Origin: Eubacteriales bacterium | GTDB taxonomy: Bacteria; Bacillota; Clostridia; Oscillospirales; CAG-272 | Assembly: GCA_045643285.1 (NCBI GenBank) | Contig: JAZUKN010000014.1 | Span: forward strand, 7,772 to 71,771 | DNA length: 64,000 nt | Direction: 5' to 3' | Shown: positions 1 to 64,000 of the stretch, one piece after another | Layout of the letters: each line of letters begins with the position of its first letter | Position numbering within the stretch: position 1 is the first letter of the stretch | Made by a program: the position numbers and the translations under genes | The notes under the pieces: model-generated | What the model was told of the DNA's origin: nothing | The model's database searches: none | Seen by the model: the letters and a program-made list of their open reading frames with translations, nothing else

Positions 1-397
1 CGCGTCCGAGAGAATAGTAATAATTTTCGGCAATGCGCGAGAACTTTGTTGCGACGCGGAGCTTACGTGCGGTGTCGTCGACGAAATCTTTCTTTGCGGC
101 GACTGCCATACGGCATTTTCCGATGCCGAGGTCGCACAGCTCGTACACGTCCGGCTCGTATTCAAGGAGGATGTCCTTGCCTGCGACTCCGATGTCAGCC
201 GCGCCGCGTTCGACGTAGATTGCGACGTCCGACGGCTTCACCCAGAAGTAGCGCACTCCTGCCTCTTCGTTCTCGAAGATGAGCTTTCGTCCGCCGTCGA
301 GGAGAGCAGGACAGTCAAAGCCGGCGCGCTCGAACATGGAATATGTGATCTCGCCGAGCCGACCTTTCGGCAGGGCGATATTGAGGAGGTTGTCCAT
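1..397 (-). CDS. hisG: ATP phosphoribosyltransferase HisG (short form); C-terminal part lies outside the window
   Basis: Not in the ORF track because it runs off the window edge. Reverse translation from ATG 397-395 gives MDNLLNIALPKGRLGEITYSMFERAGFDCPALLDGGRKLIFENEEAGVRYFWVKPSDVAIYVERGAADIGVAGKDILLEYEPDVYELCDLGIGKCRMAVA..., a typical HisG N-terminus. It lies downstream of hisZ. Confidence 0.85.
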   Translation of the reverse strand, partial: MDNLLNIALPKGRLGEITYSMFERAGFDCPALLDGGRKLIFENEEAGVRYFWVKPSDVAIYVERGAADIGVAGKDILLEYEPDVYELCDLGIGKCRMAVAAKKDFVDDTARKLRVATKFSRIAENYYYSLGR

Positions 398-461
398 AGG
401 GATGCCTTTCTGATTTTTTGTCTTTATAATTGCAATATTTTATATTTAGAAAGATTGTTCA

Positions 462-806
462 CACGGCTACGCACGTAACCACATTTTTTTACCGTAGGGG
501 AGGGGTTTCCCCTCCCGCCGGATTTGCACAAACTCCACGGATTCCAACCACACGAACGATTCAACAAGCCGCCCTCTTTGAGGGAGGGGGACCGCTTGCG
601 GTGGAAGGAGAGAAAAATCTACGCTTTTGCGGCAAAAGGTAGAAAACACTTCGTGTTTTCAAATTGATTGCCACTGCGCGTGGGGCGCACAAGAAGACCG
701 ACGCGGCCTTCTTGTGAATCATCCCGCCAAAGGGGGAAGGGCTTCGCATTCCCCCTTTGGAATCCCCTTTGCTACAGAGTAACTGCAAGATTTTTGTTTG
801 CTTTGT
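462..806. repeat. Mosaic hairpin repeat, copy 1 (head hairpin at 492-520; tail abuts the hisZ stop codon)
   Basis: Module order on the + strand: cacggctacgcacg...; ccgtaggggaggggtttcccctcccgccggatttgcaca; aaaaggtagaaaacacttcgtgttttc (642-660); ccactgcgcgtggggcgcacaaga..tcttgtgaatca; ccaaagggggaagg..ccccctttgg; cccctttgctacagag; ..ctttgtctaattattc. Confidence 0.85.
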
Positions 807-810
807 CTAA

Positions 811-1896
811 TTATTCATCATTCATTATTTCTTTTCTTCTCGTCCGAATTGCCGCGGACTTTGCGCCGGATTCGCTGATTGCCGTGACGCTTTCACCGCC
901 CGCGCGTATCTTTTCGACTGCCGCCGACACTTTTTCCGGTGCCGCGCCGTCCGGATAGACGAGCAGAACGTCCGCGTCGTACTCGCGCTTCACGCCGAAA
1001 AACATATCAAGCGTATCGAGGTACACCGCAAAGCCGACTGCTCCGGACGTGCGTCCCATTTTCTTCATAAGCGAGTCGTACTGACCGCCCGAGAGAACGG
1101 ACGACGGTATCCCCTCGACAAAACCGCGGAACACAAATCCGTTGTAGTAGTGTATGTCGCCCGTGACCGAGAAATCGAGCGTGATCTTTCTGTTATCTTC
1201 GAGGGACGACAGCACTGTCCGAAAGTCGCCGAGCGTTTTTTCACTGACAACGCCGGTGAGCATTTTTGTGACGTCTTCAAGTACGTCTGCTACCGCGCCG
1301 TTTACCTTGACGAGCGAGCGTAGGACGGTGGATTTCTCTTCACCGATGCGCGCGAAAACAGGTGCAAGCTCGTGCAGATTCTTTTCTCCGATGCAGTGCA
1401 GGACTGTCGGTTTTTCACTGTCCGTAATGCCGCAGTAGCGAAGCACCTCCGACAGCACGCCGAGATGCGACACCGCGAGAACGTTCGACGGGCTTATCAC
1501 GTTGAGGGATTCGGACGCGAGCCGCATGACTTCGTAGATGCGGTATGCGTCAATGTCGCCGATGCACTCAAGTCCCACCTGCATAAGCTCGCGGAAATTG
1601 CGGCTTCCGCGGTCGACACGGTACACGTTTTCGTTGTAGTAGAGCTTTTTCAGTCCGTCGCCGTCGCGTGTGTTCTTGACGATCGAAAGCGTTACGTCCG
1701 GCTTGAGTGCGAGCAGCTTTCCCGAGCCGTCCGTGAACGTGATAACGCTGTCCGAGACGAGAAAATCCTTGTGCCGCGCGTAGAGATCGTACTCCTCGAA
1801 TTTGTTCATTTTGTACCGCGAATATCCGTACTGCCCGTAAAGCGAACGGAGCGAATAAAGTATGGATTCGCCGTAATCTTCCGTCGTGCGCGTCAT
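811..1896 (-). CDS. hisZ: ATP phosphoribosyltransferase regulatory subunit HisZ (HisRS paralog)
   Basis: ORF 811..1962 has a HisRS-like sequence (MTRTTEDYGESILYSLRSLYGQYGYSRYKMNKFEEYDLY...). Start moved to ATG 1896, which forms an ATGA overlap with the stop of the upstream yerC-like gene. Confidence 0.8.
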   Translation of the reverse strand: MTRTTEDYGESILYSLRSLYGQYGYSRYKMNKFEEYDLYARHKDFLVSDSVITFTDGSGKLLALKPDVTLSIVKNTRDGDGLKKLYYNENVYRVDRGSRNFRELMQVGLECIGDIDAYRIYEVMRLASESLNVISPSNVLAVSHLGVLSEVLRYCGITDSEKPTVLHCIGEKNLHELAPVFARIGEEKSTVLRSLVKVNGAVADVLEDVTKMLTGVVSEKTLGDFRTVLSSLEDNRKITLDFSVTGDIHYYNGFVFRGFVEGIPSSVLSGGQYDSLMKKMGRTSGAVGFAVYLDTLDMFFGVKREYDADVLLVYPDGAAPEKVSAAVEKIRAGGESVTAISESGAKSAAIRTRRKEIMNDE

Positions 1897-2186
1897 GATT
1901 TTCCGTCCTTTCTGAGCTTTTCGATAGCGGTTTTGTAGCCGCCGTCGCCGTAGTTCAGGCATTTGTTGACGCGCGAGATCGTTGCGGACGATATCGAGAC
2001 TTCGTCGGCGATCTTCTGGTAGCTCTCGCCGTCGTAGAGCCGTTCAGCCGCTTCAAGCCGCTGTGCCATGTCCTTGATCTCCTTTATCGTGCAGAGATCC
2101 TCGAAGAATTTGTAGCACTCCTCGACGGAGTCCATTTTTACTATAGCGTCCATCAGTCTGTCGGTGGACTCGGTATGAAAAGTCAT
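1893..2186 (-). CDS. YerC/YecD-family TrpR-like DNA-binding protein
   Basis: 97 aa. C-terminal HTH SYQKIADEVSISSATISRVNKCLNYGDGGY is typical of this family. First gene of the his transcription unit. Confidence 0.7.
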   Translation of the reverse strand: MTFHTESTDRLMDAIVKMDSVEECYKFFEDLCTIKEIKDMAQRLEAAERLYDGESYQKIADEVSISSATISRVNKCLNYGDGGYKTAIEKLRKDGKS

Positions 2187-2226
2187 TTTATATTATATTT
2201 CTCCCATAGCTTATTTTTACTTTACC

Positions 2227-2255
2227 ATTTTAGCACGGTAAAGTGATAAAGTCAA
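2227..2255 (-). promoter_or_regulatory. Sigma-70-type promoter for the yerC-like/hisZ unit (TTGACT-17-TAAAAT with TGn)
   Basis: Minus strand reads ttgactttatcactttaccgtgctaaaat. Confidence 0.55.
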
Positions 2256-2360
2256 TGTCTGAAGTGACGAAAATGTGTGAAAAACCGGATCGATGTAAGT
2301 TATTATTCACAAAAACCGAAGAAAAAAGTCCCGTGCGCGGTATATGCAGGCGCAGAAATG

Positions 2361-2389
2361 TTGACATATCGTGCGGCGCGGAGTATAAT
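2361..2389 (+). promoter_or_regulatory. Perfect consensus promoter TTGACA-17-TATAAT (DUF218 gene)
   Basis: ttgacatatcgtgcggcgcggagtataat, about 40 nt upstream of ATG 2429. Confidence 0.7.
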
Positions 2390-2428
2390 TTACGTAATAA
2401 ATGATTGAAAACCGCGCGGGAGGAGACC

Positions 2429-3655
2429 ATGCCGAACAAATTCAAGAGAATGCTTGCCGCTACGATAACGGTGGCACTGATGCTTGTCTCGTCAGCCGCC
2501 GCAGTGATACTCTCGGCAGGGAAAGTACCGACAACCGCGGTAGTGATGCTCGATATTATCGTTCTGCTCTCGCTTTCCGTTGTTCTTATGGCGCACGCAT
2601 TCGCCGACAGTGTGCGTGAGACTATATATTCATACGCGAACGTCGGATACATCGGCGGGATATTGTTCCTCACTATCCTTTTAATTTCGCTTATCGGTCA
2701 TTTTACGACGCAGGTGCGCTCAGGTGCGTTTTCGCTCCGCGCAATGTTTGATATGCTCACGGATTTTCCGTGGCAGTTCGCGGAATTTGCCGTTCCCGTG
2801 ATGTTCGCAGTCGTTATCATGCTCGGCGCGAGCAACATCGCACTCATAAAGCACGAGGGATTCAGACCGAAAAATCTTCTGAGCCTTGTTCTCGGAGGAC
2901 TGTATATCGGCGGTACTGTCGCAATATGGATCGCCTCGCTCATGCTTGAGAGATACGTTTTTGACGTTCATTCGTCGAAGATCCAGCTCGTGATGAATAC
3001 ATATATTCCGCTTTTCTTCATACTTATGATGTGTTACCTCGAATGTATCCTTGTCGGGTGCGCTATAATGGGATTCGTCGCCACGATGAAAGAACCGGAG
3101 TACGATAAAGACTACATTATCATCCTCGGCTGTTCGATAGACAAGCGCGGAGGACTGCTTCCGCTTCTCAAAGGGAGAACGAACCGCGCTATCCGTTTTG
3201 CGTGGGATCAGGAGATAAAGACCGGGAAAAGGTGCCTGTACGTTCCGTCGGGCGGACAGGGACCGAACGAGATCATGTCCGAAGGCTCGGCTATGGAGTT
3301 TTATCTTCTCTCGCACGGCGCGGAGCCGGACGAGATAATACCGGAGAAAAAATCGACGGATACATACGAAAACTTCCTTTTCTCCGCACGTCTTATAAAA
3401 GAGCGCAACCCCGACGCGAAGATCGCATTTGCGACGACGAACTTCCATGTTTTCCGCAGTGGTATCATCGCGCGAATGGCAGGCGTTGACGCTGAGGGAG
3501 TTGCCAGCCCGACAAAATGGTACTTCTGGCCGAACGGCTTCATACGCGAGTTTTTCGGCATACTTGCGATAAACAAAAAAGCACACATCCGTATGGCGGT
3601 GCTGACTGCCGTTTTGTGCATCGTACTCGGTGTGGTATCTTACGGGTGGATTTGA
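2429..3655 (+). CDS. Polytopic membrane protein with C-terminal YdcF/ElyC (DUF218) domain
   Basis: ORF 2405..3655. ATG 2429 is preceded by GGGAGGAG. Hydrophobic N-terminal half, then YIIILGCS...YVPSGGQGPNEIMSEGSAM...TDTYENFLFS...FATTNFHVFRSG, which is DUF218-like. Confidence 0.7.
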   Translation: MPNKFKRMLAATITVALMLVSSAAAVILSAGKVPTTAVVMLDIIVLLSLSVVLMAHAFADSVRETIYSYANVGYIGGILFLTILLISLIGHFTTQVRSGAFSLRAMFDMLTDFPWQFAEFAVPVMFAVVIMLGASNIALIKHEGFRPKNLLSLVLGGLYIGGTVAIWIASLMLERYVFDVHSSKIQLVMNTYIPLFFILMMCYLECILVGCAIMGFVATMKEPEYDKDYIIILGCSIDKRGGLLPLLKGRTNRAIRFAWDQEIKTGKRCLYVPSGGQGPNEIMSEGSAMEFYLLSHGAEPDEIIPEKKSTDTYENFLFSARLIKERNPDAKIAFATTNFHVFRSGIIARMAGVDAEGVASPTKWYFWPNGFIREFFGILAINKKAHIRMAVLTAVLCIVLGVVSYGWI

Positions 3656-3693
3656 TTTATTTAAGATAAAAATGAAACAAGGAGAATAACCAG

Positions 3694-4782
3694 ATGAAAA
3701 AACTCGGATTCGGTCTTATGCGTCTGCCGATGAACGGCGAAGAGGTCGACATCGAAACATCGAAAAAGATGGTCGACTCGTTTATCGAAAACGGCTTCAA
3801 CTACTTTGACTCCGCGCGCGTGTATCTCGGCTCAAAGTGCGAGAGCATCACAAAGGAAATACTGACCTCTCGCTATCCGAGAGAGAGCTATTTTCTCACG
3901 GGTAAGCTCTCGCCGTCGTGCTTTGAAAAAGAAGAGGACATCGTTCCGCTTTTCGAGAGCCAGCTCTCTGATCTCGGCGTCGATTATCTCGACTATTATC
4001 TGATGCACTCACAGCACAAAGGCAATTATCAGAAATTCAAGGACTGCCGCGCGTATGAGATCGCATCGGAGCTGAAAAAAACCGGAAAGATCCGTCACGT
4101 CGGCATCTCGTTCCACGACACTGCGGACTTTCTCGAAACTATCCTCTCCGAACAGCCGATGATCGAAGCCGTACAGCTCCAGTTCAACTACATGGACTAC
4201 GATTCGCCGACGGTGCAGGCGCGTCAGTGCTACGAGGTCGCACGCAGATTCGGCAAGGACGTGCTTATCATGGAACCTGTAAAGGGAGGTTCGCTCGCAA
4301 ACATCCCCGACGAAGCAAAAGCGGTCTTCGCGTCCGTCGGAAGTGCGTCGCCTGCCTCCTATGCGATACGCTACGCGGCAGGATTTGACGGAGTCATCTG
4401 CGTTCTTTCCGGTATGAGCACACCCGAACAGATGGCGGACAACATGAGCTTCATGTCCGATTTCAAGCCGCTTTCCGACGAAGAAAAAGACGCCGTCGAA
4501 AAGGTGAAGAGCATCATAAATTCAAAGTATCTCATCCCCTGCACGGCGTGCAAATACTGCGTCGACGGTTGCCCGATGAACATTCCGATACCGCGCCTGT
4601 TCTCGTGTCTGAACGGCAAAAAGGCTTACGGCGACGTTTACGCGAAGGCGAAGTACGACCACGTCACCGAGGAAAAGGGCAAAGCGTCCGACTGCATAAA
4701 GTGCGGTGCGTGCGAGGATTCCTGTCCGCAGAAGCTCGATATACGCGACCTGCTCGAAGAAGTCGCACGGGAATTTGATTAA
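3694..4782 (+). CDS. Aldo/keto reductase with C-terminal 2x[4Fe-4S] ferredoxin-type motifs
   Basis: 362 aa. AKR fold (FDSARVYLGSKCE..., YLDYYLMH, GISFH) followed by CTACKYCVDGCP and CIKCGACEDSCP. Confidence 0.75.
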   Translation: MKKLGFGLMRLPMNGEEVDIETSKKMVDSFIENGFNYFDSARVYLGSKCESITKEILTSRYPRESYFLTGKLSPSCFEKEEDIVPLFESQLSDLGVDYLDYYLMHSQHKGNYQKFKDCRAYEIASELKKTGKIRHVGISFHDTADFLETILSEQPMIEAVQLQFNYMDYDSPTVQARQCYEVARRFGKDVLIMEPVKGGSLANIPDEAKAVFASVGSASPASYAIRYAAGFDGVICVLSGMSTPEQMADNMSFMSDFKPLSDEEKDAVEKVKSIINSKYLIPCTACKYCVDGCPMNIPIPRLFSCLNGKKAYGDVYAKAKYDHVTEEKGKASDCIKCGACEDSCPQKLDIRDLLEEVAREFD

Positions 4783-4784
4783 AA

Positions 4785-4820
4785 AGAAAAAACGTCTCTC
4801 ACGAGGCGTTTTTCTTTGTT
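4785..4820. terminator. Bidirectional intrinsic terminator between the AKR gene and the small convergent gene
   Basis: A-run, stem aacgtctc/gaggcgtt (one G-U pair), T-run. Confidence 0.6.
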
Positions 4821-4830
4821 TTGTGCAGTT

Positions 4831-5067
4831 TTATTTCGCTTTTTTCGCGCATTTCGGAGCGGATTTTGCCGCTTTTGCAGGCTTCGATTCCGCTTTTTCT
4901 GTTTTCTTTCCGGCGTGGAATTTTCTGTACGCCTTGTCGCACGGATTTTCGAGCGTCTTGTCGCATTTCTCGCAGAAGTCGAACGTGCCGCACGCATCCG
5001 CGCCAAGTTCTTCGCTCTTCTTCCATTTCATTTCGTCGAGCTCTTGCTGTTTCTTTGTGAGTGCCAT
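4831..5067 (-). CDS. Small Cys-containing, Lys-rich hypothetical protein (78 aa)
   Basis: ORF with GGAGG RBS and a perfect consensus promoter upstream (5101-5129). Cys pattern CGTFDFCEKCDKTLENPCDK and a Lys/Ala-rich tail. No family recognised. Confidence 0.55.
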   Translation of the reverse strand: MALTKKQQELDEMKWKKSEELGADACGTFDFCEKCDKTLENPCDKAYRKFHAGKKTEKAESKPAKAAKSAPKCAKKAK

Positions 5068-5100
5068 ATTTTTCCTCCACTTAATAATTCAAACGCACGG

Positions 5101-5129
5101 ATTATACCATATTCGCCGCACGTTGTCAA
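5101..5129 (-). promoter_or_regulatory. Perfect consensus promoter TTGACA-17-TATAAT with extended -10 TG (small Cys/Lys-rich protein)
   Basis: Minus strand reads ttgacaacgtgcggcgaatatggtataat. Confidence 0.7.
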
Positions 5130-5201
5130 TATGACCGAAAGTGTGAAAACGCTGAAAAACCGCTATGAAACCGTGTTCTTTACAGTTATTACGTACATAT
5201 G

Positions 5202-7430
5202 CTATTCTACAACTGTAGTAATTATCTCTTCTCCGTTCACGCAGACCGTGACTTTTTCGCCTGCTTTTCCGTGGAGTGCGAACGAGACGACCTTGCCGTT
5301 TTTCCATTCGCAGTCGACCGAATAGCCGCCGCGCGCTCTTAGACCTCTGAACGAGCCGGACCGCCATTCTTCGTCTGTCGGCAGTGCAGGCAGAAGCGTT
5401 ACTTTTCCTCCGTGGCTCTGGATAAGCATTTCCGCTATCGCCGCAGTGCCTCCGAAGTTACCGTCTATCTGGAACGGCGGATGATTGTCGAACATATTCG
5501 GGAGCGTGCAGTTTCCGATAAGCCCCGTGAGGTTCGAGAGTGCCGAGTCGCCGTCGCCGAGCCGTGCGAAGAAGAGCGTTATCCACGCCTTTGACCAGCC
5601 TGTGTGACCGCCTCCGTGCGATAGCCGCCGCTCAAGCGTCACTCTTGCCGCGTCGCAAAGCTCCGGTTTTGACGGATTTATCTCGTCACCGGGGAAGAGT
5701 GCGAATAACTGAGAAATGTGCCTGTGTCCGGGTTCGGGTTCGTCGAAGTCCTCGCTCCATTCCATGATCTGCCCGTGCTTGCCGATTCCGAGCGGCGCGA
5801 GAAGTGATATTTTCTCTCTTAATTCGTCCGCAAAGTCTGCATCTTTTCCGAGGATATCGCACGTTTCTGCCGTCATCGAGAACAGCGCGCGGATTATCTC
5901 GTTGTCGATAGTCGGTGCGGCACAGATTGAGTGGCGTTCGCCGTTTTCGGTGAAGAAAGAGTTTTCGGGGGAGTTCGACGGACACGTTGCAAGACAGCCC
6001 GTGCGCGGGTCGACGACGAGAAAATCAAGGAAGAATTCGCACGCGCCGCGCAGAATGTCGTAATTGTCGCGCAGTACCGCCGTGTCGTTCGAGAACAGAT
6101 AGCGTTCCCATATATGCAGACAGCACCACGCACCGGCGCACATGAACGAGCCCCACGATGCGCCCTCACCCGGGGAAGTGAAGCCCCACGGATTTGTGAT
6201 AGTGTGCGCTACCCAGCCGCTTGCATTGTACTGTACCTTGGCCGTCTGTCTGCCGTGCTCCGAGATGAAACGGATGTGATCGAAGAACGGCTTTATCAGT
6301 TCCGGCAGACCGCACGTTTCGGCGAGCCAATAGTTCATCTGAATGTTGATGTTGATGTGATAGTCCGCGCCCCACGGTGTGTTGTATCCCTCAGCCCACA
6401 CGCCTTGCAAATTTGCGGGCAGTCGGCAGTTATACGACGAGCAGATCAGCAAATACCGCCCGAACGCGAAGTAGAGGAGCGCGAGTCCGGTGTCCTTTTC
6501 GCCGGATTTCACGCGGAGGATACGCTCGTTCGTCGGTATGGGAGAGTCGGTTTCGATCCCGTCGAGCGAGATGACCGCGCGTCCGAGCAGGGAAGACAGT
6601 ATTTCCGCGGATTTACTATACCTTTCACCGAACGTGCCGCTGATCCCGTCGACTGCCCTCTTTGCGAGAGCGAACGGGACTTCGGGATCGGATTCGGGGA
6701 GCGGCAGTCCACCCGGCTTTGGCGGAACGTAGCCCGTGCGGATGTCGACCGTTACGGTGAGCCGTGTAACGCCCTCGAAAGTGATACCGCTCTGCGCCAC
6801 TGTTGCCGTTCCGTCGTGCGTGAATCTTCCGTATACTGCATAAGCCTCACCGCGTTCGTAGGCATATTTCAGCGAGAACGAATCGTGGGCATATTCGGCT
6901 GTTGCGTATTGATTTTCGTAGCGGAAACAGACCGAAAACGGCTTGTCAGACGTGTATTCCGCCGAGAAAACGCCGTCGTCAAGGGACGTGAAAAACCGTC
7001 TGACGTGATGTGCGCCGTTTTCGGTGAACGATGTTTCGGACAGTCCGCCGTCGAGCGTGAGAGTGCGGGAATAATCGCTTATCAAACCTTCATCGAGCGT
7101 CGGAAAGTCGAAGAACATCTCTCCTGCGATCTGGAACGCACCGTAGTCGGGACCGTGCGAGCCGTCCGAGCCGCAGACCATGTATTTCATCGTCAGTTCT
7201 TCGCCTGTTTTGTAGTCGCCCGAGAAGATTGCGTTCCGTATCTCGTCGAGATGCGCAGGACATTCGGCGTTGTCCTGGAGTTTATCATACCTGCCACTCC
7301 ATAGGGACTCTTCGCAGAGCGTTATCCTGTCGCGCGAGATGCCGCCCCACACAGTTGCGCCGATCCGTCCGTTTCCGAGCGGAAGCGATTCCGTCCACAC
7401 GGAAGCCGGAGACGTGTAATGTAATTTCAT
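5202..7430 (-). CDS. Glycoside hydrolase family 95 (alpha-L-fucosidase-like)
   Basis: ORF 5202..7493. Start moved to ATG 7430 ([30 protein letters not shown], the canonical GH95 N-terminus) because the longer form would overlap acpP. Confidence 0.8.
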
Positions 7431-7464
7431 AATGTTATTATTCCTGTAGGATAGATTCTTCCGC

Positions 7465-7689
7465 TTATTCTTTGCTTTCGAGGAACGAGACAACGTCGCC
7501 GACTGTCGAGAATTTTGCGAGCTCTTCGTCGGGAACGGTGATGCCTTTTACTTCTTCGATAGTCATGAGAAGCTGGAGGATGTCGAGCGAGTCAGCGCCG
7601 AGGTCTTCTTTGATTCTCGACTCCGATGTAACGCGGCTTTCGTCGAGCTTGAGCTGTTCTGCGAGGATCTTTTTTACTTCTTCAAACAT
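7465..7689 (-). CDS. acpP: Acyl carrier protein
   Basis: 74 aa with [11 protein letters not shown] phosphopantetheine site. Directly downstream of plsX. Confidence 0.9.
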
Positions 7690-7716
7690 GGTGTGTTCTC
7701 CTTTAAGTTAAAATAA

Positions 7717-8748
7717 TTATTGATTATCATTCTCAGTCGGCTTTTCTGCGATCTCTGCGAGGGACGCGGAGATTTTTTCGCCGATTTTGTTTTTTTCCAT
7801 GCGGTACGCCTGCTCGATGCACTTCGACACCGCGACGGCACCGGACGAGCCGTGTCCCTTGACTACGGTCTTTTCGCATCCGAGAAGCACGCTTCCGCCG
7901 TAGTTCTGGTAGTCCATGAACGCTTTTTCTTCCATGAACATTTTCTTCATAAACGCCGCGCCGATTTTGTACTGAGGCTTCGACATTATGTCTTTTTTGA
8001 TTTTCTTTAGCAGTTCAAGCGCAACGCCCTCTGTTGTTTTCGTCAGTACGTTGCCGGAGAAGCCGTCGCAAACCACGAGATCGTATTTTCCCGACAGCAG
8101 GTCGCGGCTTTCCATGTTCCCGACGAAGTTTATCGACTCGCACGACTGAAGAAGCGGGTACGCTGTCTTTCTGAGGTCGTCGCCTTTTTCGGTTTCCGTG
8201 CCGATGTTCAGCATGGCGACGCGCGGATTTACTATACCGTAGCAGCATTCGAGATAACGGCTGCCCATTATCGCAAATTCGACGAGCTGAGTGGGGATAA
8301 TGTCAACATTCGCGCCGCTGTCGCAGATACCGACGATCCCGCCTGCCATTGTCGGCAGAATAGGGCAAAACGCAGGACGGCGGATGCCGCGGATGCGTCC
8401 GATGCGTAGAGTCGACGCCGCCACAAGTGCGCCCGTTGCGCCTGTTGAGACGAGTGCTTTGATTTCACTGTCTTCTCTCAGCAGTCGTATCGCGCGGATC
8501 ATCGAGCTGTCTTTTTTGAGGCGTATCGCGTCTGTCGGCTTGTCTTCTCCCGTGATAACTTCGGGCGCGTGGACGATCTCTATTCTGTCGCCGGTGTAGC
8601 CGAGACGGTCAAGCTCAGGTTTTATCACATTTTCGTCACCCGTGAGGACGAGCGAAACATCTTCGAGATTTTTGAGCGCGAGGACTGAGCCTTCGATATT
8701 CGCCGACGGGCTTTTGTCTCCGCCGAGCGTGTCAATTACTATTTTCAT
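7717..8748 (-). CDS. plsX: Phosphate acyltransferase PlsX
   Basis: ORF 7717..8763. MKIVIDTLGGDKSP start at 8748, typical PlsX sequence throughout. Confidence 0.9.
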   Translation of the reverse strand: MKIVIDTLGGDKSPSANIEGSVLALKNLEDVSLVLTGDENVIKPELDRLGYTGDRIEIVHAPEVITGEDKPTDAIRLKKDSSMIRAIRLLREDSEIKALVSTGATGALVAASTLRIGRIRGIRRPAFCPILPTMAGGIVGICDSGANVDIIPTQLVEFAIMGSRYLECCYGIVNPRVAMLNIGTETEKGDDLRKTAYPLLQSCESINFVGNMESRDLLSGKYDLVVCDGFSGNVLTKTTEGVALELLKKIKKDIMSKPQYKIGAAFMKKMFMEEKAFMDYQNYGGSVLLGCEKTVVKGHGSSGAVAVSKCIEQAYRMEKNKIGEKISASLAEIAEKPTENDNQ

Positions 8749-8749
8749 T

Positions 8750-9895
8750 TTATTTGTCCTCAAGTCTCTTTATGTATGCTCTGCGTCTCTTGTGCTGAAC
8801 TGCCGTGAACCGCTTCCACTGGTTGATGATCGACGCATTGTCAACAAGGTTCAGATTTGTTTCCGCGTATTCCACGCCGTCTTCTTTAAGCATACGGATA
8901 AGCTGTGCGCAGATCACAGTGCTGACACCGCGGTTGAGGTATTCGGGATCGACGCCGACCAGTCCGAGGTCGATTATCTTCGGCTTCTTCACGGCTTTCA
9001 GAACGCGGAGCAGGGCAAGGGGAGTGAGCTTGCCGTCCGACTTTTGCAGTGCGCGCGCGAGGGACGGGAAGCATATTCCGAGGCAGACGAGCTTGTCGTT
9101 TTCGTCAACGATGACGGCGACGTGCTTGAGATCGATTATGAGCTTGAAGTTGTCCTCCATCATCTTTATCATACCGGGAGTGAACGGTACAGTGCCGTAG
9201 ATATCCTTGTACGCCACGTCGAGCAGTTCAAAGAACTTCGCGCCGTATTTATCGAGGAAGTCTTTCACGTTTTTTGCTTCCCCGAAGCGGAGATTGTACC
9301 GCTTCATAACGAAATCAGCCATTTTTTCCATCGAGCCGTCGTCGTTTTCGGGAAGCGTGAGCTTGAATTCCACCCATTCGACTTCCTTTTCGTAGCCATT
9401 CGATGTGATGAGCTTTTCATAGTAGGGGAAGTTGTACTGCTCCTCAAAGGTCGACAGCTCGTCAAAGCCCTCAACGAGAAGACCTTCTCTTTCAAGATCG
9501 GAGAAGCCGAGCGGACCGCATACGGTGTCCATACCGAGCGAGCGCGCCCATTTTTCGACCTCCGCGAAGAGTGCATTTGCGACTTCCGCGTCGTCTATCG
9601 AATCGAATCTGTCAAAACGCACACGCTTTTCGCCCGTTTTTTCGTTAGATGCGGTCTGTAAAATGCCCTGTATCCTGCCGACGACTTCGTCTTTTCCCGT
9701 CTGTTCGTTTACGCGGTACGCGAGCCAGAACGCCGTTTTGCAGGTGTCGTTGTAGACGAAATCGTCGCGGAACATCTTCTTTTCGTCGGAGTAGAGCGGC
9801 GGAACGAAGCAGTTGTTGCCTTTATATAGTCTGAGCGGGAAGTCGATGAACTCTTTCTGCTGTTTTTTTGTTTTTACTTCAACAATGTTTATCAT
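8750..9895 (-). CDS. GNAT-fold acyltransferase-like protein, uncharacterised family
   Basis: ORF 8750..9922. ATG 9895 has an AAAGGAAG RBS. C-terminal GVDPEYLNRGVSTVICAQL resembles the acetyl-CoA binding motif. Confidence 0.5.
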   Translation of the reverse strand: MINIVEVKTKKQQKEFIDFPLRLYKGNNCFVPPLYSDEKKMFRDDFVYNDTCKTAFWLAYRVNEQTGKDEVVGRIQGILQTASNEKTGEKRVRFDRFDSIDDAEVANALFAEVEKWARSLGMDTVCGPLGFSDLEREGLLVEGFDELSTFEEQYNFPYYEKLITSNGYEKEVEWVEFKLTLPENDDGSMEKMADFVMKRYNLRFGEAKNVKDFLDKYGAKFFELLDVAYKDIYGTVPFTPGMIKMMEDNFKLIIDLKHVAVIVDENDKLVCLGICFPSLARALQKSDGKLTPLALLRVLKAVKKPKIIDLGLVGVDPEYLNRGVSTVICAQLIRMLKEDGVEYAETNLNLVDNASIINQWKRFTAVQHKRRRAYIKRLEDK

Positions 9896-9922
9896 TTTTC
9901 GTTCTTCCTTTCGGAAATTCAT

Positions 9923-10792
9923 TTATCTATGTACGCAGTGGAACGCGATACCTGCGCCGTCCGGTCCGCAGTGGCTTCCGATAGTCGGATTTGTTAAGGT
10001 CGTTTCAATGTTCAGCCCGTCTCCGAACTTTTCGATCAGTGCGGCTTTTATTTCGTCTGCTATTTCGGGCGCGTCGGTGTGTCCGATTATTATACGGTGG
10101 TTCTTTATGTCGTCGCCTAACTCTTCGACGTACGAAACGAGTTTGTCTATCGCTTTAGCGCGTCCTTTTTCCTTGCCTATAGAGGTCATTTTGCCGTCGT
10201 CACCGACGTAGATGATCGGTCTGATGCCGAGCAGTGTACCCATTGTGCCGGCGAGTCCCGAAACACGTCCGCTTCTCTTGAAGAACTTGAGATCGTCCGC
10301 GAAGAAGTACATTGTGTAGTGGTTGACTTCGTCTTCGGCGTATTTTACGATCTCTTCAGCAGATTTGCCTGCCTTGTAGAGATCGCCTACTTCTTCGACT
10401 ATTGCAAGGGAGAGCGCGGAAATGCCCTTTGTATCGACTGTGTAGAACTTGCGTCCGGGGTATTCAGCGAGCAGTTTTTCGACGGCTTTGTCCATGGCGT
10501 CGAGAGATGCGGTCATCGCACGGGAAAGAGAAACGTAGAGAATATCGTCGCCGTCTGCGAAAACGGGCTCAAACGCCGATATGTACGCTTCCTCACCTAT
10601 AGCGCTTGTCGTCGGGATCGTACCTTCGCGGAGCATATCGTAGAATGAACGGAAGTCGAAAGTGTCGCTGTCCGCGTAAGGGCATACGGTTTCTCCGTCG
10701 ACCGAGTAGGGCATACTGATTATCTTGTAGCCGAACTCCTTGGCGAGGGCAGGCGTGATGTCGGTATCTGTGTCAGTAAAAAGAACGAGCAT
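9923..10792 (-). CDS. DegV family fatty-acid-binding protein
   Basis: 289 aa. MLVLFTDTDTDITPALAKEFGYKIISMPY... and overall DegV/EDD-fold sequence. Confidence 0.85.
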   Translation of the reverse strand: MLVLFTDTDTDITPALAKEFGYKIISMPYSVDGETVCPYADSDTFDFRSFYDMLREGTIPTTSAIGEEAYISAFEPVFADGDDILYVSLSRAMTASLDAMDKAVEKLLAEYPGRKFYTVDTKGISALSLAIVEEVGDLYKAGKSAEEIVKYAEDEVNHYTMYFFADDLKFFKRSGRVSGLAGTMGTLLGIRPIIYVGDDGKMTSIGKEKGRAKAIDKLVSYVEELGDDIKNHRIIIGHTDAPEIADEIKAALIEKFGDGLNIETTLTNPTIGSHCGPDGAGIAFHCVHR

Positions 10793-10836
10793 TGTTTTGT
10801 CTCCTTAAATTATTTTATTTTTCTTATCCGGTGTTG

Positions 10837-11373
10837 TCAGGCAGTGGTTTTATTTTTCGTTTTTTTCTTGTCGTAGATGAAGCGGATGCGGTCGGTGAGT
10901 ATCATACCGACGGCCATTGAGAGGCTGTCCGCGACGAACGCCACGAGATTTCTGATAACCTTTATCTCAAACGGGAGCGAGAAAAGGAAGCATTCCATTA
11001 AGGTTTTTACGAGGACTATTCCGACTGCTACGGAAAGAACGGCGGCGATTATCCTGAGTATAAGGTTTTTCGTGAGATATTTGCACACATATCCCGTTAT
11101 CAGTCCGATTATCAGATTTCCGACGAACCAGCTTATCGAAAAGCCGTACGCCGAGAGGAGCATACTCTCAAAACCGCAGCCTACCGCTCCGACGAATGCG
11201 CCCCACGGACCGTACAGTATACATCCGGCGGCGAGCGCGATATATCCGAGGTCGATGCGGATATTGCCGATAAGTATGAACTTCATAAAGAAGCTGAGAA
11301 CGCAGTAGAGTGCTGTGATCATCGCAATACCGCAGACGCTTCTGAGATTCATACGCTTTGTTTTCGTTGCCAT
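10837..11373 (-). CDS. ECF-transporter S-component-like membrane protein
   Basis: 178 aa with about 5-6 hydrophobic helices and a small-S-component-like layout. Substrate unknown. Confidence 0.45.
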   Translation of the reverse strand: MATKTKRMNLRSVCGIAMITALYCVLSFFMKFILIGNIRIDLGYIALAAGCILYGPWGAFVGAVGCGFESMLLSAYGFSISWFVGNLIIGLITGYVCKYLTKNLILRIIAAVLSVAVGIVLVKTLMECFLFSLPFEIKVIRNLVAFVADSLSMAVGMILTDRIRFIYDKKKTKNKTTA

Positions 11374-11400
11374 TTTGTTTCCTTTCGGGGATCGGTAGTG

Positions 11401-13047
11401 TTATTCGAGGATCAAAATATAGTCGTAGACGGGCTGACCGCCGTTTATCATTATGACTTCCGTGCGGCGGTATTTGTCTTTCAGATATTTGTAGAGCGCG
11501 TCTGCGTCTTCGTCTGTCGCTTCTGCACCGCAGAGGATGAGCGCGATATCGTATTTTCCGCATCCGAGCGAATCGGCAAGCGACTCAGCCGTCATAAGAC
11601 AGCTCTCGGAATCGACGTAGATCTTTCCGCCCGAAAAACCGATGTAATCGCCTTTTCTGACGCTTACGCCGTCTTTTTCGGTGTCGCGTGAGGCGTGAGA
11701 GACCATACCCGTAACAACGCCGGAGATGACGTCTTTCATTTCTTCGATAATTGCATCGGTGTCGCCGGACGAAGTGTCGAGCATTGATACAGCCGCGTAG
11801 CCCTCACCGACGGTTTTCGACGGGATGACGCGCACGTCTGATTTTTCGTACAGGGACGCCGCCTGTTCAGCCGCCATTATTATATTTGAGTTATTCGGGA
11901 AGACGAGCAGTGTGTCGGCGTTTATTTCGGAGAATGCTTTTATAAAGTCTTCGGCTGAGGGATTCATCGACTGTCCGCCGTCGACTACCGCGTCGCATCC
12001 GAGAGATGAGAACGTTTTTTTCAGCCCGTCCCCTGCGGCAACTGCGACGATACCGTATTTCTTTTTCGGCTTCAGGGACGGCGGAGTGTAGCCGCTCTTG
12101 ACCTTCGCTTCGTTGTGTTCGAGCGCCATATTTTCGATTTTCAGCGTCAGAAATTCACCGTACTGCTGGCAGTGGGTGAGAACGTCGCCGGGAGTCATGG
12201 TGTGAACGTGGACCTTTACGACTGAGCCTTCGCGGAAGATGACGAGCGAGTTACCGACGCTGTTAAGGTATTCTTCAAGCGGCTTGATGTCGAACGAGTC
12301 AATGTCGACCTTGGCGCGCTGTAATCTCAGCAGAAACTCCGTGCAGTAACCGTATTCGAGAACGCTGTCCTCGGTGAAAAGCGAAATATCGGCGACTTTT
12401 GCGTCCTCGTCCGATGTGCTGTCACTGACGGCGAAGCTGCCGCGAAGAGCGTTTTTCATCCCTTCGAGAATGTACACGAATCCCGCACCGCCGCTGTCGA
12501 CGACGCCTGCTTCTTTGAGGACTGCGAGCAGTGACGGCGTTTTCTCAAGAGAAACGCGCGCTTCGTCGTTCAGTCGGTCAATAAAGGTTTCGACAGTGCT
12601 TTCGGCGTCAAGGGAAGCGAGTGCCGCGCCTACAGATTCTCTGCAAACCGTGAGAACTGTCCCCTCTACCGGCTTTGCGACGGCGGAATATGCCTCTTTT
12701 ACTCCTCCCTCAAGCGCGTGAGCGAACGAGAGAACGTCGGCGGAATCAAGCCCGTCGAGCGACTTCGAGATGCCCGAGAAGAAGCGCGAGAGGAAGACTC
12801 CCGAATTTCCACGTGCGCCGAGCAGCATTCCGCGTGCGGCAGTCTGTGCGGCAGACGAGAGGGAGCGAGTCATATTTGATTTCAGCTCGGACGCGCCCGA
12901 ATTTATCGTCATGAACATATTGTCTCCCGTGTCTCCGTCGGGAACGGGGAAGACGTTCAGCTCATTTACGGTTTTTCGGTTGGCGCGAAGATTTGCCGCG
13001 CCGCCTGTTATCATATCGGAAAAAATCTTTCCGTCAATTCTGTTCAT
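11401..13047 (-). CDS. yloV: DAK2 domain fusion protein YloV
   Basis: 548 aa. N-terminal Dak2 motif NVFPVPDGDTGDNM and YloV-type C-terminal domain. Confidence 0.85.
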   Translation of the reverse strand: MNRIDGKIFSDMITGGAANLRANRKTVNELNVFPVPDGDTGDNMFMTINSGASELKSNMTRSLSSAAQTAARGMLLGARGNSGVFLSRFFSGISKSLDGLDSADVLSFAHALEGGVKEAYSAVAKPVEGTVLTVCRESVGAALASLDAESTVETFIDRLNDEARVSLEKTPSLLAVLKEAGVVDSGGAGFVYILEGMKNALRGSFAVSDSTSDEDAKVADISLFTEDSVLEYGYCTEFLLRLQRAKVDIDSFDIKPLEEYLNSVGNSLVIFREGSVVKVHVHTMTPGDVLTHCQQYGEFLTLKIENMALEHNEAKVKSGYTPPSLKPKKKYGIVAVAAGDGLKKTFSSLGCDAVVDGGQSMNPSAEDFIKAFSEINADTLLVFPNNSNIIMAAEQAASLYEKSDVRVIPSKTVGEGYAAVSMLDTSSGDTDAIIEEMKDVISGVVTGMVSHASRDTEKDGVSVRKGDYIGFSGGKIYVDSESCLMTAESLADSLGCGKYDIALILCGAEATDEDADALYKYLKDKYRRTEVIMINGGQPVYDYILILE

Positions 13048-13063
13048 ATCGGTTGTCTTCTCC

Positions 13064-14152
13064 TTATGTTGTCAGACGGTGCCCGATAGCATCCGTGATT
13101 TTTCCGACGATCTTTTCCGCGCTGTCGGCTGAGACCGTCGCCTGCTGTATTTTCTTCATTCTTTCGGAAACAGCACTGTTTTCGAGTAGCCGTTTTGCTT
13201 TGTTCACCGCGTCGCGCACGTCAAAGCCCTTTAGAGCCATTTCGTGAGACGAGAAGAACTCCGCCGTTTTGTCAAATCCGCTCTTCGGCGTGATGTGTAC
13301 GAGCGGGACCGCGCTGACTGCCGCCTCCGCCGATATTATCCCGACGGGACGGGACAGCACGACGTCCGCCGCTTCCATATATATGTTGATCTTTTCGGTG
13401 TACGTCACGATGCGGATCTTTTTATCGCCGAGGTAGCGTTCGCTCAGCTCGTCGAGTGTGTCGCTTTCCCGTCCGCAGAGGCAGTAGACCGAGTAGTCGC
13501 CGTCTTCGGTGCGCGCGATGCTGTCGCAGATCTCTTCGGCGTTTTTCGCGCTCATGCCGGACGCAAGCACAAGATAGACCTTCTGTTTTTCGGGGATGAC
13601 GAGGTATTTTCTTGCCGCACGCCGCCCGAGCCGCTTCTTGAATTTCATCGGCACGGGAACGCCGAACACCGTTATTTTTTCCTCCGGCACGTTCTTTGCG
13701 ATCAGCTCGCCTCGCAGTGATTCGTGAGGAATGAAGTACGTGTCAAACGGCGCGTTTTCGTTCACGTCCGGGCAGGTGTAGTCCGTCAGAACGGCGTAGA
13801 ACGGTGCGGAAGTGTAGTACCCCGTCAGAGTTTCCGTGACGGCTTTGTCGGCGGAGATAACTGCGTCAAATCCGCTGTTTTCGATACATTCGTTAAGATT
13901 TTTGACAAAATTCGACGCAGGGAAGAACGCGCCGACGTCTTTTCCGCGCATTTTCTTTGCGCCTCTTATGACCGACATCGCGCCCGGTATCCGCTTTATG
14001 AGCTTTGAATACGGTATCTTTCCGTCGACAGTGAAGACGCACGGATCGGCAAGAACGCACTCTATTCCGGCGTTTGTCGCAGCATCGCACACGGCGGCGG
14101 CAACACTGTCGCGGTCGGTCGCAAAATCGCTGCTGAGTATCAGAAATTTCAT
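13064..14152 (-). CDS. MGDG-synthase/UgtP-like (GT28) diacylglycerol glycosyltransferase
   Basis: 362 aa. N-terminal MGDG_synth-like and C-terminal GT1/GT28-like halves. Lipid-gene neighbourhood. Confidence 0.6.
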   Translation of the reverse strand: MKFLILSSDFATDRDSVAAAVCDAATNAGIECVLADPCVFTVDGKIPYSKLIKRIPGAMSVIRGAKKMRGKDVGAFFPASNFVKNLNECIENSGFDAVISADKAVTETLTGYYTSAPFYAVLTDYTCPDVNENAPFDTYFIPHESLRGELIAKNVPEEKITVFGVPVPMKFKKRLGRRAARKYLVIPEKQKVYLVLASGMSAKNAEEICDSIARTEDGDYSVYCLCGRESDTLDELSERYLGDKKIRIVTYTEKINIYMEAADVVLSRPVGIISAEAAVSAVPLVHITPKSGFDKTAEFFSSHEMALKGFDVRDAVNKAKRLLENSAVSERMKKIQQATVSADSAEKIVGKITDAIGHRLTT

Positions 14153-14183
14153 ATCTATGACTATACCTTTCTATGCGAAAGTA

Positions 14184-14213
14184 TTGACTTTTTACACACA
14201 TGTGTATTATAAT
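14184..14213 (+). promoter_or_regulatory. Promoter TTGACT-18-TATAAT for the tetR/dtxR pair; spacer contains the palindrome ACACATGTGT
   Basis: ttgactttttacacacatgtgtattataat. A second inverted repeat tgtgta-N6-tacaca at 14283-14300 is a candidate operator. Confidence 0.5.
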
Positions 14214-14349
14214 CTATCTGCATATCAAATCCAATGGACAACATACGGCTTATATGTTCGGATTGCCACACAAAACGAACAGTGTGTATATTATTACACA
14301 GATTTGTCGAAATTTGTTGCATAAATTCCGCTGAACGGGGAAGAAACTT

Positions 14350-14940
14350 ATGGATCAAAACGAGAAAAAAATCGACCGACGGGTTGTGAAGACGAAAAAA
14401 GCGATAAAAAATGCGTTCGCGCGTCTGCTGACCGAAAAAGATATCAACGATATCACGATCAGCAATATCGCTGACTACGCCGACGTGAACCGCAAGACGT
14501 TCTACAATTACTACAGAGGCGTTTACGACGTCGTCGACGAGATCGAGAACGATATAATAAATCGGATAGACGCGGCACTCAGCGGGGCGGACGTGGCAGG
14601 AGAGATCGACAATCCGTACATCGTTTTCGAGAAGCTGACTGAGGTCATCAACACGGATATGGACTTTTTCGGAGTATTGCTGTCGATGAACGGCAACGTC
14701 TCGCTTGTGACGAAGATCACGGGACTTGTCAAGGAAAAGGCGAAAACCGCGCTTCAAGGCTCGACCGGTATGGATGAAAGACGACTCTCGACTGTGCTTG
14801 ATTTCACGATCTCCGGCATGATGGCGGTGTATCAGCAGTGGTTCAATTCGGACAGAACGCAGTCGATAGACGAAATATCGGAAGTGATAGGCTCAGTCGT
14901 AAGCCACGGGATCGGCGGAGCAGGTGAGGTGAGATTATGA
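14350..14940 (+). CDS. TetR/AcrR family transcriptional regulator
   Basis: 196 aa. N-terminal HTH RRVVKTKKAIKNAFARLLTEKDINDITISNIADYADVNRKTFYNYY. Confidence 0.85.
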   Translation: MDQNEKKIDRRVVKTKKAIKNAFARLLTEKDINDITISNIADYADVNRKTFYNYYRGVYDVVDEIENDIINRIDAALSGADVAGEIDNPYIVFEKLTEVINTDMDFFGVLLSMNGNVSLVTKITGLVKEKAKTALQGSTGMDERRLSTVLDFTISGMMAVYQQWFNSDRTQSIDEISEVIGSVVSHGIGGAGEVRL

Positions 14941-15314
14941 GCAGTACGAAAAAGCTGATGGAATCCGGGCAGATGTATCTTGAAACGATCCTTGTGCTGA
15001 CCGAAAAGAACGGTCAGGTGCGCTCGATAGACGTGTGCGACGAAATGGGCTACTCGAAGCCGTCGGTCAGCCGCGCAGTGTCGAAATTGAAGACGGACGG
15101 ATATATAACAGTCGACGGCGGCGGATATATCACGCTGACGGATAGCGGACGGACGGTAGCCGAGAAAATATACGAGCGGCATACGGTGCTGACGGAGTTT
15201 ATCGCACGGCTTGGAGTCTCACGCGAAACGGCGGCAGAGGACGCGTGCAAGATCGAACACGACATAAGCGACGAGACTTTTGAAGCGATGAAAAAACACG
15301 TCAAATTGAAGTAA
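14937..15314 (+). CDS. DtxR/MntR family metal-dependent transcriptional regulator
   Basis: 125 aa. MYLETILVL...IDVCDEMGYSKPSVSRAVSKLKTDGYI...ERHTVLTEFI. Its ATG overlaps the TetR stop (ATGA at 14937-14940). Confidence 0.8.
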   Translation: MSSTKKLMESGQMYLETILVLTEKNGQVRSIDVCDEMGYSKPSVSRAVSKLKTDGYITVDGGGYITLTDSGRTVAEKIYERHTVLTEFIARLGVSRETAAEDACKIEHDISDETFEAMKKHVKLK

Positions 15315-15640
15315 GAAGTAATAGTGAATAGGGAAGAAGTAGACAAAGTGAGCGAAAATATTGCATTTTCTTTGTAACAAAGGGGTTCAACCGAGATGCG
15401 GAGCATCTCGACGACTTCGTTTACGAAGTCGGTAGGCGTGAATTGGACGAAGTCCCTTCCCCCTAAGCGCGGTGATTCACAAGAGCGTCGCGGTACGCTC
15501 TTGTGCGCCGTCCGCGTAGGACATCCCACGAACCCAAACGTTAGGTTTGGATAAATTCTGCGGCAGGAGTAAACCCCTGCCCTACAGATGCGGAATGTTA
15601 TATCGTGCGAATCCGTGAGATTTGTGCAAGTTAAAGAAAA
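15306..15640. repeat. Mosaic hairpin repeat, copy 2 (tail overlaps the DtxR-like gene stop; head ends at 15587)
   Basis: Starts ttgaagtaagaagtaatagtgaatag..gaagtagacaaag. Continues ctttgtaacaaagggg, gagatgcggagcatctc, gacttcgtttacgaagtc, gtgattcacaagagcg..cgctcttgtgcgcc, aacccaaacgttaggtttgg, cggcaggagtaaacccctgccctacag. Confidence 0.85.
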
Positions 15641-15720
15641 GTGAAGTATGCGCTTCGCGCAAGTGAAGTTGCCAAAGGCAGTGAAGTTACGCTTCGCGTA
15701 GTGAAGTTTGCGCTTCGCGC
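15641..15720 (+). repeat. Mini-hairpin array A: 4 units of ~20 nt (constant GTGAAGT spacer plus variable triloop palindrome)
   Basis: gtgaagta-tgcgcttcgcgca / agtgaagt-tgccaaaggca / gtgaagtt-acgcttcgcgt / agtgaagttt-gcgcttcgcgc. Ends 25 nt before the activase gene start. Confidence 0.85.
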
Positions 15721-15747
15721 AAGTTTTGGAAAGGAGACACACCCGTG

Positions 15748-16647
15748 ATGTCCGGCAACGTTTTTTCGATAGAACGCTTTTCTTCCCATGACGGACCCGG
15801 GATCCGTACCGTGGTTTTCCTCAAAGGCTGTCCGCTCTCGTGCGTCTGGTGCCACAACCCCGAAGGCATCTCGCCGAAACCGGAGCTTTCGTACACGCCG
15901 GAGCGGTGCATCTCCTGCCGAAAGTGCGCTTCCGTATGCGAAAACGGCTGCCACTCCTTTTCACCGAACGGAGAACACCGCTTTGACCGCTCGCGTTGTA
16001 TCTCCTGCGGAAAATGCGCCGATGCGTGCGTGTCAGACGCGCTCACCGTGACCGGAAAGACTATGACATTCGATGAAGTGATCGGAAAAGTCCTCGCCGA
16101 CCGCGCATTCTACGGTGAAAACGGCGGAATGACTCTCTCCGGAGGCGAGCCGCTCGCACAGCCCGAATTTGCGCTCGCTCTTCTTCGCGCCGCACGTGAA
16201 AACGGGATAAAAACCGCCGTTGAAACCTCCGGATATTGCCCTCCGGAAGTGATACGCGCCGCGTCCGAATATACCGATCTCTTTCTTTTTGACATAAAAG
16301 CGACAGGCAGGGAGCTTCACAGACGGCTGACCGGCGTGTACCCCGACGTTATCCTCTCGAATCTCGAACTGCTTTCGTCTATTGGCGCGAATACCGTTCT
16401 CCGATGTCCGATCATCCCGACGCAGAACGACAGCGAAGAGCATTTCTCGCATATCGCCGCTCTCGCAGAACGATATGAAACCGTCTCGCGCGTTGACATC
16501 GAACGATACAATCCCATGGCGTCGTCGAAGTGCAGGGCGTACGGGTATGCGGAACAGGAACGATTCCCGACTCTGACGGACGAAGAAACCGACAGGATAA
16601 TATCGTACATAAGCGCACGCACGTCGAAAAAAGTCTCCGTACCGTAA
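15748..16647 (+). CDS. Glycyl-radical enzyme activating protein (radical SAM, long form with two extra 4Fe-4S motifs)
   Basis: ORF 15745..16647 (GTG 15745 or ATG 15748). CPLSCVWCHNPE radical-SAM cluster plus CISCRKCASVCENGC and CISCGKCADAC. Confidence 0.85.
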   Translation: MSGNVFSIERFSSHDGPGIRTVVFLKGCPLSCVWCHNPEGISPKPELSYTPERCISCRKCASVCENGCHSFSPNGEHRFDRSRCISCGKCADACVSDALTVTGKTMTFDEVIGKVLADRAFYGENGGMTLSGGEPLAQPEFALALLRAARENGIKTAVETSGYCPPEVIRAASEYTDLFLFDIKATGRELHRRLTGVYPDVILSNLELLSSIGANTVLRCPIIPTQNDSEEHFSHIAALAERYETVSRVDIERYNPMASSKCRAYGYAEQERFPTLTDEETDRIISYISARTSKKVSVP

Positions 16648-16693
16648 GAAGCGATATATGATATATAAGAATTGTAAAAAATTGAAAAAATGC

Positions 16694-16722
16694 TTGACAG
16701 GCAGTGCGATTATCAATATAAT
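16694..16722 (+). promoter_or_regulatory. Perfect consensus promoter TTGACA-17-TATAAT (stand-alone ACP)
   Basis: ttgacaggcagtgcgattatcaatataat. Confidence 0.7.
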
Positions 16723-16782
16723 AGTTGTGCGGAGAAAATCCGCCTGACTAAAGAAAAACGGACTTGAAAAAGGAGAAATAAA

Positions 16783-17010
16783 ATGTTTGAAAAGGTAAAA
16801 GCGCTTCTCGTTGAAGAACTTCAGGTAAAGGCTGACGACGTTACACTTGACGCAGAGCTTGTTTCCGATCTCGGTATCAATTCTCTTGAGCTTGCAGACC
16901 TCGTTCTTCAGTGCGAAGAAAAGTTCGACGTTGAGATTTCCGACGATGACATCCGTGGCTTCATAACAGTCGGAAATGTTGTCGATTATCTTGAAAAGGT
17001 CGCAAAATAA
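16783..17010 (+). CDS. Acyl carrier protein paralog (stand-alone)
   Basis: 75 aa with LGINSLELADL Ser site. Own perfect consensus promoter (16694-16722) and terminator (17021-17051). Confidence 0.8.
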   Translation: MFEKVKALLVEELQVKADDVTLDAELVSDLGINSLELADLVLQCEEKFDVEISDDDIRGFITVGNVVDYLEKVAK

Positions 17011-17020
17011 GCTGTGTGCG

Positions 17021-17051
17021 AACGTACCGTTTTTTTCGGTGCGTTTTTTTC
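17021..17051 (+). terminator. Intrinsic terminator after the stand-alone ACP
   Basis: aacgtaccg-ttttttt-cggtgcgtt followed by tttttt. Confidence 0.6.
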
Positions 17052-17076
17052 TTCATAAAAAAGAAGGAGAGCTGAA

Positions 17077-18415
<1,339 letters not shown>

Positions 18416-18496
18416 AGATGATCGCTGCTCTGTTTTCGTATAGGGAGACTGATATGGAAGAAAACGTTGTGGACGTTTTCAAAATTCGTTTTTTAC

Positions 18497-18800
18497 AACT
18501 ATGCACGAACTCCACCCCGTATGCTGTATGGCAGGGGCTTGTCTCCTGCCGCCGGATTTGCACTTACTTTATATAGGCAAAAGGTAGAAAACGACTTACG
18601 TCGTTTTCAAATTATTTTCTTTTTCCACTACGCGTGGGGCTGCATAACCGAGTTCACTCCGTGAACTCGACGAGATGCTCCGCATCTCGGTTGGACACCT
18701 CCGTTGCCGGGTCCTTATGAATCCAGGCAACTTAGGGGGAAGGTCGCTTCGCTCTATTCCCCCTAAGGACCCCTTTGTTGCTAAGTAAGATCAAATCGCT
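18497..18800. repeat. Mosaic hairpin repeat, copy 3a (head first on the + strand)
   Basis: ctatgcacgaactccacc; ctgtatggcaggggcttgtctcctgccgccggatttgcac; gaaaacgacttacgtcgttttc (18587-18608); gagttcactccgtgaactc; gagatgctccgcatctc; cttagggggaagg..ccccctaagg; cccctttgttgctaag. Confidence 0.85.
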
Positions 18801-18837
18801 TCTTCAACTTACCACATAAAATCGACTACGTCTTTCT

Positions 18838-19050
18838 TCATAATGAGCGTCAGCGCGCTATTATTAACGACTCAAATCCTCTTCAGCGTCGCACTCACTT
18901 TGTGACAAAGGGGAGTTTCCAAAGAGGGGAAATGTGCTTGCACCTTGCCCCTCTTTGGCGCGGTGATTCACAAGAGCGTCGCGGTACGCTCTTGTGCGCC
19001 CCACGCGCAGTGGCAATATAATAATATGAAAACACGAAGTGTTTTCTACT
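18838..19050. repeat. Mosaic hairpin repeat, copy 3b (inverted relative to 3a; tails face each other)
   Basis: cataatgagcgtcagcgcgctatta..gaggattt-type module; ctttgtgacaaagggg; ccaaagagggg..cccctctttgg; gtgattcacaagagcg..cgctcttgtgcgcc; ccacgcgcagtgg; gaaaacacgaagtgttttc (19028-19046). Confidence 0.85.
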
Positions 19051-19057
19051 TCTCTAC

Positions 19058-19098
19058 AAAAAAAGTAAAACGGAAACATTCCTATGCTTCCGTTTTAC
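19058..19098 (-). terminator. Intrinsic terminator of ybaK (stem begins at the stop codon)
   Basis: Minus strand reads gtaaaacggaa-gcataggaatg-ttccgttttac followed by ttttttt. Confidence 0.75.
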
Positions 19099-19565
19099 TT
19101 TGTCAGTCCTGTGTATTCCGCCTCAACGTACCTTGCAAGCTCGTCCGGCGCGACGCGAAGCTGAAGCCCTCGCTGACCTGCACTGACGTAAATTTTGTCC
19201 CACAGGGCTGCCGTCTCGTCGATGTACGTCGGGAATTTTTTCTTCATCCCGACGGGTGAACAGCCGCCGCGGATGTATCCCGTGAGCGGAAGAAGCTCCT
19301 TCACGTGGATCATCTCGACGCGCTTCACTCCTGCCGCGACCGCGCATTTCTTTAAGTCAAGCTCGTACGCTACGGGGATAACGAAAACTTCGTATCCGCC
19401 TTTGTCGTCACGGCAGACGAGTGTTTTGAACATACAGTCGGGATCAAGACCGAGCATTTCTGCCGCGTGGACGCCGGATAGATCGCTCTCGTCAACCTCG
19501 TATGTTACGGTACCGTACTCTATCCCTGCCGAATCAAGCAGGCGCATCGCGTTCGTTTTTGTCAT
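19095..19565 (-). CDS. ybaK: Cys-tRNA(Pro)/Cys-tRNA(Cys) deacylase YbaK
   Basis: 156 aa. MTKTNAMRLLDSAGIEY...FKTLV...GYIRGGCSPVGMKK is the YbaK/EbsC signature. Confidence 0.85.
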   Translation of the reverse strand: MTKTNAMRLLDSAGIEYGTVTYEVDESDLSGVHAAEMLGLDPDCMFKTLVCRDDKGGYEVFVIPVAYELDLKKCAVAAGVKRVEMIHVKELLPLTGYIRGGCSPVGMKKKFPTYIDETAALWDKIYVSAGQRGLQLRVAPDELARYVEAEYTGLTK

Positions 19566-19673
19566 AATCTCACCGCGTTTCTCTTGTTTGTACGCTTATG
19601 ATACCACAAAACTCTGTTTTTTACAATGGGAAACCGATTTTTCGCCGAAAAACGGCACGGCGCGAAAAAAAGA

Positions 19674-19702
19674 TTGATTATCGGAGAAAAAAGTGATATA
19701 AT
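19674..19702 (+). promoter_or_regulatory. Promoter TTGATT-17-TATAAT with extended -10 TG (EIIC-like gene)
   Basis: ttgattatcggagaaaaaagtgatataat. Confidence 0.6.
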
Positions 19703-19732
19703 TTACTGAAATAATACATTGGAGGTAACATT

Positions 19733-20833
19733 ATGAAAAAGATAAAAGCGTATCTCAAACGTTACTTCATAGATTCGATGTCGGCTATGGCGCAGGGACT
19801 TTTCGCGTCGCTTCTCATCGGAACGATCTTCGGCACGCTCGGCAAATATCTCGGTCCTGAGTACGTTTCCGTCGGCTGGCTCAACACCGTCGGCGCGGGG
19901 CTGGTCGAACTTCAGAAATTCTGTTCCGCCTCTGCCGGAATGGCTATCGGTGCGGCTATTGCATATTCGCTCGGCTCACATCCGCTTGTCATTTTTTCGT
20001 CTGTCGCAGTGGGGTACCTCAGTTACTCGCTCGGTGCTGCGATTTCCCTGGCTGACGGCGGTACAGTCGCTTATACTGCCGGACCTGCCGGTGCATTCGT
20101 TGCCGTGATAGTCGCCGCCGAGATCGGTATGCTCGTCTCAAAGAAAACAAAAGTCGATATTCTCGTCACGCCTGCCGTGACGATTTTGTCGGGCTATGTC
20201 GTCGCTCGGCTCGTCTGCCCGTGGATCGCAAAGCTGATGTTCCTCCTCGGTGAGTTCATCGCACGTGCGACGGGATATGCGCCGCTCGTCATGGGAATCG
20301 TGATCGCCGTTGTCGTCGGAATGGTGCTGACACTGCCGATCTCATCCGCCGCGATTTGCGCGATAATCTTCTCGGAAAGCGCGCTTGCCGCATCCGTTGA
20401 TCCCGAAGCACTGCTTCTTGCAGGCGGAGCTGCCGCTGTCGGATGCTGTTGTCAGATGATAGGCTTTGCCGCGATGTCGTTCAGAGAGAACGGCTGGGGC
20501 GGCGTCGTTTCGCAGGGACTCGGCACGTCGATGCTTCAAATGGGCAATATCTGCCGCCATCCGCAGATTTGGATCCCTGCAACAGTCGCGTCTGCTGTGT
20601 GCGGTGCGCTGTCGACTACTGTGTTCTCGCTGTCCTGTTCGGGCGTTTCCGCCGGAATGGGGACGTGCGGACTGGTCGGGATAATCGGGCTTGTGTCTTC
20701 AAGCGGCACGGGTGTTCGCGCACTCGTCGGGATAGGACTGCTCTGCATCGTCCTGCCTGCAGTTATCTCGATCCTGCTTACGGAGCTGATGCGCAAGCTC
20801 GGACTGATAAAGAAAGATTATCTGAAACTGTGA
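19733..20833 (+). CDS. PTS EIIC-like (PTS_EIIC_2 type) polytopic membrane protein
   Basis: 366 aa, about 10 hydrophobic segments. N-terminus YFIDSMSAMAQGLFASLLIGTI resembles the orphan EIIC-like family. No EIIA/EIIB nearby. Confidence 0.5.
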   Translation: MKKIKAYLKRYFIDSMSAMAQGLFASLLIGTIFGTLGKYLGPEYVSVGWLNTVGAGLVELQKFCSASAGMAIGAAIAYSLGSHPLVIFSSVAVGYLSYSLGAAISLADGGTVAYTAGPAGAFVAVIVAAEIGMLVSKKTKVDILVTPAVTILSGYVVARLVCPWIAKLMFLLGEFIARATGYAPLVMGIVIAVVVGMVLTLPISSAAICAIIFSESALAASVDPEALLLAGGAAAVGCCCQMIGFAAMSFRENGWGGVVSQGLGTSMLQMGNICRHPQIWIPATVASAVCGALSTTVFSLSCSGVSAGMGTCGLVGIIGLVSSSGTGVRALVGIGLLCIVLPAVISILLTELMRKLGLIKKDYLKL

Positions 20834-20851
20834 GAGAATCAGAATAACCAA

Positions 20852-20896
20852 AAACGTGAGTACAGATCAACCGTACTCACGTTTTGTTGTTTTGTT
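20852..20896. terminator. Bidirectional intrinsic terminator between the EIIC-like gene and the ABC exporter
   Basis: aaaacgtgagtac-agatcaacc-gtactcacgtttt followed by gttgttttgtttt. Confidence 0.75.
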
Positions 20897-22663
20897 TTAC
20901 TGCTCAAATTGCAGGCGGTACAGCTTCCAGTAGTAGCCGTGCTGTGCGAGAAGCTCCTGGTGATTACCCCGCTCTATTATCTCGCCGTTCTGGAGAACGA
21001 TGATCTGATCGGCGTGCTGGATCGTCGAGAGACGGTGCGCTACCACGAGCATCGTGCCTATGTTGCGCATCTTTTCAAGCGACTGCTGGATAAGGACTTC
21101 CGTTTCGGTGTCGATATTCGCCGTCGCTTCGTCGAGAATGAGTATCTGCGGCTTGTGAAGAACGGTACGCGCGAACGAGAGAAGCTGGCGCTGTCCCTGC
21201 GAGAAGTTTTCGCCTCGCTCGATTATCTCTTCGTCGTACTGCTTCGGCATTTTTTCGATGAACGTGTCTGCTCCGATGTAGCGGCACGCTTCTTTTATTT
21301 CGTCGTCCGGTATCGTGTCGTCGTGGAGCGAGATGTTCGATTTTACCGTGCCGGAGAACAGGAAAACGTCCTGGAGCATCTGACCTATCGCACGGCGGAG
21401 CGACTTTATCTGAATGTTTGCGATGTCGATGCCGTCAATGAGTATCTGACCTTTCTGTATCTCATAGTTGCGGACGATAAGCGAAAGGATCGTCGTCTTT
21501 CCTGCTCCCGTCGCACCGACGAACGCACAGGTCTGACGCGGCTCGATGACGAACGAAACGTCTTTCAGTATCCAGTCCTCGGCGTTGTACGCGAACCAAA
21601 CGTTGCGGAACTCGATTCTCCCCTCGAATTTGTCAACTGCTATCGCATCGGGCTTGTCGCGGACTTCGGGGGCAACGTCCATAAGGTTGAAGAGTCTCTC
21701 GGACGCTGTCAGCGCCTTCTGAATGTTGTTGAGCTGGTCGGCGAGCTGCTGTATCGGGCTGAAGAATCTGCCGACGTAGAGATAGAACGCGACTATTGCG
21801 GCGGCGTCAAGTCCTGCTTTCACGCCGAAGAGGAACACGAGCGCGATAGAGGCGATATTGATGAACGTCACAAGAGGACGGTACACGCCGAACGCAAGCA
21901 CAACGTGGAAGCGCGAGTGGCGGAGGTTTTCGTTCTTTTCGTCGAACTCTGCGAGCTTCTTTTCTTCACGGTTGAATATCTGAGTGATCTTCATGCCGGA
22001 GAGGTTTTCGCTCATGAATGCGTTAAGCTCCGAGATGCTTTTTCGCTCACTGCGGAAGATCTTTCCGACGATCTTCGAGAACACAAGCGACGAGACGAAT
22101 ATCACCGTTACCGGAATGAGCATGATAAGCGACAGCTTTACGTCGATGAAGTACATCACCGCGTAAACGCCGACGACCATGACGATGTTGCGGACTACGC
22201 TGACGAGCACGTTCGTGAACAGGTCGCTGAGGGACTGCGTGTACGATGTTACGCGCGTGACGAGCGAGCCGACCGGCATTTCGGTGAACTGGTTCTGGCT
22301 CATCGATTCGATATGCCTGAATACGTCTTCGCGGAGCGTGAGAACTGTGTCCTGACCTGCCTTTTGCAGTATCATCGATTCAACGTAGTAGAAGAAATTG
22401 TCGACGATACTGATAGCGAGATAGGCAACGGAGAGATAAATTGCCGTTCTTACCGCTATCGGTACTTCGGTCAGCGAATTTGTGATGCGCGACGTGATGA
22501 ACGGAAGCAGAATATCCATCCCGACGTGCGAGAAGATGAGGATAAACGAGATTATGAACTTCGGAAGCTGTGGCTTTATGTAGACGAGCGTGCGTTTCAG
22601 TAGCTCGCCCGTCGGCATTTTTTTGTCGCCCTTCAGCCGTTCCTTTTCGTCGATGTCTTCCAT
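20897..22663 (-). CDS. ABC exporter, fused permease/ATPase (half of a heterodimer)
   Basis: 588 aa. Six-helix TMD, then Walker A GATGAGKTT, signature FSQGQRQLL and Walker B ILILDEAT. The ATG overlaps the upstream stop (TAATG) and follows GGAGGTGA. Confidence 0.85.
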   Translation of the reverse strand: MEDIDEKERLKGDKKMPTGELLKRTLVYIKPQLPKFIISFILIFSHVGMDILLPFITSRITNSLTEVPIAVRTAIYLSVAYLAISIVDNFFYYVESMILQKAGQDTVLTLREDVFRHIESMSQNQFTEMPVGSLVTRVTSYTQSLSDLFTNVLVSVVRNIVMVVGVYAVMYFIDVKLSLIMLIPVTVIFVSSLVFSKIVGKIFRSERKSISELNAFMSENLSGMKITQIFNREEKKLAEFDEKNENLRHSRFHVVLAFGVYRPLVTFINIASIALVFLFGVKAGLDAAAIVAFYLYVGRFFSPIQQLADQLNNIQKALTASERLFNLMDVAPEVRDKPDAIAVDKFEGRIEFRNVWFAYNAEDWILKDVSFVIEPRQTCAFVGATGAGKTTILSLIVRNYEIQKGQILIDGIDIANIQIKSLRRAIGQMLQDVFLFSGTVKSNISLHDDTIPDDEIKEACRYIGADTFIEKMPKQYDEEIIERGENFSQGQRQLLSFARTVLHKPQILILDEATANIDTETEVLIQQSLEKMRNIGTMLVVAHRLSTIQHADQIIVLQNGEIIERGNHQELLAQHGYYWKLYRLQFEQ

Positions 22664-24459
22664 TATTTCTCACCTCCCTCGACTTCTCTTTCAAGCTCTT
22701 GCAGATATACCATTTTCTGATATGTAGGAGAAATCTTCATCAGATTTTCGGGTGTGTCGAATGCTTCGACTTTTCCCTCTGTCAGAACGAGTATCTTGTC
22801 AAAGCCCGAGACTGTCGAAACACGCGAAGCGACGACTATTGTAGTCTTTCCGGCGCGTTTTTCGCGGATATTTTTGAGGATCGTCTCTTCGGTTTTAACA
22901 TCAACTGCCGAAACGGAGTCGTCCATGAGCATAACGGGCGCATCCTTGAGGTATGCTCTTGCGATAGCCACTCTCTGCTTCTGACCGCCGGAGAGGGTGA
23001 CGCCTCTCTCGCCCATGACGGTGTCGTAGCCGTCCGTGAACGCCGTGATGTTGTCGTCAACATCTGCGAAAACTGCGGCGGCGCGGATATCTTCGTCCGT
23101 CGCACCCTCTTTCGAGAACGCGATGTTGCCGCCTACCGTATCCGAGAACAGGAAGTTGTCCTGCGAAACGAGCGCGATGCTGTCTCTGACGGACTTCATC
23201 GTGCAGTCCATTATATCGTGACCGTCAATGAAAACGGTGCCGCGGTCAACGTTATAGAGGCGCATGAGGATCGACATGATAGTCGACTTTCCGGTGCCGA
23301 TACGTCCGACGATGCCGACTGTCTCGCCTGCGTTGATTTTGAACGATACGGCGTCGAGCATTTTCAGTCCTTTTTTCGCAGGGTACTCGAACGTGCAGTT
23401 TCTGAATTCGATCTCGCCGCGGACGGAGTCAAGTGCGACAGCGTCCGGCGCGTCCGTTACGTCTTCTTCGGAATCGAGGAAGGACGAAACACGCTTGAGG
23501 GAGGTGTGTGCGCGGCTGAACATCGTAATAAGCGAGCCGAGCGCAATCATCGGCCATATAAGTGTGTCGAAATATCCGACGAACGTCACAAGCTCACCGG
23601 CAGTGACTTCAATGACGTGACCGAACACGGTGACGGGATTTCCCGAAACGAACGAGTAGACGAACCACGAGCCGAAGCCGAGGATGAACGCCCCGATAAC
23701 GGCGATGATGACTTCGATAAGAACGTCAGATACGACCTGGACGCGGACGAACGAAACGTTTGCGGCGCGGTTTTTCCGTGCGACCTTGCGGAAAGCGTGG
23801 ATCTCGCTTGCCTCTTTGACGAACGCCTTAATTACGCGGATGCCTGTGAAGTTTTCCTGCGTGAAGTCGTAGAGGCGGTCGTATTCTTCCTGACGCTCTT
23901 CCCACTTTTTCGCCATGATCCTTTCAACTATCGCGCCCCAGATTATGATAAGCACCATCGGGATGAGCGCGAACAGGGAAAGAACCCAGTCGAGCATGAT
24001 CATTTTGATAATGACAAGCACGGCAAGGAACGATGAGTCAACGAGCTGAACGACGCCGAAGCCGCAGAAATCGTCTATCGTTTCGAGATCGGTCGTGAAC
24101 CAGGACATGATCGAGCCGACTTTTGTTTCGTGGTAGTAGTTCTGTGAAAGGCGTTCGCTTTTTTTGAACATTTCGCGGCGAAGACCTGCTTCGATCCTCT
24201 GCGATGCGTTGAAAAGGGTATATCTCCACGCCATACGTCCGGCGAACATGACACCGGCGATGATGAGGAGCTTTTTGCAAATATCCTCAACGAACGAAAT
24301 ATCGACAGGCGCGCCTGATGATAGGTGGTCGACTATCGAACCGAGGTATTCCGGCTGAAACAACTGGACGTAGTCGACGGCGACAAGCGCGGCTATGCCG
24401 ATGAGGTAGAAATACCAATATTTCAGATAGTATTTATTGATGTGTTTTCCGAAAAGCAT
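22663..24459 (-). CDS. ABC exporter, fused permease/ATPase (other half of the heterodimer)
   Basis: 598 aa. TMD plus GRIGTGKST, LSGGQKQRVAIAR and VMLMDDSVSAVD. Confidence 0.85.
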   Translation of the reverse strand: MLFGKHINKYYLKYWYFYLIGIAALVAVDYVQLFQPEYLGSIVDHLSSGAPVDISFVEDICKKLLIIAGVMFAGRMAWRYTLFNASQRIEAGLRREMFKKSERLSQNYYHETKVGSIMSWFTTDLETIDDFCGFGVVQLVDSSFLAVLVIIKMIMLDWVLSLFALIPMVLIIIWGAIVERIMAKKWEERQEEYDRLYDFTQENFTGIRVIKAFVKEASEIHAFRKVARKNRAANVSFVRVQVVSDVLIEVIIAVIGAFILGFGSWFVYSFVSGNPVTVFGHVIEVTAGELVTFVGYFDTLIWPMIALGSLITMFSRAHTSLKRVSSFLDSEEDVTDAPDAVALDSVRGEIEFRNCTFEYPAKKGLKMLDAVSFKINAGETVGIVGRIGTGKSTIMSILMRLYNVDRGTVFIDGHDIMDCTMKSVRDSIALVSQDNFLFSDTVGGNIAFSKEGATDEDIRAAAVFADVDDNITAFTDGYDTVMGERGVTLSGGQKQRVAIARAYLKDAPVMLMDDSVSAVDVKTEETILKNIREKRAGKTTIVVASRVSTVSGFDKILVLTEGKVEAFDTPENLMKISPTYQKMVYLQELEREVEGGEK

Positions 24460-24561
24460 AGTTCTCTCTTTTTTTATTGCAAAATTGTTATTTTAATAAT
24501 ACTCTTTATGGGATAAAGATGCCGCAAATCTTACGGCTGTGCGTGAAATCTCTTTTTTATA

Positions 24562-24897
24562 CTGTAGGGCGGGGGCTTGTCTCCCGCCGCCAGATTTGCA
24601 CACACTTCACATAGAAAAAGGTAGAAAATGTCGGGGACGTTTTAAATTATTTTCTTTTGTCCTGCGTATGAAATACGCGGCGGACGGGCGCACATTCAAC
24701 CAAACCTAACGTTTGGCGTCGTTGTGTCCTACGCGGACGGCGGACAAGAGCGTGATTCGACGCTCTTGTCAATCACCGAACCAAAGGGGGAAGGTCGCTT
24801 CGCTCTATTCCCCCTTTGGAAACCCCTTTGTTACAAAGTTTGTGCGACGTTATCGAGGATTTAACCCGTGGGGTAATAGCGCGCTGACGCTCATACG
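24562..24897. repeat. Mosaic hairpin repeat, copy 4 (most complete head-to-tail exemplar)
   Basis: ctgtagggcgggggcttgtctcccgccgccagatttgcaca; gaaaatgtcggggacgtttta; gtcctgcgtatgaaatacgcggcggac; caaacctaacgtttgg; gacaagagcgtgattcgacgctcttgtc; ccaaagggggaagg..ccccctttgg; cccctttgttacaaag; gtgcgacg..gaggattta..taatagcgcgctgacgctcat. Confidence 0.85.
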
Positions 24898-24970
24898 TTT
24901 TTGTATACAAGGTTATAGTGCAGTGAATAGGGGTTTTGTCTTAATTTGCCATTTTTCACTTGCATCTTTC

Positions 24971-25927
24971 TCAGAACGTTACGACTTCTTCTTCGGGTGC
25001 GGTTGCCGGGGCGAGAGACAGTACCTCAAGTGCCGCCAGCTTTCCGCCCGGTTCTTCGCCGTAGATCGACGCATCGACCGACACGACCTTCGCCTTGACG
25101 TAATACCACGCCTTATTCTTGAACGTCATATTGTTCTTGACGTAAATGCTGATGAACTGGATATCGTTCGCACAGCAGGTCATCGCAAAGCGTCCGATAA
25201 GGAATCCGTTTGCGGCGACTGCGCTGATCTGTGCCGCCTGCGCGCGCATCGTCACCGTTTTGCCTTCGTACTTGTCCACGTTATCCATTACGTCAAAGTA
25301 GAACACTCCGAAATCCGCGTCGCTGACGTCTATCTCGTCTTTTGTGAGGTCGAACGGGGAAGCGTCGAACTGAGCGTCCATTGTGCCGTCCTCGTATTCG
25401 TATACGACCTGCACGCGCATATTCACTGCCTTTACCAGACTGCGGTACGCCATTTTCTTCGAGTCGTCCGTAAAACGGTTGAAGATCACTATATCCGAAT
25501 TGCGGAACTGCTCAACGAGCATCGCGCGGAGGTTCTTTGAATAAGCATCGAACGTGGTCGAATCGACGGTCGTCATGATTTCGACGAGCTGCCACCCATC
25601 CGGATATACTATCTCAAGCGGCGCGTTTCCGTCCCACATTCCGTTGTATTCTATCGCCACGATGTCGGGCGCGTATTTCCGCTCAATGTCTTCGTACAGC
25701 GCGGAATTAAAGTCTTCTTCATCCTCGACGGACACGAGCGTGACGTTTTTTTCGCGGAGATTTTTTTCGTCGTATTCTTCGATACCCTCTTCGCAGACGA
25801 TCAGCACGATCTTTCTGCCGCCGCAGATCTGTCTGTTCTCGAAAAAGCGGTTTACCATTACGGTTTTGCCGGATTCAAGCAGTCCGTTGAAGAGGAAAAC
25901 GGGTACTTCTCTCGGTTGTTTTTTCAT
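24971..25927 (-). CDS. G3E/CobW-like P-loop domain lacking the CxCC motif, fused to a DUF1980 (TIGR03943)-like C-terminal domain
   Basis: 318 aa. Walker A FNGLLESGKT, DIVAIEYNG and FNRFTD resemble CobW G-motifs, with no GCxCC. The C-terminal half contains GRFAMTCCANDIQF, the CC-x-x-D hallmark I recall from DUF1980 proteins. Lies 21 nt downstream of the cobW-like gene. Confidence 0.55.
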   Translation of the reverse strand: MKKQPREVPVFLFNGLLESGKTVMVNRFFENRQICGGRKIVLIVCEEGIEEYDEKNLREKNVTLVSVEDEEDFNSALYEDIERKYAPDIVAIEYNGMWDGNAPLEIVYPDGWQLVEIMTTVDSTTFDAYSKNLRAMLVEQFRNSDIVIFNRFTDDSKKMAYRSLVKAVNMRVQVVYEYEDGTMDAQFDASPFDLTKDEIDVSDADFGVFYFDVMDNVDKYEGKTVTMRAQAAQISAVAANGFLIGRFAMTCCANDIQFISIYVKNNMTFKNKAWYYVKAKVVSVDASIYGEEPGGKLAALEVLSLAPATAPEEEVVTF

Positions 25928-25948
25928 ATTATCACACCTTATAAAAAA

Positions 25949-27070
25949 TTACAGTCCGAACAGCTCGCAGAGAGCGTGCTCGTCGAGCTTTGTGCCGATG
26001 ACGCAGAGTCGTCCCGTGTAGTCTGCGGAGCCGTCGCGGATCTCGTATTCGCCGGGCGTGAGGTCGAACTGGAGCCACTTGCCGTCCGTTGTTTCGACGA
26101 TGCCCTTTGCGCGGATGATCACGCCGACGGGGTTTTCTTCCGCCGCGAGGACGGAGAGTGCCTTGTCGAGTGCATCGCGGTCGAACTTCTTCGGGGTTTC
26201 CTTGCCCCAGTTCGTGAAGATTTCGTCCGCGTCGTGACCGTGGTGGTGATGATGGTGGTGATGATGCTCGTGGTGGTGTTCGTCATCATCGTCGTCGTCA
26301 TGGTGGTGGCAGTGGCATTCGTGTTCGTCATCGTCGTCATCATCGTGGTGATGGTGGTGATGATGTTCATGCTCTTCGCCTTCTTCGTCGTGGTGGTGAC
26401 AGCAGCAATCGTCGTCATCATCGTCATCGTGATGAGCGGCGGCTATTGCGGCAAGAAGCTCGGCGGCGAGGGAGTCCTGCTTTTCCATGGCGGTACGCAT
26501 TACGTCGCCGGAGATCTCGTCCCACGGAGTCGTGATGATCGCCGCCTTCGGGTTGTGTTCCTTGATGAGTGCGACTACTGCTTCGAGCTTGTCGTCGGTG
26601 AGCTTTTGTGTGCGGCTCAAAATGATACAGCCGGCGTTTTCGATCTGGTCATTGAAGAATTCGCCGAAGTTCTTCATATACATTTTCGCTTTTGTCGCGT
26701 CGACGACTGCCGTAAAGCTCGACAGTACGGCTTTTCCGTCGGTGTCTGCGCCCTGGGCGGCGTGGATGACGTCGGAGAGCTTGCCGACTCCTGACGGCTC
26801 AATGATGATTCTGTCGGGAGAATATTTTGCGACGACTTCGGCGAGTGCTTCGCGGAAATCGCCTACAAGGGAACAGCAGATACAGCCGGAATTGATCTCG
26901 GACACTTCAATTCCGGCATCTTTCATGAATCCGCCGTCGATGCCTATTTCGCCGAATTCGTTCTCGACGAGGACGAGTTTTTCGCCTGAATAACTTTCGG
27001 CGATGAGTTTTTTGATGAGAGTTGTTTTTCCGGCTCCGAGGAATCCGGAAATGATGTCTATTTTTGTCAT
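25949..27070 (-). CDS. COG0523/CobW-family metallochaperone GTPase with a ~70-aa His/Asp/Cys-rich insert
   Basis: ORF 25949..27259. Start moved to ATG 27070 (GGAGG RBS; MTKIDIISGFLGAGKTTLI). GCICC metal motif. Insert AAHHDDDDDDDCCCHHHDEEGEEHEHHHHHHHDDDDDDEHECHCHHHDDDDDDEHHHEHHHHHHHHHGHD, followed by a CobW_C-like end. Confidence 0.85.
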   Translation of the reverse strand: MTKIDIISGFLGAGKTTLIKKLIAESYSGEKLVLVENEFGEIGIDGGFMKDAGIEVSEINSGCICCSLVGDFREALAEVVAKYSPDRIIIEPSGVGKLSDVIHAAQGADTDGKAVLSSFTAVVDATKAKMYMKNFGEFFNDQIENAGCIILSRTQKLTDDKLEAVVALIKEHNPKAAIITTPWDEISGDVMRTAMEKQDSLAAELLAAIAAAHHDDDDDDDCCCHHHDEEGEEHEHHHHHHHDDDDDDEHECHCHHHDDDDDDEHHHEHHHHHHHHHGHDADEIFTNWGKETPKKFDRDALDKALSVLAAEENPVGVIIRAKGIVETTDGKWLQFDLTPGEYEIRDGSADYTGRLCVIGTKLDEHALCELFGL

Positions 27071-27131
27071 GGTTACGCCTCCGTAAAACCGAAACGGTCT
27101 TTTCTTTTGATGAAAATATTTTAACTTATAC

Positions 27132-27160
27132 ATTCTATCACAAAATGTAAGGAAATGCAA
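27132..27160 (-). promoter_or_regulatory. Promoter TTGCAT-17-TAGAAT with extended -10 TG (COG0523 gene pair)
   Basis: Minus strand reads ttgcatttccttacattttgtgatagaat, between the STAS terminator and the cobW-like start. Confidence 0.55.
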
Positions 27161-27200
27161 GGATTTGGGAAAGAAAACGCCGTGGAGTTTTCCTTTTCCG

Positions 27201-27227
27201 CAAAATAAAAAGCGCAAACGCGCTTCT
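27201..27227 (-). terminator. Intrinsic terminator closing the NRPS/PP2C-kinase/STAS operon
   Basis: Minus strand, right after the STAS TAA: aagcgc-gttt-gcgctt followed by tttattttg. Short 6-bp GC-rich stem. Confidence 0.5.
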
Positions 27228-27530
27228 TTATTTTTCCGTGATAATGATTTTTTTGTCAAGTCCCGTCAGACGGAAGATACTTGCGATCTCCGTACCGGCG
27301 TTCACCACCGAAAACCATGCGCCGATCTCTTTCGCTTTTCTGTGGCACGCCACGACCTGTCTCAGTCCCGACGACGCTATGTACTCGACTTTGTCAAAAT
27401 CAAGCACTATCGACTTCGCTTCTTCGATCGCGTCGATCTCTTTTCCAAGCTCCGGCGACGATGCCGTATCGAGCCAGCCGTCAAGCGCGAGAGTGATCTT
27501 TCCGTCTTCGTTTGTCTTTGTGATCGTCAT
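27228..27530 (-). CDS. STAS-domain anti-sigma-factor antagonist (RsbV/SpoIIAA-like)
   Basis: 100 aa. LDFDKVEYIASSGLRQVV carries the conserved phosphorylatable Ser context. The ATG overlaps the stop of the upstream phosphatase/kinase gene (ATGA 27527-27530). Confidence 0.8.
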   Translation of the reverse strand: MTITKTNEDGKITLALDGWLDTASSPELGKEIDAIEEAKSIVLDFDKVEYIASSGLRQVVACHRKAKEIGAWFSVVNAGTEIASIFRLTGLDKKIIITEK

Positions 27531-29515
27531 TTTCTGTCACCTCCGAGATATTTTATCATTGTTAAAATGTTTTTGCCGTTCGTGTATTCGTAGTTGATCT
27601 CGTCGACCGCCGAGAACGCGATGAACCGCCCAAGACCGCCCATTTGAACGTCCGGATCGTAGTCCCCTGCTCCGACTCCTTCGCGCGGATCAAACTCTTT
27701 TCCGCCGTCCTCAAAGCGCATCAGTATCCTGTCGGACACCGCGAGACGGAAGCTGATCTTTTCTTTCTCCGCGTCTTTATCTTTGAACGCATACGACACG
27801 ATATTGACGAAGCATTCCTCCGCCGCGAGACACAGCTCAAGCTGTTTCTGTCTCGGAAGCGGAAGCGAAAGTATCGCATCCTTGATTTTATCAAACTCGC
27901 TCTGTTCCACGTCGAGTGACAGTTCCGTCGTGTCCTTTACGGTAAGCGAGAGCATCGTTATGTCGTCGTGCTGTTCACTGCCGTCCGCGAACTCATCGAG
28001 GGCATGGCTGACGTATCCGACAATATCTGGCGCGTGAGACGGGCGGAACGACGAAAGCAGCTCTTCGAGCCGTTTTTCGCCGAAGAAGTGCTTCTCGCTG
28101 TCGGTAGCCTCGGTCACTCCGTCGGTGTAGAGAAGCAGTGTTTCTCCCATTGAGAGCTGCTCGACTGCCGATGTGTATTCCTCTCCCTCAAATAAACCGA
28201 GGATCACTCCGTTTGCCTCAGAAAGAGTGCGGACGTTTTCACCCACGACATAGGGAAGATTGTGTCCGGCGTTCGAGTAGGTGAGCGTCTTCGTGCGGCT
28301 GTCGTAAATGCCGACGAACGCCGTAACGAACAGCATTTCCGTATTGTTTGCGGCAAGCGCGGAGTTCGTTTTTTCGAGTATCTCGTCCGGAGGAAGATTC
28401 ATTTTCGCATACTGATGAATGAGCGTCAGCGTCACCGCCATGAAGATCGACGCGGCGATACCCTTTCCCGACACATCGGCTATCACGGTCAGCACGCGGT
28501 TTTCGTCAAGCGGAACGTAGTCGTATAGGTCGCCTGCGACTTCGTTTGCCGGCTTCATCATCGCCGACAGCTCGTACCGCTCGTATATCGGCCTGCCCGT
28601 CGGCAAAAAACCCTTTTGGATGTTCGCGGCGACATCAAGCTCCGTTTCGCGTCTTTCGCTTTCACGGGTGAGCGCTTCGATATTCCGAAGATAGCTGCCG
28701 ATGTTGTCGCTCATAGTGCCGAACGCATCAGCTATCATTGCAAATTCATCACTTTCGGTTCCGGCAAGCGAGATTTTTTCGCTCTTTCCTCCGGCAGCGA
28801 AGCTCGTCATCGCCTTGCTGAGTTTCTTCGCAGGTACGGATACCTGTCCGCGGATGACGAAATACATACTGATGCCCACGGCGGCGATCACGGCGGCGAG
28901 TGCCAGACCGATGATCAGAAAATACCTGTTTATCTCTCTGTATATTTCGATATTGTCAACGTCCACGCCGACAGATACACGGTTACCGTAGGAATCCTCA
29001 ATGATCGTTTCGGTTATCAGCTCGTGACCGAAAAGCGACTTCGTGACGATATGCGAGAACTGCTTCTTGCCCATCCATAAATTAAGCTCTTCGGTCGTGT
29101 AATTGTTTTCCTTCACAAGACCGACAAAGTGATCGGGGTATTTTTCCTCCATTTCGGGATCTTTGTACGCCGCGCAAACATACTGAAATACGCCTCTATC
29201 CGGGTACGGCACCAGCACGAATGCGTAGTCGATATCGAACCACTCGCACATGAATTCACCGTAAGTCAGCGCGAGATCGTGGTATTCGGGCAAGATCGGC
29301 ATTCCTGCCGTCTCATATTCGCCCTTGATTATGTCGGAGTACATCGTGACAAGCTGTTCGGACGTTTTTTCGGTCTTTCGGCGGATTATGGTCGACACTC
29401 CGAAGTACGACGCGGCAAGAAGCACCGCAAGTGCAGAGAGCAGGATAAGCACAGCCCTCTGCGACACACGCGCGGCTATGGAATTATAGTGTTTTTTCTT
29501 ACTTCCGTCTTTCAT
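27527..29515 (-). CDS. Membrane sensor with HAMP, PP2C (SpoIIE/RsbU-type) phosphatase and RsbW/SpoIIAB-type HATPase kinase domains
   Basis: ORF 27527..29608. Start moved to ATG 29515 (MKDGSKKKHYNS...), which overlaps the NRPS stop. Two TM segments flank a ~190-aa outside domain, then a HAMP-like linker. PP2C core: AANIQKGFLP...AGDLYDY...VIADVSGKGIAASIFM...LLLYTDGVTEA. C-terminal HATPase: AAEECFVNIVSYAF, FEDGGKEFDP, GGLGRFIAFSAVDE. Confidence 0.8.
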   Translation of the reverse strand: MKDGSKKKHYNSIAARVSQRAVLILLSALAVLLAASYFGVSTIIRRKTEKTSEQLVTMYSDIIKGEYETAGMPILPEYHDLALTYGEFMCEWFDIDYAFVLVPYPDRGVFQYVCAAYKDPEMEEKYPDHFVGLVKENNYTTEELNLWMGKKQFSHIVTKSLFGHELITETIIEDSYGNRVSVGVDVDNIEIYREINRYFLIIGLALAAVIAAVGISMYFVIRGQVSVPAKKLSKAMTSFAAGGKSEKISLAGTESDEFAMIADAFGTMSDNIGSYLRNIEALTRESERRETELDVAANIQKGFLPTGRPIYERYELSAMMKPANEVAGDLYDYVPLDENRVLTVIADVSGKGIAASIFMAVTLTLIHQYAKMNLPPDEILEKTNSALAANNTEMLFVTAFVGIYDSRTKTLTYSNAGHNLPYVVGENVRTLSEANGVILGLFEGEEYTSAVEQLSMGETLLLYTDGVTEATDSEKHFFGEKRLEELLSSFRPSHAPDIVGYVSHALDEFADGSEQHDDITMLSLTVKDTTELSLDVEQSEFDKIKDAILSLPLPRQKQLELCLAAEECFVNIVSYAFKDKDAEKEKISFRLAVSDRILMRFEDGGKEFDPREGVGAGDYDPDVQMGGLGRFIAFSAVDEINYEYTNGKNILTMIKYLGGDRK

Positions 29516-32500
29516 TGTTCGTCTCCGAGTTCGTTTATATCGAAATAATCGAGCGTCATTATGCTGTTTATCGCGCGGTCGAGGTATGCGTCGTCGACGA
29601 GCGGCCACGAGAAACCTATCCTGTACAGCACGTTCGTCGTGAAGCGGTTGTCACAGTCGACGGCGTGCGCGTCCTTTATGTCGTATGCCGCAAGTCCGCC
29701 GAGCTTTGCGTTAAATCTGTCGTCGCCGAGCTTTTTACGGAATTCGTCGTAGTATACGTCGTCCTGTTCGGCGATTATCGTGATACCGTTGCGGTTGCAG
29801 GCATCGATGATCTTCATTTCGTCAAATCCGTAGCGGTTGTCGGCGTTGAACGCGGTGAAGCGGTCGTCCACTCCTGCGAGAAGCACGACGGCTCTTGCTG
29901 TGCAGTCGACGGGTGAGAAGCGCATCGGGTCCGTCATGTGGCTGATCGGGTACTTGCCCATTACGGAAAATCCACGGATGCCGGAGAGAAACATATTCGT
30001 CTCAAGGTTTGCCTGGAATTCGCCGTCCCTGTGCCGTCCCATGAGGTTGCCGACTCTTATTACCCGGCCTCTCATACCTCTTTCTATTGCTTCGAACATA
30101 CAAAGCTCCGCATTGTACTTTGAGATAGCGTATTTGTTGTCCATGTCGTCGATCACGAACAGCTCGTTTTCGTGCATTCTTATCTGCTTTTCGTAGCTTT
30201 CGACTGTGTGGATTCCGGGAACGGACACCGTCGAGATCTGCACGAGGCGCGCACCTCTCTTTTCGCAGATCGAAATGAGGTTCTTCACGCCGCCGACGTT
30301 GATCCGTTTAAGAATATCGCTGTCGGAGAAATGCTTTACGCACGCCGCGCAGTTGATAACCGTGTCAAACGGTACGTCGGCGAGTGTATCTCCGAGAGAA
30401 GAATCCGTTATATCGGCTTCGATGAGCGTTATCCTGTCTCTGAGCGCGTCTTCAAATGCGTCGGAGAAGTAGTAGATGAGCATTGTCTTCAGTCTGGCGA
30501 GCGGACTGTCGTATTCCCCTCTGCGGACAAGGCAGTAAATATGTCCTTTTTCGGATTTTATGAGTTCTTCGAGAACGTGTATGCCGAGGAATCCGACCGC
30601 ACCCGTGAGAAGCACGTTTCCGAGCGGCTCTCTCTTCACGTCCGCCGCATATTTTACGGTATTGTATTTCAGTGCGTCGCGCGTCTTTGAAGAGATATTG
30701 CCGTCGGCGGAATCGTCGTCCTGTTTTGCTTTTTTCGCCTTGCCGTCGCGCTCTTCGATGAATCCGGCGAGCATTTCGGGAGTCGGATTGTCGAAAATAT
30801 CGCCGTACTTCACGTCTATCCCGTCGGACATCAGCATCATCGTGACCTTTGACGCGGACAGCGACGTACCGCCGTTCTCGAAGAAGTTGTCGTCGGCGTA
30901 TACTTCGTCAAGCGAAAGGACGGACGAGAATATCTCGCAGAGTCTTTCTTCAAGCGATTTCTTCGCGGCGCGTCTGCCCCTCTTGTCGGCGGATTTCTTT
31001 TTGATGTTCGCAGTTTCCGGAAGTGCTTTTTTGTCGATTTTTCCGTTAGGAGTAAGCGGAATGGCATCAAGCTGCATTATGACAGCCGGCACCATATAGT
31101 ATGTGAGCCGTTCTTTCAGATGCTCCGTGAGCGCGTCGATGTCAGTCGGCTCGGAGGCAGTGAAGAACGCCGCGAGGTAGTCTTCTCCGCCGTTGTTGCG
31201 GACGACGACTTTAGCCTGCTTGACTGTGCCGAAAGAGCAAATCACCTTTTCGATCTCGTCAAGCTCTACTCTGAATCCGCGGAGCTTGACCTGGTTGTCG
31301 AGCCGTCCGGAGAATTCTATTTCCGCGTCTCGGTTCACTCTGACGAGGTCGCCGCTGTGGTACGCCCTCAGTCCGCGAAGCTCGGTAAACGCCGCGGCAG
31401 TCTTTTCGGGCAGCTTCACGTACCCTCGCCCGACTCCTTCTCCGCATATCATAAGCTCACCGGATGCGTACGGCGGAAGTATGTTGCCGTCGGTGTCGGT
31501 CACATAGAATCGGACGTTGCCGGTAGGTCTGCCGATAGTGATACCGTTTCCGGAGTGAAGCTCCTTCATTGAACAGCAAATCGAAGTTTCCGTCGGGCCG
31601 TAACCGTTTACTATCTGTAATTCGGATGAGGTCTTCTTCAGCGAATCGTAAAGCGACGGCGGGAACGCTTCCGCACCGGATACTATCGTTGTAAGTCCGC
31701 GTATCGCCTCTTCAAATTCCTTTACGCTTATCGCGTTGTTGAGGAACGACGGAGTGCAGGTCATAAAGCGGACGTCGTTGTCTTTCATCAACTTTGCGAG
31801 TGCTATCGGGTTGTGTATTTCGTCCTCCGTCGCCATGACGACAGTCTTTCCGCGGTACAGAGCGAGATAAATCTCATACAGCGACATATCGAACGAGATC
31901 GAGCTTACGGCGAGCGACGCACCGCCATCTTTTCCGTCGGTGAAGAATCGGAGGACGAGCTGATCGGTCTCGACGAAGTTCGAGAAGTTCCTGTGCTCGA
32001 TCATAACGCCCTTGGGAGTTCCCGTAGAGCCGGAGGTATAGATGCAGTAAGCGAGCGCGTCCGGCTGAACGTCGACATTCGGGTTCTCGCGGTTGTTGTT
32101 TTCGAGCAGTTCTTCAACGGTCAGCGTTCTGTACGGCTTTGTGTCGGCGAATAGATCGGGTTTTGCGGCTTTGATATTCTCCGTCGTGATGACGAATTTC
32201 GCCGACGCATTCGTGAGGCAGTAGTCTATTCTTTCGTCGGGATAGGACGGTAGCATCGGTAAGAACGCGCCGCCGGATTTTTGCAGACCTATCTCGCATA
32301 TCATGACTTCCTTTGTCCGCTCCAGCACAAGTCCGACTATATCGTCTTTGACGACGCCGAGAGAAACAAGCGAATTTGCGACGGCGTTCGCCTGACTGTT
32401 CAGTTCCCCGAACGTCAGTGATTCGCCTGCGGCGACAACGGCTGTTCTGTCGGGATGAAGAGCGGCTTGTTCTTTGATCACACGGTGTACTCTCTTGCCT

Positions 32501-35500
32501 GTAGTCTTCACGTCGGATGCGTTGAGAACGGAATACGTCTCTTCCGCGTCATGCGACATCATCGAAACCGACGAGAGCTTTTCTGCCGTCATAAAGTTCT
32601 CAGCAACCGCGTCGACCGACGAAATAAGCGACTCAACGAGCCTGCGGCAGAACATATCCCTGCGGTAATCCGCAACGATGACGGGCTTTCCGGCGCGGAT
32701 GTATACGTTCATCGAAATCGGCGACTTTGCGACGGACGGTGCGACGTCGATGACCTCCGCAGTCTTTCCGCAGAGTGAATCAAACGCGAACGTCTCGCCC
32801 TGATATACGAATATTATATCTGATCTTATTCCGTATGCGCCGGACACCTCGGCAAACGATAAGAGGTCGTTCGACATATTGCCGAGAAGCTCAGTCTGAG
32901 TATCGCGGATGAGCTTTTCGGGAGCGTCGCCGCCGTTTATTTTTGCGTAAACGGGGACGGTCTTTACGAGCATCGTGACCGAGCCTGCGAGCCGCGAGTC
33001 ACTGCGTCCGTTGTAGATCGTTGTGAAGACTGTGTCTTCCCTGTGGATGAACCGCGCAAGGACATAAGCGAAAACGGAGTTCCAGAACGAGTTTGCCGTC
33101 ACGCCGTGTTCGCGGCAGTATTTTTTGATCTTTTCGTTGTCGACGGAGCATACTTTCTTTATGCTTCCGGCTTCTTTTTCGACGGTTTCAGGGCATTTTC
33201 CGGGCAGGCATTCCGCGTCCGCGCCTCTGAAAATGCTGTCGTAGTATTCCTTGGCGCGTGCGAGCCGGTCTGTTTTTCTCGCCTGTTCTTCGTCGAGCGC
33301 GGCTTCAAATCCTGTGTATGTTTCTTTTTCGACTTCTTCGCCGACATATGCTTTCGTTATATCCGAGAGGATTATGCTCTCGCTCGTGCCGTCGGAGATG
33401 ATGTGATGAGCGTCGGTGAAGAAGTATTTTCCGCCGTCCGTTTCGTATATTGCGGCTCTGATAAGCGGTTCTCCGAGTAAGTTGAACGGCTTTACAAGCG
33501 CGGAGCTGTCGGGCAGGCAGGCGCACTTTATGACGGGCACTTCGATTTCTGCGCCGTCGTTTCTCTTCGCTCTGACGTTGCCCTCGTTGTCGGTGAAAAG
33601 CACGGTCTTGACGTACGGATGAGCGTCAAGCGCAGTCTTCACGGCAGAGGCGAGCTTTTCGGAATCGACTGACTCGTCGAGCTTTATGAGAAGCGGCATA
33701 TTATAGAGCACGCTGTCGGAATTCGAGAGACATTCAATGAAAATGCCTTTCTGCGTCTCGGTTATCGGGTAGTCGGGGAAAATTTCGTATTCCTCTGCTT
33801 TTTCGGCGGACGAGACGAACTTTTCAAGCAGTCTGACCGTCGGATTTTCTTTTATGTCCGCGATCTTTATAACGCACGGGAACGCTTTCGAGAGCATCAC
33901 GTTGAGCTTCACCGCGCCGATTGACGTAAGTCCTGCGTCGTAAATGTCGCTCTCTATGCCGAACGCCTTGTGTCCGATAACTTCGGCGATTATATCGTAA
34001 ATCTTCTGCTGTGATCCGTTTTCGGGAGCTGTCATATCGGAAGACCGTCTTTCCGGCACGGGAAGAGCGCGGCGGTTGACTTTCTGATTCTGATTCAGCG
34101 GAATCTTATCTATCCTCATCGTGACAGCCGGCACCATGTACGGCGGTTTTTCGGCTCTGATGAAGTCTCCGAGCGCGCGAACGTCGATCTCACCGTCGGA
34201 AACGACGTAAGCCGCGATGAATTTTCCGCCTGCCGGATCGTCGAATGCCGCGACAGTTGCGTCCTTTACGCCGGGAAAACGTCTGACGACCTCTTCGACC
34301 TCCGTAAGCTCCACTCTGAATCCGCGGACTTTGACCTGTGCGTCGCGTCTGCCGACGAATTGGAGATTTCCGTCGCCCATATATCGCACGATGTCGCCGG
34401 TGCGGTATACTCTTTCGTACCCTTCGCAGTCGTCAAACGGATTTGTACCGTATGCTTCTGCGGTCTTTTCAGGTCTGTTGAGATAACCGCGCGTGACGTG
34501 AGGACCTGCTATCCACAGTTCTCCCACTGCGCCGACGGGCAGAAGTGCGCCGCCCTTTCCGACGACGTACGCTTTGAGGTTGTCGACGGCTTTGCCTATC
34601 GGCACGTCTCTGTATCGCCCGTCAAGCGTGAATATCGACGTGATGACTGACCCCTCGGACGGACCGTATGCGTTGTGGAAAGCGAATCCCTCCGGCACGT
34701 CAAGCGGTATCAGCTTTTCTCCTGCCACGGTGAGGTGACGGAGAGTGCTCAGTCCGCCCATTTCGGCAAACTGCCTGCCGACCTGCATCGTCATGACGGT
34801 GTGAGTTATGCCGTTTTTGTTGAAATATTCGGCGAGGGCAGGGAAGTCGAGCCTTATCTCGTCGGAGATGATGTGCAGTTCCGCGCCGGACGTGACTGCC
34901 GGATACATATCGTAAACGTTTGCGTCAAAACCGTAGCTTGCGTAAGCCGCGACGCGCGAATCCGTGCCGATGCCGTAGAATTTCTTTTCCCATTCCGTCG
35001 TGACTACGGTATTTCCATGCTCGAACATAACGCCTTTCGGAACGCCGGTGGAGCCGGATGTGTATATCATCACAAACAGATCGTGCAGTCCGGGTGTCGG
35101 AAGCTGAATGTCCCGGAGCGTAACGTCCGACTCTTCGAGCGAATCAAGCGACGAGAGCGGTATCCTCTGCCCGGTGTACTCTTCTGTTATTATTCCGTCG
35201 AGCGCGTCCGCGTAAATGACAGCCGCCGCACGGGAATCTCCGATCATAAGATTCAGCCTCTCCGGCGGATAAGACGGATCGAGCGGCAAATATGCGCCTC
35301 CTGCCTTGAGTACGGCAAGAGAGCAGATGAGCATATACTCCGATCTCGGGATAAGCACGCCGACGACCTTTTTTCGTCCGATGCCGTTTTTCACGAGATA
35401 TTTTGCTATCGTGTCCGTTATTTCATCGATATAACGGTAGGTGTATCTGTTTTCTTCGTAGACAAGGCAAATTTTGTCGGGCGTTTTCGCCGCCTGCTCG

Positions 35501-38481
35501 CGGAACAGCTCGACGACGGTCTTTTTGTCTTCGTACGGGTATTCCGTTTTGTTGAACAAGTCGATAAGCGCGCGGTTTTCGCCGTCGCAGAGCGGAATAT
35601 CGCCGAGCGAGGACGACGAGAGCATCCCTTTCACGACACCGAGGAACATATTGCAGAACGAACGCACGAGCGACTCGGAGTAGAGCTTCCTGCGGTAATG
35701 CGCCGACAGCTCGTAGCCGTCGGACGTTTTCATCAGCATAACGTCGATGTCGCACTGCAAGTCTCCCGTTTCGAGCATTTCCACGCCGATCCGTCCGTCT
35801 TCGACAGGTGCGCCGTTAAACAGCTCTGCCTGATATATGAACATCGTCTCAGTTCCCACGCCGTATTTTGATGCGAGCGTGCCGAAGTCGATCATGTCGT
35901 GACTCATCGCGCGGTAGAATTTGTCCTGAACGGACGGCAGACAGTCGGATACCGATTCGCTTCCCGTGAAATTGAAGTAAAGCGGCAAGGTCTTCACGAA
36001 CATACCGACGGAGCCTGACAGCCGCGCGTCGTGTCTGCCGTTGTCGACGGTGCAGAAGAGCGCGTCGTCCGTTCCGTTGAATCTGGACAGCGCATAAGCG
36101 AACGCGCCGAGGAAAAGCGTGTTTTCGGTTATCCTGTTCGCTCTTGTGAACGATCTTACTTCGTCGGATGTGAATATCCCGTCACTTGACAGACCAACAC
36201 TTCCGATGCCGTCTGGCGTTTCTTCCGTCACAACGTCGGAGATTATCCGTGAATCGCAGTCGATACCTGCGAGCATTTCGTCAAAGAATTTTTCAGCCGC
36301 GCGGTATGCGTCCGTTTCTTCGCATTCTGCGTCGAGCGCGGAAACATCAAACTGCGTGAGTTCTTCCGGTTTAGGCGCGCATCCCGAATAAACGTCGGCT
36401 ATCTGTTTAATCAGTGCTTCTGCCGACGTGCCGTCGAAAATGATGTGGTGAATGTCGAAAAGCAGAGCCTTGCTCTCTCCGTCCGTGATGACTTCAAACC
36501 GGTAAAGCGGACCGTGTTCAAGATCGAACGGGCGCACGAACGATTTTACTTCGTCTTCAATTGAGCGGACGTTTTTGACTTCCACTTCTACGGAAGTTTT
36601 TTTGTAAATCATCGCCGGTGTGCCGTCAGGTGTACAGACTGTGACGAAGAACGCTTCGTGATTCTCCGCGGCAGTCTTTACGGCGTAGGCGAATCTGTCT
36701 ACGTCTACCGAAGACGGCAGGCGGCAGAGCATAGGGATGTTGTACATCGTCGAATCGGGGTTTTCGGCACATTCGAGGTAAACGCCTTTCTGCGCCTTTG
36801 AGAGCGGCGTTACTTCGGGAATCGTTTCGCTGTGCCGAGCCTTAAGACCGAACGATCCGGAGAGCATATCGGCGACTGCGTGCGGCGTTTTTCCGGCAAG
36901 AACGGTGCTCGGCTCAAGTTCGTCTATCTCTGCGGCGGCGATGAGCTTCAATACCTTTATCGAATCTCCGCCGAGCGCGAAGAAGTCGTCGTAAATACCG
37001 ACTTTTCCGCATTCAAGCACCGCTTCAAATGCCGAACAGAGTTTTTCTTCGCTCTCTGTCGTCGGAGCGGCGTATTCGGCCTTGTAGTCCTCTGCTTTAG
37101 GAGAGGGAAGCGCGGTCTTGTCGAGCTTTCCGCTCAGATTTTTCGGCAGTGCATCCATTTTCACGAAGAAGCGAGGCATCATGTAGTCGGGCAGTTTTGC
37201 CGACAGTGCGGTGCGGACTTCGTTTTCTCTGACCTCCGCGCCATTTTTCAGTGAGTAATACGCGGCGATATACGTCTGTCCCGCGCCGTCTGTAAATGCC
37301 TTGACTGCGGCTGACTCTATCCCGTCGATTCCGCCGATTATAATCTCGATCTCGCCTGTTTCGACGCGCTGACCGTTGATCTTGACCATCCAGTCGCGGC
37401 GGTTGACGAACACGAGATCGCCATTTTCGTTGAAATAGCCGTTGTCGCCCGTGTGAACAGTCGTTGTTCCGTCGGGATTCGGACGCATAGTATAGGCTGT
37501 CTTTTCTTCGTCCTTATAATAGCGCGAATCGAACATACCCGTGATGCAGATCTCTCCCTCTGCACCGTCAGGAAGTGCGTTTCCGTCGTCATCGACTACG
37601 GTGAGCGTGATGCCGTCGAGCGCTTTTCCGAGAGGAGTGTTCGAGTACGTCTTATCCATGACGAATACGGACACAAGGATCGTTTCGCTCATTCCGTAGA
37701 TGTTCAATACGCGGACGTTATCGCGGTACTCGATGTTCGAGAGCCGCTCGCTTCCCGTGATGATGCTGTAGCGTTTGTCCTTTTCAAAGCGGAAGAGCTT
37801 CAATATCTGAGGACTGATAAAGCCCATGTTTATGTCGTTGTCGCGGTAAAATTTTTCGAGCATTACAGCGGACTTTCTCACTTCATCGGGGACGACAAAA
37901 AGCGTCGCTCCGCGAAGATACCACGTCTGGTACTCGAAAATGTGCGCGGCAAAGGAGAACGACGCACACGCCGCCAAGCGGATGTCGTCCACACCGTCGC
38001 CGAAGACAAGCTGTCTCTTTACCGCACGGGCGATGTCGGCTGTGCTTTCAAGTATGCCTTTCGGAGTACCCGTGGAGCCGGAGGTGTATATAAGAATAGC
38101 CGGCTCGCTGCCGTCGGCCGGGTTTTCGTACTGACCGAACGAATCTATATCCGAGAAAAACTCCTCCGTCACCGTCAGCTTTGCGCCGCAGTCGTTTGTT
38201 ATGAAGTTTATTCTTTCCTCGGGATAATCCGGCACAAGCGGAACGATGACCGCACCTGCGCGCAGGATACCGAGATACGCCGCCTGGTATTCGATGACAC
38301 GCGGCATATTTATTGCGACAAAATCACCGTGGCGCACGCCGAGCGAAAAGAGCTTCGCGGCAACCTTTCCCGTCAGTGCGTACAGCTCAGTGTATGTAAG
38401 AGAGTGGGCGCGTCCGTCAACGAGTGCAACCTTGTCGGCGAATTTTCCGACAGCCTCCTTGAAAAGAGAAAAGTAATTCAT
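29512..38481 (-). CDS. Non-ribosomal peptide synthetase, three modules, A-T-C-A-T-C-A-T-R (terminal thioester reductase)
   Basis: 2989 aa single ORF. Three AMP-binding cores (YTSGSTGTPKG, YTSGSTGVPKG, YTSGSTGTPKG). Three carrier sites (GGDSIKV, GLTSIGA, GGTSLSA). Two condensation His motifs (HHIIFDG, HHIISDG). C-terminal SDR with LLTGAVGFLG and YAISK. Confidence 0.92.
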   Translation of the reverse strand: MNYFSLFKEAVGKFADKVALVDGRAHSLTYTELYALTGKVAAKLFSLGVRHGDFVAINMPRVIEYQAAYLGILRAGAVIVPLVPDYPEERINFITNDCGAKLTVTEEFFSDIDSFGQYENPADGSEPAILIYTSGSTGTPKGILESTADIARAVKRQLVFGDGVDDIRLAACASFSFAAHIFEYQTWYLRGATLFVVPDEVRKSAVMLEKFYRDNDINMGFISPQILKLFRFEKDKRYSIITGSERLSNIEYRDNVRVLNIYGMSETILVSVFVMDKTYSNTPLGKALDGITLTVVDDDGNALPDGAEGEICITGMFDSRYYKDEEKTAYTMRPNPDGTTTVHTGDNGYFNENGDLVFVNRRDWMVKINGQRVETGEIEIIIGGIDGIESAAVKAFTDGAGQTYIAAYYSLKNGAEVRENEVRTALSAKLPDYMMPRFFVKMDALPKNLSGKLDKTALPSPKAEDYKAEYAAPTTESEEKLCSAFEAVLECGKVGIYDDFFALGGDSIKVLKLIAAAEIDELEPSTVLAGKTPHAVADMLSGSFGLKARHSETIPEVTPLSKAQKGVYLECAENPDSTMYNIPMLCRLPSSVDVDRFAYAVKTAAENHEAFFVTVCTPDGTPAMIYKKTSVEVEVKNVRSIEDEVKSFVRPFDLEHGPLYRFEVITDGESKALLFDIHHIIFDGTSAEALIKQIADVYSGCAPKPEELTQFDVSALDAECEETDAYRAAEKFFDEMLAGIDCDSRIISDVVTEETPDGIGSVGLSSDGIFTSDEVRSFTRANRITENTLFLGAFAYALSRFNGTDDALFCTVDNGRHDARLSGSVGMFVKTLPLYFNFTGSESVSDCLPSVQDKFYRAMSHDMIDFGTLASKYGVGTETMFIYQAELFNGAPVEDGRIGVEMLETGDLQCDIDVMLMKTSDGYELSAHYRRKLYSESLVRSFCNMFLGVVKGMLSSSSLGDIPLCDGENRALIDLFNKTEYPYEDKKTVVELFREQAAKTPDKICLVYEENRYTYRYIDEITDTIAKYLVKNGIGRKKVVGVLIPRSEYMLICSLAVLKAGGAYLPLDPSYPPERLNLMIGDSRAAAVIYADALDGIITEEYTGQRIPLSSLDSLEESDVTLRDIQLPTPGLHDLFVMIYTSGSTGVPKGVMFEHGNTVVTTEWEKKFYGIGTDSRVAAYASYGFDANVYDMYPAVTSGAELHIISDEIRLDFPALAEYFNKNGITHTVMTMQVGRQFAEMGGLSTLRHLTVAGEKLIPLDVPEGFAFHNAYGPSEGSVITSIFTLDGRYRDVPIGKAVDNLKAYVVGKGGALLPVGAVGELWIAGPHVTRGYLNRPEKTAEAYGTNPFDDCEGYERVYRTGDIVRYMGDGNLQFVGRRDAQVKVRGFRVELTEVEEVVRRFPGVKDATVAAFDDPAGGKFIAAYVVSDGEIDVRALGDFIRAEKPPYMVPAVTMRIDKIPLNQNQKVNRRALPVPERRSSDMTAPENGSQQKIYDIIAEVIGHKAFGIESDIYDAGLTSIGAVKLNVMLSKAFPCVIKIADIKENPTVRLLEKFVSSAEKAEEYEIFPDYPITETQKGIFIECLSNSDSVLYNMPLLIKLDESVDSEKLASAVKTALDAHPYVKTVLFTDNEGNVRAKRNDGAEIEVPVIKCACLPDSSALVKPFNLLGEPLIRAAIYETDGGKYFFTDAHHIISDGTSESIILSDITKAYVGEEVEKETYTGFEAALDEEQARKTDRLARAKEYYDSIFRGADAECLPGKCPETVEKEAGSIKKVCSVDNEKIKKYCREHGVTANSFWNSVFAYVLARFIHREDTVFTTIYNGRSDSRLAGSVTMLVKTVPVYAKINGGDAPEKLIRDTQTELLGNMSNDLLSFAEVSGAYGIRSDIIFVYQGETFAFDSLCGKTAEVIDVAPSVAKSPISMNVYIRAGKPVIVADYRRDMFCRRLVESLISSVDAVAENFMTAEKLSSVSMMSHDAEETYSVLNASDVKTTGKRVHRVIKEQAALHPDRTAVVAAGESLTFGELNSQANAVANSLVSLGVVKDDIVGLVLERTKEVMICEIGLQKSGGAFLPMLPSYPDERIDYCLTNASAKFVITTENIKAAKPDLFADTKPYRTLTVEELLENNNRENPNVDVQPDALAYCIYTSGSTGTPKGVMIEHRNFSNFVETDQLVLRFFTDGKDGGASLAVSSISFDMSLYEIYLALYRGKTVVMATEDEIHNPIALAKLMKDNDVRFMTCTPSFLNNAISVKEFEEAIRGLTTIVSGAEAFPPSLYDSLKKTSSELQIVNGYGPTETSICCSMKELHSGNGITIGRPTGNVRFYVTDTDGNILPPYASGELMICGEGVGRGYVKLPEKTAAAFTELRGLRAYHSGDLVRVNRDAEIEFSGRLDNQVKLRGFRVELDEIEKVICSFGTVKQAKVVVRNNGGEDYLAAFFTASEPTDIDALTEHLKERLTYYMVPAVIMQLDAIPLTPNGKIDKKALPETANIKKKSADKRGRRAAKKSLEERLCEIFSSVLSLDEVYADDNFFENGGTSLSASKVTMMLMSDGIDVKYGDIFDNPTPEMLAGFIEERDGKAKKAKQDDDSADGNISSKTRDALKYNTVKYAADVKREPLGNVLLTGAVGFLGIHVLEELIKSEKGHIYCLVRRGEYDSPLARLKTMLIYYFSDAFEDALRDRITLIEADITDSSLGDTLADVPFDTVINCAACVKHFSDSDILKRINVGGVKNLISICEKRGARLVQISTVSVPGIHTVESYEKQIRMHENELFVIDDMDNKYAISKYNAELCMFEAIERGMRGRVIRVGNLMGRHRDGEFQANLETNMFLSGIRGFSVMGKYPISHMTDPMRFSPVDCTARAVVLLAGVDDRFTAFNADNRYGFDEMKIIDACNRNGITIIAEQDDVYYDEFRKKLGDDRFNAKLGGLAAYDIKDAHAVDCDNRFTTNVLYRIGFSWPLVDDAYLDRAINSIMTLDYFDINELGDEQ
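29515..30640 (-). other. NRPS terminal thioester reductase (R/TD, SDR fold)
   Basis: NAD(P)H-binding LLTGAVGFLGIHVLEEL and YAISKYNAE (YxxxK). About 375 aa at the C-terminus. No thioesterase domain. Confidence 0.8.
30760..30960 (-). other. NRPS carrier domain T3 (Ser codon 30862-30864)
   Basis: NFFENGGTSLSASKV. Confidence 0.7.
31020..32500 (-). other. NRPS adenylation domain A3 (FDMSLYE, Asp235 present)
   Basis: AMP-binding core motifs and NGYGPTE. A10 region PLTPNGKIDKKALP maps to 31021-31070. Confidence 0.7.
32500..33775 (-). other. NRPS condensation domain C2
   Basis: HHIISDG maps to 33388-33408. Confidence 0.7.
33800..34010 (-). other. NRPS carrier domain T2 (Ser codon 33922-33924)
   Basis: IYDAGLTSIGAVKLN. 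Confidence 0.7.
34055..35545 (-). other. NRPS adenylation domain A2 (FDANVYD, Asp235 present)
   Basis: AMP-binding core motifs and NAYGPSE. A10 region IPLNQNQKVNRRALP maps to about 34060-34110. Confidence 0.7.
35560..36815 (-). other. NRPS condensation domain C1
   Basis: HHIIFDG maps to about 36431-36455. Boundaries approximate. Confidence 0.7.
36830..37040 (-). other. NRPS carrier domain T1 (Ser codon 36961-36963)
   Basis: DDFFALGGDSIKVLKL. Boundaries approximate. Confidence 0.75.
37100..38481 (-). other. NRPS adenylation domain A1 (starter; Asp235 position is Ala)
   Basis: A3 motif maps to about 38058-38092 and the A10 Lys region (PKNLSGKLDK) to about 37100-37150. The A4 region reads SFAAHIFE where A2 has GFDANVYD. 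Boundaries approximate. Confidence 0.75.
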
Positions 38482-38517
38482 ATATATACATCCTTTCGGC
38501 TATATTCTTCCGTATAT

Positions 38518-38546
38518 ATTATAACACCTGAATGAGGTTTTGTCCA
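38518..38546 (-). promoter_or_regulatory. Promoter TGGACA-17-TATAAT with extended -10 TG (NRPS operon)
   Basis: Minus strand reads tggacaaaacctcattcaggtgttataat, about 35 nt upstream of the NRPS ATG (38481). Confidence 0.6.
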
Positions 38547-38570
38547 CAAGGCGAGAGGAATTTCGCCTAA

Positions 38571-38680
38571 GTGATTTATGTGCAAATCGTTCGACGGGAG
38601 ACCGATGGTTTCCCCTGCGGTGAGAAATGATATTATGTGGATATCCGTGAAAAAATATTAAAAACGTCCCCGACGTTTTC
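38571..38680. repeat. Mosaic hairpin repeat, copy 5 (partial: head-type hairpin plus AAAACGTC hairpin)
   Basis: gtgcaaatcgttcgacgggagaccgatggtttcccctgcggtgag and aaaacgtccccgacgtttt (38661-38679), between the NRPS and alaS promoters. Confidence 0.6.
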
Positions 38681-38692
38681 TTCACCAAATAT

Positions 38693-38721
38693 TTGACAAA
38701 TCCGCACGCACGTGCTATAAT
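38693..38721 (+). promoter_or_regulatory. Perfect consensus promoter TTGACA-17-TATAAT (alaS)
   Basis: ttgacaaatccgcacgcacgtgctataat. Leaves a leader of only about 40 nt. Confidence 0.7.
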
Positions 38722-38769
38722 ATCATGTTGTATTATAGCAAAATCTGCTTTATTAAAGGAGCTTTTATT

Positions 38770-41403
38770 ATGCAGTGGACTTCAGTCAATGACCTCAGAG
38801 AAAAGTATCTCTCTTTCTTTGAATCCAAGGGGCATCTTCGCCTCCCGTCTTTCCCGCTCGTTCCGATAAACGACAAATCTCTTCTTCTCATAAACTCCGG
38901 TATGGCTCCGATGAAGAAATTCTTCACTGGTGAAGTCGTTCCGCCGAGAAACCGCGTCACTACCTGCCAGAAGTGCATCCGTACTCCCGACCTTGAGAGA
39001 GTCGGTCACACCGCACGTCACGGCACATTCTTTGAGATGCTCGGTAACTTCTCGTTCGGCGACTACTTCAAGGATCAGGCGATCCCGTGGGCGTGGGAAT
39101 TTCTCACCGAAACGCTCGAGATCCCGGCTGAGCTTCTCTATCCGTCTATCTATCAGGATGACGATGAGGCTTACGAGATCTGGAACAAGAAGATCGGTGT
39201 TCCTGCCGACCATATAGTACGCCTCGGCAAAGAGGACAACTTCTGGGAACACGGCACAGGTCCCTGCGGACCTTGCTCCGAGATATATTTTGACCGCGGC
39301 GAAAAGTACGGCTGCGGCAAGCCCGACTGCAAACCCGGCTGCGACTGCGACAGATTCATGGAGATCTGGAACAACGTCTTCTCGCAGTTCAATAACATGG
39401 GCGACGGCACGTACACCGAGCTTGAACATAAGAATATCGACACCGGTATGGGACTTGAACGTCTCGCGTGCGTAATGCAGGGAGTCGACAATATGTTCGA
39501 GGTCGACGGAGTACGCAAAATACTCGATAAAGTCGTCGAAATCTCCGGCAAGCACTACGGCGCGGACAAGGAAAACGATATCTCAATTCGCGTTATCACA
39601 GACCACGTCAGAGGTGCAACATTCATGATCTCCGACGGCGTTATCCCGTCGAACGAGGGACGCGGCTACGTCCTCCGCAGAATCCTCCGTCGTGCCGCAC
39701 GTCACGGCAAGCTCCTCGGCATCGACCGCCGCTTCCTCACCGAAGTCTGCGACGTCGTTATCGCCGAAAACGTTGCCGGCTACCCCGAACTCGGTGAAAA
39801 AGCCGACTATATCAAGAAAGTAATGTCCATCGAAGAAGATCGCTTCAACGCGACGATCGACGCAGGACTTTCCAAGCTCAGCGAGCTTATCGCATCCGCA
39901 AAGGAAAGCGGCGCGAAGCTCTTGTCCGGCGAGGACACGTTCAAGCTCTACGACACGTTCGGATTCCCTGTTGACCTCACACGCGAGATCGCACAAGAAG
40001 CAGGGCTTGAGCTTGACGACGCACGCTTCACCGAGCTGATGAAGGAACAGCGTGACCGCGCGCGCCAGGCAAGAGCGAACATCTCCGGCTGGGCAGGCAC
40101 GGACAAGACCGCGCTTTCCGCACTTCCGAAGACTGAATTTGTCGGATATACCGAAAATAAGGCTGACGCGAAAGTGCTCGCTATCATCACAGCAGACGAC
40201 GGCTCTATCGAAGAGGTCAGCGAGGGTGAATTCGTTCTCGTGCTTGATAAAACACCGTTCTACGGCGAGAGCGGCGGTCAGACTGGCGACATAGGCTCTG
40301 TAAAGACCGCAGGCGCAACTGTAACAGTTGAAGACACAAAGAAGACCGACGGAATCTTCCTCCACCAGTGCGTCATCACGGGCGGCGCGCTCAAGGTAGG
40401 CGACACGGTAACGGCTGAGATAGACACAGAACACCGCGACGCAACAAGACGTAACCACTCGTCCGCGCATCTTCTCCAGGCTGCACTTCGCAAAGTCCTC
40501 GGCACGCACGTTGAGCAGGCTGGTCAGCTCGTCAACGCAGAGCGCATGAGATTCGACTTCACGCACTTCTCCGCGCTGTCGACGGAAGAGCTGAAGACCG
40601 TCGAAGCACTCGTCAACGACGCAATAATGAGCGCGACACCGATCACGACAGTTGAGACTGATATGGAATCGGCGAAGAAAGCCGGTGCTATGGCACTGTT
40701 CGGCGAAAAGTACGGCGCAGTCGTTCGCATGGTGAAAATGGGCGGATATTCGACTGAGCTTTGCGGCGGTACGCACTGCGCGAATACAGCGGAAATAGGA
40801 CTGTTCAAGATCGTTTCCGAATCGTCCGTAGCCGCAGGTACGAGAAGAATCGAAGCCGTAACGGGCAGAGGCGTTCTTGCACTGATCGACGAAAAGGACG
40901 CTCTTATCGCAGACACCGCAAAGGTGCTGAAAGCAAACAACACCGCGGATATGAGCGCAAGAGCAGCCGCATTACAGGCTGAGATCGCACGTCAGAAGAA
41001 AGAGATAGAAGAGCTTAACCGCAAGATCGCGGCATCGAAGCTCGATTCACTGCTCTCGTCCGCAGTTGACGTAAAGGGCGTGAAGATCATCACGGCAGAC
41101 CTCGGTGCGGCAGGAGTTGATTCCGCTCGCGCACTCTGCGACACAATCAAGGACAAGTACGCTGACACCGTTGCAGTCTTCGCCGTACACGACGAGACAA
41201 AGTTCAATTTCGTTTCCGCCGCAGGCGAGAGCGCTGTAAAAGCTGGCGCACACGCAGGCAAGCTCCTCGGCGCAGTTTCGGCTGTGACGGGCGGCAAGGG
41301 CGGCGGACGTCCCGACAGCGCAACATCGGGCGGCAAGGACGTTGACAAAATTGCAGAAGCACTCGCGCAGGCAAAGATCACTCTCGCGGAACAGCTCGGC
41401 TGA
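38770..41403 (+). CDS. alaS: Alanine--tRNA ligase
   Basis: ORF 38725..41403. ATG 38770 follows AGGAG (MQWTSVNDLREKYLSFFESKGH). Class II motifs and the editing-domain HSSAHLL. Confidence 0.95.
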   Translation: MQWTSVNDLREKYLSFFESKGHLRLPSFPLVPINDKSLLLINSGMAPMKKFFTGEVVPPRNRVTTCQKCIRTPDLERVGHTARHGTFFEMLGNFSFGDYFKDQAIPWAWEFLTETLEIPAELLYPSIYQDDDEAYEIWNKKIGVPADHIVRLGKEDNFWEHGTGPCGPCSEIYFDRGEKYGCGKPDCKPGCDCDRFMEIWNNVFSQFNNMGDGTYTELEHKNIDTGMGLERLACVMQGVDNMFEVDGVRKILDKVVEISGKHYGADKENDISIRVITDHVRGATFMISDGVIPSNEGRGYVLRRILRRAARHGKLLGIDRRFLTEVCDVVIAENVAGYPELGEKADYIKKVMSIEEDRFNATIDAGLSKLSELIASAKESGAKLLSGEDTFKLYDTFGFPVDLTREIAQEAGLELDDARFTELMKEQRDRARQARANISGWAGTDKTALSALPKTEFVGYTENKADAKVLAIITADDGSIEEVSEGEFVLVLDKTPFYGESGGQTGDIGSVKTAGATVTVEDTKKTDGIFLHQCVITGGALKVGDTVTAEIDTEHRDATRRNHSSAHLLQAALRKVLGTHVEQAGQLVNAERMRFDFTHFSALSTEELKTVEALVNDAIMSATPITTVETDMESAKKAGAMALFGEKYGAVVRMVKMGGYSTELCGGTHCANTAEIGLFKIVSESSVAAGTRRIEAVTGRGVLALIDEKDALIADTAKVLKANNTADMSARAAALQAEIARQKKEIEELNRKIAASKLDSLLSSAVDVKGVKIITADLGAAGVDSARALCDTIKDKYADTVAVFAVHDETKFNFVSAAGESAVKAGAHAGKLLGAVSAVTGGKGGGRPDSATSGGKDVDKIAEALAQAKITLAEQLG

Positions 41404-41415
41404 TAAAACAAAAAA

Positions 41416-41445
41416 CCACGGTTCGCAAGAGCCGTGGAATTTTTC
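41416..41445 (+). terminator. Intrinsic terminator of alaS
   Basis: ccacggttc-gcaa-gagccgtgg followed by aattttt. Confidence 0.7.
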
Positions 41446-41454
41446 CTCTGTGAG

Positions 41455-41483
41455 TTGACAAACGTCAACGCTTATGCTATAAT
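41455..41483 (+). promoter_or_regulatory. Perfect consensus promoter TTGACA-17-TATAAT (zinc-ribbon membrane protein)
   Basis: ttgacaaacgtcaacgcttatgctataat. Confidence 0.7.
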
Positions 41484-41519
41484 ATCCGTAACACAATCAA
41501 AAACCTACGGAGGTATTTT

Positions 41520-41942
41520 ATGAGATACAGTCTGCTTCGTGGTTTGATAGAGCTTATAATGACATACGACTATGACAAACCGAGAAAAATGATAATATAC
41601 GCCAAACTGTTTGGTTACACTGCCGCCATGCTGTCAATGCTCGGCGGATGCGTCTTCGGTTTATTCGAGCACTATGTCCTTATGCTTCTGTTTTTATTCC
41701 TCCTGCCTCCGGTGTTTATCTTTATTGCTTTGTTTGTGATCCGTAAGGCGGAGAAAATGATAAAGGAAGAAGAAAAGTACCACACAGATTCTCCTGCTGT
41801 ATTCGACGCACCCGATACAGAACCCGAGCCGGAACCCGAAAAAACGACTGTCGTCTGCCTCGACTGCGGCACAAGACAGCCGTCAGACCGCAAAACGTGC
41901 CTCTCGTGTGGCGCGGAATTGCCACAGACATCAGATGAATAA
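41520..41942 (+). CDS. Small membrane protein with C-terminal zinc-ribbon (CxxC...CxxC)
   Basis: 140 aa, two hydrophobic helices, CLDCGTRQPSDRKTCLSCG. GGAGG RBS and a perfect consensus promoter at 41455-41483. Confidence 0.55.
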   Translation: MRYSLLRGLIELIMTYDYDKPRKMIIYAKLFGYTAAMLSMLGGCVFGLFEHYVLMLLFLFLLPPVFIFIALFVIRKAEKMIKEEEKYHTDSPAVFDAPDTEPEPEPEKTTVVCLDCGTRQPSDRKTCLSCGAELPQTSDE

Positions 41943-41992
41943 AAAATCTGTCGGTTATGTGAGATCGTCTCACATAGCCGACAGGTTTCTTT
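41941..41992. terminator. Bidirectional intrinsic terminator (17-bp stem) between convergent genes
   Basis: aaaaaat-ctgtcggttatgtgaga-tcg-tctcacatagccgacag-gtttcttttt. Confidence 0.8.
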
Positions 41993-42766
41993 TTATTTGA
42001 GAGTTATTTCTCCGTCATCCAGCACGACTGTGCGGTAGCTTATCTCGCCGCTCGCACTGTCGCGGAGTCGGAGTACCATGCCGTCTCCGTCTTTTTCAAA
42101 GTTGAACGTGCATTCGCTCATCGGGAACAATCCCTCGAACACTGTTTCACCTTTTGAAATCACAATTCTCATGCTAAAGCCGCCGATGTCGTCGGATTCG
42201 GCAAAAACCTCGCAGTATTCGCTCTCGCCGTCGCCGTCTGCGTCAAAGAAAGCCGCAGTATTCGCACCGCACACTGCCGATTTTAATATCGGGAAATCTC
42301 CGTTCAGATCGGGGATCTCGTTTGCGTTTTCGTCATCAAGTACTGGTGCGGGTGCAAAACCGTATCCGCCGGATAATGAGTACGTTTCTGGTTCTGCCGC
42401 GTCATTGCTTTCAAATCCGGCGTCATACAGCATTTCTTTCGACTCTGCCGGCACATCCGCGCACTCTTCTGTCACTGCGTCGTATACAGTGCCGTTTGCC
42501 TGGTTCGCGCAGTCTTCTGAAACGGCGGTCTTTGTCATCATTTTCGGCAAAACCGCAACTGCGGCACTTCCGACTATCACAAGGCACGCTGCGGCACTGC
42601 CGAGATGTAAGAGAAGCCTTTTGCGCTTAAGTCGAGCCGCCTTGATCACGGCGATCTTTTCGCTCACCCGTGCGCTGATTTCCGCGTCCGGCGTGGGATA
42701 TGACCGACTCACAAGCGAGCTGATCTTTTCCTCTTCAAGCGGGGAGAGATTTTCGTTTTCGTTCAT
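41993..42766 (-). CDS. Putative anti-sigma factor (single-pass membrane protein)
   Basis: 257 aa, one TM (LLLHLGSAAACLVIVGSAAVAVL). Sits immediately downstream of an ECF sigma gene. The assignment rests on position. Confidence 0.45.
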   Translation of the reverse strand: MNENENLSPLEEEKISSLVSRSYPTPDAEISARVSEKIAVIKAARLKRKRLLLHLGSAAACLVIVGSAAVAVLPKMMTKTAVSEDCANQANGTVYDAVTEECADVPAESKEMLYDAGFESNDAAEPETYSLSGGYGFAPAPVLDDENANEIPDLNGDFPILKSAVCGANTAAFFDADGDGESEYCEVFAESDDIGGFSMRIVISKGETVFEGLFPMSECTFNFEKDGDGMVLRLRDSASGEISYRTVVLDDGEITLK

Positions 42767-42832
42767 TTTTTCGAGCGCACTCGGCGCACCTTTCGGATTT
42801 TTTTGTTATTTTAATGATTAGACGACGGAAAG

Positions 42833-43465
42833 TCAGATAAAGTTCCCGTCCGTGAGAATTTTTTTTAGCATCGCACGTCCGCGTGAGAGCCGTGACTTCA
42901 CAGTTCCAAGCTCAATACCGAGCGCGTCCGCTATGTCGGTGTACGCCATACCGCTTATGTCGCGCATAACGACAACACGGCGTGCGTCTTCCGGAAGCGA
43001 TTCGACAGCGCGTCTGACGGCGAGTATCGTTTCTTTCCGCTCTATTGCGTCTTCCGGCACAGTGTCGCCCGACGTTACGGGAATATCCCATTCGTGCGGC
43101 TCGTCGCCGTCGTCCGATCCTGCGGACAGGGACAGCGCGGCGTGCCTTTTTTCGGCGCGGAGTGCGTCCTTTGCCGTGTTGACCGCGATCCTGTAGAGCC
43201 ATGTCGAAAGGGAAGAGCCGCCGCGGAACAGCGATATGCTCTGCCACGCCTTGACGAATGCGTCCTCCGCTAACTCTTCCGCCTGATCTGTCGACCGCCC
43301 GGATGAGGTCAGCACGCGGCAGACCGCATTGTATACGAGCCGCCCGTGTTTGTCGACTATCTCTTCAAAAGCGGAGTCGTCGCCCGATTTCACACGCCGT
43401 ACGATTTCGAGATCACTGCTGTCCGACGGGTTCTCTTTTGTGTCAAATAATGAAAAGAATATCAT
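42833..43465 (-). CDS. ECF-type RNA polymerase sigma-70 family factor
   Basis: 210 aa. Region 2 (AEDAFVKAWQSISLFRGGSSLSTWLYRIAVNTA) and region 4 (MAYTDIADALGIELGTVKSRLSRGRAML). Confidence 0.85.
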   Translation of the reverse strand: MIFFSLFDTKENPSDSSDLEIVRRVKSGDDSAFEEIVDKHGRLVYNAVCRVLTSSGRSTDQAEELAEDAFVKAWQSISLFRGGSSLSTWLYRIAVNTAKDALRAEKRHAALSLSAGSDDGDEPHEWDIPVTSGDTVPEDAIERKETILAVRRAVESLPEDARRVVVMRDISGMAYTDIADALGIELGTVKSRLSRGRAMLKKILTDGNFI

Positions 43466-43507
43466 TTGTATGATTGTTTATGTATATATGTATATTTGAG
43501 CGTTTCC

Positions 43508-43930
43508 TCAGCGGTAAACGTCAACGATCGTTTCGTTTTCTCCTTCAACATAAGTGACGACTACAACGTCGCCGTAGTAAAGCTCGCCGTCCTGCCCGTC
43601 TCCGATGCAGCTTGAGGCGTATGATTTGTCATCCGGCTCGCCGACTTGTGCGTAAAGCTCGGATACCGGACGGTCGATCAGCGAATTTGCGACTGCATAG
43701 ACGTTCACCGGCTCTGTGGGCTGTTCAGTCGACTGTTCAGTCGACTGTTCTTCGGCTGTTTCGCCCTGACTTTCGCCGTCATTCTGTCCGTCTGCCGTAT
43801 TTTCGTCGACGGTGACGGTCTCTGTCTTCTCGTCCGGATTTTCGGGGATTTTTTCTTCCCGTGCCGAGCATCCGACGAAACAGAAGAGGACAATTGCCGC
43901 CAGAATGACGGCAAGTACCGTTTTTTTCAT
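43508..43930 (-). CDS. Lipoprotein of unknown function
   Basis: 140 aa. Signal peptide with lipobox LFCFVGC, an acidic linker and an EQSTEQSTEQPTE repeat. Confidence 0.6.
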   Translation of the reverse strand: MKKTVLAVILAAIVLFCFVGCSAREEKIPENPDEKTETVTVDENTADGQNDGESQGETAEEQSTEQSTEQPTEPVNVYAVANSLIDRPVSELYAQVGEPDDKSYASSCIGDGQDGELYYGDVVVVTYVEGENETIVDVYR

Positions 43931-43956
43931 ATTGTTACCTCTGATCTGTCAGCGTA

Positions 43957-45270
43957 TCAGCCGAAGATGACCTGATTTACGATGCTTTCGAGATATTCCT
44001 GCTTGCCGGAGGACGGAAGAGCCGGTGCGCCAATTTCGTCGGCGAGAGCCGCAAGCTCTTCAAGCGTTGTCGCCTTATCTCTGATCTTCTTGCCGATGCC
44101 GGATGAGTAGCTTTCGTATTTCTTCTTCACGAATTCGGCGATGCGTCCGTCGGAGATGAGCTTTTCGGCGTTCAGAAGTCCGAGTGCGAATGTATCCATA
44201 CCGAGGATGTACGCTTCAAAGAGGTCTTCTGCGGTGTAGGACGGTCTGCGGCACTTTGCGTCGAAGTTGAAGCCGCCTGTCAGTCCGCCTGCGCGAACGA
44301 CTTCGAGCATACACATCGTTGCGGTGTAAACATCGAACGGGAATTCGTCGGTGTCCCAGCCGAGCAGGTAGTCGCCCTGGTTTGCGTCGATAGAGCCGAG
44401 CATACCGTTCATTGCGCTGACGCGGAGATCGTGCTCGAACGTGTGGCCGGCGAGCGTTGCGTGGTTTGCTTCGATGTTGAGTTTGAAGTCCTTGTCAAGC
44501 CCGTACTGACGGAGGAATCCGATAGCGGTAGCTGCGTCGTAGTCGTACTGGTGCTTCATCGGTTCTTTCGGTTTCGGCTCGATGTAGAAGTCGCCCGTGA
44601 AGCCGATCTTTCTGCCGTAATCTACAGCCATGTGCATAAGATTTGCGATGTTCTCCTGCTCGAACTTCATATCGGTGTTGAGCAGTGTTTCGTATCCCTC
44701 ACGTCCGCCCCAGAAGACGTAACCCTTACCGCCGAACTTGACGGTGAGGTCGAGAGCTTTCTTGATCTGAGCAGCCGCAAAGCAGTAAACGTCTGCGGAA
44801 TTCGTCGAGCCTGCGCCGTTCATGAAACGCGGATTCGAGAACATATTCGCCGTACCCCAAAGGCACTTAATGCCTGTCTCTTTCATCTTTGCGAGGATGT
44901 AGTCGGAGATCTCGTCAAGGCGGCGGTTTGTTTCCTTTATATCGTCGGCTTCGGGAACGAGGTCAACGTCGTGGAAGCAGAAGTATTCGATACCGAGCTT
45001 CTGCATGAATTCAAAGCCTGCGTCGACCTTTGCGCGAGCGTGAGCCATTGTGCCTTTTTCTTCACCGAACGACTTGTCTGCAGTGTCGCGCCCGAACATA
45101 TCGGTTCCTGCCGCGCCGAGCGTGTGCCACCACGACATGGCGAACGGGAGATGTTCTTTCATTTTCTTGCCGAGTACGACTTTTTCGGGATCATAGAACT
45201 TGAATGCGAGCGGATTCTTGCTGTTTGAGCCTTCGTATTTTATTGTGGGAATTGATGTGAAAACTGACAT
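43957..45270 (-). CDS. xylA: Xylose isomerase
   Basis: ORF 43957..45297. ATG 45270 follows [24 protein letters not shown]...FCFHD...WGGREGY are classic XylA motifs. Confidence 0.92.
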
Positions 45271-45311
45271 GGATATATCCTCCGTAAATATCAACAAAAT
45301 TTTACAAATGC

Positions 45312-45340
45312 ATTATATCACATAATTGCAGGATTCGCAA
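45312..45340 (-). promoter_or_regulatory. Promoter TTGCGA-17-TATAAT with extended -10 TG (xylA)
   Basis: Minus strand reads ttgcgaatcctgcaattatgtgatataat. Confidence 0.6.
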
Positions 45341-45437
45341 GAGAATTTGCGGATTTCCGATAACCTCGCGGCTTCGCACGAAATATCATTTTTCGCCCGT
45401 CGAACAAATATGCACTTTTTTTATTTAGGCGAAAATA

Positions 45438-45459
45438 AAAAACGTCTTTCGACGTTTTT
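45438..45459. terminator. Terminator-like hairpin of the AAAACGTC/GACGTTTT class downstream of the ABC-F gene
   Basis: aaaaacgtc-tttc-gacgttttt flanked by A- and T-runs. Same motif class as the GAAAAC hairpin module of the mosaic repeats. Confidence 0.6.
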
Positions 45460-45483
45460 ATTATTTCATTATTCATTACTCTT

Positions 45484-47418
45484 TCAAAAGCTCTCTTCTT
45501 CCTCGTAAAGCTGCATCAGGCGGTCTTCGGCGATCGTCTTTCTGTCGCTAAGCTCGGCGGCGCGCATATAGTCCGTTGCGGCTTCACCGAACAGAAGATA
45601 ATCTATATCCGCGATCTCCTTTTCGAGCTTTTCGATCTCTTTTGCGACGTCTGCCTTGTGCTTCTCGAATTTACGCTTGTCCGCGTTCGCTTTTTTCCGC
45701 TCAAGGTATTCGTCCCGTCCGCTCGGCTCTTCTTTCGTCTCCGTCTCACCGACAGGCGCTTTTCCGCGGTTTTCCTTGTATGCGGAATACTCCTCGTACG
45801 TCCCCGGAAAATCCTTTCCGCCGTCGCCGAGGTCGATGAATCTCGTCGCAAGCCTGCTCACGAAATATCGGTCGTGCGACACCGCGATTATCGTCCCGTC
45901 GAACGCAAGCAGTGCGCTTTCCAGTGCCTCGCGCGATTCTATATCAAGGTGGTTCGTCGGCTCGTCGAGGATAAGAAGATTCATTTTCGAGAGTATCAGC
46001 TTTGCAAGCGTCAGCCTCGCTCTTTCGCCGCCCGACAGCACGCGGACTTCTTTTTCGATGTCCTCACCGCGGAACATAAAGAGCGCGAGCGTGTTCCGTA
46101 TCTCCGTCTGCGAGAGATTCGGGTACGTGTTCCACAACTCGTCGAGGACGGTGTTCGACTCCGTGAGATTCTGGTTTTCCTGATCGTAGTAGCCGACAGT
46201 CACGTTGTAGCCGAACTCTATTTCTCCGCTGAGCGGCTCAAGCTGACCGAGCAGGATTTTTATGAGCGTCGATTTGCCGCACCCGTTCGGACCGGTGATG
46301 AACAGTCTGTCATGCTTTTTCACGAGGAACGACAGATCACGGAACAGCATATCCGACGTAAAGCCCATCGTCAGCCTTTTCACCGTTGCGACATCGTTTC
46401 CGCTCTCGCCGGACGATTCAAGCCCGAACCGTATCGCTTTCGGTGCTGCTTTCGGTTTTTCGACCTTTTCCATTCGGGCTATCGCTTTTTCGCGGCTTTC
46501 GGCGGCAATGATGTTGCGCTCTCTGTTCCAGCGTCTCTGCTGTTCGATGTACGCCTCAAGACGTGCGATTTCTTTCTGCTGAAGGTCGTACTGTTTCTCC
46601 TGCTCACGGCGGAATTTCTCTTTTTCCGTGACGTATTCGCTATATCTACATTTGTAGAGCTTTGCTCTGCCGTTTTCGATGTCGAGCGTCTTGTTTGTGA
46701 CCTTGTCGAGAAAATAACGGTCGTGCGAGACGAGTATCACGGTCTTCGATTTCGGGTATGCCGCGAGATGATTTTCAAGCCAGCGCATCGTGTCAATATC
46801 AAGGTGGTTCGTCGGCTCGTCGAGGATGAGTATGTCGGGTTCCCTTGAGAGAAGCCGCGCGAGCGCGAGCCTTGTACGCTGTCCGCCGCTCATTTTCGAG
46901 ACAGGAGTCGACCACGTTTCCTCACCGAAGCCGAGATTTTCGAGGATACTGCGGCAACGGGACTTGTAGTACAGTCCGCCATCGGAGATGAAGCGGTTAT
47001 TGAGGTTTGTATACTCTGTAGAAAGGCGCGAAAGTGTCGCCGTGTCGTCCGGGGACGCTGAATCGAGCGCGGACTGAAGCTCGGCAAGACGCACTTCGGC
47101 GCGACAAAGCTCGGCGAATACCGCGTACATCTGACCGAGGACTGTTTCGTCAACGGACGCACAAGAGTCGCCGAGATTTATGATATTGAAAGCGTCGTCC
47201 TGGTGGAGCATACCGACAGATTTGTCGCGCGCGATATACACTTCTCCCTCGTCGGGCGTGTATTCGCCGGTTATCATGCGGAGCAGTGTCGATTTTCCGC
47301 TTCCGTTGACGCCGACGAGCGCGAGTCTGTCGCCGTCCTCGATCGAGAACGAGACTCCGCCGATTATCTCCCGCGTCCCCACACGGAAAGCGAGATCTTT
47401 CGTCGATAGTGAGATCAT
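45484..47418 (-). CDS. ABC-F family ATPase (two NBDs, no TMD; translation-factor/ribosome-protection type)
   Basis: 644 aa. GVNGSGKST and GPNGCGKST Walker A motifs, two LSGG signatures, and a charged C-terminal coiled extension. Confidence 0.85.
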   Translation of the reverse strand: MISLSTKDLAFRVGTREIIGGVSFSIEDGDRLALVGVNGSGKSTLLRMITGEYTPDEGEVYIARDKSVGMLHQDDAFNIINLGDSCASVDETVLGQMYAVFAELCRAEVRLAELQSALDSASPDDTATLSRLSTEYTNLNNRFISDGGLYYKSRCRSILENLGFGEETWSTPVSKMSGGQRTRLALARLLSREPDILILDEPTNHLDIDTMRWLENHLAAYPKSKTVILVSHDRYFLDKVTNKTLDIENGRAKLYKCRYSEYVTEKEKFRREQEKQYDLQQKEIARLEAYIEQQRRWNRERNIIAAESREKAIARMEKVEKPKAAPKAIRFGLESSGESGNDVATVKRLTMGFTSDMLFRDLSFLVKKHDRLFITGPNGCGKSTLIKILLGQLEPLSGEIEFGYNVTVGYYDQENQNLTESNTVLDELWNTYPNLSQTEIRNTLALFMFRGEDIEKEVRVLSGGERARLTLAKLILSKMNLLILDEPTNHLDIESREALESALLAFDGTIIAVSHDRYFVSRLATRFIDLGDGGKDFPGTYEEYSAYKENRGKAPVGETETKEEPSGRDEYLERKKANADKRKFEKHKADVAKEIEKLEKEIADIDYLLFGEAATDYMRAAELSDRKTIAEDRLMQLYEEEESF

Positions 47419-47474
47419 TGTTATATCCTATACAGTCAAAGAGGAGGAAACGTGCGTTTCTTCCTCTCCGTTTT

Positions 47475-48371
47475 TTATCTTCTTCTTGTTCCGTCGGAAT
47501 TGTTGTACGGCTCGTCGCCCGTTCTCGGGTAGTAAGCCGAATAATCCGTGCCGTCGTTTGTGTAGCCGTTCTGTCTGCGGCTGTCCTGTGCGCCGTAGCC
47601 ATTGTAGCCGCTTCCGTTCTGCTGAGGTCTTCTTTCACGCGAGCCGTAAAGCCGCTCGTCGTACTGAACGTGCGGAACATTGTTCGGCTTCTTTCTGAAT
47701 ATGTACTTACGCATGAACGCCGCAACGTCGTCGTTGAACATCGCAATTGCGAACAGCACGACGAATCCGACGACTGCGATAAGCACTATTATCAGTATCG
47801 CTTTGAAAATGCCGCCTATGATCTTGCCGACGGACGCACTGCCGCTCTGTTCGGGCTCTTCTGCCTTTACTTCTGGCAGACGGGACCCGAGCAGTGACGC
47901 GAGCTTTGACGTAGCTTTCATCACGCCCGTGTCGATGCTGCCGCCTGTGAAGTCCGCTTCAAGGTAGTCTTTCGCTATCTGCTGAAGCTCTTCATTCGTC
48001 AGCACCTTGTCGATAGCCGTCGACTGGAGGAAGTAGTAGTTCATGTCGTCGACGGCGATGAGAAGCAGTACGCTTTCTCCGAGCCGCCAGTCGTTGAAGA
48101 CCGCGCGCGTGTACTCGCCTATCGAGCTGTCTCCCGTTGTTGAAACGGTGCATACCGCCACGACTGCGCCGACCTTGTCTTCAAGCTCGTCGTTTGCGTT
48201 GCGGATAGTCCTTACCGTAGCTTCCGAGAGGATACCTGCCCCGTCGGCGATGAAATTATCCGGCTTCGGATAAGACGCCGCGCACACGGGAAGCACAGCC
48301 GCGGCAAGCATTAACGCGAGCGTGAGGACTGCCGCGATCTTCTTTGCGATTACTTTGTTCTGTCTGTTCAT
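47475..48371 (-). CDS. TPM-domain protein (YgcG-like) with C-terminal TM and Gly/Tyr/Asn-rich tail
   Basis: 298 aa. Signal peptide, TPM core (FIADGAGILSEATV...VVAVCTV...LLLIAVDD), and a TM segment near residue 200. Confidence 0.75.
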   Translation of the reverse strand: MNRQNKVIAKKIAAVLTLALMLAAAVLPVCAASYPKPDNFIADGAGILSEATVRTIRNANDELEDKVGAVVAVCTVSTTGDSSIGEYTRAVFNDWRLGESVLLLIAVDDMNYYFLQSTAIDKVLTNEELQQIAKDYLEADFTGGSIDTGVMKATSKLASLLGSRLPEVKAEEPEQSGSASVGKIIGGIFKAILIIVLIAVVGFVVLFAIAMFNDDVAAFMRKYIFRKKPNNVPHVQYDERLYGSRERRPQQNGSGYNGYGAQDSRRQNGYTNDGTDYSAYYPRTGDEPYNNSDGTRRR

Positions 48372-48386
48372 TTTTTCAGTTTGGGT

Positions 48387-49547
48387 TCATGAACGAATGC
48401 TGATCAGCTTTTCTTTGAGCTCGTTTTCGATTCTGTTAAGCTCATTTTCGGCGTTCGCTCTCTTTTCCCGTCCTTCTTTCTGGATTTCTCTTATTTCGTC
48501 GAGGGTCTTTATGAGGTCCTCGTTCGTTTTCGTCAGTGTTTCGATGTCAACGATGCCGCGCTCGGATTCTTTCGTGATCTCAACGGTAGCGGAATGAAGT
48601 GCTTCGGAGTTCTTCTTGAGCAGTTCGTTCGTCATATCGTTGACGAGCTTGCCGGCTTCCATAGCCTGGTGCGAATGTTCGATGCCGAGAGAAATTACCA
48701 TCTGGCTCTTCCAAAGCGGGATAGTGTTCATAATGATAGTCTGGATCTTCTCGGTCATCATCGTGTCGTTGTTCTGCACGAGGCGGATCTGCGGAGACAT
48801 CTGTATCGAAACCATTCTCGTCAGCTCAAGGTCGTGGAGCTTTCTCTCGAAACGAACGCACTGCTCGGAGAAATCGTTTGCCGCCTGTGCGTCTTCGGGA
48901 AGACCGGACTTTTCGGCTTTTTCTTTTAGCTCAACAAGTGTTGTTGCTCTTTCCTTTTCGAGCTTCTTCTTGCCGGCGATAATGTACATCGACAGCTCCT
49001 TGAAGTAGGTCATATTCTTCTCGTACAGTCCGTCGAACATGGTAATGTCCTTGAGAAGAGTGATCTGATGCCCTTCGAGTATCCCGACGATGTCGTCTAC
49101 ACTTTCTTCGCATTTCGAGTATTTCGTTTTCATATCCTCGAGCTTACGTTTTGTCGAGCGGAACAGACGCTTTATTCCTCTGTCGTTCGAGGTGGCTTCG
49201 TCGTTCATCGTGCGGAGATTACCGATAAGATCAGTGATCATCGAGCCGACCTCGCCGAAGTCCTTGTTGCGCACGCTTCCGAGAGCGGTGTCCGAGAAAT
49301 CGGAGATCTTCTTCTGAGCGGACGCGCCGTATGAGAGAATGGACGCGGTGTCGGTTATGTCGATCTTTTCGGAGAATTCGTCGATCGCGCGGCGTTCCTC
49401 TTCGGTGAACTGGCTTTCGTCGAGCGCGGGTGCGGCGGCGAGCTGTTCTTCTGCTGTTTCGTCGGCCGTCGGAGCGGCAGGAGTCGGAGCAGCCTGAGCC
49501 GCAAATGCACCGGTAGGATCAAGTGTAAGTTTGATTTCGTCTGCCAT
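48387..49547 (-). CDS. TelA/YaaN-family toxic anion resistance protein
   Basis: 386 aa. ILSYGASAQKKISDFSDTAL...FGEVGSMITDL is typical of TelA. Confidence 0.8.
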   Translation of the reverse strand: MADEIKLTLDPTGAFAAQAAPTPAAPTADETAEEQLAAAPALDESQFTEEERRAIDEFSEKIDITDTASILSYGASAQKKISDFSDTALGSVRNKDFGEVGSMITDLIGNLRTMNDEATSNDRGIKRLFRSTKRKLEDMKTKYSKCEESVDDIVGILEGHQITLLKDITMFDGLYEKNMTYFKELSMYIIAGKKKLEKERATTLVELKEKAEKSGLPEDAQAANDFSEQCVRFERKLHDLELTRMVSIQMSPQIRLVQNNDTMMTEKIQTIIMNTIPLWKSQMVISLGIEHSHQAMEAGKLVNDMTNELLKKNSEALHSATVEITKESERGIVDIETLTKTNEDLIKTLDEIREIQKEGREKRANAENELNRIENELKEKLISIRS

Positions 49548-49549
49548 AT

Positions 49550-50425
49550 TTATTCTCCTTTTTCGTTTTCTTCGTCGTCTTCTTCGACGTCTTTTATTTT
49601 TTCACATAATAATTTCGGGATCCCGACGAGTCTTACGAGCGCGACTGCCGCGACCGCAAAATATACGAACAATTTGACAGTTGACGGTGCTTCGTCGGCG
49701 GGGTTTACGTCGTTAAGTCTGTATAAAAGTGCGCCGAGCGAGATTCCGCCTGCGACCGAAAGGGATGCACAGTTCACGAAAACCGCGAACGGAGCCGTCA
49801 GCCTCTTTGAATCGGAAGGAAGCGCGAATCTTGCCTCTGAAATGAAGAACAGCAGGACAGCACAGCGCGTGAGCAGGATCATATTGCGGACTGCACCGTT
49901 TATCGGCACTGTAAAGTCGAAATACGCCGAGAATATTTCAAAATTCACCGACAAAGCCGCAAGGAGCGCACAGAACGCGGTGACTCTGCCGTCGACTTTT
50001 GTGAGGGACAGCACGAAGAAAACGGGAGCGAACAGCGAAAGGATGCCCGAGAGCTTATCGAGAGTGCCGTAATATGCTTCGCCTTTGAAGATCGACGAGA
50101 AGAACACGACGAACGACGCTGCGCAGGCGACGGCGGCGACAAGACGAACGATCAGAGAGGCAGTCGGCGTGGATGCCTGCGGAAGAAGCGAGCATTTTCC
50201 GGTGCTGAGAGCAATAACCGCGGCAATTACCACGCCTGAAGCGACAAGTCCGGCGGTAAGATAACACCAAAGCGGAGACGAGTAATGCCCGACGGAAAAA
50301 TCAAACCCGAAGTGCATACCGCACCAGTATACACCGGCAATGAGCACGGAAAGAGCGGCGGAAATGACAGTACCGGTTTTTACGAGCCGCGCGTACTTCT
50401 CCGCTGAGAAACTATTGTTTTCCAT
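49550..50425 (-). CDS. Polytopic membrane protein of unknown function, first gene of the TelA/TPM operon
   Basis: ORF 49550..50560. Start moved to ATG 50425 (MENNSFSAEKYARL). About 8 hydrophobic segments and an acidic C-terminus. Confidence 0.55.
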   Translation of the reverse strand: MENNSFSAEKYARLVKTGTVISAALSVLIAGVYWCGMHFGFDFSVGHYSSPLWCYLTAGLVASGVVIAAVIALSTGKCSLLPQASTPTASLIVRLVAAVACAASFVVFFSSIFKGEAYYGTLDKLSGILSLFAPVFFVLSLTKVDGRVTAFCALLAALSVNFEIFSAYFDFTVPINGAVRNMILLTRCAVLLFFISEARFALPSDSKRLTAPFAVFVNCASLSVAGGISLGALLYRLNDVNPADEAPSTVKLFVYFAVAAVALVRLVGIPKLLCEKIKDVEEDDEENEKGE

Positions 50426-50458
50426 TATATCAACCTTTCGTATAAAACTACAGGATAT

Positions 50459-50487
50459 ATTATACAACAAAGGAACGAAATTTTCAA
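50459..50487 (-). promoter_or_regulatory. Promoter TTGAAA-17-TATAAT with extended -10 TG (membrane protein/TelA/TPM operon)
   Basis: Minus strand reads ttgaaaatttcgttcctttgttgtataat. Confidence 0.6.
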
Positions 50488-50587
50488 GGGATAAGAGGAA
50501 AAAACGCGCTTCGCGGTTTTCGGGTTTGCGTGAATCACACGGCGGCTCACGAAATATCAAGGATTCGCACGAAATGATATTTCATGT

Positions 50588-50672
50588 TTACACCGTAGGG
50601 GAGGGGGTCCCCCTCCCGCGAATTTGAACAAATCTCACATAGGCGCAAGGAAGAAAACACGAAGTGTTTTCT
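50588..50672. repeat. Mosaic hairpin repeat, copy 6 (partial: head plus GAAAAC hairpin)
   Basis: ccgtaggggagggggtccccctcccgcgaatttgaaca..cacatagg..gaaaacacgaagtgttttc (50653-50671). Confidence 0.75.
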
Positions 50673-50728
50673 ATCTAATTATTTGTTTGTAACGTTTTCT
50701 TCCTTTTTTCCACGGAAAAGAAAAAAAC

Positions 50729-50757
50729 TTGCATTTTCCCCGTTCCCGTGATATACT
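50729..50757 (+). promoter_or_regulatory. Promoter TTGCAT-17-TATACT with extended -10 TG (GH20-like gene)
   Basis: ttgcattttccccgttcccgtgatatact. Confidence 0.55.
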
Positions 50758-50805
50758 TATTTCAATCAAAAAATGCGAAATTTCGCATAATTCCGGAGGG
50801 AAACC

Positions 50806-52899
50806 ATGCTTTACCCAAGACCGCTTAAATCAAAACTTACAAAAGAATTTCTCACCCTTGATAAGCTGACCGTTTCCGGTGCGTGCGCCGAAACTTTCGT
50901 TGCCGCCGCCGCTTTCCTCGGCTTTGACGCAAAGATCGTTTCGAGATGCCCGAAGATCACGCTTTCCACTGACGAAAACCTCGACGGACTTGACGCATAT
51001 ACCGTAAAAGTCGGCAAAAAAGTCGAACTGATCGGACGCGACGAAGACGCACTCGCACGAGGCGTGTGGACCGTCCTCGGACTCGTCGAAAAGGACGGCG
51101 ACACATATAAGATCCCGTGTGGTGAGGTCAATGACCGCGCGTATATGAAGATGCGCGGAGTTCACCTCTTCGTGCCGGCGGCAGATTCCGTCGAAGAATG
51201 TAAGCGCGTCATCGCAGAAGCGGCACGGCTCAAATATAACACCGTCATCCTCGAAACAGGCGGCGGCGTTGAATTCAAAAAGCACCCCGAAGTCAACCGC
51301 GCGTGGACGAAATTCTGCCGTGATGCACGAAACCACGTCGGCGGTCCGCAGGGACTTCAGGGCTCGCAGGCATATTGGAAAGACTCTACACATGTAGAAC
51401 TTTCCGGTGGCGGTTTTATCTCGCAGGAACAGCTCAGAGAGATCACCGACTACTGCCGTCTCCTCCGTTTGGAGCTTATCCCCGAAATACAGTCCCTCTC
51501 CCACGCATACTACCTCACACTTGCCGATAAGTCTATCGCCGAGCGCCCGTTTGAGGAGTGGCCCGACAGCTATTGCCCGTCGAATCCGAGATCGTACAAG
51601 CTCTACGAGGAGTGCGCCGAAGAGATCATCGACATAATCAAGCCGAAGCGAGTCTCTATCGGTCACGACGAAGTGCGTATTCTCGGCGAATGCCCGCTTT
51701 GCCGTAAAAAGAGCGGTTCCGAGCTTCTCGCAGGTGACATAAACAAGCTCCACAAATTCTATAAAAAGCACGGCATACAGATCATGATGTGGGGTGAAAA
51801 ACTCCAGGATTTCATGAACTTCAAGGGTTGGCGCATGGGCGGTGTCAAGGAAGGTCCGTTCACCGACAGATACGGACGCGACTACATCCTCGATTCCACG
51901 AACGGCGCGCTTGATATGATCCCGAACGACGTTCTGATGCTCGACTGGTACTATTCATGGGGTTACGACACCGAAAAGGACTTCCTCGAACGCGGATTCT
52001 CCGAGATCTACGGCAACTTCCGCGGATCGCTTATCGCGGATTGGGACAAACGCTCGAAGATCGAGAATGTCGTCGGCGCGGAAGTGTCGACATGGTGTAT
52101 GCCCGACGAGCGCGAGATCGGTTACAACGGCTGGTTCTACGAGCTTGCGTTCTCGGCGGCTGTGCTGTGGCGTGACGATTTCTGCGACGCAAAGCGTGAC
52201 GAATGGTCAGACGAAGCTGAGGCAATGCAACCCGTACTGAGACGTGAGCTTCGCGGTTCCGACGACTACGACGGCACGTCAAAGGGACTTAAATCCCTCA
52301 CACTCGCAGACAAAGGCGACAAACAGGCAACACCTGCAAAAGTCCAGCCGTCCGTTGACAGATTCATCGCAAAGAAGATCGCCGACAACGCGCTCGGCGA
52401 GGCGACGGAGCTTGAAGTCGGAAAGAAAGCCGATTCGCTCGTCTTCTTCCACGCGGCAGACAACGCGCCGAAGGACGTTATCAAGACGTGGTACTTCCTC
52501 GATCCGGCACCGAGAATGCCGGCTTCGTATTCCGTCGATTACGAGGACGGGCTGACGATCCGTGTACCCGTGATGTTTCCTCAGATGATCGGCGTATACG
52601 ACTCGACGAGAGAGTTCACACGCCCCGTGGGTGACGAAAACGTGTCTCTCGACGTTGATGACACGAAGAAAGCAAAGGTCAACAACCTTTCTCCGATGTT
52701 CGCGCAGAAGGACGTTTGGCGTGCGACGGCTCTGTATTTCTGCCGCGGGATCGCGCTTGATACAGACGACGGCGAGAAGACCGTGTACGCATACGAATGG
52801 AAGAATCCGAGACCGGAACATAAGATACTCCGCGTCCGCGTGATCGACGAGGGGTGTTCAAAGATGAACGTGCATCTCTACGGCGTCGGAACGGTTTGA
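50806..52899 (+). CDS. GH20-like glycoside hydrolase (beta-N-acetylhexosaminidase family) with extra C-terminal domains
   Basis: 697 aa. GH20b-like N-domain, RGVHLFVP...LKYNTVILE TIM-barrel start, and SIGHDEV resembling the GH20 D-E catalytic pair. GGAGGG RBS. Confidence 0.55.
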   Translation: MLYPRPLKSKLTKEFLTLDKLTVSGACAETFVAAAAFLGFDAKIVSRCPKITLSTDENLDGLDAYTVKVGKKVELIGRDEDALARGVWTVLGLVEKDGDTYKIPCGEVNDRAYMKMRGVHLFVPAADSVEECKRVIAEAARLKYNTVILETGGGVEFKKHPEVNRAWTKFCRDARNHVGGPQGLQGSQAYWKDSTHVELSGGGFISQEQLREITDYCRLLRLELIPEIQSLSHAYYLTLADKSIAERPFEEWPDSYCPSNPRSYKLYEECAEEIIDIIKPKRVSIGHDEVRILGECPLCRKKSGSELLAGDINKLHKFYKKHGIQIMMWGEKLQDFMNFKGWRMGGVKEGPFTDRYGRDYILDSTNGALDMIPNDVLMLDWYYSWGYDTEKDFLERGFSEIYGNFRGSLIADWDKRSKIENVVGAEVSTWCMPDEREIGYNGWFYELAFSAAVLWRDDFCDAKRDEWSDEAEAMQPVLRRELRGSDDYDGTSKGLKSLTLADKGDKQATPAKVQPSVDRFIAKKIADNALGEATELEVGKKADSLVFFHAADNAPKDVIKTWYFLDPAPRMPASYSVDYEDGLTIRVPVMFPQMIGVYDSTREFTRPVGDENVSLDVDDTKKAKVNNLSPMFAQKDVWRATALYFCRGIALDTDDGEKTVYAYEWKNPRPEHKILRVRVIDEGCSKMNVHLYGVGTV

Positions 52900-53387
52900 A
52901 GTAAGAAGTAATAGTGAAGAAGTAGACAAAGTTATGATTGCCTGCGGCAAACGATGATGCTGACGCAGTGATGATACGCTACGCGTAACGATGATTGCGC
53001 TCCGCGCAAGTTTCTTTGATTTTGCACACATAAACGTATGAGCGGCAGCGCGCTGTTACCTCACGGGTTAAATCCTCTTCACTGTCGCACTCGCTTTGTG
53101 ACAAAGGGGAGTCCAACCGAGATGCAAAGCATCTCGACGACTTCGTTTACGAAGTCGGTAGGCGTGAATGTGCTTGCACCTTCCCCCTTTGGCGGGTAGA
53201 TTGACAAGAAGTACGCGAAAGTGATTCACCGAGATGCGAAGCAGCTCGTCGGTTTCGACGAAGTCGAATACCGGCTTGTCCGCCGTCCGCCGCGTATTTC
53301 ATACGCAGGACAAAAACGAACCCAAACGTAAGGTTTGGATTAATTCGGCGGCAGGAGCAACGCGTATACATACGCACTGTCCTACAG
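52895..53387. repeat. Mosaic hairpin repeat, copy 7 (tail overlaps the GH20-like gene stop; head ends at 53387)
   Basis: Starts ttgaagtaagaagtaatagtgaagaagtagacaaag. Then array B, the gagcggcagcgcgctgtta..aaatcctc module, ctttgtgacaaagggg, gagatgcaaagcatctc, gacttcgtttacgaagtc, gtccgccgtccgccgcgtatttcatacgcaggac, aacccaaacgtaaggtttgg, cggcaggagcaacgcgtatacatacgcactgtcctacag. Confidence 0.85.
52932..53008 (+). repeat. Mini-hairpin array B: 4 units (GATGAT-type spacer plus variable triloop palindrome)
   Basis: ttatgat-tgcctgcggca / aacgatgatg-ctgacgcag / tgatgat-acgctacgcgt / aacgatgat-tgcgctccgcgca. Confidence 0.85.
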
Positions 53388-53517
53388 TATAAAGAGATGA
53401 GGTTCGCGCGTAGCCGTGGGGGTTCACGAAATCCAGCGAGACGTCGAGGACGCCGTCCCATACGGTATAATGTAAAAAAATAAAATCTATTGCAATTATA
53501 AAGGAAAGGACAAAACC

Positions 53518-54831
53518 ATGACACAAAATTTCTCTTTCCCGAAAGAATTCCTCTGGGGATCCGCCACCGCCGCTCCGCAGATCGAGGGCGCGTGGAACGA
53601 AGACGGACGTACCCCGTCGATCTGGGACGTCGCACCGTCCGGCAAGATAAAGAACGACGATAACTGCCATACCGCGTGCGATCACTACCACCACATGAAA
53701 GAAGACGTGAAAATGCTCCACGATATGGGTATGAAGTCCTACCGCTTCTCCGTTTCGTGGTCGCGCGTCATCCCCGAAGAGGGAAAGATCAATAAAAAAG
53801 GACTCGCGTTCTACTCCGATCTTGTCGACGAGCTTCTGAAATACGGCATCACGCCGATAGTCACGCTGTACCACTGGGATCTGCCCGTGTGGGTTTATAA
53901 AAAAGGCGGCTGGCTCACGACTGCCATTGTGCCGCTGTTTGCCGAGTACACAAAGGTCGTTGTCGACACGCTCTCAGACAGAGTTACATATTGGTTGCCG
54001 ATGAATGAGCCGAACTGCTTTATCATGGACGGTCACGTCTCCGGTGTACACGCGCCGTTCAAGAAACGCCCGAAGGACGCAGGCAAGCTCACGCGCGTAT
54101 GCCTCCTCGCAAATGCGGAATCCGTAAAGACGATCCGCAAGTACGCGAAGACCGCGCCGAAAGTCGGTATCGCACTGTCCGCAGGCGCGTTTCTGCCGAA
54201 AGACAAGTCCGAAGAGGCGTATAAATACGCAGAGCACGAGTCGTTCTACGAGGGTATCGGCACGTTTGCGAATCGCTGGTGGGCTGATTCACTGCTGAAA
54301 GGCGAGCCGGTCACGTTCGGCGACTATTACACTGGTTCCCGCCTCTCAAAAATGAAAGTCGATCTCGATTTCATCGGACTGAATATATATCAGCCGTTCT
54401 ACGACGGGAGCTGGGGAGAGAAACAGGACAGCGACCTTACCGACGACGACCGCACTTCCATGGACTGGATAATCGACGGTAAAGTTATGTACTATACGCT
54501 GAAATTCTTCTACGCGCGGTACGGTCTGCCGCTTATGATTACCGAAAACGGTATGGCTGACAGCGACAAGGTCGAAAACGGCGCAGTCCACGACAAAAAG
54601 CGTATTGGCTTTATAAAGCAGTATCTCGCAGGAATGAAGCAGGCGATGAGCGAGGGAGTAGAGGTGCTCGGGTACCAGTATTGGTCGCTTATGGATAACT
54701 TCGAGTGGGCGCAGGGCTACGGTCCGCGGTTCGGGCTTGTGCACGTCGACTACGAGACGGAGAAGCGTACGCTGAAGGACTCCGCGCTGTACTATAAAGA
54801 AGTGATCGAGAGTAACGGAAAAATAATCTGA
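53518..54831 (+). CDS. GH1 beta-glucosidase/6-phospho-beta-glycosidase family
   Basis: 437 aa. FLWGSATAAPQIEGA, TLYHWDLP, NEPN, ITENG. Confidence 0.9.
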   Translation: MTQNFSFPKEFLWGSATAAPQIEGAWNEDGRTPSIWDVAPSGKIKNDDNCHTACDHYHHMKEDVKMLHDMGMKSYRFSVSWSRVIPEEGKINKKGLAFYSDLVDELLKYGITPIVTLYHWDLPVWVYKKGGWLTTAIVPLFAEYTKVVVDTLSDRVTYWLPMNEPNCFIMDGHVSGVHAPFKKRPKDAGKLTRVCLLANAESVKTIRKYAKTAPKVGIALSAGAFLPKDKSEEAYKYAEHESFYEGIGTFANRWWADSLLKGEPVTFGDYYTGSRLSKMKVDLDFIGLNIYQPFYDGSWGEKQDSDLTDDDRTSMDWIIDGKVMYYTLKFFYARYGLPLMITENGMADSDKVENGAVHDKKRIGFIKQYLAGMKQAMSEGVEVLGYQYWSLMDNFEWAQGYGPRFGLVHVDYETEKRTLKDSALYYKEVIESNGKII

Positions 54832-54909
54832 CAAAGCAAAGATCCGTGCGGAAGAGAAAAAACCGCACGGATTTTTCTTTGGGGAAAGAAACAAACTTGT
54901 TTTTTCTGC

Positions 54910-55335
54910 ATGGCTACGCACGAAACTCCACCCAATTATCTGTAGGGCAGTGCGTATGTATACGCGTTGCTCCTGCCGCAAATTTGCACTAACCCCACAT
55001 AGCCAAAAGGTAGAAAACGACTTACGTCGTTTTCAATTATATCTATTTGTCCTGTTCGCTTGCGAACGGGCGGACGGCGGACATTTGTCCAAACTATACG
55101 TTTGGCATCGGATTTGTCCTGCTTGTTTACAAGCGGGCGGACGGCGGACAAGCCGAGTTCACTTCGTGAACTCCATGATTCGACGCTCTTGTCAATCACC
55201 GAACCAAAGAAGGGCAAGGACGCTGGCGCGTCAATTTCCCCTCTTTGGAAACTCCCCTTTGTTACAGAGCGTGTACGACGTTTTCGAGGATTTAGGTCGT
55301 CAGTAATAGCGCGCTGCCGCTCATTACAAAGTAAA
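54910..55335. repeat. Mosaic hairpin repeat, copy 8a (head first on the + strand)
   Basis: catggctacgcacgaaactccac; ctgtagggcagtgcgtatgtatacgcgttgctcctgccgc; gaaaacgacttacgtcgttttc (55013-55034); gtcctgttcgcttgcgaacgggcggac; gtcctgcttgtttacaagcgggcggac; gagttcacttcgtgaactc; ccaaagaaggg..cccctctttgg; cccctttgttacagag; taatagcgcgctgccgctcat. Confidence 0.85.
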
Positions 55336-55369
55336 GCGTAGTCACTAATAAATGATAAGTTACGCATAA

Positions 55370-55625
55370 TTCTTGCAATTACTCTGCAACAAAGGGAGTC
55401 CAGAGGGGAATAGGACGAAGTCCCTTCCCCTTTGGCGGGTAGATTCATAAGGAGGCGACGGTCTGCCTCACCGAGATGCGAAGCATCTCGACGAGTTCAC
55501 GGAGTGAACTCGGCTTGTCCGCCGTCCGCCCGCTTGTAAACAAGCAGGACAAATAGATAATTTGAAAACGTCGAAGACGTTTTCTTCTACCTTCTGTCGA
55601 TGTGAAATATGAGCAAATCGTCCAT
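55370..55625. repeat. Mosaic hairpin repeat, copy 8b (inverted relative to 8a)
   Basis: ctgcaacaaaggga; ccagagggga..tcccctttgg; gagatgcgaagcatctc; gagttcacggagtgaactc; gtccgccgtccgcccgcttgtaaacaagcaggac; gaaaacgtcgaagacgttttc (55564-55584); gagcaaatcg. Confidence 0.8.
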
Positions 55626-55693
55626 TTTTCTCTAAAGAAAACCCTTTTTTCCACCCGGCGGAAATATTGCCGCCGAAAAATCTTCCCGATTTG

Positions 55694-55722
55694 TTGAATG
55701 TTCCGTCGTATTATGCTATAAT
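55694..55722 (+). promoter_or_regulatory. Promoter TTGAAT-17-TATAAT (GlpA-like trio)
   Basis: ttgaatgttccgtcgtattatgctataat. Confidence 0.6.
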
Positions 55723-55761
55723 TTATCCGTATAATGATAACAAAACCCTCCGGAGGATATT

Positions 55762-57210
55762 ATGATATACGATGTTCTCATTATCGGCGCAGGCTGCACC
55801 GGCGTTATGACCGCTCGCCTCCTGTCGACGAAAAAATGCACCGTTGCCGTGTGTGAAGCCGGTCCCGATGTCGCAGTCGGCGCAACGTGCGCAAATTCCG
55901 CCATTGTCCACGCAGGCTACGACGCAAAGCCCGGCACACTCAAAGCAAAGCTCAACGTCCGCGGCAATAAGCTCATGAAAGAGCTTGCCGCACAGCTCGG
56001 TGTCGAGATCAAAAACGTAGGCTCGCACGTCGTCGGATTTGACGAAGACGATCTCAAGACTCTGCACGAGCTTTACGACAGAGGTGTCGCAAACGGCGTA
56101 CCCGATATGCGTATCATCGACCGCGACGAGCTGAGACGTATGGAGCCGAACATTTCTCCCGACGCGACCTGCTCGCTCTGGGCGCCGACTGCCGCGATAA
56201 CCTGCCCGTACGGTATCACGATAGCCGCCGCAGACAACGCTGTCGTGAACGGTGTCGATTTTTACCTCAATTTCAAGGTCACTGACGCTTCCTGCGCCGG
56301 AGGAATATACTACATCACAAACGGCGAAAAGACCGTCGCCGCGCGTTACGTCGTCAACTGCGCCGGTGTCCATTCGGCAGAGGTCGCCTCTATCCTCGGA
56401 GAAAACGACTTCCCGATAGAGATCATTCCGCGCAGAGGCGAATATCTCATCCTCGACAAGGAGTGCGGCAATATGGCGAACTCCACGCTGTTCGTCTGCC
56501 CGTCCGGAAGAGGAAAGGGCATTCTCGTCTCGCCTACAGTAGACGGAAACCTCATCGTAGGTCCTAACGCATATCAGATCGACGACGGCGACGACAAGAG
56601 CACTACCGCCGAGGGCATTGAAGAGATCACAGTCGGCGCACACCGCATCATGCCGACAGTCGACACACGCATGGCTATAACATCGTTTGCCGGAGTGCGT
56701 CCTACGCCGAATATTTACGACTTTTACCTCAAAGCGTCGGAGCAGCTTCCGGGCGTCGTCCACGCAGTCGGAGTCGAGTCCCCCGGATTTGCGGCTTCCC
56801 CTGCGACGGCGGAATATCTCGTCGGACTGCTCGGTGAGATAGGCTTCAATCCAGAAGAAAAGCCCGACTACATCCCGACGCGGTACAAGGACGGCAACCA
56901 CAAGCTGTTCAGAAATATGACCGACGACGAAAAGAACGCCGCGATACGCGAAAATTCAGCGTACGGCAAGATAATCTGCCGATGCGAGACGGTCACGGAG
57001 GGCGACATCCTCGACGCGATGAACGGACCGATTCCGGCGCTCACCGTGGATATGATAAAGAAAAGACTTCGTGCAGGTATGGGCAGATGCCAGGGCGGTT
57101 TCTGCTCGCCGAGAGTCGCGGAGCTGATCGCCGAAAAGACAGACGGCACGCTTTCCACCGTCCGCAAAGGCTCGCCGGAAGCGTGGCTCGTGACGGAAAA
57201 GAACAAGTGA
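55762..57210 (+). CDS. FAD-dependent glycerol-3-phosphate dehydrogenase/oxidase-like protein with BFD-like [2Fe-2S] domain
   Basis: 482 aa. YDVLIIGAGCTG dinucleotide fold and C-terminal CRCETVTEGDI...MGRCQGGFC. Confidence 0.7.
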   Translation: MIYDVLIIGAGCTGVMTARLLSTKKCTVAVCEAGPDVAVGATCANSAIVHAGYDAKPGTLKAKLNVRGNKLMKELAAQLGVEIKNVGSHVVGFDEDDLKTLHELYDRGVANGVPDMRIIDRDELRRMEPNISPDATCSLWAPTAAITCPYGITIAAADNAVVNGVDFYLNFKVTDASCAGGIYYITNGEKTVAARYVVNCAGVHSAEVASILGENDFPIEIIPRRGEYLILDKECGNMANSTLFVCPSGRGKGILVSPTVDGNLIVGPNAYQIDDGDDKSTTAEGIEEITVGAHRIMPTVDTRMAITSFAGVRPTPNIYDFYLKASEQLPGVVHAVGVESPGFAASPATAEYLVGLLGEIGFNPEEKPDYIPTRYKDGNHKLFRNMTDDEKNAAIRENSAYGKIICRCETVTEGDILDAMNGPIPALTVDMIKKRLRAGMGRCQGGFCSPRVAELIAEKTDGTLSTVRKGSPEAWLVTEKNK

Positions 57211-57220
57211 GGTGAACGGT

Positions 57221-58507
57221 ATGCACAAAAAGATTATAATAATCGGCGGAGGCCCCGCGGGACTTGCGGCGGCCTCGGCGGCTGTTGATTCGGGCGTACC
57301 GTCGGGCGAAGTTCTTGTTATCGAGCGCGACAGTGAGCCGGGCGGAATACTGAACCAGTGCATCCACGCCGGATTCGGTCTGAAACGGTTTGGCGAAGAG
57401 CTGACAGGTCCCGAATACGCCGGAAGATACATCAAAGGGGCAAAGGAGCGCGGTGTTGAGATACTTACTGATTCAATGGTGCTGTCTCTCACCGACGACA
57501 GAAAAGTCACGTTCGTCTCTCCCTCTCTCGGATATGTGACTGTCACGGCGGACGCGGTGATCCTCGCCATGGGATGCCGTGAAAGAACGCGCGGCGCATT
57601 GAAGATACCGGGAAGCCGTCCGTCCGGTGTTTATACCGCCGGATGCGCGCAGAGACTGCTCAACATCGACGGCTTTATGCCCGGCAAAAGCGTCGTTATT
57701 CTCGGCTCGGGCGACATCGGACTTATCATGGCAAGACGTATGACGCTTGAGGGCGCGGACGTGAAGTGCGTATGTGAAATAATGCCTTACTCGGGTGGAC
57801 TTCAGCGCAATATCGAACAGTGCCTCAACGATTTCTCGATCCCTCTGAAGCTCTCGCACACTGTCGTGCAGATACACGGCAAGGAGCGCGTTGAGGGCGT
57901 GACGATAGCGGCGGTTGACGAGGCAAACGGACGCAGACCGATTGCGGGAACGGAAGAATACATCCCGTGCGACACGCTTCTGCTCTCCGTCGGACTTATC
58001 CCCGAAAACGAGCTGACACGCGGTGCGGGGATCGCTCTCGACCGTGCGACAAACGGCGCGGACGTGAACCAGTTCCGCGAAACACGGGCCGAGGGTATCT
58101 ACTCCTGCGGCAACGTTCTGCACGTTCACGACGTTGTCGACTACGTTTCCGATGAAGCCGACATCGCAGGACGCGCGGCGGCTGACTATGTTCTCGGACG
58201 GAGAGGGAAGACCGTAAAGACCGTTTCCGTCGAAGCCGGAGAAGGTGTCAGATACACCGTTCCCGAAAGGATAGACATAACCGAATCTCCCGACAGCGTG
58301 CGCGTTTTCTTCCGCGTAACAGACGTGCGAAAAAAAGTCACGCTCGTTATCGAATCCGATGACGGCACGGTTCTTGCTAATAAAGCGAAGACCGGAGTTG
58401 CACCCGGGGAAATGGAATCGCTCGACATTCCTGCTGAAAAAGTCGGCTCGCTCGTCGGATGCGAAAAAATAAAAGTATATCTGAGAGAAACGGAGGCGGC
58501 AAAATGA
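57221..58507 (+). CDS. NAD(P)/FAD-dependent pyridine nucleotide-disulfide oxidoreductase family protein
   Basis: ORF 57212..58507. ATG 57221 follows GAGGTG. IIIIGGGPAGLAAA and VILGSGDIGL folds. Confidence 0.7.
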   Translation: MHKKIIIIGGGPAGLAAASAAVDSGVPSGEVLVIERDSEPGGILNQCIHAGFGLKRFGEELTGPEYAGRYIKGAKERGVEILTDSMVLSLTDDRKVTFVSPSLGYVTVTADAVILAMGCRERTRGALKIPGSRPSGVYTAGCAQRLLNIDGFMPGKSVVILGSGDIGLIMARRMTLEGADVKCVCEIMPYSGGLQRNIEQCLNDFSIPLKLSHTVVQIHGKERVEGVTIAAVDEANGRRPIAGTEEYIPCDTLLLSVGLIPENELTRGAGIALDRATNGADVNQFRETRAEGIYSCGNVLHVHDVVDYVSDEADIAGRAAADYVLGRRGKTVKTVSVEAGEGVRYTVPERIDITESPDSVRVFFRVTDVRKKVTLVIESDDGTVLANKAKTGVAPGEMESLDIPAEKVGSLVGCEKIKVYLRETEAAK

Positions 58508-58869
58508 CTGAGAAAAAACTGACCTGCGTCGTATGCCCGTCCGGCTGTAATATCACCGTGACTGTCGACGACGACGGCGAGATCATTTCCGTGAAAGGGA
58601 ACACCTGCCCTCGCGGAAAGCAGTACGCCGAAAGCGAAGTCACAAATCCCGTCCGCACGCTGACCTCGACTGTAACGCTGTACACAAAAAACGGCAGAAA
58701 AATGCTTCCCGTCCGCACCGACAAACCGATACCGAAGTCGGAGCTTATGAACGCAATGGCTTTGATACACAAAACCGAAGTCGCCGCACCGATAAGAGCA
58801 GGCGAGACGCTCGTTTGCGACTTTATCGAAAAAGGCACGAATCTCATCGCGTGCAGAGACGGCGAATGA
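58504..58869 (+). CDS. DUF1667 domain protein (third gene of the GlpA-like trio)
   Basis: ORF 58459..58869. ATG 58504 overlaps the upstream stop (ATGA). LTCVVCPSGCNITV...GNTCPRG. Confidence 0.65.
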   Translation: MTEKKLTCVVCPSGCNITVTVDDDGEIISVKGNTCPRGKQYAESEVTNPVRTLTSTVTLYTKNGRKMLPVRTDKPIPKSELMNAMALIHKTEVAAPIRAGETLVCDFIEKGTNLIACRDGE

Positions 58870-58893
58870 TACTGATTTATTAAGGAACATACC

Positions 58894-60324
58894 ATGAAAA
58901 GAGCATCAGGCGTGCTTATGCACGTTTCAACACTGTGGGGAGATTATTCCATAGGGTCGCTCGGTAAGGGCGCGTGCGAATGGATAGATTTCCTCTCCGA
59001 TTGCGGATTCACCTATTGGCAGGTGCTTCCGTTCTGCCTGCCCGACGAATGCAACTCGCCCTACAAATCGTTCAGCGCGTTCAGCCTCAATCCTTACTTC
59101 ATCGACCTTGACACTTTATGGGAAGACGGACTGCTGACCGAGAGAGAGCTTCTGTCCGCGCGGCAGGAAACACCGTATTCATGTGAATTTGTGAGACTGT
59201 CAAGTGAACGCATGGCACTTCTCGGCAAAGCCGCAGACCGTTTTGACGAGTGGGACAAGGTCGACGCATTTCTCGCGTCTCATCCGCACACCGACGACTT
59301 CTGCCGTTTTATGGCGCAGAGAGAAAAAAACGGCGGCAAACCGTGGCAGAAATGGACGTGCGGCGAAACAGACGAGGACGCACTGAAAGTATGGCGTTTT
59401 TCTCAGTACGAAGTCTTCACACAGTGGAAGAAAATACGCGAATACGCGAAGAACAAGAACATTAAAATTATCGGTGACATTCCGATATACGTCGCGCCCG
59501 ACAGCTCGGACGTGATGTTTTCGCCGAGCCTGTTTCAGCTTGACAGAAACGGCAACCCGACTGGCGTTGCGGGCTGTCCTCCGGATTATTTCTGTGAGGA
59601 CGGTCAGCTCTGGGGCAATCCGCTCTACGACTGGGACAAAATGGCAAAGGACGGCTACCGTTGGTGGAGAGAACGCATTTCGTTCATGGCTGAGCTGTTC
59701 GACGGCATGAGGATAGACCACTTCCGTGCGCTGTCGTCGTATTACTCGATACCGGCGGACGCGGAAAACGCACGGCACGGCAAATGGATGAAAGGTCCGG
59801 GCATGGCTCTCGTGAACGCGATAAAAGAGTCCGCAGGGGACGCGCTCATAATAGCGGAAGATCTCGGCGATATCGACGACGGAGTTCGTGCACTCGTTGA
59901 CGAGAGCGGATTCCCGGGGATGCGCGTGTTCCAGTTCGCATTCTTCGGCGACAGAAATTCCCCTCACCTGCCGCACACATACATAAACAACTGCGTCGCA
60001 TATACCGGCACGCACGACAACAACACTCTCCTCGGATTTATCTGGGAGAACGCCGAGCACCGCGACGAAATTCTCGAATACTGCGGTTACACGTCCCCCG
60101 ATTGGAACAAATGCTACGACACTATCCTCCGCACGATGTTCGGAAGCAGTGCGGGGCTGTTCATTCTTCCCGTGCAGGACGTTCTGCTCTACGGAAGCGA
60201 TACACGGATGAACAAGCCCGGGGAAAGGGACGGCAACTGGTCGCTCAGGCTCACGAAAGAACAGCTTTCGGCGGTCGACAGACAAAAATTCCGTCACTGG
60301 AATGAGATTTACGGACGGATTTGA
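58894..60324 (+). CDS. malQ: 4-alpha-glucanotransferase (amylomaltase, GH77)
   Basis: 476 aa. GVLMHVSTLWG..., GDIPIYVAPDSSDV, WGNPLYDW, IDHFR. Confidence 0.9.
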   Translation: MKRASGVLMHVSTLWGDYSIGSLGKGACEWIDFLSDCGFTYWQVLPFCLPDECNSPYKSFSAFSLNPYFIDLDTLWEDGLLTERELLSARQETPYSCEFVRLSSERMALLGKAADRFDEWDKVDAFLASHPHTDDFCRFMAQREKNGGKPWQKWTCGETDEDALKVWRFSQYEVFTQWKKIREYAKNKNIKIIGDIPIYVAPDSSDVMFSPSLFQLDRNGNPTGVAGCPPDYFCEDGQLWGNPLYDWDKMAKDGYRWWRERISFMAELFDGMRIDHFRALSSYYSIPADAENARHGKWMKGPGMALVNAIKESAGDALIIAEDLGDIDDGVRALVDESGFPGMRVFQFAFFGDRNSPHLPHTYINNCVAYTGTHDNNTLLGFIWENAEHRDEILEYCGYTSPDWNKCYDTILRTMFGSSAGLFILPVQDVLLYGSDTRMNKPGERDGNWSLRLTKEQLSAVDRQKFRHWNEIYGRI

Positions 60325-60340
60325 ACGAAAATCGAATAAA

Positions 60341-60376
60341 GCCGCATTGGTACTTCGGCACCGATGCGGTTTTTCT
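60341..60376 (+). terminator. Intrinsic terminator of malQ
   Basis: gccgcattggtac-ttcg-gcaccgatgcggt followed by ttttt. Confidence 0.7.
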
Positions 60377-60418
60377 TTAGTGAATAGTAAACTCCGCGGA
60401 CAAATTGTCTTGTCTCTA

Positions 60419-60447
60419 TTGTCTTTTCGCCGATTCTGTGATAAAAT
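60419..60447 (+). promoter_or_regulatory. Promoter TTGTCT-17-TAAAAT with extended -10 TG (mrnC-hom)
   Basis: ttgtcttttcgccgattctgtgataaaat. Confidence 0.5.
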
Positions 60448-60477
60448 GGAACAAAATCAGATAAAAACGGGAACACT

Positions 60478-60855
60478 ATGGAAAACGAAAAAGAACTGAA
60501 TCCGTCTCTTATGCCGGCGGCAAATCTCGCGTACCTCGGCGACTCGGTCTATGAGATATACGTCCGTGAGTATCTCGTAAAAAAGAACGTCCGTCAGCCG
60601 AGCGTGGAGTCGCTGAAATACGTCAAGGCTTCTGTGCAGAGCGAGGTCATCGAAAAGATTCTTCCCCTGCTCACCGAGGAAGAAGAAGCCGAATACAAGA
60701 GAGGACGGAACATCGGACATTCGAGTACGCCGAAGTCGTCGACTGCGCTTGAATACAGACGCGCGACGGGACTTGAGGCGCTGTTCGGCTGGCTCTATCT
60801 CGAGGGGCGGCACGAAAGAATACGCGAGCTGTTCGACGCGGCATTCAAAGAATAA
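60478..60855 (+). CDS. mrnC: Mini-ribonuclease 3
   Basis: 125 aa. LAYLGDSVYEIYVREYL and ATGLEALFGWLYL. Confidence 0.85.
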   Translation: MENEKELNPSLMPAANLAYLGDSVYEIYVREYLVKKNVRQPSVESLKYVKASVQSEVIEKILPLLTEEEEAEYKRGRNIGHSSTPKSSTALEYRRATGLEALFGWLYLEGRHERIRELFDAAFKE

Positions 60856-60878
60856 AAATGAAAGGAATGGTATCAAAA

Positions 60879-62078
60879 ATGAAATATATCGCAATAATCG
60901 GCTACGGCGTAGTCGGCGGCGGCATCACCGAGGTCATTGACGCAAGCCGAGAAAAAATCGAAACGGCAATCGGTGACAAGATCGATGTAAAATACATCCT
61001 CGATCTGCGCGATTTTCCGGACTCACCGTACGGCGACAGGATCGTACACGACATTCAGCCTATCCTCGACGACAGCGACGTGTCGCTCGTCTGCGAAACG
61101 ATGGGCGGCTCTCATCCGGCGTATGAATTTTCCGTTCGGTGCATGGAAGCCGGAAAATCCGTCGTTACGTCGAACAAAGAAGTCGTTGCGAACTACGGCG
61201 ACAAGCTCACCAAATGTGCGCGGAAGAACGGCGTATTCTATATGTTTGAAGCATCGGTCGGCGGCGGTATTCCGTGCCTCAGGCCGTTCTACACATCGCT
61301 CTCCGATGTGCTGATCTCCGACATAAACGGCATAGTGAACGGCACGACGAACTACATCCTCACGAAAATGAAAGAGGACGGGCGCGACTTTGCCGACGTT
61401 CTCGCAGAAGCACAGCGGCTTGGATATGCGGAGCGCGATCCCTCAGCCGACATCGACGGAATCGACGCAAAGAGAAAAATCATCATCCTCACTGCTCTTG
61501 CGACCGGCGTTCTTGCGTCCGAAAACGAAGTATACGCCGAATCGCTCCGCGACATTACGACTGACGATCTCCGCTCTGCCGAAAAGCTCGGCGGCGAGAT
61601 AAAATACATCGCTACATCGAAGCTCGGAACGCCGAACGAAGTCTACGTCTGCCCGATGATCGTGAAAAAATCGAATCCGCTCTCGTCGGTTTCGGGAGTT
61701 TACAACGCCGTAAGAGTAACAAGTCCGCTCACAGGCGATATAATGTATTACGGACGCGGCGCAGGGCGTTTCCCGACGGCAGGCGCAGTTCTATCGGACG
61801 TTGTCGCCGTTCTTTCGGGAGCAGTTTGCGGCGAAAAGTTGCCGACATTCACGAAAGCGGACGGAATGATACGCGCGTTTGACGACGTGAAATTCACGGT
61901 GCTTGTCAGAACGACGCTCGGCAAGGGTGAACTTTGCGACAGGCTCGAAGCGGTCTCCGACAAGGTCGAAATCGTCGGCGAAAGCGGCGGTGTCACCGAA
62001 GCGGTAGTCACGGGACTCACGAAAGCCGACGCCGACAGAGTGATACCGGACGCACGACTGATACGCATACTTGAATAA
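60879..62078 (+). CDS. hom: Homoserine dehydrogenase
   Basis: ORF 60858..62078. MKYIAIIGYGVVGGG start at 60879. SNKEVVA, FEASVGGGIP, and a C-terminal ACT-like tail. Confidence 0.88.
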   Translation: MKYIAIIGYGVVGGGITEVIDASREKIETAIGDKIDVKYILDLRDFPDSPYGDRIVHDIQPILDDSDVSLVCETMGGSHPAYEFSVRCMEAGKSVVTSNKEVVANYGDKLTKCARKNGVFYMFEASVGGGIPCLRPFYTSLSDVLISDINGIVNGTTNYILTKMKEDGRDFADVLAEAQRLGYAERDPSADIDGIDAKRKIIILTALATGVLASENEVYAESLRDITTDDLRSAEKLGGEIKYIATSKLGTPNEVYVCPMIVKKSNPLSSVSGVYNAVRVTSPLTGDIMYYGRGAGRFPTAGAVLSDVVAVLSGAVCGEKLPTFTKADGMIRAFDDVKFTVLVRTTLGKGELCDRLEAVSDKVEIVGESGGVTEAVVTGLTKADADRVIPDARLIRILE

Positions 62079-62080
62079 CC

Positions 62081-62121
62081 GTCATAACATGACCGTCATA
62101 CAATGACAGTCATGTTATGAC
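62081..62121. promoter_or_regulatory. Near-perfect 18-bp-arm inverted repeat between hom and the ACT-like gene
   Basis: gtcataacatgaccgtca-taca-atgacagtcatgttatgac. No T-run follows. Built from TGAC/GTCA half-sites. Confidence 0.4.
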
Positions 62122-62171
62122 CAAAGCCGCAAAACGCCTGCGCCGCGCATTTATCATACTTCGGAGGAAAA

Positions 62172-62399
62172 ATGAACGGTATACAGGCTATACGGCGCGA
62201 GGACGGGCTATGTGCAGTTATGTTCTCGGGCGACGGATTCAAGTGCGGAACGGCGGCAGAGGTGCTGTCAAGGTTTGCGAAAAACGGGCTTGACGCAAAG
62301 CTCGTCTCGCTCGGCGACACCGGAATGACGGCGGTTTTCTCAGGAAAAGACGCGGATCTCGCGTGGAAAATCGCAAACGAAATGATAACGGAAAAATAA
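62172..62399 (+). CDS. Stand-alone ACT-domain-like protein (resembles the aspartokinase C-terminal regulatory domain)
   Basis: 75 aa, GGAGG RBS. AVMFSGDGFKCGTAAEVLSRFAKNGLDAKLVSLGDTGMTAVF resembles the ACT beta-alpha-beta-beta pattern. Confidence 0.45.
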   Translation: MNGIQAIRREDGLCAVMFSGDGFKCGTAAEVLSRFAKNGLDAKLVSLGDTGMTAVFSGKDADLAWKIANEMITEK

Positions 62400-62502
62400 A
62401 ATTATATTACAGGAGAATGCTTTTTGACATTTAATTCAACGGATTCGGTCGGCTGACTCTGTATTTCATAGCTGATCGAAAAAACAAAAAGGAGATACAA
62501 AA

Positions 62503-63132
62503 ATGAATAAAGACAATCTGATTATCAGACCTACAACACCGAACGACTATGAGGCAGTCGAAAAACTTGTCCGCGAGAGCTTCTGGAATGTCTATCGCCC
62601 GGGTGCGCTTGAGTATTATCTCATCCACGTCATGCGCGACAGCGAAGATTTTGTGCCGGAGCTTGACTTCGTTATGGAAAAGGACGGCGAGCTGATCGGT
62701 CAGAACGTGTTCGTCCGTGCGAAGATCAAAGCCGATGACGGGCGGGACGTGCCGATCATGACAATGGGACCGATCTGCATACGAAACGATCTCAAGCGTC
62801 AGGGGTACGGAAAAATCCTGCTCGATTATTCCCTTGAAAAAGCGAAAGAAGCCGGTGCCGGCGCGCTGTGCTTTGAAGGGAACATCGCGTTCTACGGAAA
62901 GAGCGGATTCACTTATGCCTCACGCTACGGGCTGAGGTACCACGGACTTCCCGAGGGAGCCGACGCATCGTTCTTCCTCGCAAAGGAGCTTGTACCCGGA
63001 TTTTTCGACGGGATCACTGGCGAATACGCGACGCCGGACGTTTATATGGTCACCGAAGAAGACGCGAACGAATTCGACAAACACTTCGAGCCGAGAGAAA
63101 AACTGAGGCTCTCGGGACAACTGGAGAAATAA
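62503..63132 (+). CDS. GNAT family N-acetyltransferase
   Basis: 209 aa. IRNDLKRQGYGKILLDYSLEKAKEAGAGAL acetyl-CoA motif. Confidence 0.8.
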   Translation: MNKDNLIIRPTTPNDYEAVEKLVRESFWNVYRPGALEYYLIHVMRDSEDFVPELDFVMEKDGELIGQNVFVRAKIKADDGRDVPIMTMGPICIRNDLKRQGYGKILLDYSLEKAKEAGAGALCFEGNIAFYGKSGFTYASRYGLRYHGLPEGADASFFLAKELVPGFFDGITGEYATPDVYMVTEEDANEFDKHFEPREKLRLSGQLEK

Positions 63133-63138
63133 GAAAAA

Positions 63139-63162
63139 AGCACACCGTGAGGTGTGCTTTTG
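63139..63162 (+). terminator. Intrinsic terminator of the GNAT gene
   Basis: agcacacc-gtga-ggtgtgct followed by tttg. Confidence 0.6.
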
Positions 63163-63248
63163 TAATGATGTTCTGCTTCGCAGAATGATGTTCACACTTC
63201 GTGTGAATGATATATTGCTTCGCAATATGATATAGTTGCCTGCGGCAA
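63162..63248 (+). repeat. Mini-hairpin array C: 4 units (AATGAT-type spacer plus variable triloop palindrome)
   Basis: taatgatgttc-tgcttcgca / gaatgatgttc-acacttcgtgt / gaatgatatat-tgcttcgca / atatgatatag-ttgcctgcggcaa. Follows the GNAT gene terminator. Confidence 0.85.
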
Positions 63249-63349
63249 ACATTGAGGAAGAAAAAACTCCACTGCGTTACGTTTTTTCAATTATTTGAAA
63301 AAATATCGAAGATATTTTTTCTTCAACAATTTTCGACGAAGTCGAAAAC

Positions 63350-63430
63350 ATCATATCGCAGAGCGATATATCATGCGGCGAAGCCGTATATCATTTGCGC
63401 GAAGCGCAAATATCATTCTCGCACAGCGAG
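63350..63430 (-). repeat. Mini-hairpin array D: 4 units, inverted copy of the array C type; abuts the stop of the lipid kinase gene
   Basis: + strand reads catcatat-cgcagagcg / atatatcat-gcggcgaagccg / tatatcattt-gcgcgaagcgc / aaatatcatt-ctcgcacagcgag. On the minus strand these are ATGAT spacers plus palindromes. Confidence 0.8.
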
Positions 63431-64000
63431 TCAGAAGTGCATTTCTATTGCGCCTTCGAGTATTCCCGCACATCCCTCTTTCATCGCGCCGCCGCATTCG
63501 CCGTCTACCGTCCATGAAATATCTTCTACAGATGTAAAACGAACACTCTTTGTGTGTTTGAAGATTATGTATTCGCTTGTCGTGTCCTGCGCGAGAAGTG
63601 CAGATACGAGTTTCACGTTGTCAGCCGTTTTTTCGGGCTTGCGGACGAGGATCAGCTCCATAAATCCGTCGGAGAGAGATATTTCTTCTTTGAGCTTCAA
63701 GTCAAAGCCGCCGACGTGGCGCGTGTTCGAGATCATCCCGTAGAGGAAATCTCCCTCGACTTCTCCGTCGTCGAACGATATTTTCATGTTGATCGGCTTG
63801 ATCGTCGGCAGTGATTTTATCCCCTCAAGTATGTATGCGCCCCAACCGAGGGCTTTTTTCATGTTCTGCGGCGTGGAGTAGGACGCTTCCGTGAACGCAC
63901 CGAACGCGGCAACATAAACGTAAGGCTTCGAGCAGAACGTGCTGATGTCGGTTTTTTTCGGCTCGGTCGAGATGATAGCGCGTGCGGCTTCAATAGGTGT
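63431..64000 (-). CDS. Diacylglycerol/lipid kinase family protein (YegS/BmrU-like); N-terminal part lies outside the window
   Basis: The frame stays open upstream of the track ORF 63431..63862 (TPIEAARAIISTEPKKTDISTFCSKPYVYVAAFGAFTEASYSTPQNMKKALGW...), so the gene continues past position 64000. The C-terminal DAGK accessory domain is recognisable. Confidence 0.7.
   Translation of the reverse strand, partial: TPIEAARAIISTEPKKTDISTFCSKPYVYVAAFGAFTEASYSTPQNMKKALGWGAYILEGIKSLPTIKPINMKISFDDGEVEGDFLYGMISNTRHVGGFDLKLKEEISLSDGFMELILVRKPEKTADNVKLVSALLAQDTTSEYIIFKHTKSVRFTSVEDISWTVDGECGGAMKEGCAGILEGAIEMHF

Follow-up and report, generated by a model that had tools for sequence, protein, structure and literature searches.

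Why should unrelated genes take their stop codons from copies of one repeat? The question arises in a 64,000-nucleotide stretch of contig JAZUKN010000014.1 from an uncultured gut member of the Oscillospirales (the window), in which a gene for a DtxR-like regulator and a gene for a GH20-like glycoside hydrolase end within the same sequence. The original prediction took this sequence for the end of a mobile or recombinogenic element that enters the extreme 3' ends of genes and brings a frame-independent stop cassette with it. We compared the gene ends with those of relatives lacking the repeat, and followed the repeat and its component modules through the window and other genomes. Coordinates are collected in the table.

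A tandem heptad tract at the ends of unrelated genes

The window contains exactly two copies of the 22-mer TTGAAGTAAGAAGTAATAGTGA, at 15306-15327 and 52896-52917 (the second start had been placed at 52895), against an expectation of zero matches from 100 shuffles, and the sharing first reported between the ends of the DtxR-like and GH20-like genes is therefore real. As had been read, both copies extend into gaagtagacaaag; beyond the 22-mer they run on to GAAGTAGACAAAG. The resulting tract, 36-43 nt long, purine-rich and free of C, is a tandem 7-nt repeat of the form GAAGTAA GAAGTAA TAGTGAA (TAGGGAA) GAAGTAG ACAAAG, and the two copies differ by exactly one heptad, a 7-nt indel that leaves TAGGGAA in copy 1 only. 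Within copy 1 the DtxR-like gene (Pfam Fe_dep_repress) ends ttg aag TAA, and within copy 2 the GH20-like gene (Pfam Glyco_hydro_20) ends gtt TGA, both as predicted. A possible degenerate third copy of the GAAGTAA type follows the gene at 24971..25927 and is too diverged for a claim.

Each heptad unit contains TAA, TAG or TGA, and since 7 mod 3 = 1 the stop of each successive unit falls automatically into another reading frame. The third frame of copy 1 reads gaa gta aga agt aat agt gaa TAG, in agreement with the earlier reading, and it is the extra heptad TAGGGAA that lets this copy close all three frames. Three-frame closure had been ascribed to the repeat terminus in general, but copy 2 leaves one frame open (GAA GTA AGA AGT AAT AGT GAA GAA GTA GAC AAA), and this frame closes 19 codons further on, within the adjoining hairpin array. 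Composition-matched shuffles of the tracts close all three frames in 21-33% of cases, compared with 1.4% of 41-mers from the window.

The hisZ-like gene had been counted as a third gene ending in the same module. Its minus-strand end does read gaaTAAttagacaaag, and its stop codon does lie in a repeat module, but this is an AT-rich heptad tract of a second kind and not a copy of the GAAGTAA tract. The 22-mer AATAATGAATGATGAATAATTA is exact in both the hisZ end and the related sequence L133, and the three sequences align collinearly through the heptads, a TAG(A/G)CA(A/G)AG string and a following segment, module B. Another AT-rich tract begins at the TGA of an ABC-F gene (45484..47418, minus strand), which makes this a fourth gene with a tract-associated stop. 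The same TTGCAATTATAAAG string stands upstream of both hisG and the GH1-like gene that follows the GH20-like gene.

Features of the window, listed in order of position (numbered from the first nucleotide of the 64,000).
Feature	Position	Strand	Remarks
Composite repeat between hisZ and hisG	398..810	-	~413 nt of repeat in the window
AT-rich heptad tract (AATGAAT/GATGAAT type) with TAGACAAAG junction	801..836	-	Apparently encodes the HisZ tail KEIMNDE and stop TAA 811-813
hisZ-like gene (ATP phosphoribosyltransferase regulatory subunit)	811..1962	-	
DtxR-like metal-dependent regulator gene (125 aa)	14937..15314	+	Last 2-3 codons and stop lie in the tract
Heptad tract copy 1	15306..15348	+	TT GAAGTAA GAAGTAA TAGTGAA TAGGGAA GAAGTAG ACAAAG; contains DtxR-like stop TAA 15312-15314
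Composite repeat, DtxR-like gene to radical-SAM gene	15315..15744	+	Runs from the tract through module B and hairpin modules to a Gut-1-like array
Array of four heptad-plus-hairpin units, linker AGUGAAGU	15639..15712	+	Rfam Gut-1, 42.3 bits (gathering score 50)
Second AT-rich heptad tract TGAAAGAGTAATGAATAATGAAATAATAA	45458..45486	-	Begins at the ABC-F gene's TGA; terminator-like hairpin next
GH20-like glycoside hydrolase gene (697 aa)	50806..52899	+	C-terminus ...YGVGTV* at native position
Heptad tract copy 2	52896..52931	+	One heptad fewer; contains GH20-like stop TGA 52897-52899; one frame open
Composite repeat between GH20-like and GH1-like genes	52900..53517	+	618 nt; spacer in L129, 17 nt
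Hairpin array with GAUGAU linkers	52934..53010	+	Directly 3' of tract copy 2; no Rfam match
Gut-1-like hairpin array	63163..63238	+	48.8 bits
Gut-1 RNA motif copy above the Rfam gathering score	63343..63418	-	53.4 and 58.4 bits

Gene ends and spacers in relatives without the repeat

The possibility that the element truncates its host genes is not borne out for either protein of the window. The terminal ...YGVGTV* of the GH20-like protein is kept to the final residue among orthologs down to ~50% identity, and orthologs without the repeat end at the same residue: in relative L128 the gene ends gtcTGA and is followed by an ordinary terminator with no repeat, and in L129 it ends gtaTAA, 17 nt before the start of a GH1 gene. 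For the DtxR-like protein, 25 homologs end within a few residues of the window protein's end. The closest homologs without the repeat, P0002 (85% identical, ...KKHVTGK*) and P0003 (77% identical, ...KRAIKQR*), stop in the same alignment column as the window's ...KKHVKLK*, and their next gene begins 12-17 nt downstream. Orthologs that lack the repeat are present in L004 and L005. The nucleotide sequence of the window gene is highly identical to that of L004 up to CACGTCA, after which 5 of the last 11 bases agree; since tracts in unrelated genomes commonly have ATTGAAGTAAG as their left edge, this drop indicates that the final Leu-Lys-stop of the window protein is probably tract-derived, with the length of the protein unchanged.

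Outright replacement of a C-terminus, also foreseen in the original prediction, does occur. The DtxR of L133 is nearly identical to that of the window through residue 118, but after ATGAAAAA its sequence goes on as TAAAGTAATAGGTAAAAGTGAATAG and the protein ends ...KNKVIGKSE*. Eight codons are read into a diverged tract and closed by the tract's own TAG, giving a tract-encoded ...EAMKNKVIGKSE* end from which 17 nt of the native gene end are absent. On alignment, the HisZ tail in the window looks tract-encoded as well, ending ...RTRRKEIMNDE* where orthologs have ...RYRRIIKLIEEG*, with a divergence that begins exactly at the start of the AT-rich tract.

These comparisons also dispose, in practice, of the notion that two genes simply have similar purine-rich ends, as native sequence or by chance. 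The native ends are indeed heptad-like (the L004 ortholog ends AAAGTGA, and GH20 orthologs end GTN TGA), so that the first 4-6 shared bases could be native. However, the identity covers a 22-mer and a further 13-mer, for which the chance expectation is zero, the downstream string is missing from the orthologs, and unrelated elements of many genomes have TTGAAGTAAG ahead of the tract; we regard native or chance similarity as having a negligible probability, the lowest of any explanation considered here.

Empty sites, which the original prediction had proposed to look for, are present in relatives. The window's GH1-like gene (53518..54831) is 85% identical to that of L129, and with a matching neighbour and a spacer of 17 nt in L129 the 618 nt of the window are an insertion. 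Similarly, 4 nt separate hisZ from hisG in L130, and in L131 the two genes overlap by 17 nt; relative to these genomes the repeat between hisZ and hisG in the window is an insertion. The content of the spacers turns over, inner modules differing even among strains whose flanking proteins are 99-100% identical. In L134, with a GH20 99% identical to that of the window, the gene-tract junction and the right end are kept, but the spacer measures 402 nt instead of 618 nt, the tract has five heptads, and module B replaces the Gut-1-like array. Three other assemblies with an identical DtxR (L001-L003) likewise keep the gene-tract junction, with different inner modules, lengths or downstream genes. 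Independent assemblies share these junctions, which rules out assembly artefacts. That the repeats are recombinogenic is clear, and insertion relative to relatives together with reshuffling of modules between strains indicates a mobile or recombinogenic origin and not passive duplication, as had been proposed. The related claim of insertion at gene 3' ends stands in so far as the insertions do follow genes, but with ancestral spacers of only 4-17 nt any tolerated insertion had to abut a stop codon, and the proximity to stops is to that extent forced.

The explanation that we favour, with a probability of roughly 0.6, is that the stop-rich heptad tract is the gene-facing module of a family of modular, mobile or recombinogenic intergenic hairpin repeats, and that its richness in stops is mainly a by-product. 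The comparisons show insertion of composites at gene 3' ends or into operon spacers of very few nucleotides, exchange of modules among copies and among strains, heptads that differ in sequence and count, and several genes whose stop is a TAA, TGA or TAG belonging to the tract. With a stop triplet in every heptad and a period of 7, an open reading frame entering the tract would usually close within a few codons, and such quick closure would make insertions or conversions that reach a gene's last codons survivable. Purifying selection would then preserve an essential C-terminus, as in GH20, and tolerate replaced tails where the end is variable, as in the DtxR of L133 and HisZ. On this account the stops would come mainly from unit composition and period and not from a tuned cassette. 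The exact conservation of DtxR and GH20 length is not explained by random insertion and may reflect stop-codon targeting or microhomology, possibly with native Lys-stop or Val-TGA ends.

Hairpin modules and the tract in other genomes

Seven intergenic regions of the window have modules in common, in both orientations. These comprise REP-like GGTAGAAAAC...GTTTTC hairpins, small hairpin pairs, and arrays in which a heptad alternates with a UUCG-type hairpin. The REP-like GTAG hairpins resemble terminators and show complementary stem changes, both in the window and in L126. The GAAGTAA tract is present in only two of the composites and is thus a module of its own and not the terminus of the family. 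The array next to copy 2 is 74% identical to that at 15638-15726; L002 has one hairpin unit in place of the window's four, and when a covariance model was attempted the tandem units aligned out of register. Ordinary housekeeping genes surround the repeats, and a scan of ~20 window proteins yielded no transposase or RAYT. Neither tract copy has a reverse-complement partner within 300 nt, no such tract occurs on the opposite strand of the window, and no direct repeat that would mark a target-site duplication is recognisable at the window junctions. An outward promoter within the composites was considered and rejected, the promoter and terminator counts of three spacers being no higher than in shuffles.

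At the gathering score (50 bits for the Gut-1 family, RF01706) the window contains a single Rfam match, the Gut-1 copy at 63346-63418, and permissive scans of both tract-bearing spacers returned no Rfam match on 15306-15350 or 52896-52931. The linkers of Gut-1, GUGAAAU, and of the arrays here, AGUGAAGU, are heptads of the tract's kind, but the three-hairpin architecture of Gut-1 is absent from the tract, which offers linker-like heptads only. In centroid folds copy 2 is predicted to be unpaired, and copy 1 likewise except at its 3' end, so that the tract as a whole is predicted to be single-stranded. Gut-1 has been described only in human gut metagenomes, has no known function, and in its original description was graded 'certainly' an RNA (PMC2864571).

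The core 17-mer of the tract, GAAGTAAGAAGTAATAG, has matches in at least 120 stretches of GTDB genomes. Among the matches listed, most are in MAGs of the Acutalibacteraceae, the Oscillospiraceae or labelled 'Eubacteriales' or 'Clostridia', often with several matches per genome, at contig ends, and mostly at gene 3' ends. A scan of viral contigs gave 7 matches, and a JGI metagenome scan with the window-specific tract gave 0. The tract occurs in three settings. In the first it is the inner purine arm of ~200-nt elements (fold z-score -7) with a matching pyrimidine arm, AT-rich terminal hairpins and TA flanks; unlike the window copies, these elements have terminal inverted repeats, and their left end, TAAACAAT..., falls on the upstream gene's stop codon in at least six independent insertions. 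In the second, a pyrimidine arm, a spacer and the purine arm directly follow a tRNA gene and its terminator, with variable genes next. In the third, solo tracts follow genes.

Genes beyond the window that terminate in or against the tract number at least six in other Oscillospirales MAGs. Where no partner arm lies upstream (51 tracts), a co-directional ORF of 120 aa or more ends between -400 and +40 in 35 cases and within 40 nt in 20; for nine of these 20 the stop lies in or abuts the tract, at offsets 0, 2 (four cases), 7 (two cases), 14 and 36. The nine comprise the two window copies, L007, which is probably not a real gene, and six others that appear, from reading their translations, to include MnmA-, RelA/SpoT-, DnaX- and PfkA-like proteins. 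Further 'genes' ending in the tract, in L056, L090, L092 and L098, were discarded together with that in L007 as spurious ORFs that read through the pyrimidine arm. Solo tracts at gene 3' ends (n = 25) are co-directional with the gene in 14 cases and opposite in 11; tracts that face gene starts are rare (4 and 3). These positions are the usual habitat of REP- and MITE-type repeats.

The broader sample also bears on whether the tract is an adapted, frame-independent stop cassette with which a mobile element lands in gene 3' ends in any frame. Genes of the window take their stops from two of its frames and L133 from the third, six or more genes of other MAGs end within the tract or directly against it, and 44 of 62 distinct tracts close all three frames, compared with 44% of their shuffles. 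This excess is nevertheless weak evidence of selection, since the tracts share ancestry and the search seed already closes two frames. Closure is not conserved: one frame stays open in copy 2 and in 18 of the 62 tracts from other genomes (29%), and across the two comparisons 21-44% of shuffles close all three. Moreover, the window proteins are not truncated, most tracts stand after a native stop and not across it, and many follow tRNA genes or hairpins, where no ORF enters. We therefore consider selection for a stop cassette improbable.

The main rival to a dispersed repeat with incidental stops is a role at the level of RNA, in which the heptads, with their GUGAA/GUAA cores, are protein-binding sites of the Gut-1 type, bound while single-stranded by an RNA-binding protein, whether they stand alone in the tract or between the UUCG-type hairpins of Gut-1 arrays, and act as a sponge or as a 3'-UTR stability or termination element; here too the stops would be incidental. 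Several observations fit: the Gut-1 consensus consists of three hairpins with GUGAAAU linkers, and the window arrays use the tract's own heptad as linker; Gut-1 itself carries the 'certainly' RNA rating mentioned above; the tract is predicted to be unpaired; the exact 17-mer is conserved across many genera; and a stop codon on one side and a terminator-like hairpin on the other often flank the tract (L013, L050). However, the 14 co-directional and 11 opposite orientations show that the sense strand is not fixed, the tract in many genomes pairs with a pyrimidine arm inside a palindromic element, module content varies between strains at one locus, and no Gut-1 matches adjoin the tracts at nine other loci. 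We know of no RNA-binding protein that recognises the heptads. An RNA-level role is thus unlikely, though it is the most credible of the alternatives.

A role in DNA binding was considered as well. Operators of the omega type, from plasmid pSM19035, consist of contiguous WATCACW heptads upstream of promoters and are bound by a ribbon-helix-helix protein, and the heptads could be operator- or centromere-like sites for a protein of this kind. The complement TTCACTA resembles that consensus, and other MAGs have direct and inverted heptad arrays just upstream of -35/-10-like sequences. Against this, the consensus does not match and half of the heptads (TTACTTC) lack its core, the window copies lie 3' of genes where no promoter was found, and the arms co-vary as a palindrome (GGTAA with TTACC, GTGAA with TTCAC), which independent protein sites would not need. 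With both sequence and position unfit, we reject this candidate as very unlikely.

Relation to known repeats and implications

Overlap of gene 3' ends by small repeats has precedents. Copies of the Coxiella elements QMITE1 and QMITE2 cover the last 1-50 bp of functional genes, and such overlap extends EnhC (PMC5896051), and enterobacterial RU-1 elements are fused to gene 3' ends in a way that removes stop codons (PMC2759123). The repeats described here resemble such MITEs (QMITE1/2, RU-1/ERIC-type) in being short, non-coding, multi-copy, structured and intergenic at 3' ends, in having relatives with empty sites (L129, L130, L131), and in overlapping gene 3' ends or replacing a stop and tail. 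They differ in that the window tract shows neither a terminal inverted partner nor a visible target-site duplication, what overlaps the genes is a tandem heptad tract and not a terminal inverted repeat, and there is no known parent transposase. With REP/BIME sequences of enterobacteria and BOX elements of pneumococcus they have in common a mosaic of hairpin modules that occurs in either orientation in extragenic 3' regions, and with REP/BIME also hairpins with a conserved 5' GTAG (GGTAGAAAAC...GTTTTC) and complementary stem variation. The composite is a palindrome mosaic of this type, but the tract itself is not; the sequences differ from those of both families, and heptad tracts and tandem heptad-plus-hairpin arrays are added. 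The arrays next to the tracts match the Gut-1 model (58.4, 48.8 and 42.3 bits), whereas the tract, lacking hairpins, lies outside it; and Gut-1, described as a free-standing ncRNA, behaves here as a module of a dispersed repeat with varying copy number.

A further comparison concerns hairpins close to stop codons. Liang, Rudd and Deutscher are said to have found in 2015 that REP hairpins near a stop make ribosomes stall and, by way of tmRNA, lower upstream-gene expression, an effect reported for hairpins within ~15 nt of the stop. The window likewise has structured repeats directly 3' of stops, where the distance from stop to hairpin matters, but ~35-40 nt of predicted unstructured tract precede the first hairpin and would avoid the effect. 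In view of that reported distance, the tract may be a spacer that holds the element's hairpins off the terminating ribosome.

A full-text search for GAAGTAAGAAGTAA returned only unrelated primer and probe matches, and neither it nor a broad literature search (MITEs, stop codons, Clostridia) yielded a description of the tract, which itself seems to be undescribed. What is new is the order-wide heptad tract and its tie to Gut-1; as 3'-end overlap by MITE-like repeats is already documented, no new principle is revealed. Conservation of the 17-mer across bacterial families nonetheless suggests a sequence-specific function that the dispersed-repeat explanation does not name. A bolder proposal, which we offer as speculation and would not bet on, is that the tract and the Gut-1-type arrays form one order-wide, self-propagating 3'-end cassette that targets stop codons, with C-free heptads that a dedicated enzyme or an abundant RNA-binding protein would use for recognition or priming; the 'Gut-1 ncRNA' would then be a mobile tandem-hairpin module and not a free-standing RNA gene.

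Taken as a gene-facing module of recombinogenic intergenic repeats, the tract illustrates how operons are reshaped when small repeats land on stop codons, the cases here being GH20 split from GH1 and hisZ from hisG. Such repeats can also rewrite protein tails and break metagenome assemblies. The tract is a handy marker of these elements across Oscillospirales gut bacteria, and its link to Gut-1 provides a genomic context for an orphan RNA motif known only from human gut metagenomes.

Repeats and palindromes within and between genes

Repeats in this part of the genome lie both within genes and between them (see the table). The 3024-nt internal repeats of the gene at 29512-38481 are the modules of a non-ribosomal peptide synthetase, which has three adenylation and two condensation domains and ends in a reductase. 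A GTGATG/GTCGTC repeat with a 12-nt period (26234-26430) falls within the longer of two adjoining CobW-type genes, where it probably encodes a His/Asp-rich metal-binding stretch of the GTPase.

Features of the window
Feature	Position	Strand	Remark
Gut-1 copy	15639-15712	+	Rfam motif
Second CobW-like gene	24971..25927		adjoins 25949..27259
CobW-family GTPase gene	25949..27259	-
Non-ribosomal peptide synthetase gene	29512-38481	-	2989 aa
Nested palindrome	54832-55761		spacer between GH1-like and FAD oxidoreductase genes
Gut-1 copy	63163-63238	+	Rfam motif
Gut-1 copy	63343-63418	-	Rfam motif

Between genes, the nested palindrome has arms (55112-55173 and 55493-55554) that are 98% complementary. 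Its outer arms are about 100 nt long and include the GGTAGAAAAC hairpin. The whole looks like a complete MITE-like element that belongs with the mosaic intergenic repeats (composites) of the window in one family. The far ends of two composites share the string ATAAAAT.TATTGCAATTATAAAG (422-447, minus strand; 53478-53503, plus strand). One copy lies upstream of hisG and the other upstream of the GH1-like gene, each 15-25 nt before the start codon; a scan for consensus promoters did not pick the string up.

Heptad tracts in other genomes

In one strain with the same DtxR locus (L133), a second heptad family, (AATGAAT)n, occupies positions 860-905 and is flanked by a GAAGTAA-type tract and module B; the window has no (AATGAAT)n at the corresponding position. 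It seems that tracts of several heptad types can replace one another.

A multi-copy element of about 200 nt is present in other MAGs (L016, L023, L037, L061 and L099 in MAG CAYVTA01; L010/L048; L017/L019/L094/L120), with the order TA, AT-rich hairpin, purine heptads, two GC hairpins, pyrimidine heptads, AT-rich hairpin, TA. In several independent insertions the gene upstream takes its stop codon, TAA, from the first bases of the element, and many copies are located at contig ends. A further conserved arrangement lies 3' of tRNA ends (L020, L053, L055, L070, L085, L087, L103, L124, L011, L105 and others), running from a terminator (AAAAATCCCG..CGGGATTTTT) through pyrimidine heptads, CGGGATTTTTGG and purine heptads to a TATGCTATAAT-like promoter and then unrelated small genes. 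The arrangement resembles a hot spot for integration or for islands.

Gut-1 copies

The Gut-1 RNA motif occurs three times within the 64 kb, two of the copies forming an inverted pair. Because these copies sit in differing intergenic contexts, and because the number of Gut-1 units varies between strains (four in the window, one in L002, which has the same DtxR locus), Gut-1 may not be a single ncRNA gene but a dispersed repeat module.

Follow-up and report, generated by a model that had tools for sequence, protein, structure and literature searches.

Arrays of short hairpins and their genomic setting

The window analysed here, a stretch of 64,000 nucleotides from a Eubacteriales bacterium, carries four arrays in which variable mini-hairpins alternate with conserved linear segments. 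These arrays lie beside genes for a DtxR-like repressor and a glycyl-radical-enzyme activase (array A), a protein with a GH20 domain (array B), and a GNAT protein and the C-terminus of a YegS-type lipid kinase (arrays C and D), and both the alternating architecture and the gene assignments (GH20, GNAT, kinase and activase) of the first-pass annotation are borne out by the sequence. The features are as follows.

15306-15349, plus strand: heptamer leader (TGAAGTAAGAAGTAATAGTGAA..GAAGTAGACAAAG), overlapping the stop codon of the DtxR-like repressor gene (TAA 15312-15314)
15350-15630: copy of a mosaic intergenic repeat between the heptamer leader and array A, not itself an array
15641-15722, plus strand: array A, four GTGAAGT linkers at 15641, 15663, 15681 and 15701; hairpins at 15649-15661, 15670-15680, 15688-15700 and 15708-15722
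52896-52932, plus strand: second copy of the heptamer leader, running from the TGA stop codon of the GH20 gene (52897-52899) directly into array B
52934-53009, plus strand: array B, four ATGAT linkers at 52934, 52954, 52971 and 52991; hairpins at 52938-52950, 52960-52968, 52975-52987 and 52995-53009
63134-63161: bidirectional intrinsic terminator of the GNAT gene, stem GCACACC/GGTGTGC, with an A-tract 5' and a T-tract 3'
63165-63248, plus strand: array C, linkers ATGATG, ATGATG, ATGATA and ATGATA; hairpins at 63171-63185, 63191-63207, 63212-63228 and 63236-63248
63249-63329: A/T-rich palindromic centre between arrays C and D, containing the hairpin GAAAAAATATC-gaa-GATATTTTTTC at 63297-63321
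63330-63430, minus strand: array D, linkers ATGATA/ATGATG of the same type as in array C; hairpins at 63418-63430, 63393-63411, 63373-63389, 63353-63369 and 63330-63348

Array A, with the stems TGCGC-ttc-GCGCA, TGCC-aaa-GGCA, TACGC-ttc-GCGTA and TTGCGC-ttc-GCGCAA, ends 25 nt ahead of the activase start codon (GTG 15745 or ATG 15748), the distance originally reported. Array B starts 33 nt past the GH20 stop codon and array D immediately past that of the kinase gene (63431-63433), with no terminator in between in either case, while at the array A locus the stretch from the repressor gene to the activase gene showed neither a promoter-like nor a terminator-like site. Because no such site intervenes, we infer that transcription necessarily runs through arrays A, B and D in the sense orientation given here, which applies to three of the four window arrays and not to the family as a whole. 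Array C begins 4 nt past the T-tract of the GNAT terminator, the hairpin of which spans 63140-63157.

Each array had been described as consisting of exactly four units. On the minus strand, however, the five hairpins of array D run on into the terminator-like hairpin at 63297-63321, giving a chain of six. The latter hairpin has the look of a terminator on either strand, by eye and in the hairpin-chain detector described below, and went unflagged in the terminator scan, which flagged the GNAT terminator and three array hairpins: the final hairpin of array B, which together with GTTTCTTTG reaches a terminator-like score, and two of array D (63418-63430 and 63352-63370) that were flagged through the T residues of their linkers. 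An intrinsic terminator combines a G+C-rich hairpin with a U-tract, and the U-tract is absent from most array hairpins.

A detector of hairpin chains joined by TGA-containing junctions recovered three arrays in the window, compared to a mean of 0.3 in 40 shuffled sequences, and missed array B because one of its hairpins has just three Watson-Crick pairs. An origin by chance or as a low-complexity artefact was ruled out by these shuffles and by the Infernal E-values given below; all four arrays are thus present where they had been placed and stand far above chance. RNA fold z-scores ranged from -2.2 to -4.0 for arrays C and D and from -0.9 to -2.9 for arrays A and B. The minimum-energy fold of array C is a row of four hairpins (z -2.2) and array D (z -3.1 sense, -4.0 antisense) likewise folds as a plain hairpin row, whereas arrays A and B are subject to competing long-range folds because their units resemble each other.

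The palindromes, said at first to be always perfect, are nearly so: the array D unit at 63373-63389 contains one A.C mismatch and the stem of unit 2 in array B comprises 3 Watson-Crick pairs, the rest being wobbles. Their variation from unit to unit stands, yet the stems are not fully free, as TGCGCTTCGCGCA is found repeatedly (units A1 and A4, and array D), and so is TTGCCTGCGGCAA (B1, C4 and seed sequences of the Gut-1 family). The description of the linear segment as unpaired does not extend to arrays C and D, where its ends join the stems through A-U and G.U pairs and roughly GAU alone is left unpaired, in agreement with the Rfam consensus structure of that family.

Identity with the Gut-1 motif

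The window arrays are copies of Gut-1 (RF01706), a motif already catalogued, and this match was missed in the first reading. When the entire window was scanned with Rfam at curated thresholds, the single match was Gut-1 RNA on array D, at 53.4 bits against a curated threshold of 50 bits. In permissive local scans arrays D, C and A scored 58.4, 48.8 and 42.3 bits (Infernal E-values of 3e-11, 9e-9 and 2e-7, respectively), all on the array strand originally proposed, and array B gave no match at E<=10, being too diverged for a Gut-1 score. Array D accordingly attains the score for membership, and arrays C, A and B are relatives of Gut-1 below the threshold. The features that characterize Gut-1, namely at least three tandem hairpins, UGAAAU-like linkers and covarying stems, are found here, and the hairpin UUGCCUGCGGCA is common to the 2010 seed alignment and window arrays B and C.

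Gut-1 was described from 43 examples, every one of them from human-gut metagenomes, and was rated as certainly RNA ('RNA: Y') and not cis-regulatory, with neither function nor host assigned (Weinberg et al. 2010, Genome Biol 11:R31). In the seed alignment of that study the arrays come straight after terminators, a stop codon or a tRNA gene, and each is then followed by an inverted array. Our literature search found no later paper on Gut-1 or RF01706. The Gut-1 model shares with the window arrays its short, tandem, C-G closed hairpins with CUUCG-like loops and its (G)UGAAAU-type linkers, and with the family described below its human-gut origin, the frequent terminator before the array and the frequent inverted copy after it. 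On the other hand, the model has three hairpins whereas the window arrays have 4-6, and its linkers are GUGAAAU or GUGAUAU whereas those of the window are GTGAAGT or ATGATRT; moreover, what in 2010 was known from metagenomes only now has Gut-1-like, sub-threshold counterparts in genome assemblies too.

Accompanying intergenic repeats

The arrays constitute one module within a wider set of intergenic repeats. The 21-mer GAAGTAAGAAGTAATAGTGAA, for which 0 copies are expected by chance, occurs in two exact copies in the window, both upstream of an array and both starting at a stop codon, in two genes unrelated to each other; one lies immediately before array B and the other about 290 nt before array A. 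The 21-mer has 92 exact metagenome matches, chiefly from the human gut. It is a member of a tandem-heptamer family (AGTGAAK, AAGTAAK) that shares its motif with the array A linker and is nearly free of C; since TGA or TAA recurs every ~7 nt in these repeats, they supply stop codons in all three frames. What comes after the heptamer repeats is usually a hairpin rich in G+C together with inverted heptamers (19 of 38 contexts) and occasionally a Gut-1 array, whose orientation may be either. Seven intergenic regions of the window harbour a further, separate mosaic repeat, up to ~450 nt long, and no Rfam match was found for it beside arrays A and B.

Relatives in gut and rumen Clostridia

A pattern scan for three copies of ATGATRT spaced 11-17 nt apart, with one genome per species, returned at least 120 loci. 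About half of the matches listed were true arrays; among these listed matches nearly all came from Clostridia assembled from the guts of humans, ruminants and other hosts, with Acutalibacteraceae, Faecousia, Limivicinus, Ruminococcus and 'Eubacteriales' as carrier taxa and one cultured carrier, Faecalibacterium langellae CNCM I-4541. Among 18 loci scanned with the Gut-1 model, 9 arrays passed the threshold, their strand being the sense strand as called here, while the F. langellae locus, L200, stayed below it with arrays at 6049-6213 that are Gut-1-like. The working set thus assembled, which also answers the search for further arrays called for at the outset, comprises at least 77 arrays from 52 sources in gut and rumen Clostridia, with 184 distinct units and 127 different stems.

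Whether four units is a fixed number had also been raised. In 91 raw detections, counted before the removal of 13 clearly non-family loci and from a search that demanded at least three linkers, the number of linkers per array was 3 in 36 cases, 4 in 47, 5 in 6, 6 in 1 and 7 in 1; four is therefore the commonest linker count, not a rule. The window holds four arrays in 64 kb, and some loci of 8 kb hold up to four (e.g. L128, L237). The nearest named relative of the window GNAT protein is from Huintestinicola sp. (73% identity), and orthologues of the array A locus were not recovered, the activase having no close relative beyond its source contig and a next match that is 63% identical. A phage origin was considered and rejected: two linker-pattern scans of viral contigs retrieved A/T-rich tandem repeats almost exclusively, with 1 true array in ~220 loci.

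Position and orientation relative to genes

Robust neighbours of the arrays were defined as tRNA genes and open reading frames of at least 200 codons within 400 nt. Of 59 such flanking features, 44 were gene 3' ends (23 tRNA genes and 21 ORF 3' ends) and 15 were gene 5' ends or promoters. The tRNA genes, which thus make up 23 of the 59 neighbours, are of varied specificities and invariably have the array at their 3' end. Near 3' ends the array lies on the strand of the gene in 29 cases and on the opposite strand in 15, a bias of ~2:1; the constant orientation relative to the gene that had been claimed holds within the window only. A terminator, scored as a hairpin with a T-tract ending no more than 12 nt from the first linker, directly precedes 18 of 72 arrays, compared to 88 of 3000 random positions (2.9%). 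The proposal that the arrays are UTR elements is in keeping with arrays A, B and D in the window, but it holds poorly family-wide, where many arrays are preceded by terminators, strands are mixed and some neighbours are 5' ends. The other early proposal, a periodic platform for a protein, neither gains nor loses support from these data.

Inverted array pairs are convergent in 15 cases and divergent in 3. In a first sub-type (L168, L214, L234) a terminator is followed by an array and then by an inverted array, and the predicted promoter of the next gene has its -35 box against this second array. In a second sub-type, with units of the form ATGATATA[CA..TG], a divergent pair faces outward to a terminator or promoter (L140, L190). 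Type-ii alpha arrays have an 11-nt inverted repeat, ATATCCGTTCC...GGAACGGATAT, as their boundaries. The junction TGATATAAT of type-ii composites resembles an extended -10 box; a promoter at this position was set aside, since a start site there would cut the putative closing stem, and it is kept as a lead only.

Unit anatomy and strand signature

In the family unit a linker of 7-8 nt, (A/G)TGA(A/T)(A/G)T, precedes a short palindrome whose loop of 3-4 nt is closed by a C-G pair. Across the 184 distinct units 96% of stem pairs are Watson-Crick, and 42 of 1184 pairs are mismatched. Of the mismatches, 14 (G.T/T.G) correspond to G.U pairs in a sense transcript and 18 (A.C/C.A) to G.U pairs in an antisense one, so that there is no strand preference and the G.U signature of a structured RNA is therefore absent; as a means of fixing the RNA strand, this comparison gave no direction. 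Read from these substitutions, the structure appears to be under selection, but probably not as sense RNA.

The loops, in turn, differ markedly between the strands. In 165 of the 184 hairpins (90%) the closing pair is C-G, and on the linker strand the loop reads T..C 103 times (for example TTC, TGC, TCC, TTGC, TGAC) and G..A once (p = 1e-29). The opposite strand accordingly reads cGNAg or cGNNAg, often as an exact GCGAAGC, and 9 of 17 window units read GCGNAGC (GCGAAGC, GCGGAGC or GCGTAGC) on the strand opposite the TGA linkers. This is not a general habit of hairpins in these genomes, as 76 terminator-like hairpins outside arrays had neither the C-G closure nor the T..C loops. Among tetraloops, GNRA (11) is not preferred over GNYA (21), and such indifference to GNRA suits the loop preferences of DNA better than those of RNA; furthermore, we know of no stabilizing interaction for RNA loops reading U..C, which argues against a functional sense RNA. 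Nearest-neighbour energies make the antisense strand more stable by merely 0.2-0.4 kcal/mol per hairpin and fold z-scores are slightly stronger on that strand; these energy differences were too small for choosing a strand. In some relatives (L214, L128, L148) the 3' flank copies the 3' arm of the first hairpin and covaries with its 5' arm.

The motif GCGNAGC/GCGNNAGC has been described as 'mini-hairpin DNA' of extraordinary stability, with occurrences in N4 promoters and in the replication origins of phages and plasmids (PMC13037366), and RfaH and the UpxY proteins of Bacteroides are recruited by related hairpins (ops, opsX) in non-template DNA (PMC11685472). With its C-G closure and GNA or GNNA antisense loops the family conforms throughout to the sequence of the DNA mini-hairpin d(GCGNAGC)/d(GCGNNAGC); however, the known DNA mini-hairpins are single (PMC13037366, PMC11685472), whereas the arrays are chromosomal, with 3-7 putative mini-hairpins each. 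Together, the strand bias of the loops and the constancy of the heptamer indicate that something sequence-specific presumably reads a single strand, be it of RNA or of DNA.

Turnover between closely related strains

At one locus, that of the GNAT and kinase genes, the window could be compared with three metagenome contigs (L241, L242 and L243), whose GNAT proteins are 99% identical to that of the window. On either side of the arrays the contigs match the window at 96.5-99.1% identity (GNAT gene plus terminator, and lipid-kinase gene), and the terminator at 63134-63161 shows no change across the three related strains, whereas the intergenic stretch of 230-270 nt is just 62-71% identical. The architecture is nevertheless alike: L241 and L243 have four hairpins, an A/T-rich central hairpin and four inverted hairpins, and the centre at 63249-63329 is partly conserved in all three contigs. 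Their linkers are GTGAAGT/ACTTCAC in place of the window's ATGATRT/AYATCAT and their stems are different, while L242 is a recombinant that has its first unit as in the window and the remainder from the other allele. The kinase stop codon, too, differs among these strains (TGA versus TAA). An array is thus present in all four strains and its content alone varies.

One unit of the L241 allele is identical in 29 of 30 positions to unit 1 of array A, which lies 47 kb away in the window, and the sole difference, the middle base of the loop, keeps the T..C pattern. The replacement of arrays looks like cassette exchange between copies, not point mutation. The linkers of opposite arms can pair when both arms are on one strand, and the linker types of the two arms switch together.

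Nature of the arrays and alternative explanations

Gut-1 is, with a probability of about 0.5, a REP/BIME-like interspersed repeat of gut Clostridia (Eubacteriales) and not a single-purpose RNA gene. REPs are abundant extragenic palindromes at gene ends that form composites and have several protein binders (PMC2817692, PMC3116915, PMC3479197). Such a repeat accounts for the facts better than either one RNA gene or an element dedicated to UTRs, because the arrays form multi-copy inverted mosaics, sit at the ends of transcription units, show a 2:1 orientation bias, carry symmetric mismatches and are replaced between strains, the last of these at one locus only. The units are multi-copy and placed after stop codons, terminators and tRNA genes, and single units are common to different loci. 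In sum, Gut-1 resembles a repeat of the REP kind, intergenic and quick to change, more closely than it does an RNA dedicated to regulation.

The likeness to the REP, BIME and REPIN elements of Proteobacteria lies in composite, partly inverted palindrome clusters at gene 3' ends, in stem-loops formed in RNA or single-stranded DNA and in a conserved short linear motif beside the hairpin (PMC2817692, PMC3116915, PMC3479197). The high-copy, composite arrangement of such extragenic palindromes is found here as inverted pairs, mosaics and several arrays per 8-kb locus. By contrast, the palindromes of REPs keep their sequence and switch orientation from unit to unit (PMC2817692), and the arrays have variable stems, direct tandem units and very short linkers, which speaks against their being such a repeat. 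Their host also differs, being a member of the Clostridia and not of the Proteobacteria. No RAYT gene, Y1/HUH transposase or other mobilizing enzyme was found among 150 ORFs neighbouring arrays and 20 ORFs of the window; a search among array neighbours has little power, because RAYT genes are usually single-copy (PMC5581495). As conserved stems and alternating units are both lacking and no transposase was found in that set, the family is likened to REPs and not filed among them. It further counts against a repeat that no mobilizing enzyme, target-site duplication or empty site was seen at the arrays, that the arrays favour the strand of the upstream gene (29:15) and that Weinberg et al. rated Gut-1 as certainly RNA.

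As a REP-like repeat, Gut-1 would be maintained in several ways. Arrays may grow and shrink by slippage between identical linkers, palindromes may be kept perfect by hairpin-templated correction or compensatory selection, and copies may be traded between loci by recombination or gene conversion. Arrays that are not preceded by a terminator (A, B and D) would enter the mRNA and fold into a stable row of hairpins, and an array so transcribed would most likely hinder 3'-to-5' exonucleases or mark where one transcription unit ends and the next begins, in the manner of REP elements.

A more elaborate proposal, which we regard as speculative and somewhat unlikely, would see in Gut-1, in place of an RNA gene, a DNA-level system peculiar to gut Clostridia in which a putative protein that recognizes the TGA-containing heptamer reads the cGNAg arrays on one single strand, and spreads and exchanges them as cassettes behind terminators and tRNA genes, the arrays in return supplying stop codons, terminators and insulation.

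A functional RNA, whether a small RNA or a module of UTRs, is an unlikely identity for Gut-1; its single-stranded linkers (UGAUAU, GUGAAGU, GUGAAAU), exposed between the hairpins, would in that case bind several copies of one protein or a ring-shaped oligomer in the way of TRAP, CsrB or RsmZ. In the triplet repeats bound by TRAP and in the sponge RNAs CsrB and RsmZ, a short motif is present in many copies per RNA and may engage several protein subunits. The CsrB motif sits in loops and TRAP targets have no intervening hairpins, whereas the linkers here lie between hairpins; the comparison is one of mechanism only, and a matching protein was not found here. A functional RNA would agree with the homogeneity of the linkers within each array and with the occurrence of the heptamer in tandem without hairpins, both of which fit a sequence-specific reader of linkers, with the sense transcription proposed for arrays A, B and D, with the preference for the strand of the upstream gene, with the covarying 3' flank in L214, L128 and L148, which suggests alternative pairings, and with the 'RNA: Y' rating of 2010. 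It agrees poorly with the missing excess of sense-strand G.U pairs, with the third of arrays at gene 3' ends that are antisense and the 15 of 59 neighbours that are 5' ends, with the many arrays that start right past a terminator and leave no room for a promoter of their own, and with a high copy number and the different arrays that conspecific strains carry at the GNAT/kinase locus; moreover, no candidate binding protein was found.

We consider it quite improbable that the arrays act as DNA in the sense that their palindromes extrude as cGNAg mini-hairpins under supercoiling or when single-stranded, and serve as a supercoil buffer, an insulator or a loading site. The same low standing is given to the further suggestion that gyrase, a nucleoid protein or primase is loaded there, downstream of heavily transcribed genes; the linkers are spaced by about two helical turns. 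Loop and closing pair do match the DNA mini-hairpin motif on one strand (PMC13037366), the arrays stand behind terminators and tRNA genes, inverted composites would make their action independent of orientation, the mismatch spectrum is symmetric between strands and folding is slightly better in antisense. However, the strands differ by so little energy per hairpin (0.2-0.4 kcal/mol), at 4-9 bp the stems are on the short side for cruciform extrusion, and this explanation comes without a binding protein having been found and leaves the conservation of the linkers unaccounted for.

That the arrays are non-autonomous mobile elements of MITE or REPIN type, moved by a single-copy HUH/Y1 transposase that recognizes, on one DNA strand, a hairpin with a guide sequence at its flank, is very unlikely: inverted pairs that resemble REPINs (PMC3116915, PMC3337134), strand-specific features, identical units at separate loci, a repeat that provides the stop codon of two unrelated genes and the ATATCCGTTCC...GGAACGGATAT boundaries of type-ii alpha arrays would suit it, but the ORFs examined, in the window and beside arrays, included no Y1 transposase, neither the target duplications of a MITE nor empty sites were seen, the stems are too variable for recognition of one hairpin, and all four strains have an array at the GNAT/kinase locus. 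With CRISPR arrays there is a likeness in the regular alternation of a conserved and a variable segment; here, in contrast, the conserved part is an unpaired 7-8 nt and the variable part a palindrome of 9-20 nt, in 3-7 units at many loci per genome, and repeats of at least 23 nt, non-palindromic spacers and cas genes are not what the arrays present, with no adjacent cas genes in the window and no CRISPR repeat family in the Rfam threshold scan.

Significance for gut bacteria

Rfam has listed Gut-1 since 2010, rated a 'certain' RNA, with neither a function nor a host attached. It is now placed in named Clostridia of gut and rumen, including Gut-1-like arrays below the threshold in Faecalibacterium langellae CNCM I-4541, and it has acquired new properties that can be tested, namely strand-specific loops, placement at tRNA genes and terminators, a weak orientation bias and the swapping of arrays between near-identical strains. 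Should Gut-1 be a REP-like element of Firmicutes, it can blur predictions of small RNAs and break metagenome assemblies, and it may shape mRNA ends in abundant gut bacteria. Should it on the other hand be a functional RNA, its linkers would point to a putative multivalent RNA-binding protein. Among the genes beside arrays, the sole mild enrichment observed was of those encoding PF05635 four-helix-bundle proteins, at 3 of 150.

Hosts and gene neighbours of Gut-1-like arrays

The 2010 description of Gut-1 reported the motif from no sequenced organism (Weinberg et al. 2010, Genome Biol 11:R31); a pair of Gut-1-like arrays is present in a cultured, named species, Faecalibacterium langellae CNCM I-4541, where the arrays are without a Gut-1 match at the Rfam threshold. 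Linker-pattern scans (about 220 loci) yielded a sole true Gut-1-like array on viral contigs, which may represent prophage flank or host DNA. The loci concerned, numbered L and drawn from other assemblies or contigs, are:

L200 6049-6213: F. langellae, convergent array pair with ATGATG linkers
L246 8646-8740: array on IMG/VR contig 3300018494_004896
L124 3651-4049, L198 4864-5214, L167 6523-6867: small PF05635 genes (23S_rRNA_IVP family, four-helix bundle)

At three of approximately 51 loci, a PF05635 gene and a Gut-1-like array are 1-155 nt apart, and this family, with three members, is the top Pfam family among 150 array-neighbouring ORFs, tied with two GDSL-lipase families. It is possible that the gene is a partner of the arrays or belongs to a co-travelling cassette.

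Array architectures

Two arrangements recur among array loci:

L214 296-410, L128 1960-2045, L148 400-490, L208, L198, L213: sub-type with repeated first-hairpin arm
L168 150-260, L234 170-280, L214 395-500: terminator-array-inverted-array composites

In the sub-type, the first hairpin's 3' arm recurs downstream of the last hairpin, and this copy covaries with the first hairpin's 5' arm (ATCCGTTCC/GGAACGGAT, ATTCGTTCC/GGAACGAAT, TGTTTGCCC/GGGCAAACA), so that a long-range stem could enclose the whole array, or the array could alternate between two pairings. The composites carry the junction TGATATAATATCCGTTCC, similar to an extended -10 box, and a near-consensus predicted promoter of the next gene (TTGAAA-17-TATAAT) adjoins the outer end of their second array.

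Other repeats and features of the window

15306-15349, 52896-52932 (also metagenome loci L346-L437): tandem-heptamer module (AGTGAAK/AAGTAAK)n
479-810, 15350-15630, 18416-19194, 24460-24970, 50561-50805, 53020-53420, 54832-55761: mosaic intergenic repeat
62081-62121: tandem palindrome GTCAT-nnn-ATGAC, three copies, 14-nt period
26234-26430, within the minus-strand ORF 25949-27259: long run of an imperfect 12-nt repeat (GTGGTGATGATG...)
29512-38481, minus strand: one uninterrupted ORF of 2990 codons

The heptamer module, in which C is nearly absent and stops occur in all three frames, starts at a gene's stop codon in both of its window copies, and the two genes are unrelated. Metagenomes contain 92 exact matches to its 21-mer core; a G+C-rich hairpin and then inverted heptamers usually come next.

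A second repeat family in the window, intergenic, mosaic and larger than the Gut-1 arrays, has no Rfam match; its modules (30-450 nt, both orientations, 72-100% identity) abound in long hairpins. ORF 54936-55448, called within one copy, is without a Pfam match and is probably spurious.

The coding strand of the 12-nt repeat translates into a predicted His/Asp-rich stretch, and the adjoining CobW/DUF1980 gene (24971-25927) suggests a metal-chaperone locus. The GTCAT-nnn-ATGAC palindromes lie directly 3' of a homoserine dehydrogenase gene; by their sequence, they resemble operators that a dimeric DNA-binding protein would recognise.

Follow-up and report, generated by a model that had tools for sequence, protein, structure and literature searches.

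We characterized the DNA between positions 24535 and 24900 (copy C) of the stretch analysed here (the window, 64,000 nt) as, probably, one copy of a REP/BIME-type repeat family of uncultured Oscillospirales-like Clostridia, maintained by the DNA-hairpin/RAYT scheme that we propose below. The family is an unusually elaborate REP/BIME-type repeat rather than a new kind of element. An arm of it consists of a GTAG-tagged head, up to ~10 near-perfect palindromes that are swappable as units, optional arrays of GC-TTC-GC hairpins (Gut-1) and a tail.

The family exists and is modular. Of the intergenic DNA in the window (8.0 kb), ~3.7 kb belongs by summed coordinates to a single modular hairpin repeat, with copies of 150–700 bases built from interchangeable hairpins (Table 1). 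Self-BLAST of the window gave blocks at 491–776, 15306–15724, 18524–19049, 24562–24900, 50592–50673, 52896–53387 and 54940–55559, and repeat finding returned the same families (D2–D19). When ten copies were aligned by MAFFT, a consensus of ~330 columns was obtained, in which conserved modules keep a fixed order and their presence or absence varies by copy; this is the order given in the initial annotation of the sequence. The nine regions listed there all carry copies or fragments of one modular repeat, and we added a tenth (45330–45484). Its description of the repeat as intergenic, mosaic and BIME-like was upheld as well: every copy is located between ORFs, and eight heads are present in 64 kb.

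Several members are reduced. Region 38571–38680 aligns to the head region alone, and the sole parts of region 63162–63430 shared with other copies are a GAAAA hairpin and the tandem-hairpin (Gut-1) module; TTGCCTGCGGCAA is present at 52938 and at 63236. The head is absent from copies G and I and from the 45330 copy, while half-hairpins of a broken CACAAG module remain in copies D, H and I. A 170-aa ORF running across copy D had no matches in a protein search. An assembly artefact was rejected, as the copies recur in independent ENA assemblies.

Table 1. Parts of copy C, and the other copies of the repeat in the window (positions are those of the window)
Feature	Position	Strand	Remarks
Copy C, conserved motif before the head, GGCTGTGCGTGAAAT...	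24535–24561	+	= CACGGCTACGCACGAAA of other copies; alignment columns 45–90
Copy C, head (GTAG-tagged REP hairpin)	24562–24591	+	CT-GTAG-GGCGGGGG-CTTGT-CTCCCGCC-GCC; fits published REP rule if one G.T pair is allowed
Copy C, linker AGATTTGCAC after head	24592–24601	+	conserved; GGATTTGCAC in other copies (repeat family D6)
Copy C, GAAAAC hairpin AAAGGTA-GAAAATGTC-GGG-GACGTTTTA	24617–24646	+	flanked by A-tract and T-tract; terminator-like in both directions
Copy C, hairpin GTCCTG[GCGTAT-GAA-ATACGC]GGCGGAC	24659–24685	+	frame constant, inner stem exchangeable
Copy C, hairpin CCAAAC-CTAAC-GTTTGG	24700–24716	+	constant stem; loops CTAAC, CTTAC, TATAC, CGCAC
Copy C, CACAAG module: GTCCTACGCGGACGGCGGAC, then hairpin GACAAGAGCGT-GATTCG-ACGCTCTTGTC	24726–24770	+	
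Copy C, CCAAAG module: hairpin CCAAAGGGGGAAGG...TTCCCCCTTTGG	24781–24819	+	mini-hairpin GC-TTC-GC inside
Copy C, hairpin CCCCTTTGTTACAAAG and tail (...GGATTTAACCCGTGGGGTAATAGCGCGCTGACGCTCATACG)	24823–24900	+	repeat family D7
Copy A	462–813	+	head, two extra hairpins (569–610), GAAAAC, CACAAG and CCAAAG modules
Copy A, tail heptamer run	811–813		holds stop codon of hisS-like gene (minus strand)
Copy F	15306–15640	-	head 15561–15590; tail TTGAAGTAAGAAGTAATAGTGAA includes TAA stop (15312–15314) of DtxR-like gene
Gut-1 module beside copy F head	15639–15724	+	four tandem hairpins, AGTGAAGT spacers
Copy B	18440–18800	+	forward arm of tail-to-tail pair with G
Copy G	18800–19065	-	reverse arm of pair with B; headless
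Copy J, partial	38560–38700	-	GAAAAC hairpin and head with degenerate GCAG tag; divergent genes; abuts alaS promoter
Tenth copy	45330–45486	+	head hairpin deleted; GAAAAC-type hairpin 45438–45460 kept
45330 copy, tail run	45484–45486		TGA stop of ABC-F gene (minus strand) inside
Copy E, partial	50561–50720	+	head and GAAAAC hairpin; between divergent genes
Copy H	52895–53435	-	tail block includes TGA stop (52897–52899) of GH20 gene
Copy H, parts	52930–53011; 53345–53387		Gut-1-like hairpin array; head with inserted hairpin
Second head-like hairpin	53436–53464		just beyond copy H range
Copy D	54910–55335	+	forward arm of tail-to-tail pair with I; inserted GCGTATGTATACGC hairpin in head
Copy I	55335–55625	-	reverse arm of pair with D; no head hairpin
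Region K	63162–63430	.	two inverted Gut-1 arrays around GAA-loop hairpins 63297–63321 and 63330–63348

A REP is defined by an unpaired GT[AG]G located 0–2 nt 5′ of a hairpin with a G/C-rich stem of ~7–9 bp and a loop of 2–5 nt (PMC3733652, PMC6006769). Judged by its sequence anatomy, the head of the window family classifies as a canonical GTAG REP of a cosmopolitan class: an unpaired C-Y-GTAG immediately precedes, on the 5′ side, a G/C-rich stem of 8 bp that closes a loop of 3–5 nt. All eight heads of this 26-nt type in the window are extragenic. The GTAG is kept in six of them (A, C, D, E, F and H) and is degenerate in B (GTAT) and J (GCAG); it also precedes the heads in contigs L001, L035, L036 and L047. 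Stem variants in the window (GGGAGGGG/CCCCTCCC, GGCAGGGG/CTCCTGCC and GGCGGGGG/CTCCCGCC) form complementary sub-families, and the heads resemble published REPs tabulated in PMC2817692. Under the strict rule (fully paired basal stem of 7–20 bp, loop of 2–5 nt, at least three G/C in the first four stem bases; PMC6006769) two of the eight heads pass, those at 494 and 50595 (8 bp, 3-nt loop), with 0.27 expected from shuffles; three more (24564, 54942 and 15585) qualify once one G.T pair is tolerated, but the rule is then unspecific, with 5.3 chance matches expected.

The head type is found far outside the window. The pattern GTAGGGSRGGGG-N2-6-CYCCYSCCGC matched at least 120 metagenome contigs (GC 0.40–0.76), and each of its two unconstrained stem pairs was Watson–Crick in 131 of 132 distinct metagenome instances. 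The initial annotation had seen a likeness to REP elements in concept, not in sequence, and did not recognise the family; this has to be revised, as the head bears the diagnostic REP signature and its type recurs in so many contigs. In metagenome contig L143 a RAYT-like ORF is preceded by a head at a distance of 30 nt and contains another, inverted copy; the best PDB match of this ORF is 4ER8 (TnpArep), and its match to NCBIfam NF047646 (E = 5.5e-16, 58.8 bits) is below the curated cut-off of 80 bits. In another contig (L068) the head is inside a different RAYT-like ORF, with a match also below this cut-off (E = 1.5e-10, 41.2 bits); the organisms of both contigs are unrelated to the host. No RAYT or other transposase was found by Pfam and phmmer searches in the window or in related loci; RAYTs have been reported from Clostridia (PMC5581495). 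Among the modules, GTAG is borne by the head alone, and the ~10 others are without a known enzyme. An outward promoter in the head was considered and dropped, as the TATAAA-like boxes of copies C and H are not conserved in A or F; integron attC sites were dropped as well, given housekeeping flanking genes and no integrase.

REP/REPIN repeats with their RAYT (TnpA_REP) share with the window family the unpaired GTAG at the foot of a short G/C-rich hairpin (PMC3733652, PMC2817692, PMC6006769, PMC3116915), as well as sub-families formed by complementary stem changes, extragenic, dense, lineage-specific and often inverted occurrence, and, for this head type in other metagenome contigs, adjacency to RAYT-like genes. 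The window family differs in having a single REP with a chain of up to ~10 unrelated hairpins, 150–420 nt per arm, whereas the short doublet of inverted heads typical of REPINs was not seen in the window. Tail-to-tail pairs (B/G, D/I and the L047 loci) measure 550–700 nt, and every complete case has one headless arm; tandem heads occur in the area of copy H.

The BIMEs of E. coli and Stenotrophomonas are likewise intergenic mosaics of REPs and conserved linkers in a mostly fixed order, with modules present or absent. In classic BIMEs, however, REPs of opposite orientation alternate with short non-palindromic linkers; no such regular alternation was seen here, where each arm has one REP and the ‘linkers’ are hairpins with exchangeable stems. 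Pneumococcal BOX (boxA-boxB(n)-boxC) is another modular intergenic repeat of a Firmicute, with variable internal units and strong predicted structure; to our knowledge it has three module types, no GTAG-tagged hairpin and no sequence relation to the window family. In Pseudomonas, degenerate GTAG-1 units joined to unrelated stem-loops have been amplified to many copies (PMC3733652), and these composites resemble the window family in the fusion of a GTAG REP to other stem-loops. They carry a single additional stem-loop and act as the inverted ends that enclose a RAYT gene (PMC3733652), while here many stem-loops are chained with no gene between. REP catalogues cover Proteobacteria, Cyanobacteria, Chloroflexi and PVC (PMC3733652), and the host here belongs to Clostridia. 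If confirmed genome-wide, the family would extend REP/BIME-type repeats, mainly Proteobacterial so far, to abundant uncultured gut Clostridia, with an architecture (single REP, swappable hairpins, three-frame stop tail) that exceeds classic BIMEs in elaboration.

The stems are maintained through two-sided changes. As MAFFT alignment of whole modules gapped one arm only, pairs were counted on arms-only sequences and by hand. The hand alignment covered 60 stem positions (397 cells): 364 cells were Watson–Crick, and 32 positions had at least two Watson–Crick pair types; the mismatches included 11 G.T and 10 A.C, thus favouring neither strand. The CACAAG module (seven variants) was 98.7% paired, with both sides changed in 7 of 11 pairs; for the CCAAAG module (eight variants) the values were 92% and 5 of 11, and in neither module did a pair vary on one side only. 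Pair counts exceeded those of shuffled and slid controls, with none of 500 shuffles as high for the CACAAG module and none of 500 reaching the observed value for the CCAAAG module, statistics that overstate independence because the copies are related by descent. Four of six positions covary in the GTCC/GGAC hairpin module (M3, three variants).

These counts bear out the earlier claim that structure is kept and not primary sequence, and the individual substitutions behind that claim were confirmed in the sequence: GGCAGGGG/CTCCTGCC at 18530 versus GGCGGGGG/CTCCCGCC at 24568 in the head; CCAAAG/CTTTGG versus CTTAG/CTAAG versus CCAAAGAGGGG/CCCCTCTTTGG; inner stems AC/GT, GAC/GTC, GTC/GAC and GT/AC in the GAAAAC hairpin; and an additional GCGTATGTATACGC hairpin within the head at 54943 and 53345. 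Folding of the copies is far more stable than that of shuffled sequences (copy C, -122.9 kcal/mol; shuffles, -89.5 +/- 4.2), and forward and reverse strands fold about equally well. The GAAAAC module alone fits an intrinsic terminator, on both strands, and a terminator scan flagged its sister copies at 18587 and 19028, also on both strands; the other modules are without a T-tract.

Intergenic DNA (8.0 kb) and the much longer coding DNA (~56 kb) each contained 52 perfect triloop hairpins with a stem of at least 5 bp. Of the intergenic ones, 21 were of the type C-TTC/TCC-G or C-GAA/GGA-G, i.e. d(C-GNA-G) or complements, and many hairpins of the family are exactly GCTTCGC or GCGAAGC. The commonest loops (C-GAA-G, C-GGA-G or complements) are thus those of the extra-stable d(GCGAAGC)/d(C-GNA-G) DNA mini-hairpins (PMC13037366, PMC3201870); the melting temperature of GCGAAGC is 76 °C as DNA, with much lower stability of the RNA forms (PMC13037366). 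The d(C-GNA-G) mini-hairpin is a biophysical motif and no genetic element, and it may play a role in the window family. Taken together, the mismatch balance, the C-GNA-G loops and the gain or loss of whole hairpins favour constraint at the DNA level over strand-specific RNA. Of the two kinds of selection on structure suggested in the initial annotation, DNA hairpins bound by a protein is therefore the better half, and the RNA reading is not favoured. Two loop-based candidates were dropped: C(UUCG)G tetraloops, since the loops are C-UUC-G triloops, and a CsrA-type GGA-loop sponge, since GGA is a minority loop that sits in long perfect stems.

Region 24562–24897 had no match in Rfam, and nothing was found by an Rfam search of related loci. 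The tandem-hairpin module, on the other hand, matched Gut-1 (RF01706, gathering score 50): at 63343–63418 on the minus strand with 58.4 bits in E-value mode (53.4 bits with gathering filters, 63346–63418) and, below the gathering score, at 63163–63238 on the plus strand (48.8 bits) and at 15639–15712 (42.3 bits, E = 6e-05). With this match the family, taken at first as unrecognised, is partly known, which holds for that module only. In its original description, Gut-1 is a non-coding RNA that stands alone and is seen solely in metagenomes of the human gut (PMC2864571). Like the module here, it has a 7–8-nt spacer (GUGAAAU-like) and a short hairpin with a CUUCG loop (PMC2864571), and its seed flanks contain inverted double arrays, as in region K. 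The unit in this genome, however, is a module of a genomic repeat joined to REP-headed elements, with 1–4 units depending on strain. The orphan Gut-1 family could accordingly be reread as a genomic-repeat module, which would alter the reading of Gut-1 matches in gut metagenomes. Iterons or a CRISPR-like array were dropped as explanations for this module, there being no replication or cas context.

The family differs between strains by whole hairpins. The Gut-1 array beside copy F has four hairpins in the window and one in strain variant L002, and a 43-nt indel between strain variants spans two hairpins. The family is confined to few close species. A sister species (AlaRS 92% identical) carries it at three loci; no member was found in 22 kb of a relative with AlaRS at 82% (L048) or in loci around a GH1 homologue of 69% identity (L039–L046). 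The pattern TTTGGAAN{1,3}CCCCTTTGYYACARAG had 0 matches in metagenome contigs, and its one match among genome contigs, in L034, was rejected as chance (coding region of an unrelated AT-rich MAG). In viral contigs the tail pattern had 0 matches; 30 matches to a looser GAAAAC pattern were judged to be chance, since this pattern is short and degenerate.

The tail is made of purine-rich heptamers with stop codons in all three frames, and four unrelated genes (hisS-like, DtxR-like, ABC-F and GH20) terminate within the common tail block. Gene direction flips along the window, yet the five single copies that are flanked by co-directional genes (A, C, F, H and the 45330 copy) all have one orientation relative to transcription: the tail lies by the stop codon upstream, and the head close to the gene that follows. 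Copies E and J are located between divergent genes. Ordinary terminators adjoin the elements at 54856–54877, 19062–19101 and 18406–18431.

In the scheme that we propose, constraint would act on hairpins formed by cruciform or single-stranded DNA. The head may be recognised, as GTAG with its hairpin, by a HUH/Y1 enzyme of RAYT type whose gene would lie elsewhere in the genome, and be spread or rearranged by it; as no RAYT gene is present in the window, this mobilisation is an inference. For the other palindromes, gain, loss and correction could result from slippage during replication and from template switches between the arms of hairpins. Copies would persist only where harmless, in positions between genes and directly behind stop codons, which may come from the tail itself, and effects on transcripts, such as those of the terminator-like GAAAAC hairpin, would be secondary. 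The orientation fixed relative to transcription despite gene flips is not predicted by a replication-linked mechanism on single-stranded DNA and may point to an effect linked with RNA or transcription.

It is this orientation, shared by A, C, F, H and the 45330 copy, that speaks for selection on RNA folding, with transcribed hairpins in 3′-UTRs or between cistrons stopping exonucleases or terminating transcription, and with Gut-1 arrays as small or sponge RNAs. The GAAAAC hairpin, terminator-like on both strands, would fit this too, as would the curation of Gut-1 as a likely RNA with covariation (PMC2864571) and the view that REPs elsewhere are transcribed and stabilise mRNA (PMC3733652). We nevertheless consider such an explanation unlikely. 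The G.T and A.C mismatches are about equal in number and one-sided changes from G-C to G-U are nearly absent, unlike in typical structured RNAs; both strands fold about equally; the triloops are C-UUC-G/C-GAA-G and not C(UUCG)G, the GNA type being stable in DNA, not in RNA; divergent genes flank E and J; ordinary terminators, separate from the elements, are found next to them; several copies contain broken half-hairpins, and the Gut-1 array varies from one to four units across strains. The role as RNA 3′-UTR, terminator or stabiliser element suggested initially is thus not favoured, in view of stems that are almost purely Watson–Crick, mismatches that show no polarity, the position of E and J and the adjacent terminators. 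With its mismatch balance on one side and its transcription-linked orientation on the other, the family offers a usable test case in which constraints on repeated hairpins at the DNA and RNA levels might be told apart.

Quasi-palindromes are known to mutate by template switching, and palindromes could maintain themselves with no enzyme at all, arms being kept matched, unselected, by homologous recombination, slippage and template-switch correction, and GTAG being inherited by chance. Gain and loss of whole hairpins at hairpin borders, variable array copy number, inner stems exchanged as cassettes and a window with no transposase are all in agreement with this; contigs L001 and L035, in which the gene neighbourhood switches inside the repeat, would be too, but both come from one assembly with ~3x coverage and may be chimeras. 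What makes this account improbable is the recurrence of the exact head type, its GTAG unchanged and its covariation almost perfect, in at least 120 contigs of very different organisms and beside or inside RAYT-like genes, so that chance inheritance of GTAG fails as an explanation; moreover, the ending of four different genes in one tail block indicates insertion, not local origin. Derivation from an ordinary DDE insertion sequence, as a MITE whose inverted ends are the tail-to-tail pairs, is very improbable. The large imperfect inverted repeats of 550–700 nt (B/G, D/I and three L047 loci) and the restriction to few close species suit it, but in alignments of copies with their flanks at filled sites neither defined ends with terminal inverted repeats nor target-site duplications were seen, the arms differ in modules and single arms are common, no matching transposase or related autonomous IS was seen in the window or related loci, the phage contig collection was without a match, and a GTAG hairpin end is typical of Y1-type rather than DDE systems.

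Going beyond the scheme of DNA hairpins and a RAYT-type enzyme, we tentatively raise the possibility that a REP-RAYT system in gut Oscillospirales has grown into 400–700-nt cassette hairpin elements, with Gut-1 as a module and not a free-standing RNA gene, and has been co-opted by the host as polar gene punctuation. The punctuation would consist of the three-frame stop block, the bidirectional terminator-like hairpin and the orientation fixed relative to transcription. In a bolder version, the non-REP hairpins with C-GNA-G loops would be substrates of a second enzyme acting on single-stranded DNA.

The family also has practical consequences: short-read assemblies break or may mis-join at these repeats, as three independent assemblies (the GH1 contigs) end within the repeat and two low-coverage contigs switch neighbours there. 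It can thus serve as a marker for MAG fragmentation and for strain typing.

The stretch at 24535–24900 is one copy (C) of a family of modular intergenic repeats. Self-BLAST and a repeat search of the window delineated repeat blocks at 491–776, 15306–15724, 18524–19049, 24562–24900, 50592–50673, 52896–53387 and 54940–55559, while MAFFT alignment of ten copies gave a consensus of ∼330 columns with the hairpin modules in the order proposed by the initial annotation. The mosaic repeat reported there from at least nine intergenic regions is real and was well described; all the paired substitutions quoted for it were found in the sequence. The forward strand of the repeat was taken as the one on which CTGTAGGG comes first. 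By summed coordinates, the family fills roughly 3.7 kb of 8.0 kb of intergenic DNA.

Copies of the hairpin repeat in the window
Copy	Position	Strand	Remark
A	455–815	+	
B	18440–18800	+	
C	24530–24905	+	the finding
D	54905–55335	+	
E	50555–50720	+	partial
F	15300–15645	−	
G	18800–19065	−	
H	52895–53435	−	
I	55335–55630	−	
J	38560–38700	−	partial
Tenth copy	45330–45484	+	head deleted

Two pairs, B/G and D/I, are inverted tail to tail. Broken copies were seen as well: half-hairpins occur in D, H and I, and the head, the first hairpin of the repeat, is missing from G, I and the 45330 copy. At 63162–63430 only the tandem-hairpin module is in common with the family. The 45330 copy matches copy J except that it lacks, exactly, the GTAG-like tag together with the head's 5′ arm and loop (45395–45400 versus 38596–38625); this difference is a precise loss of a repetitive extragenic palindrome (REP).

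A REP is defined as an unpaired GTAG (or GT[AG]G) located 0–2 nt 5′ of a short G/C-rich hairpin, with sub-families differing in complementary stem residues (PMC3733652, PMC2817692, PMC6006769). The window heads read C-Y-GTAG followed directly by an 8-bp G/C-rich stem, a 3–5-nt loop, the return arm and GCC; GTAG is exact in six of the eight. Two heads, at 494 and 50595, conform to the strictest REP rule, where 0.27 would be expected from shuffling; another three (24564, 54942 and 15585) do so only with a single G.T pair allowed, a setting at which the rule is not specific. The pattern GTAGGGSRGGGG-N2-6-CYCCYSCCGC occurred at no fewer than 120 metagenome-contig loci with GC from 0.40 to 0.76, and each of the two stem pairs that it leaves free was complementary in 131 of 132 distinct instances.

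On contig L143 (60% GC) a GTAGGGGAGGGGCTTGCCCCTCCC REP lies 30 nt upstream of the start of a gene resembling a REP-associated tyrosine transposase (RAYT; 1225–1750, minus strand), and another copy in inverted orientation is located within the ORF, an arrangement known for RAYT subclass 2.4. This ORF matched the NCBIfam model ‘REP-associated tyrosine transposase’ with E = 5.5e-16 and 58.8 bits, under the cut-off of 80, and its best PDB match was 4ER8 TnpArep. A second RAYT-like ORF, with a REP inside, is present on contig L068. The human-gut metagenome contig L089 has the REP and flanks as in L143, and its copy of the ORF is truncated. Because of the REP signature, the occurrence in at least 120 contigs and the RAYT-like ORFs, the window head probably belongs, as judged by sequence, to a cosmopolitan, RAYT-associated REP class. 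From this class we infer that RAYT mobilisation would operate in the source genome; no transposase was found among the genes of the 64-kb window. The REP surveys consulted (PMC3733652) name no Firmicutes among the hosts; group 1 RAYTs do occur in Clostridia (PMC5581495).

The Rfam search identified Gut-1 (RF01706) at 63346–63418 on the minus strand (53.4 bits against a gathering score of 50; 58.4 in E-value mode), with sub-threshold matches at 63163–63238 (48.8 bits) and 15639–15712 (42.3 bits). Weinberg et al. 2010 described Gut-1 as a probable non-coding RNA found in human-gut metagenomes only (PMC2864571). Its seed alignment, taken with flanks, has the same inverted double-array layout as the window arrays, made of ‘GUGAUAU plus small hairpin’ and terminating in UUGCCUGCGGCA. 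In the window, Gut-1 arrays are joined to mosaic elements beside the F head and within the H tail; the strain variant L002 has a single hairpin where one window array has four.

The tail block TTGAAGTAAGAAGTAATAGTGAA carries stop codons in all three frames, and neighbouring genes end within it: a DtxR-like gene (TAA, 15312–15314) and a GH20 gene (TGA, 52897–52899). Stops of an ABC-F gene (45484–45486) and a hisS-like gene (811–813), both on the minus strand, fall within related heptamer runs. The purine-rich tail (15310–15345 and 52900–52930) is itself a degenerate heptamer run (AGTAAGA AGTAATA GTGAAGA AGTAGAC); its heptamers resemble Gut-1 array spacers, as if it were an array minus its hairpins.

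The family, which the initial annotation had not recognised, consists of BIME-like mosaics headed by a REP; Rfam Gut-1 is their tandem-hairpin module. What is new is the host lineage of such a mosaic, the tail with stops in three frames, and how long and cassette-like the chain of hairpins is.

Pairing was assessed on hand-aligned arms of eight modules, taking in every distinct copy of the window and of related contigs. Among 397 cells at 60 stem positions, 364 were Watson–Crick, 11 G.T, 10 A.C and 12 other, and 32 of the 60 positions had two or more Watson–Crick pair types; these counts and those below come from copies that are kin by descent and from arms aligned with structure in mind, and some inner stems were exchanged wholesale rather than by point mutation. 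In automated pair counting, the GAAAAC module had 98.1% of cells paired, two pairs changed on both sides and three on one side only (1 of 500 shuffles as high). In the CACAAG and CCAAAG modules, 7 of 11 and 5 of 11 pairs changed on both sides and none on one side only, with 98.7% and 92.0% of cells paired and 0 of 500 shuffles as high for either; slid controls for CACAAG were 37–62% paired. Changes on both arms thus preserve the pairing. Predicted folds of every copy are much more stable than those of shuffled sequence and differ little between strands (copy C: −122.9 forward, −113.8 reverse; shuffles, −89.5 ± 4.2 kcal/mol).

The primary constraint, we conclude, acts on hairpins at the DNA level, since G.T and A.C mismatches are balanced with one-sided changes almost absent, both strands fold about equally well, whole hairpins are gained or lost between strains, and loops of d(C-GNA-G) type, stable as DNA, are common. 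Of 52 perfect intergenic triloop hairpins, 21 have C-TTC/TCC-G or C-GAA/GGA-G loops, i.e. the d(C-GNA-G) mini-hairpin or its complement; as DNA, GCGAAGC melts at 76 °C, the RNA forms being much weaker (PMC13037366). This reading does not cover the orientation bias of single copies: all five that have co-directional genes on either side (A, C, F, H and 45330) run antisense to those genes though gene direction flips along the window, as would suit an RNA- or transcription-linked effect. The GAAAAC hairpin, flanked by an A-tract and a T-tract, also looks like a bidirectional terminator; however, two copies, E and J, have divergent genes on either side and ordinary terminators adjoin several elements, both of which argue against a simple 3′-UTR role.

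In a sister species (AlaRS 92%) the family occupies three intergenic regions of contig L047, each made of a forward arm, an asymmetric ∼250-nt centre and a reverse arm. The centres (120–290, 3990–4170 and 7200–7390; GGCTGTCAGCATGAC...CTGCGGCAGCC...GTAGCGCC-TTAA-GGCGCGG) are conserved inside tail-to-tail pairs and share one orientation relative to genes; the window pairs are without such a centre. A relative at 82% AlaRS identity had no family member in 22 kb. The GC-rich contig L067 shares the head and two further hairpins with some copies; therefore, modules have their own distributions.

The family breaks short-read assemblies. In a species with GH1 84% identical, family modules lie upstream of GH1 and contigs terminate there; three independent GH1 assemblies (L036:1–180, L037:1–194, L038:1–174) stop within the repeat, ∼180 nt ahead of the gene. 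Contigs L001 (2330–2700) and L035 (1900–2660) are identical to the window until inside a repeat; beyond that point they run into another copy and other neighbouring genes; both come from one sample assembly (ERZ1767638) at ∼3× coverage, and the switch may reflect real recombination at repeats or assembly chimeras.

The window genes are ordinary chromosomal ones (AlaRS, HisRS-like, PlsX, DegV, FakA, SpoIIE-domain proteins, ABC transporters, glycoside hydrolases), with no tRNA gene in the window; the host is a spore-former-like Clostridia bacterium. By AlaRS, the nearest named relatives (∼80–82% identity) are MAGs that carry the labels Ruminococcaceae, Clostridiales or Clostridia. A CobW-family GTPase gene (25949–27259, minus strand), adjoining a second CobW/DUF1980 gene (24971–25927), has a long insert rich in His and Asp; (GTGATGATG)n-like repeats with a 12-nt period (26234–26430) encode it and produced spurious Rfam mir-598 matches. 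Copy J lies in the upstream region of a single 2989-aa ORF (29512–38481, minus strand). Near-identical consensus promoters TTGACAAA-N-TGCTATAATATC (repeat family D13; 38693–38724, 41455–41486 and 61716–61747) precede alaS and two further genes. Just past the homoserine dehydrogenase gene, ahead of a small ORF starting at 62173, tandem palindromes GTCAT-AAC-ATGAC, GTCAT-ACA-ATGAC and GTCAT-GTT-ATGAC (62086–62122), 14 nt apart, look like a triple operator or other small repeat.
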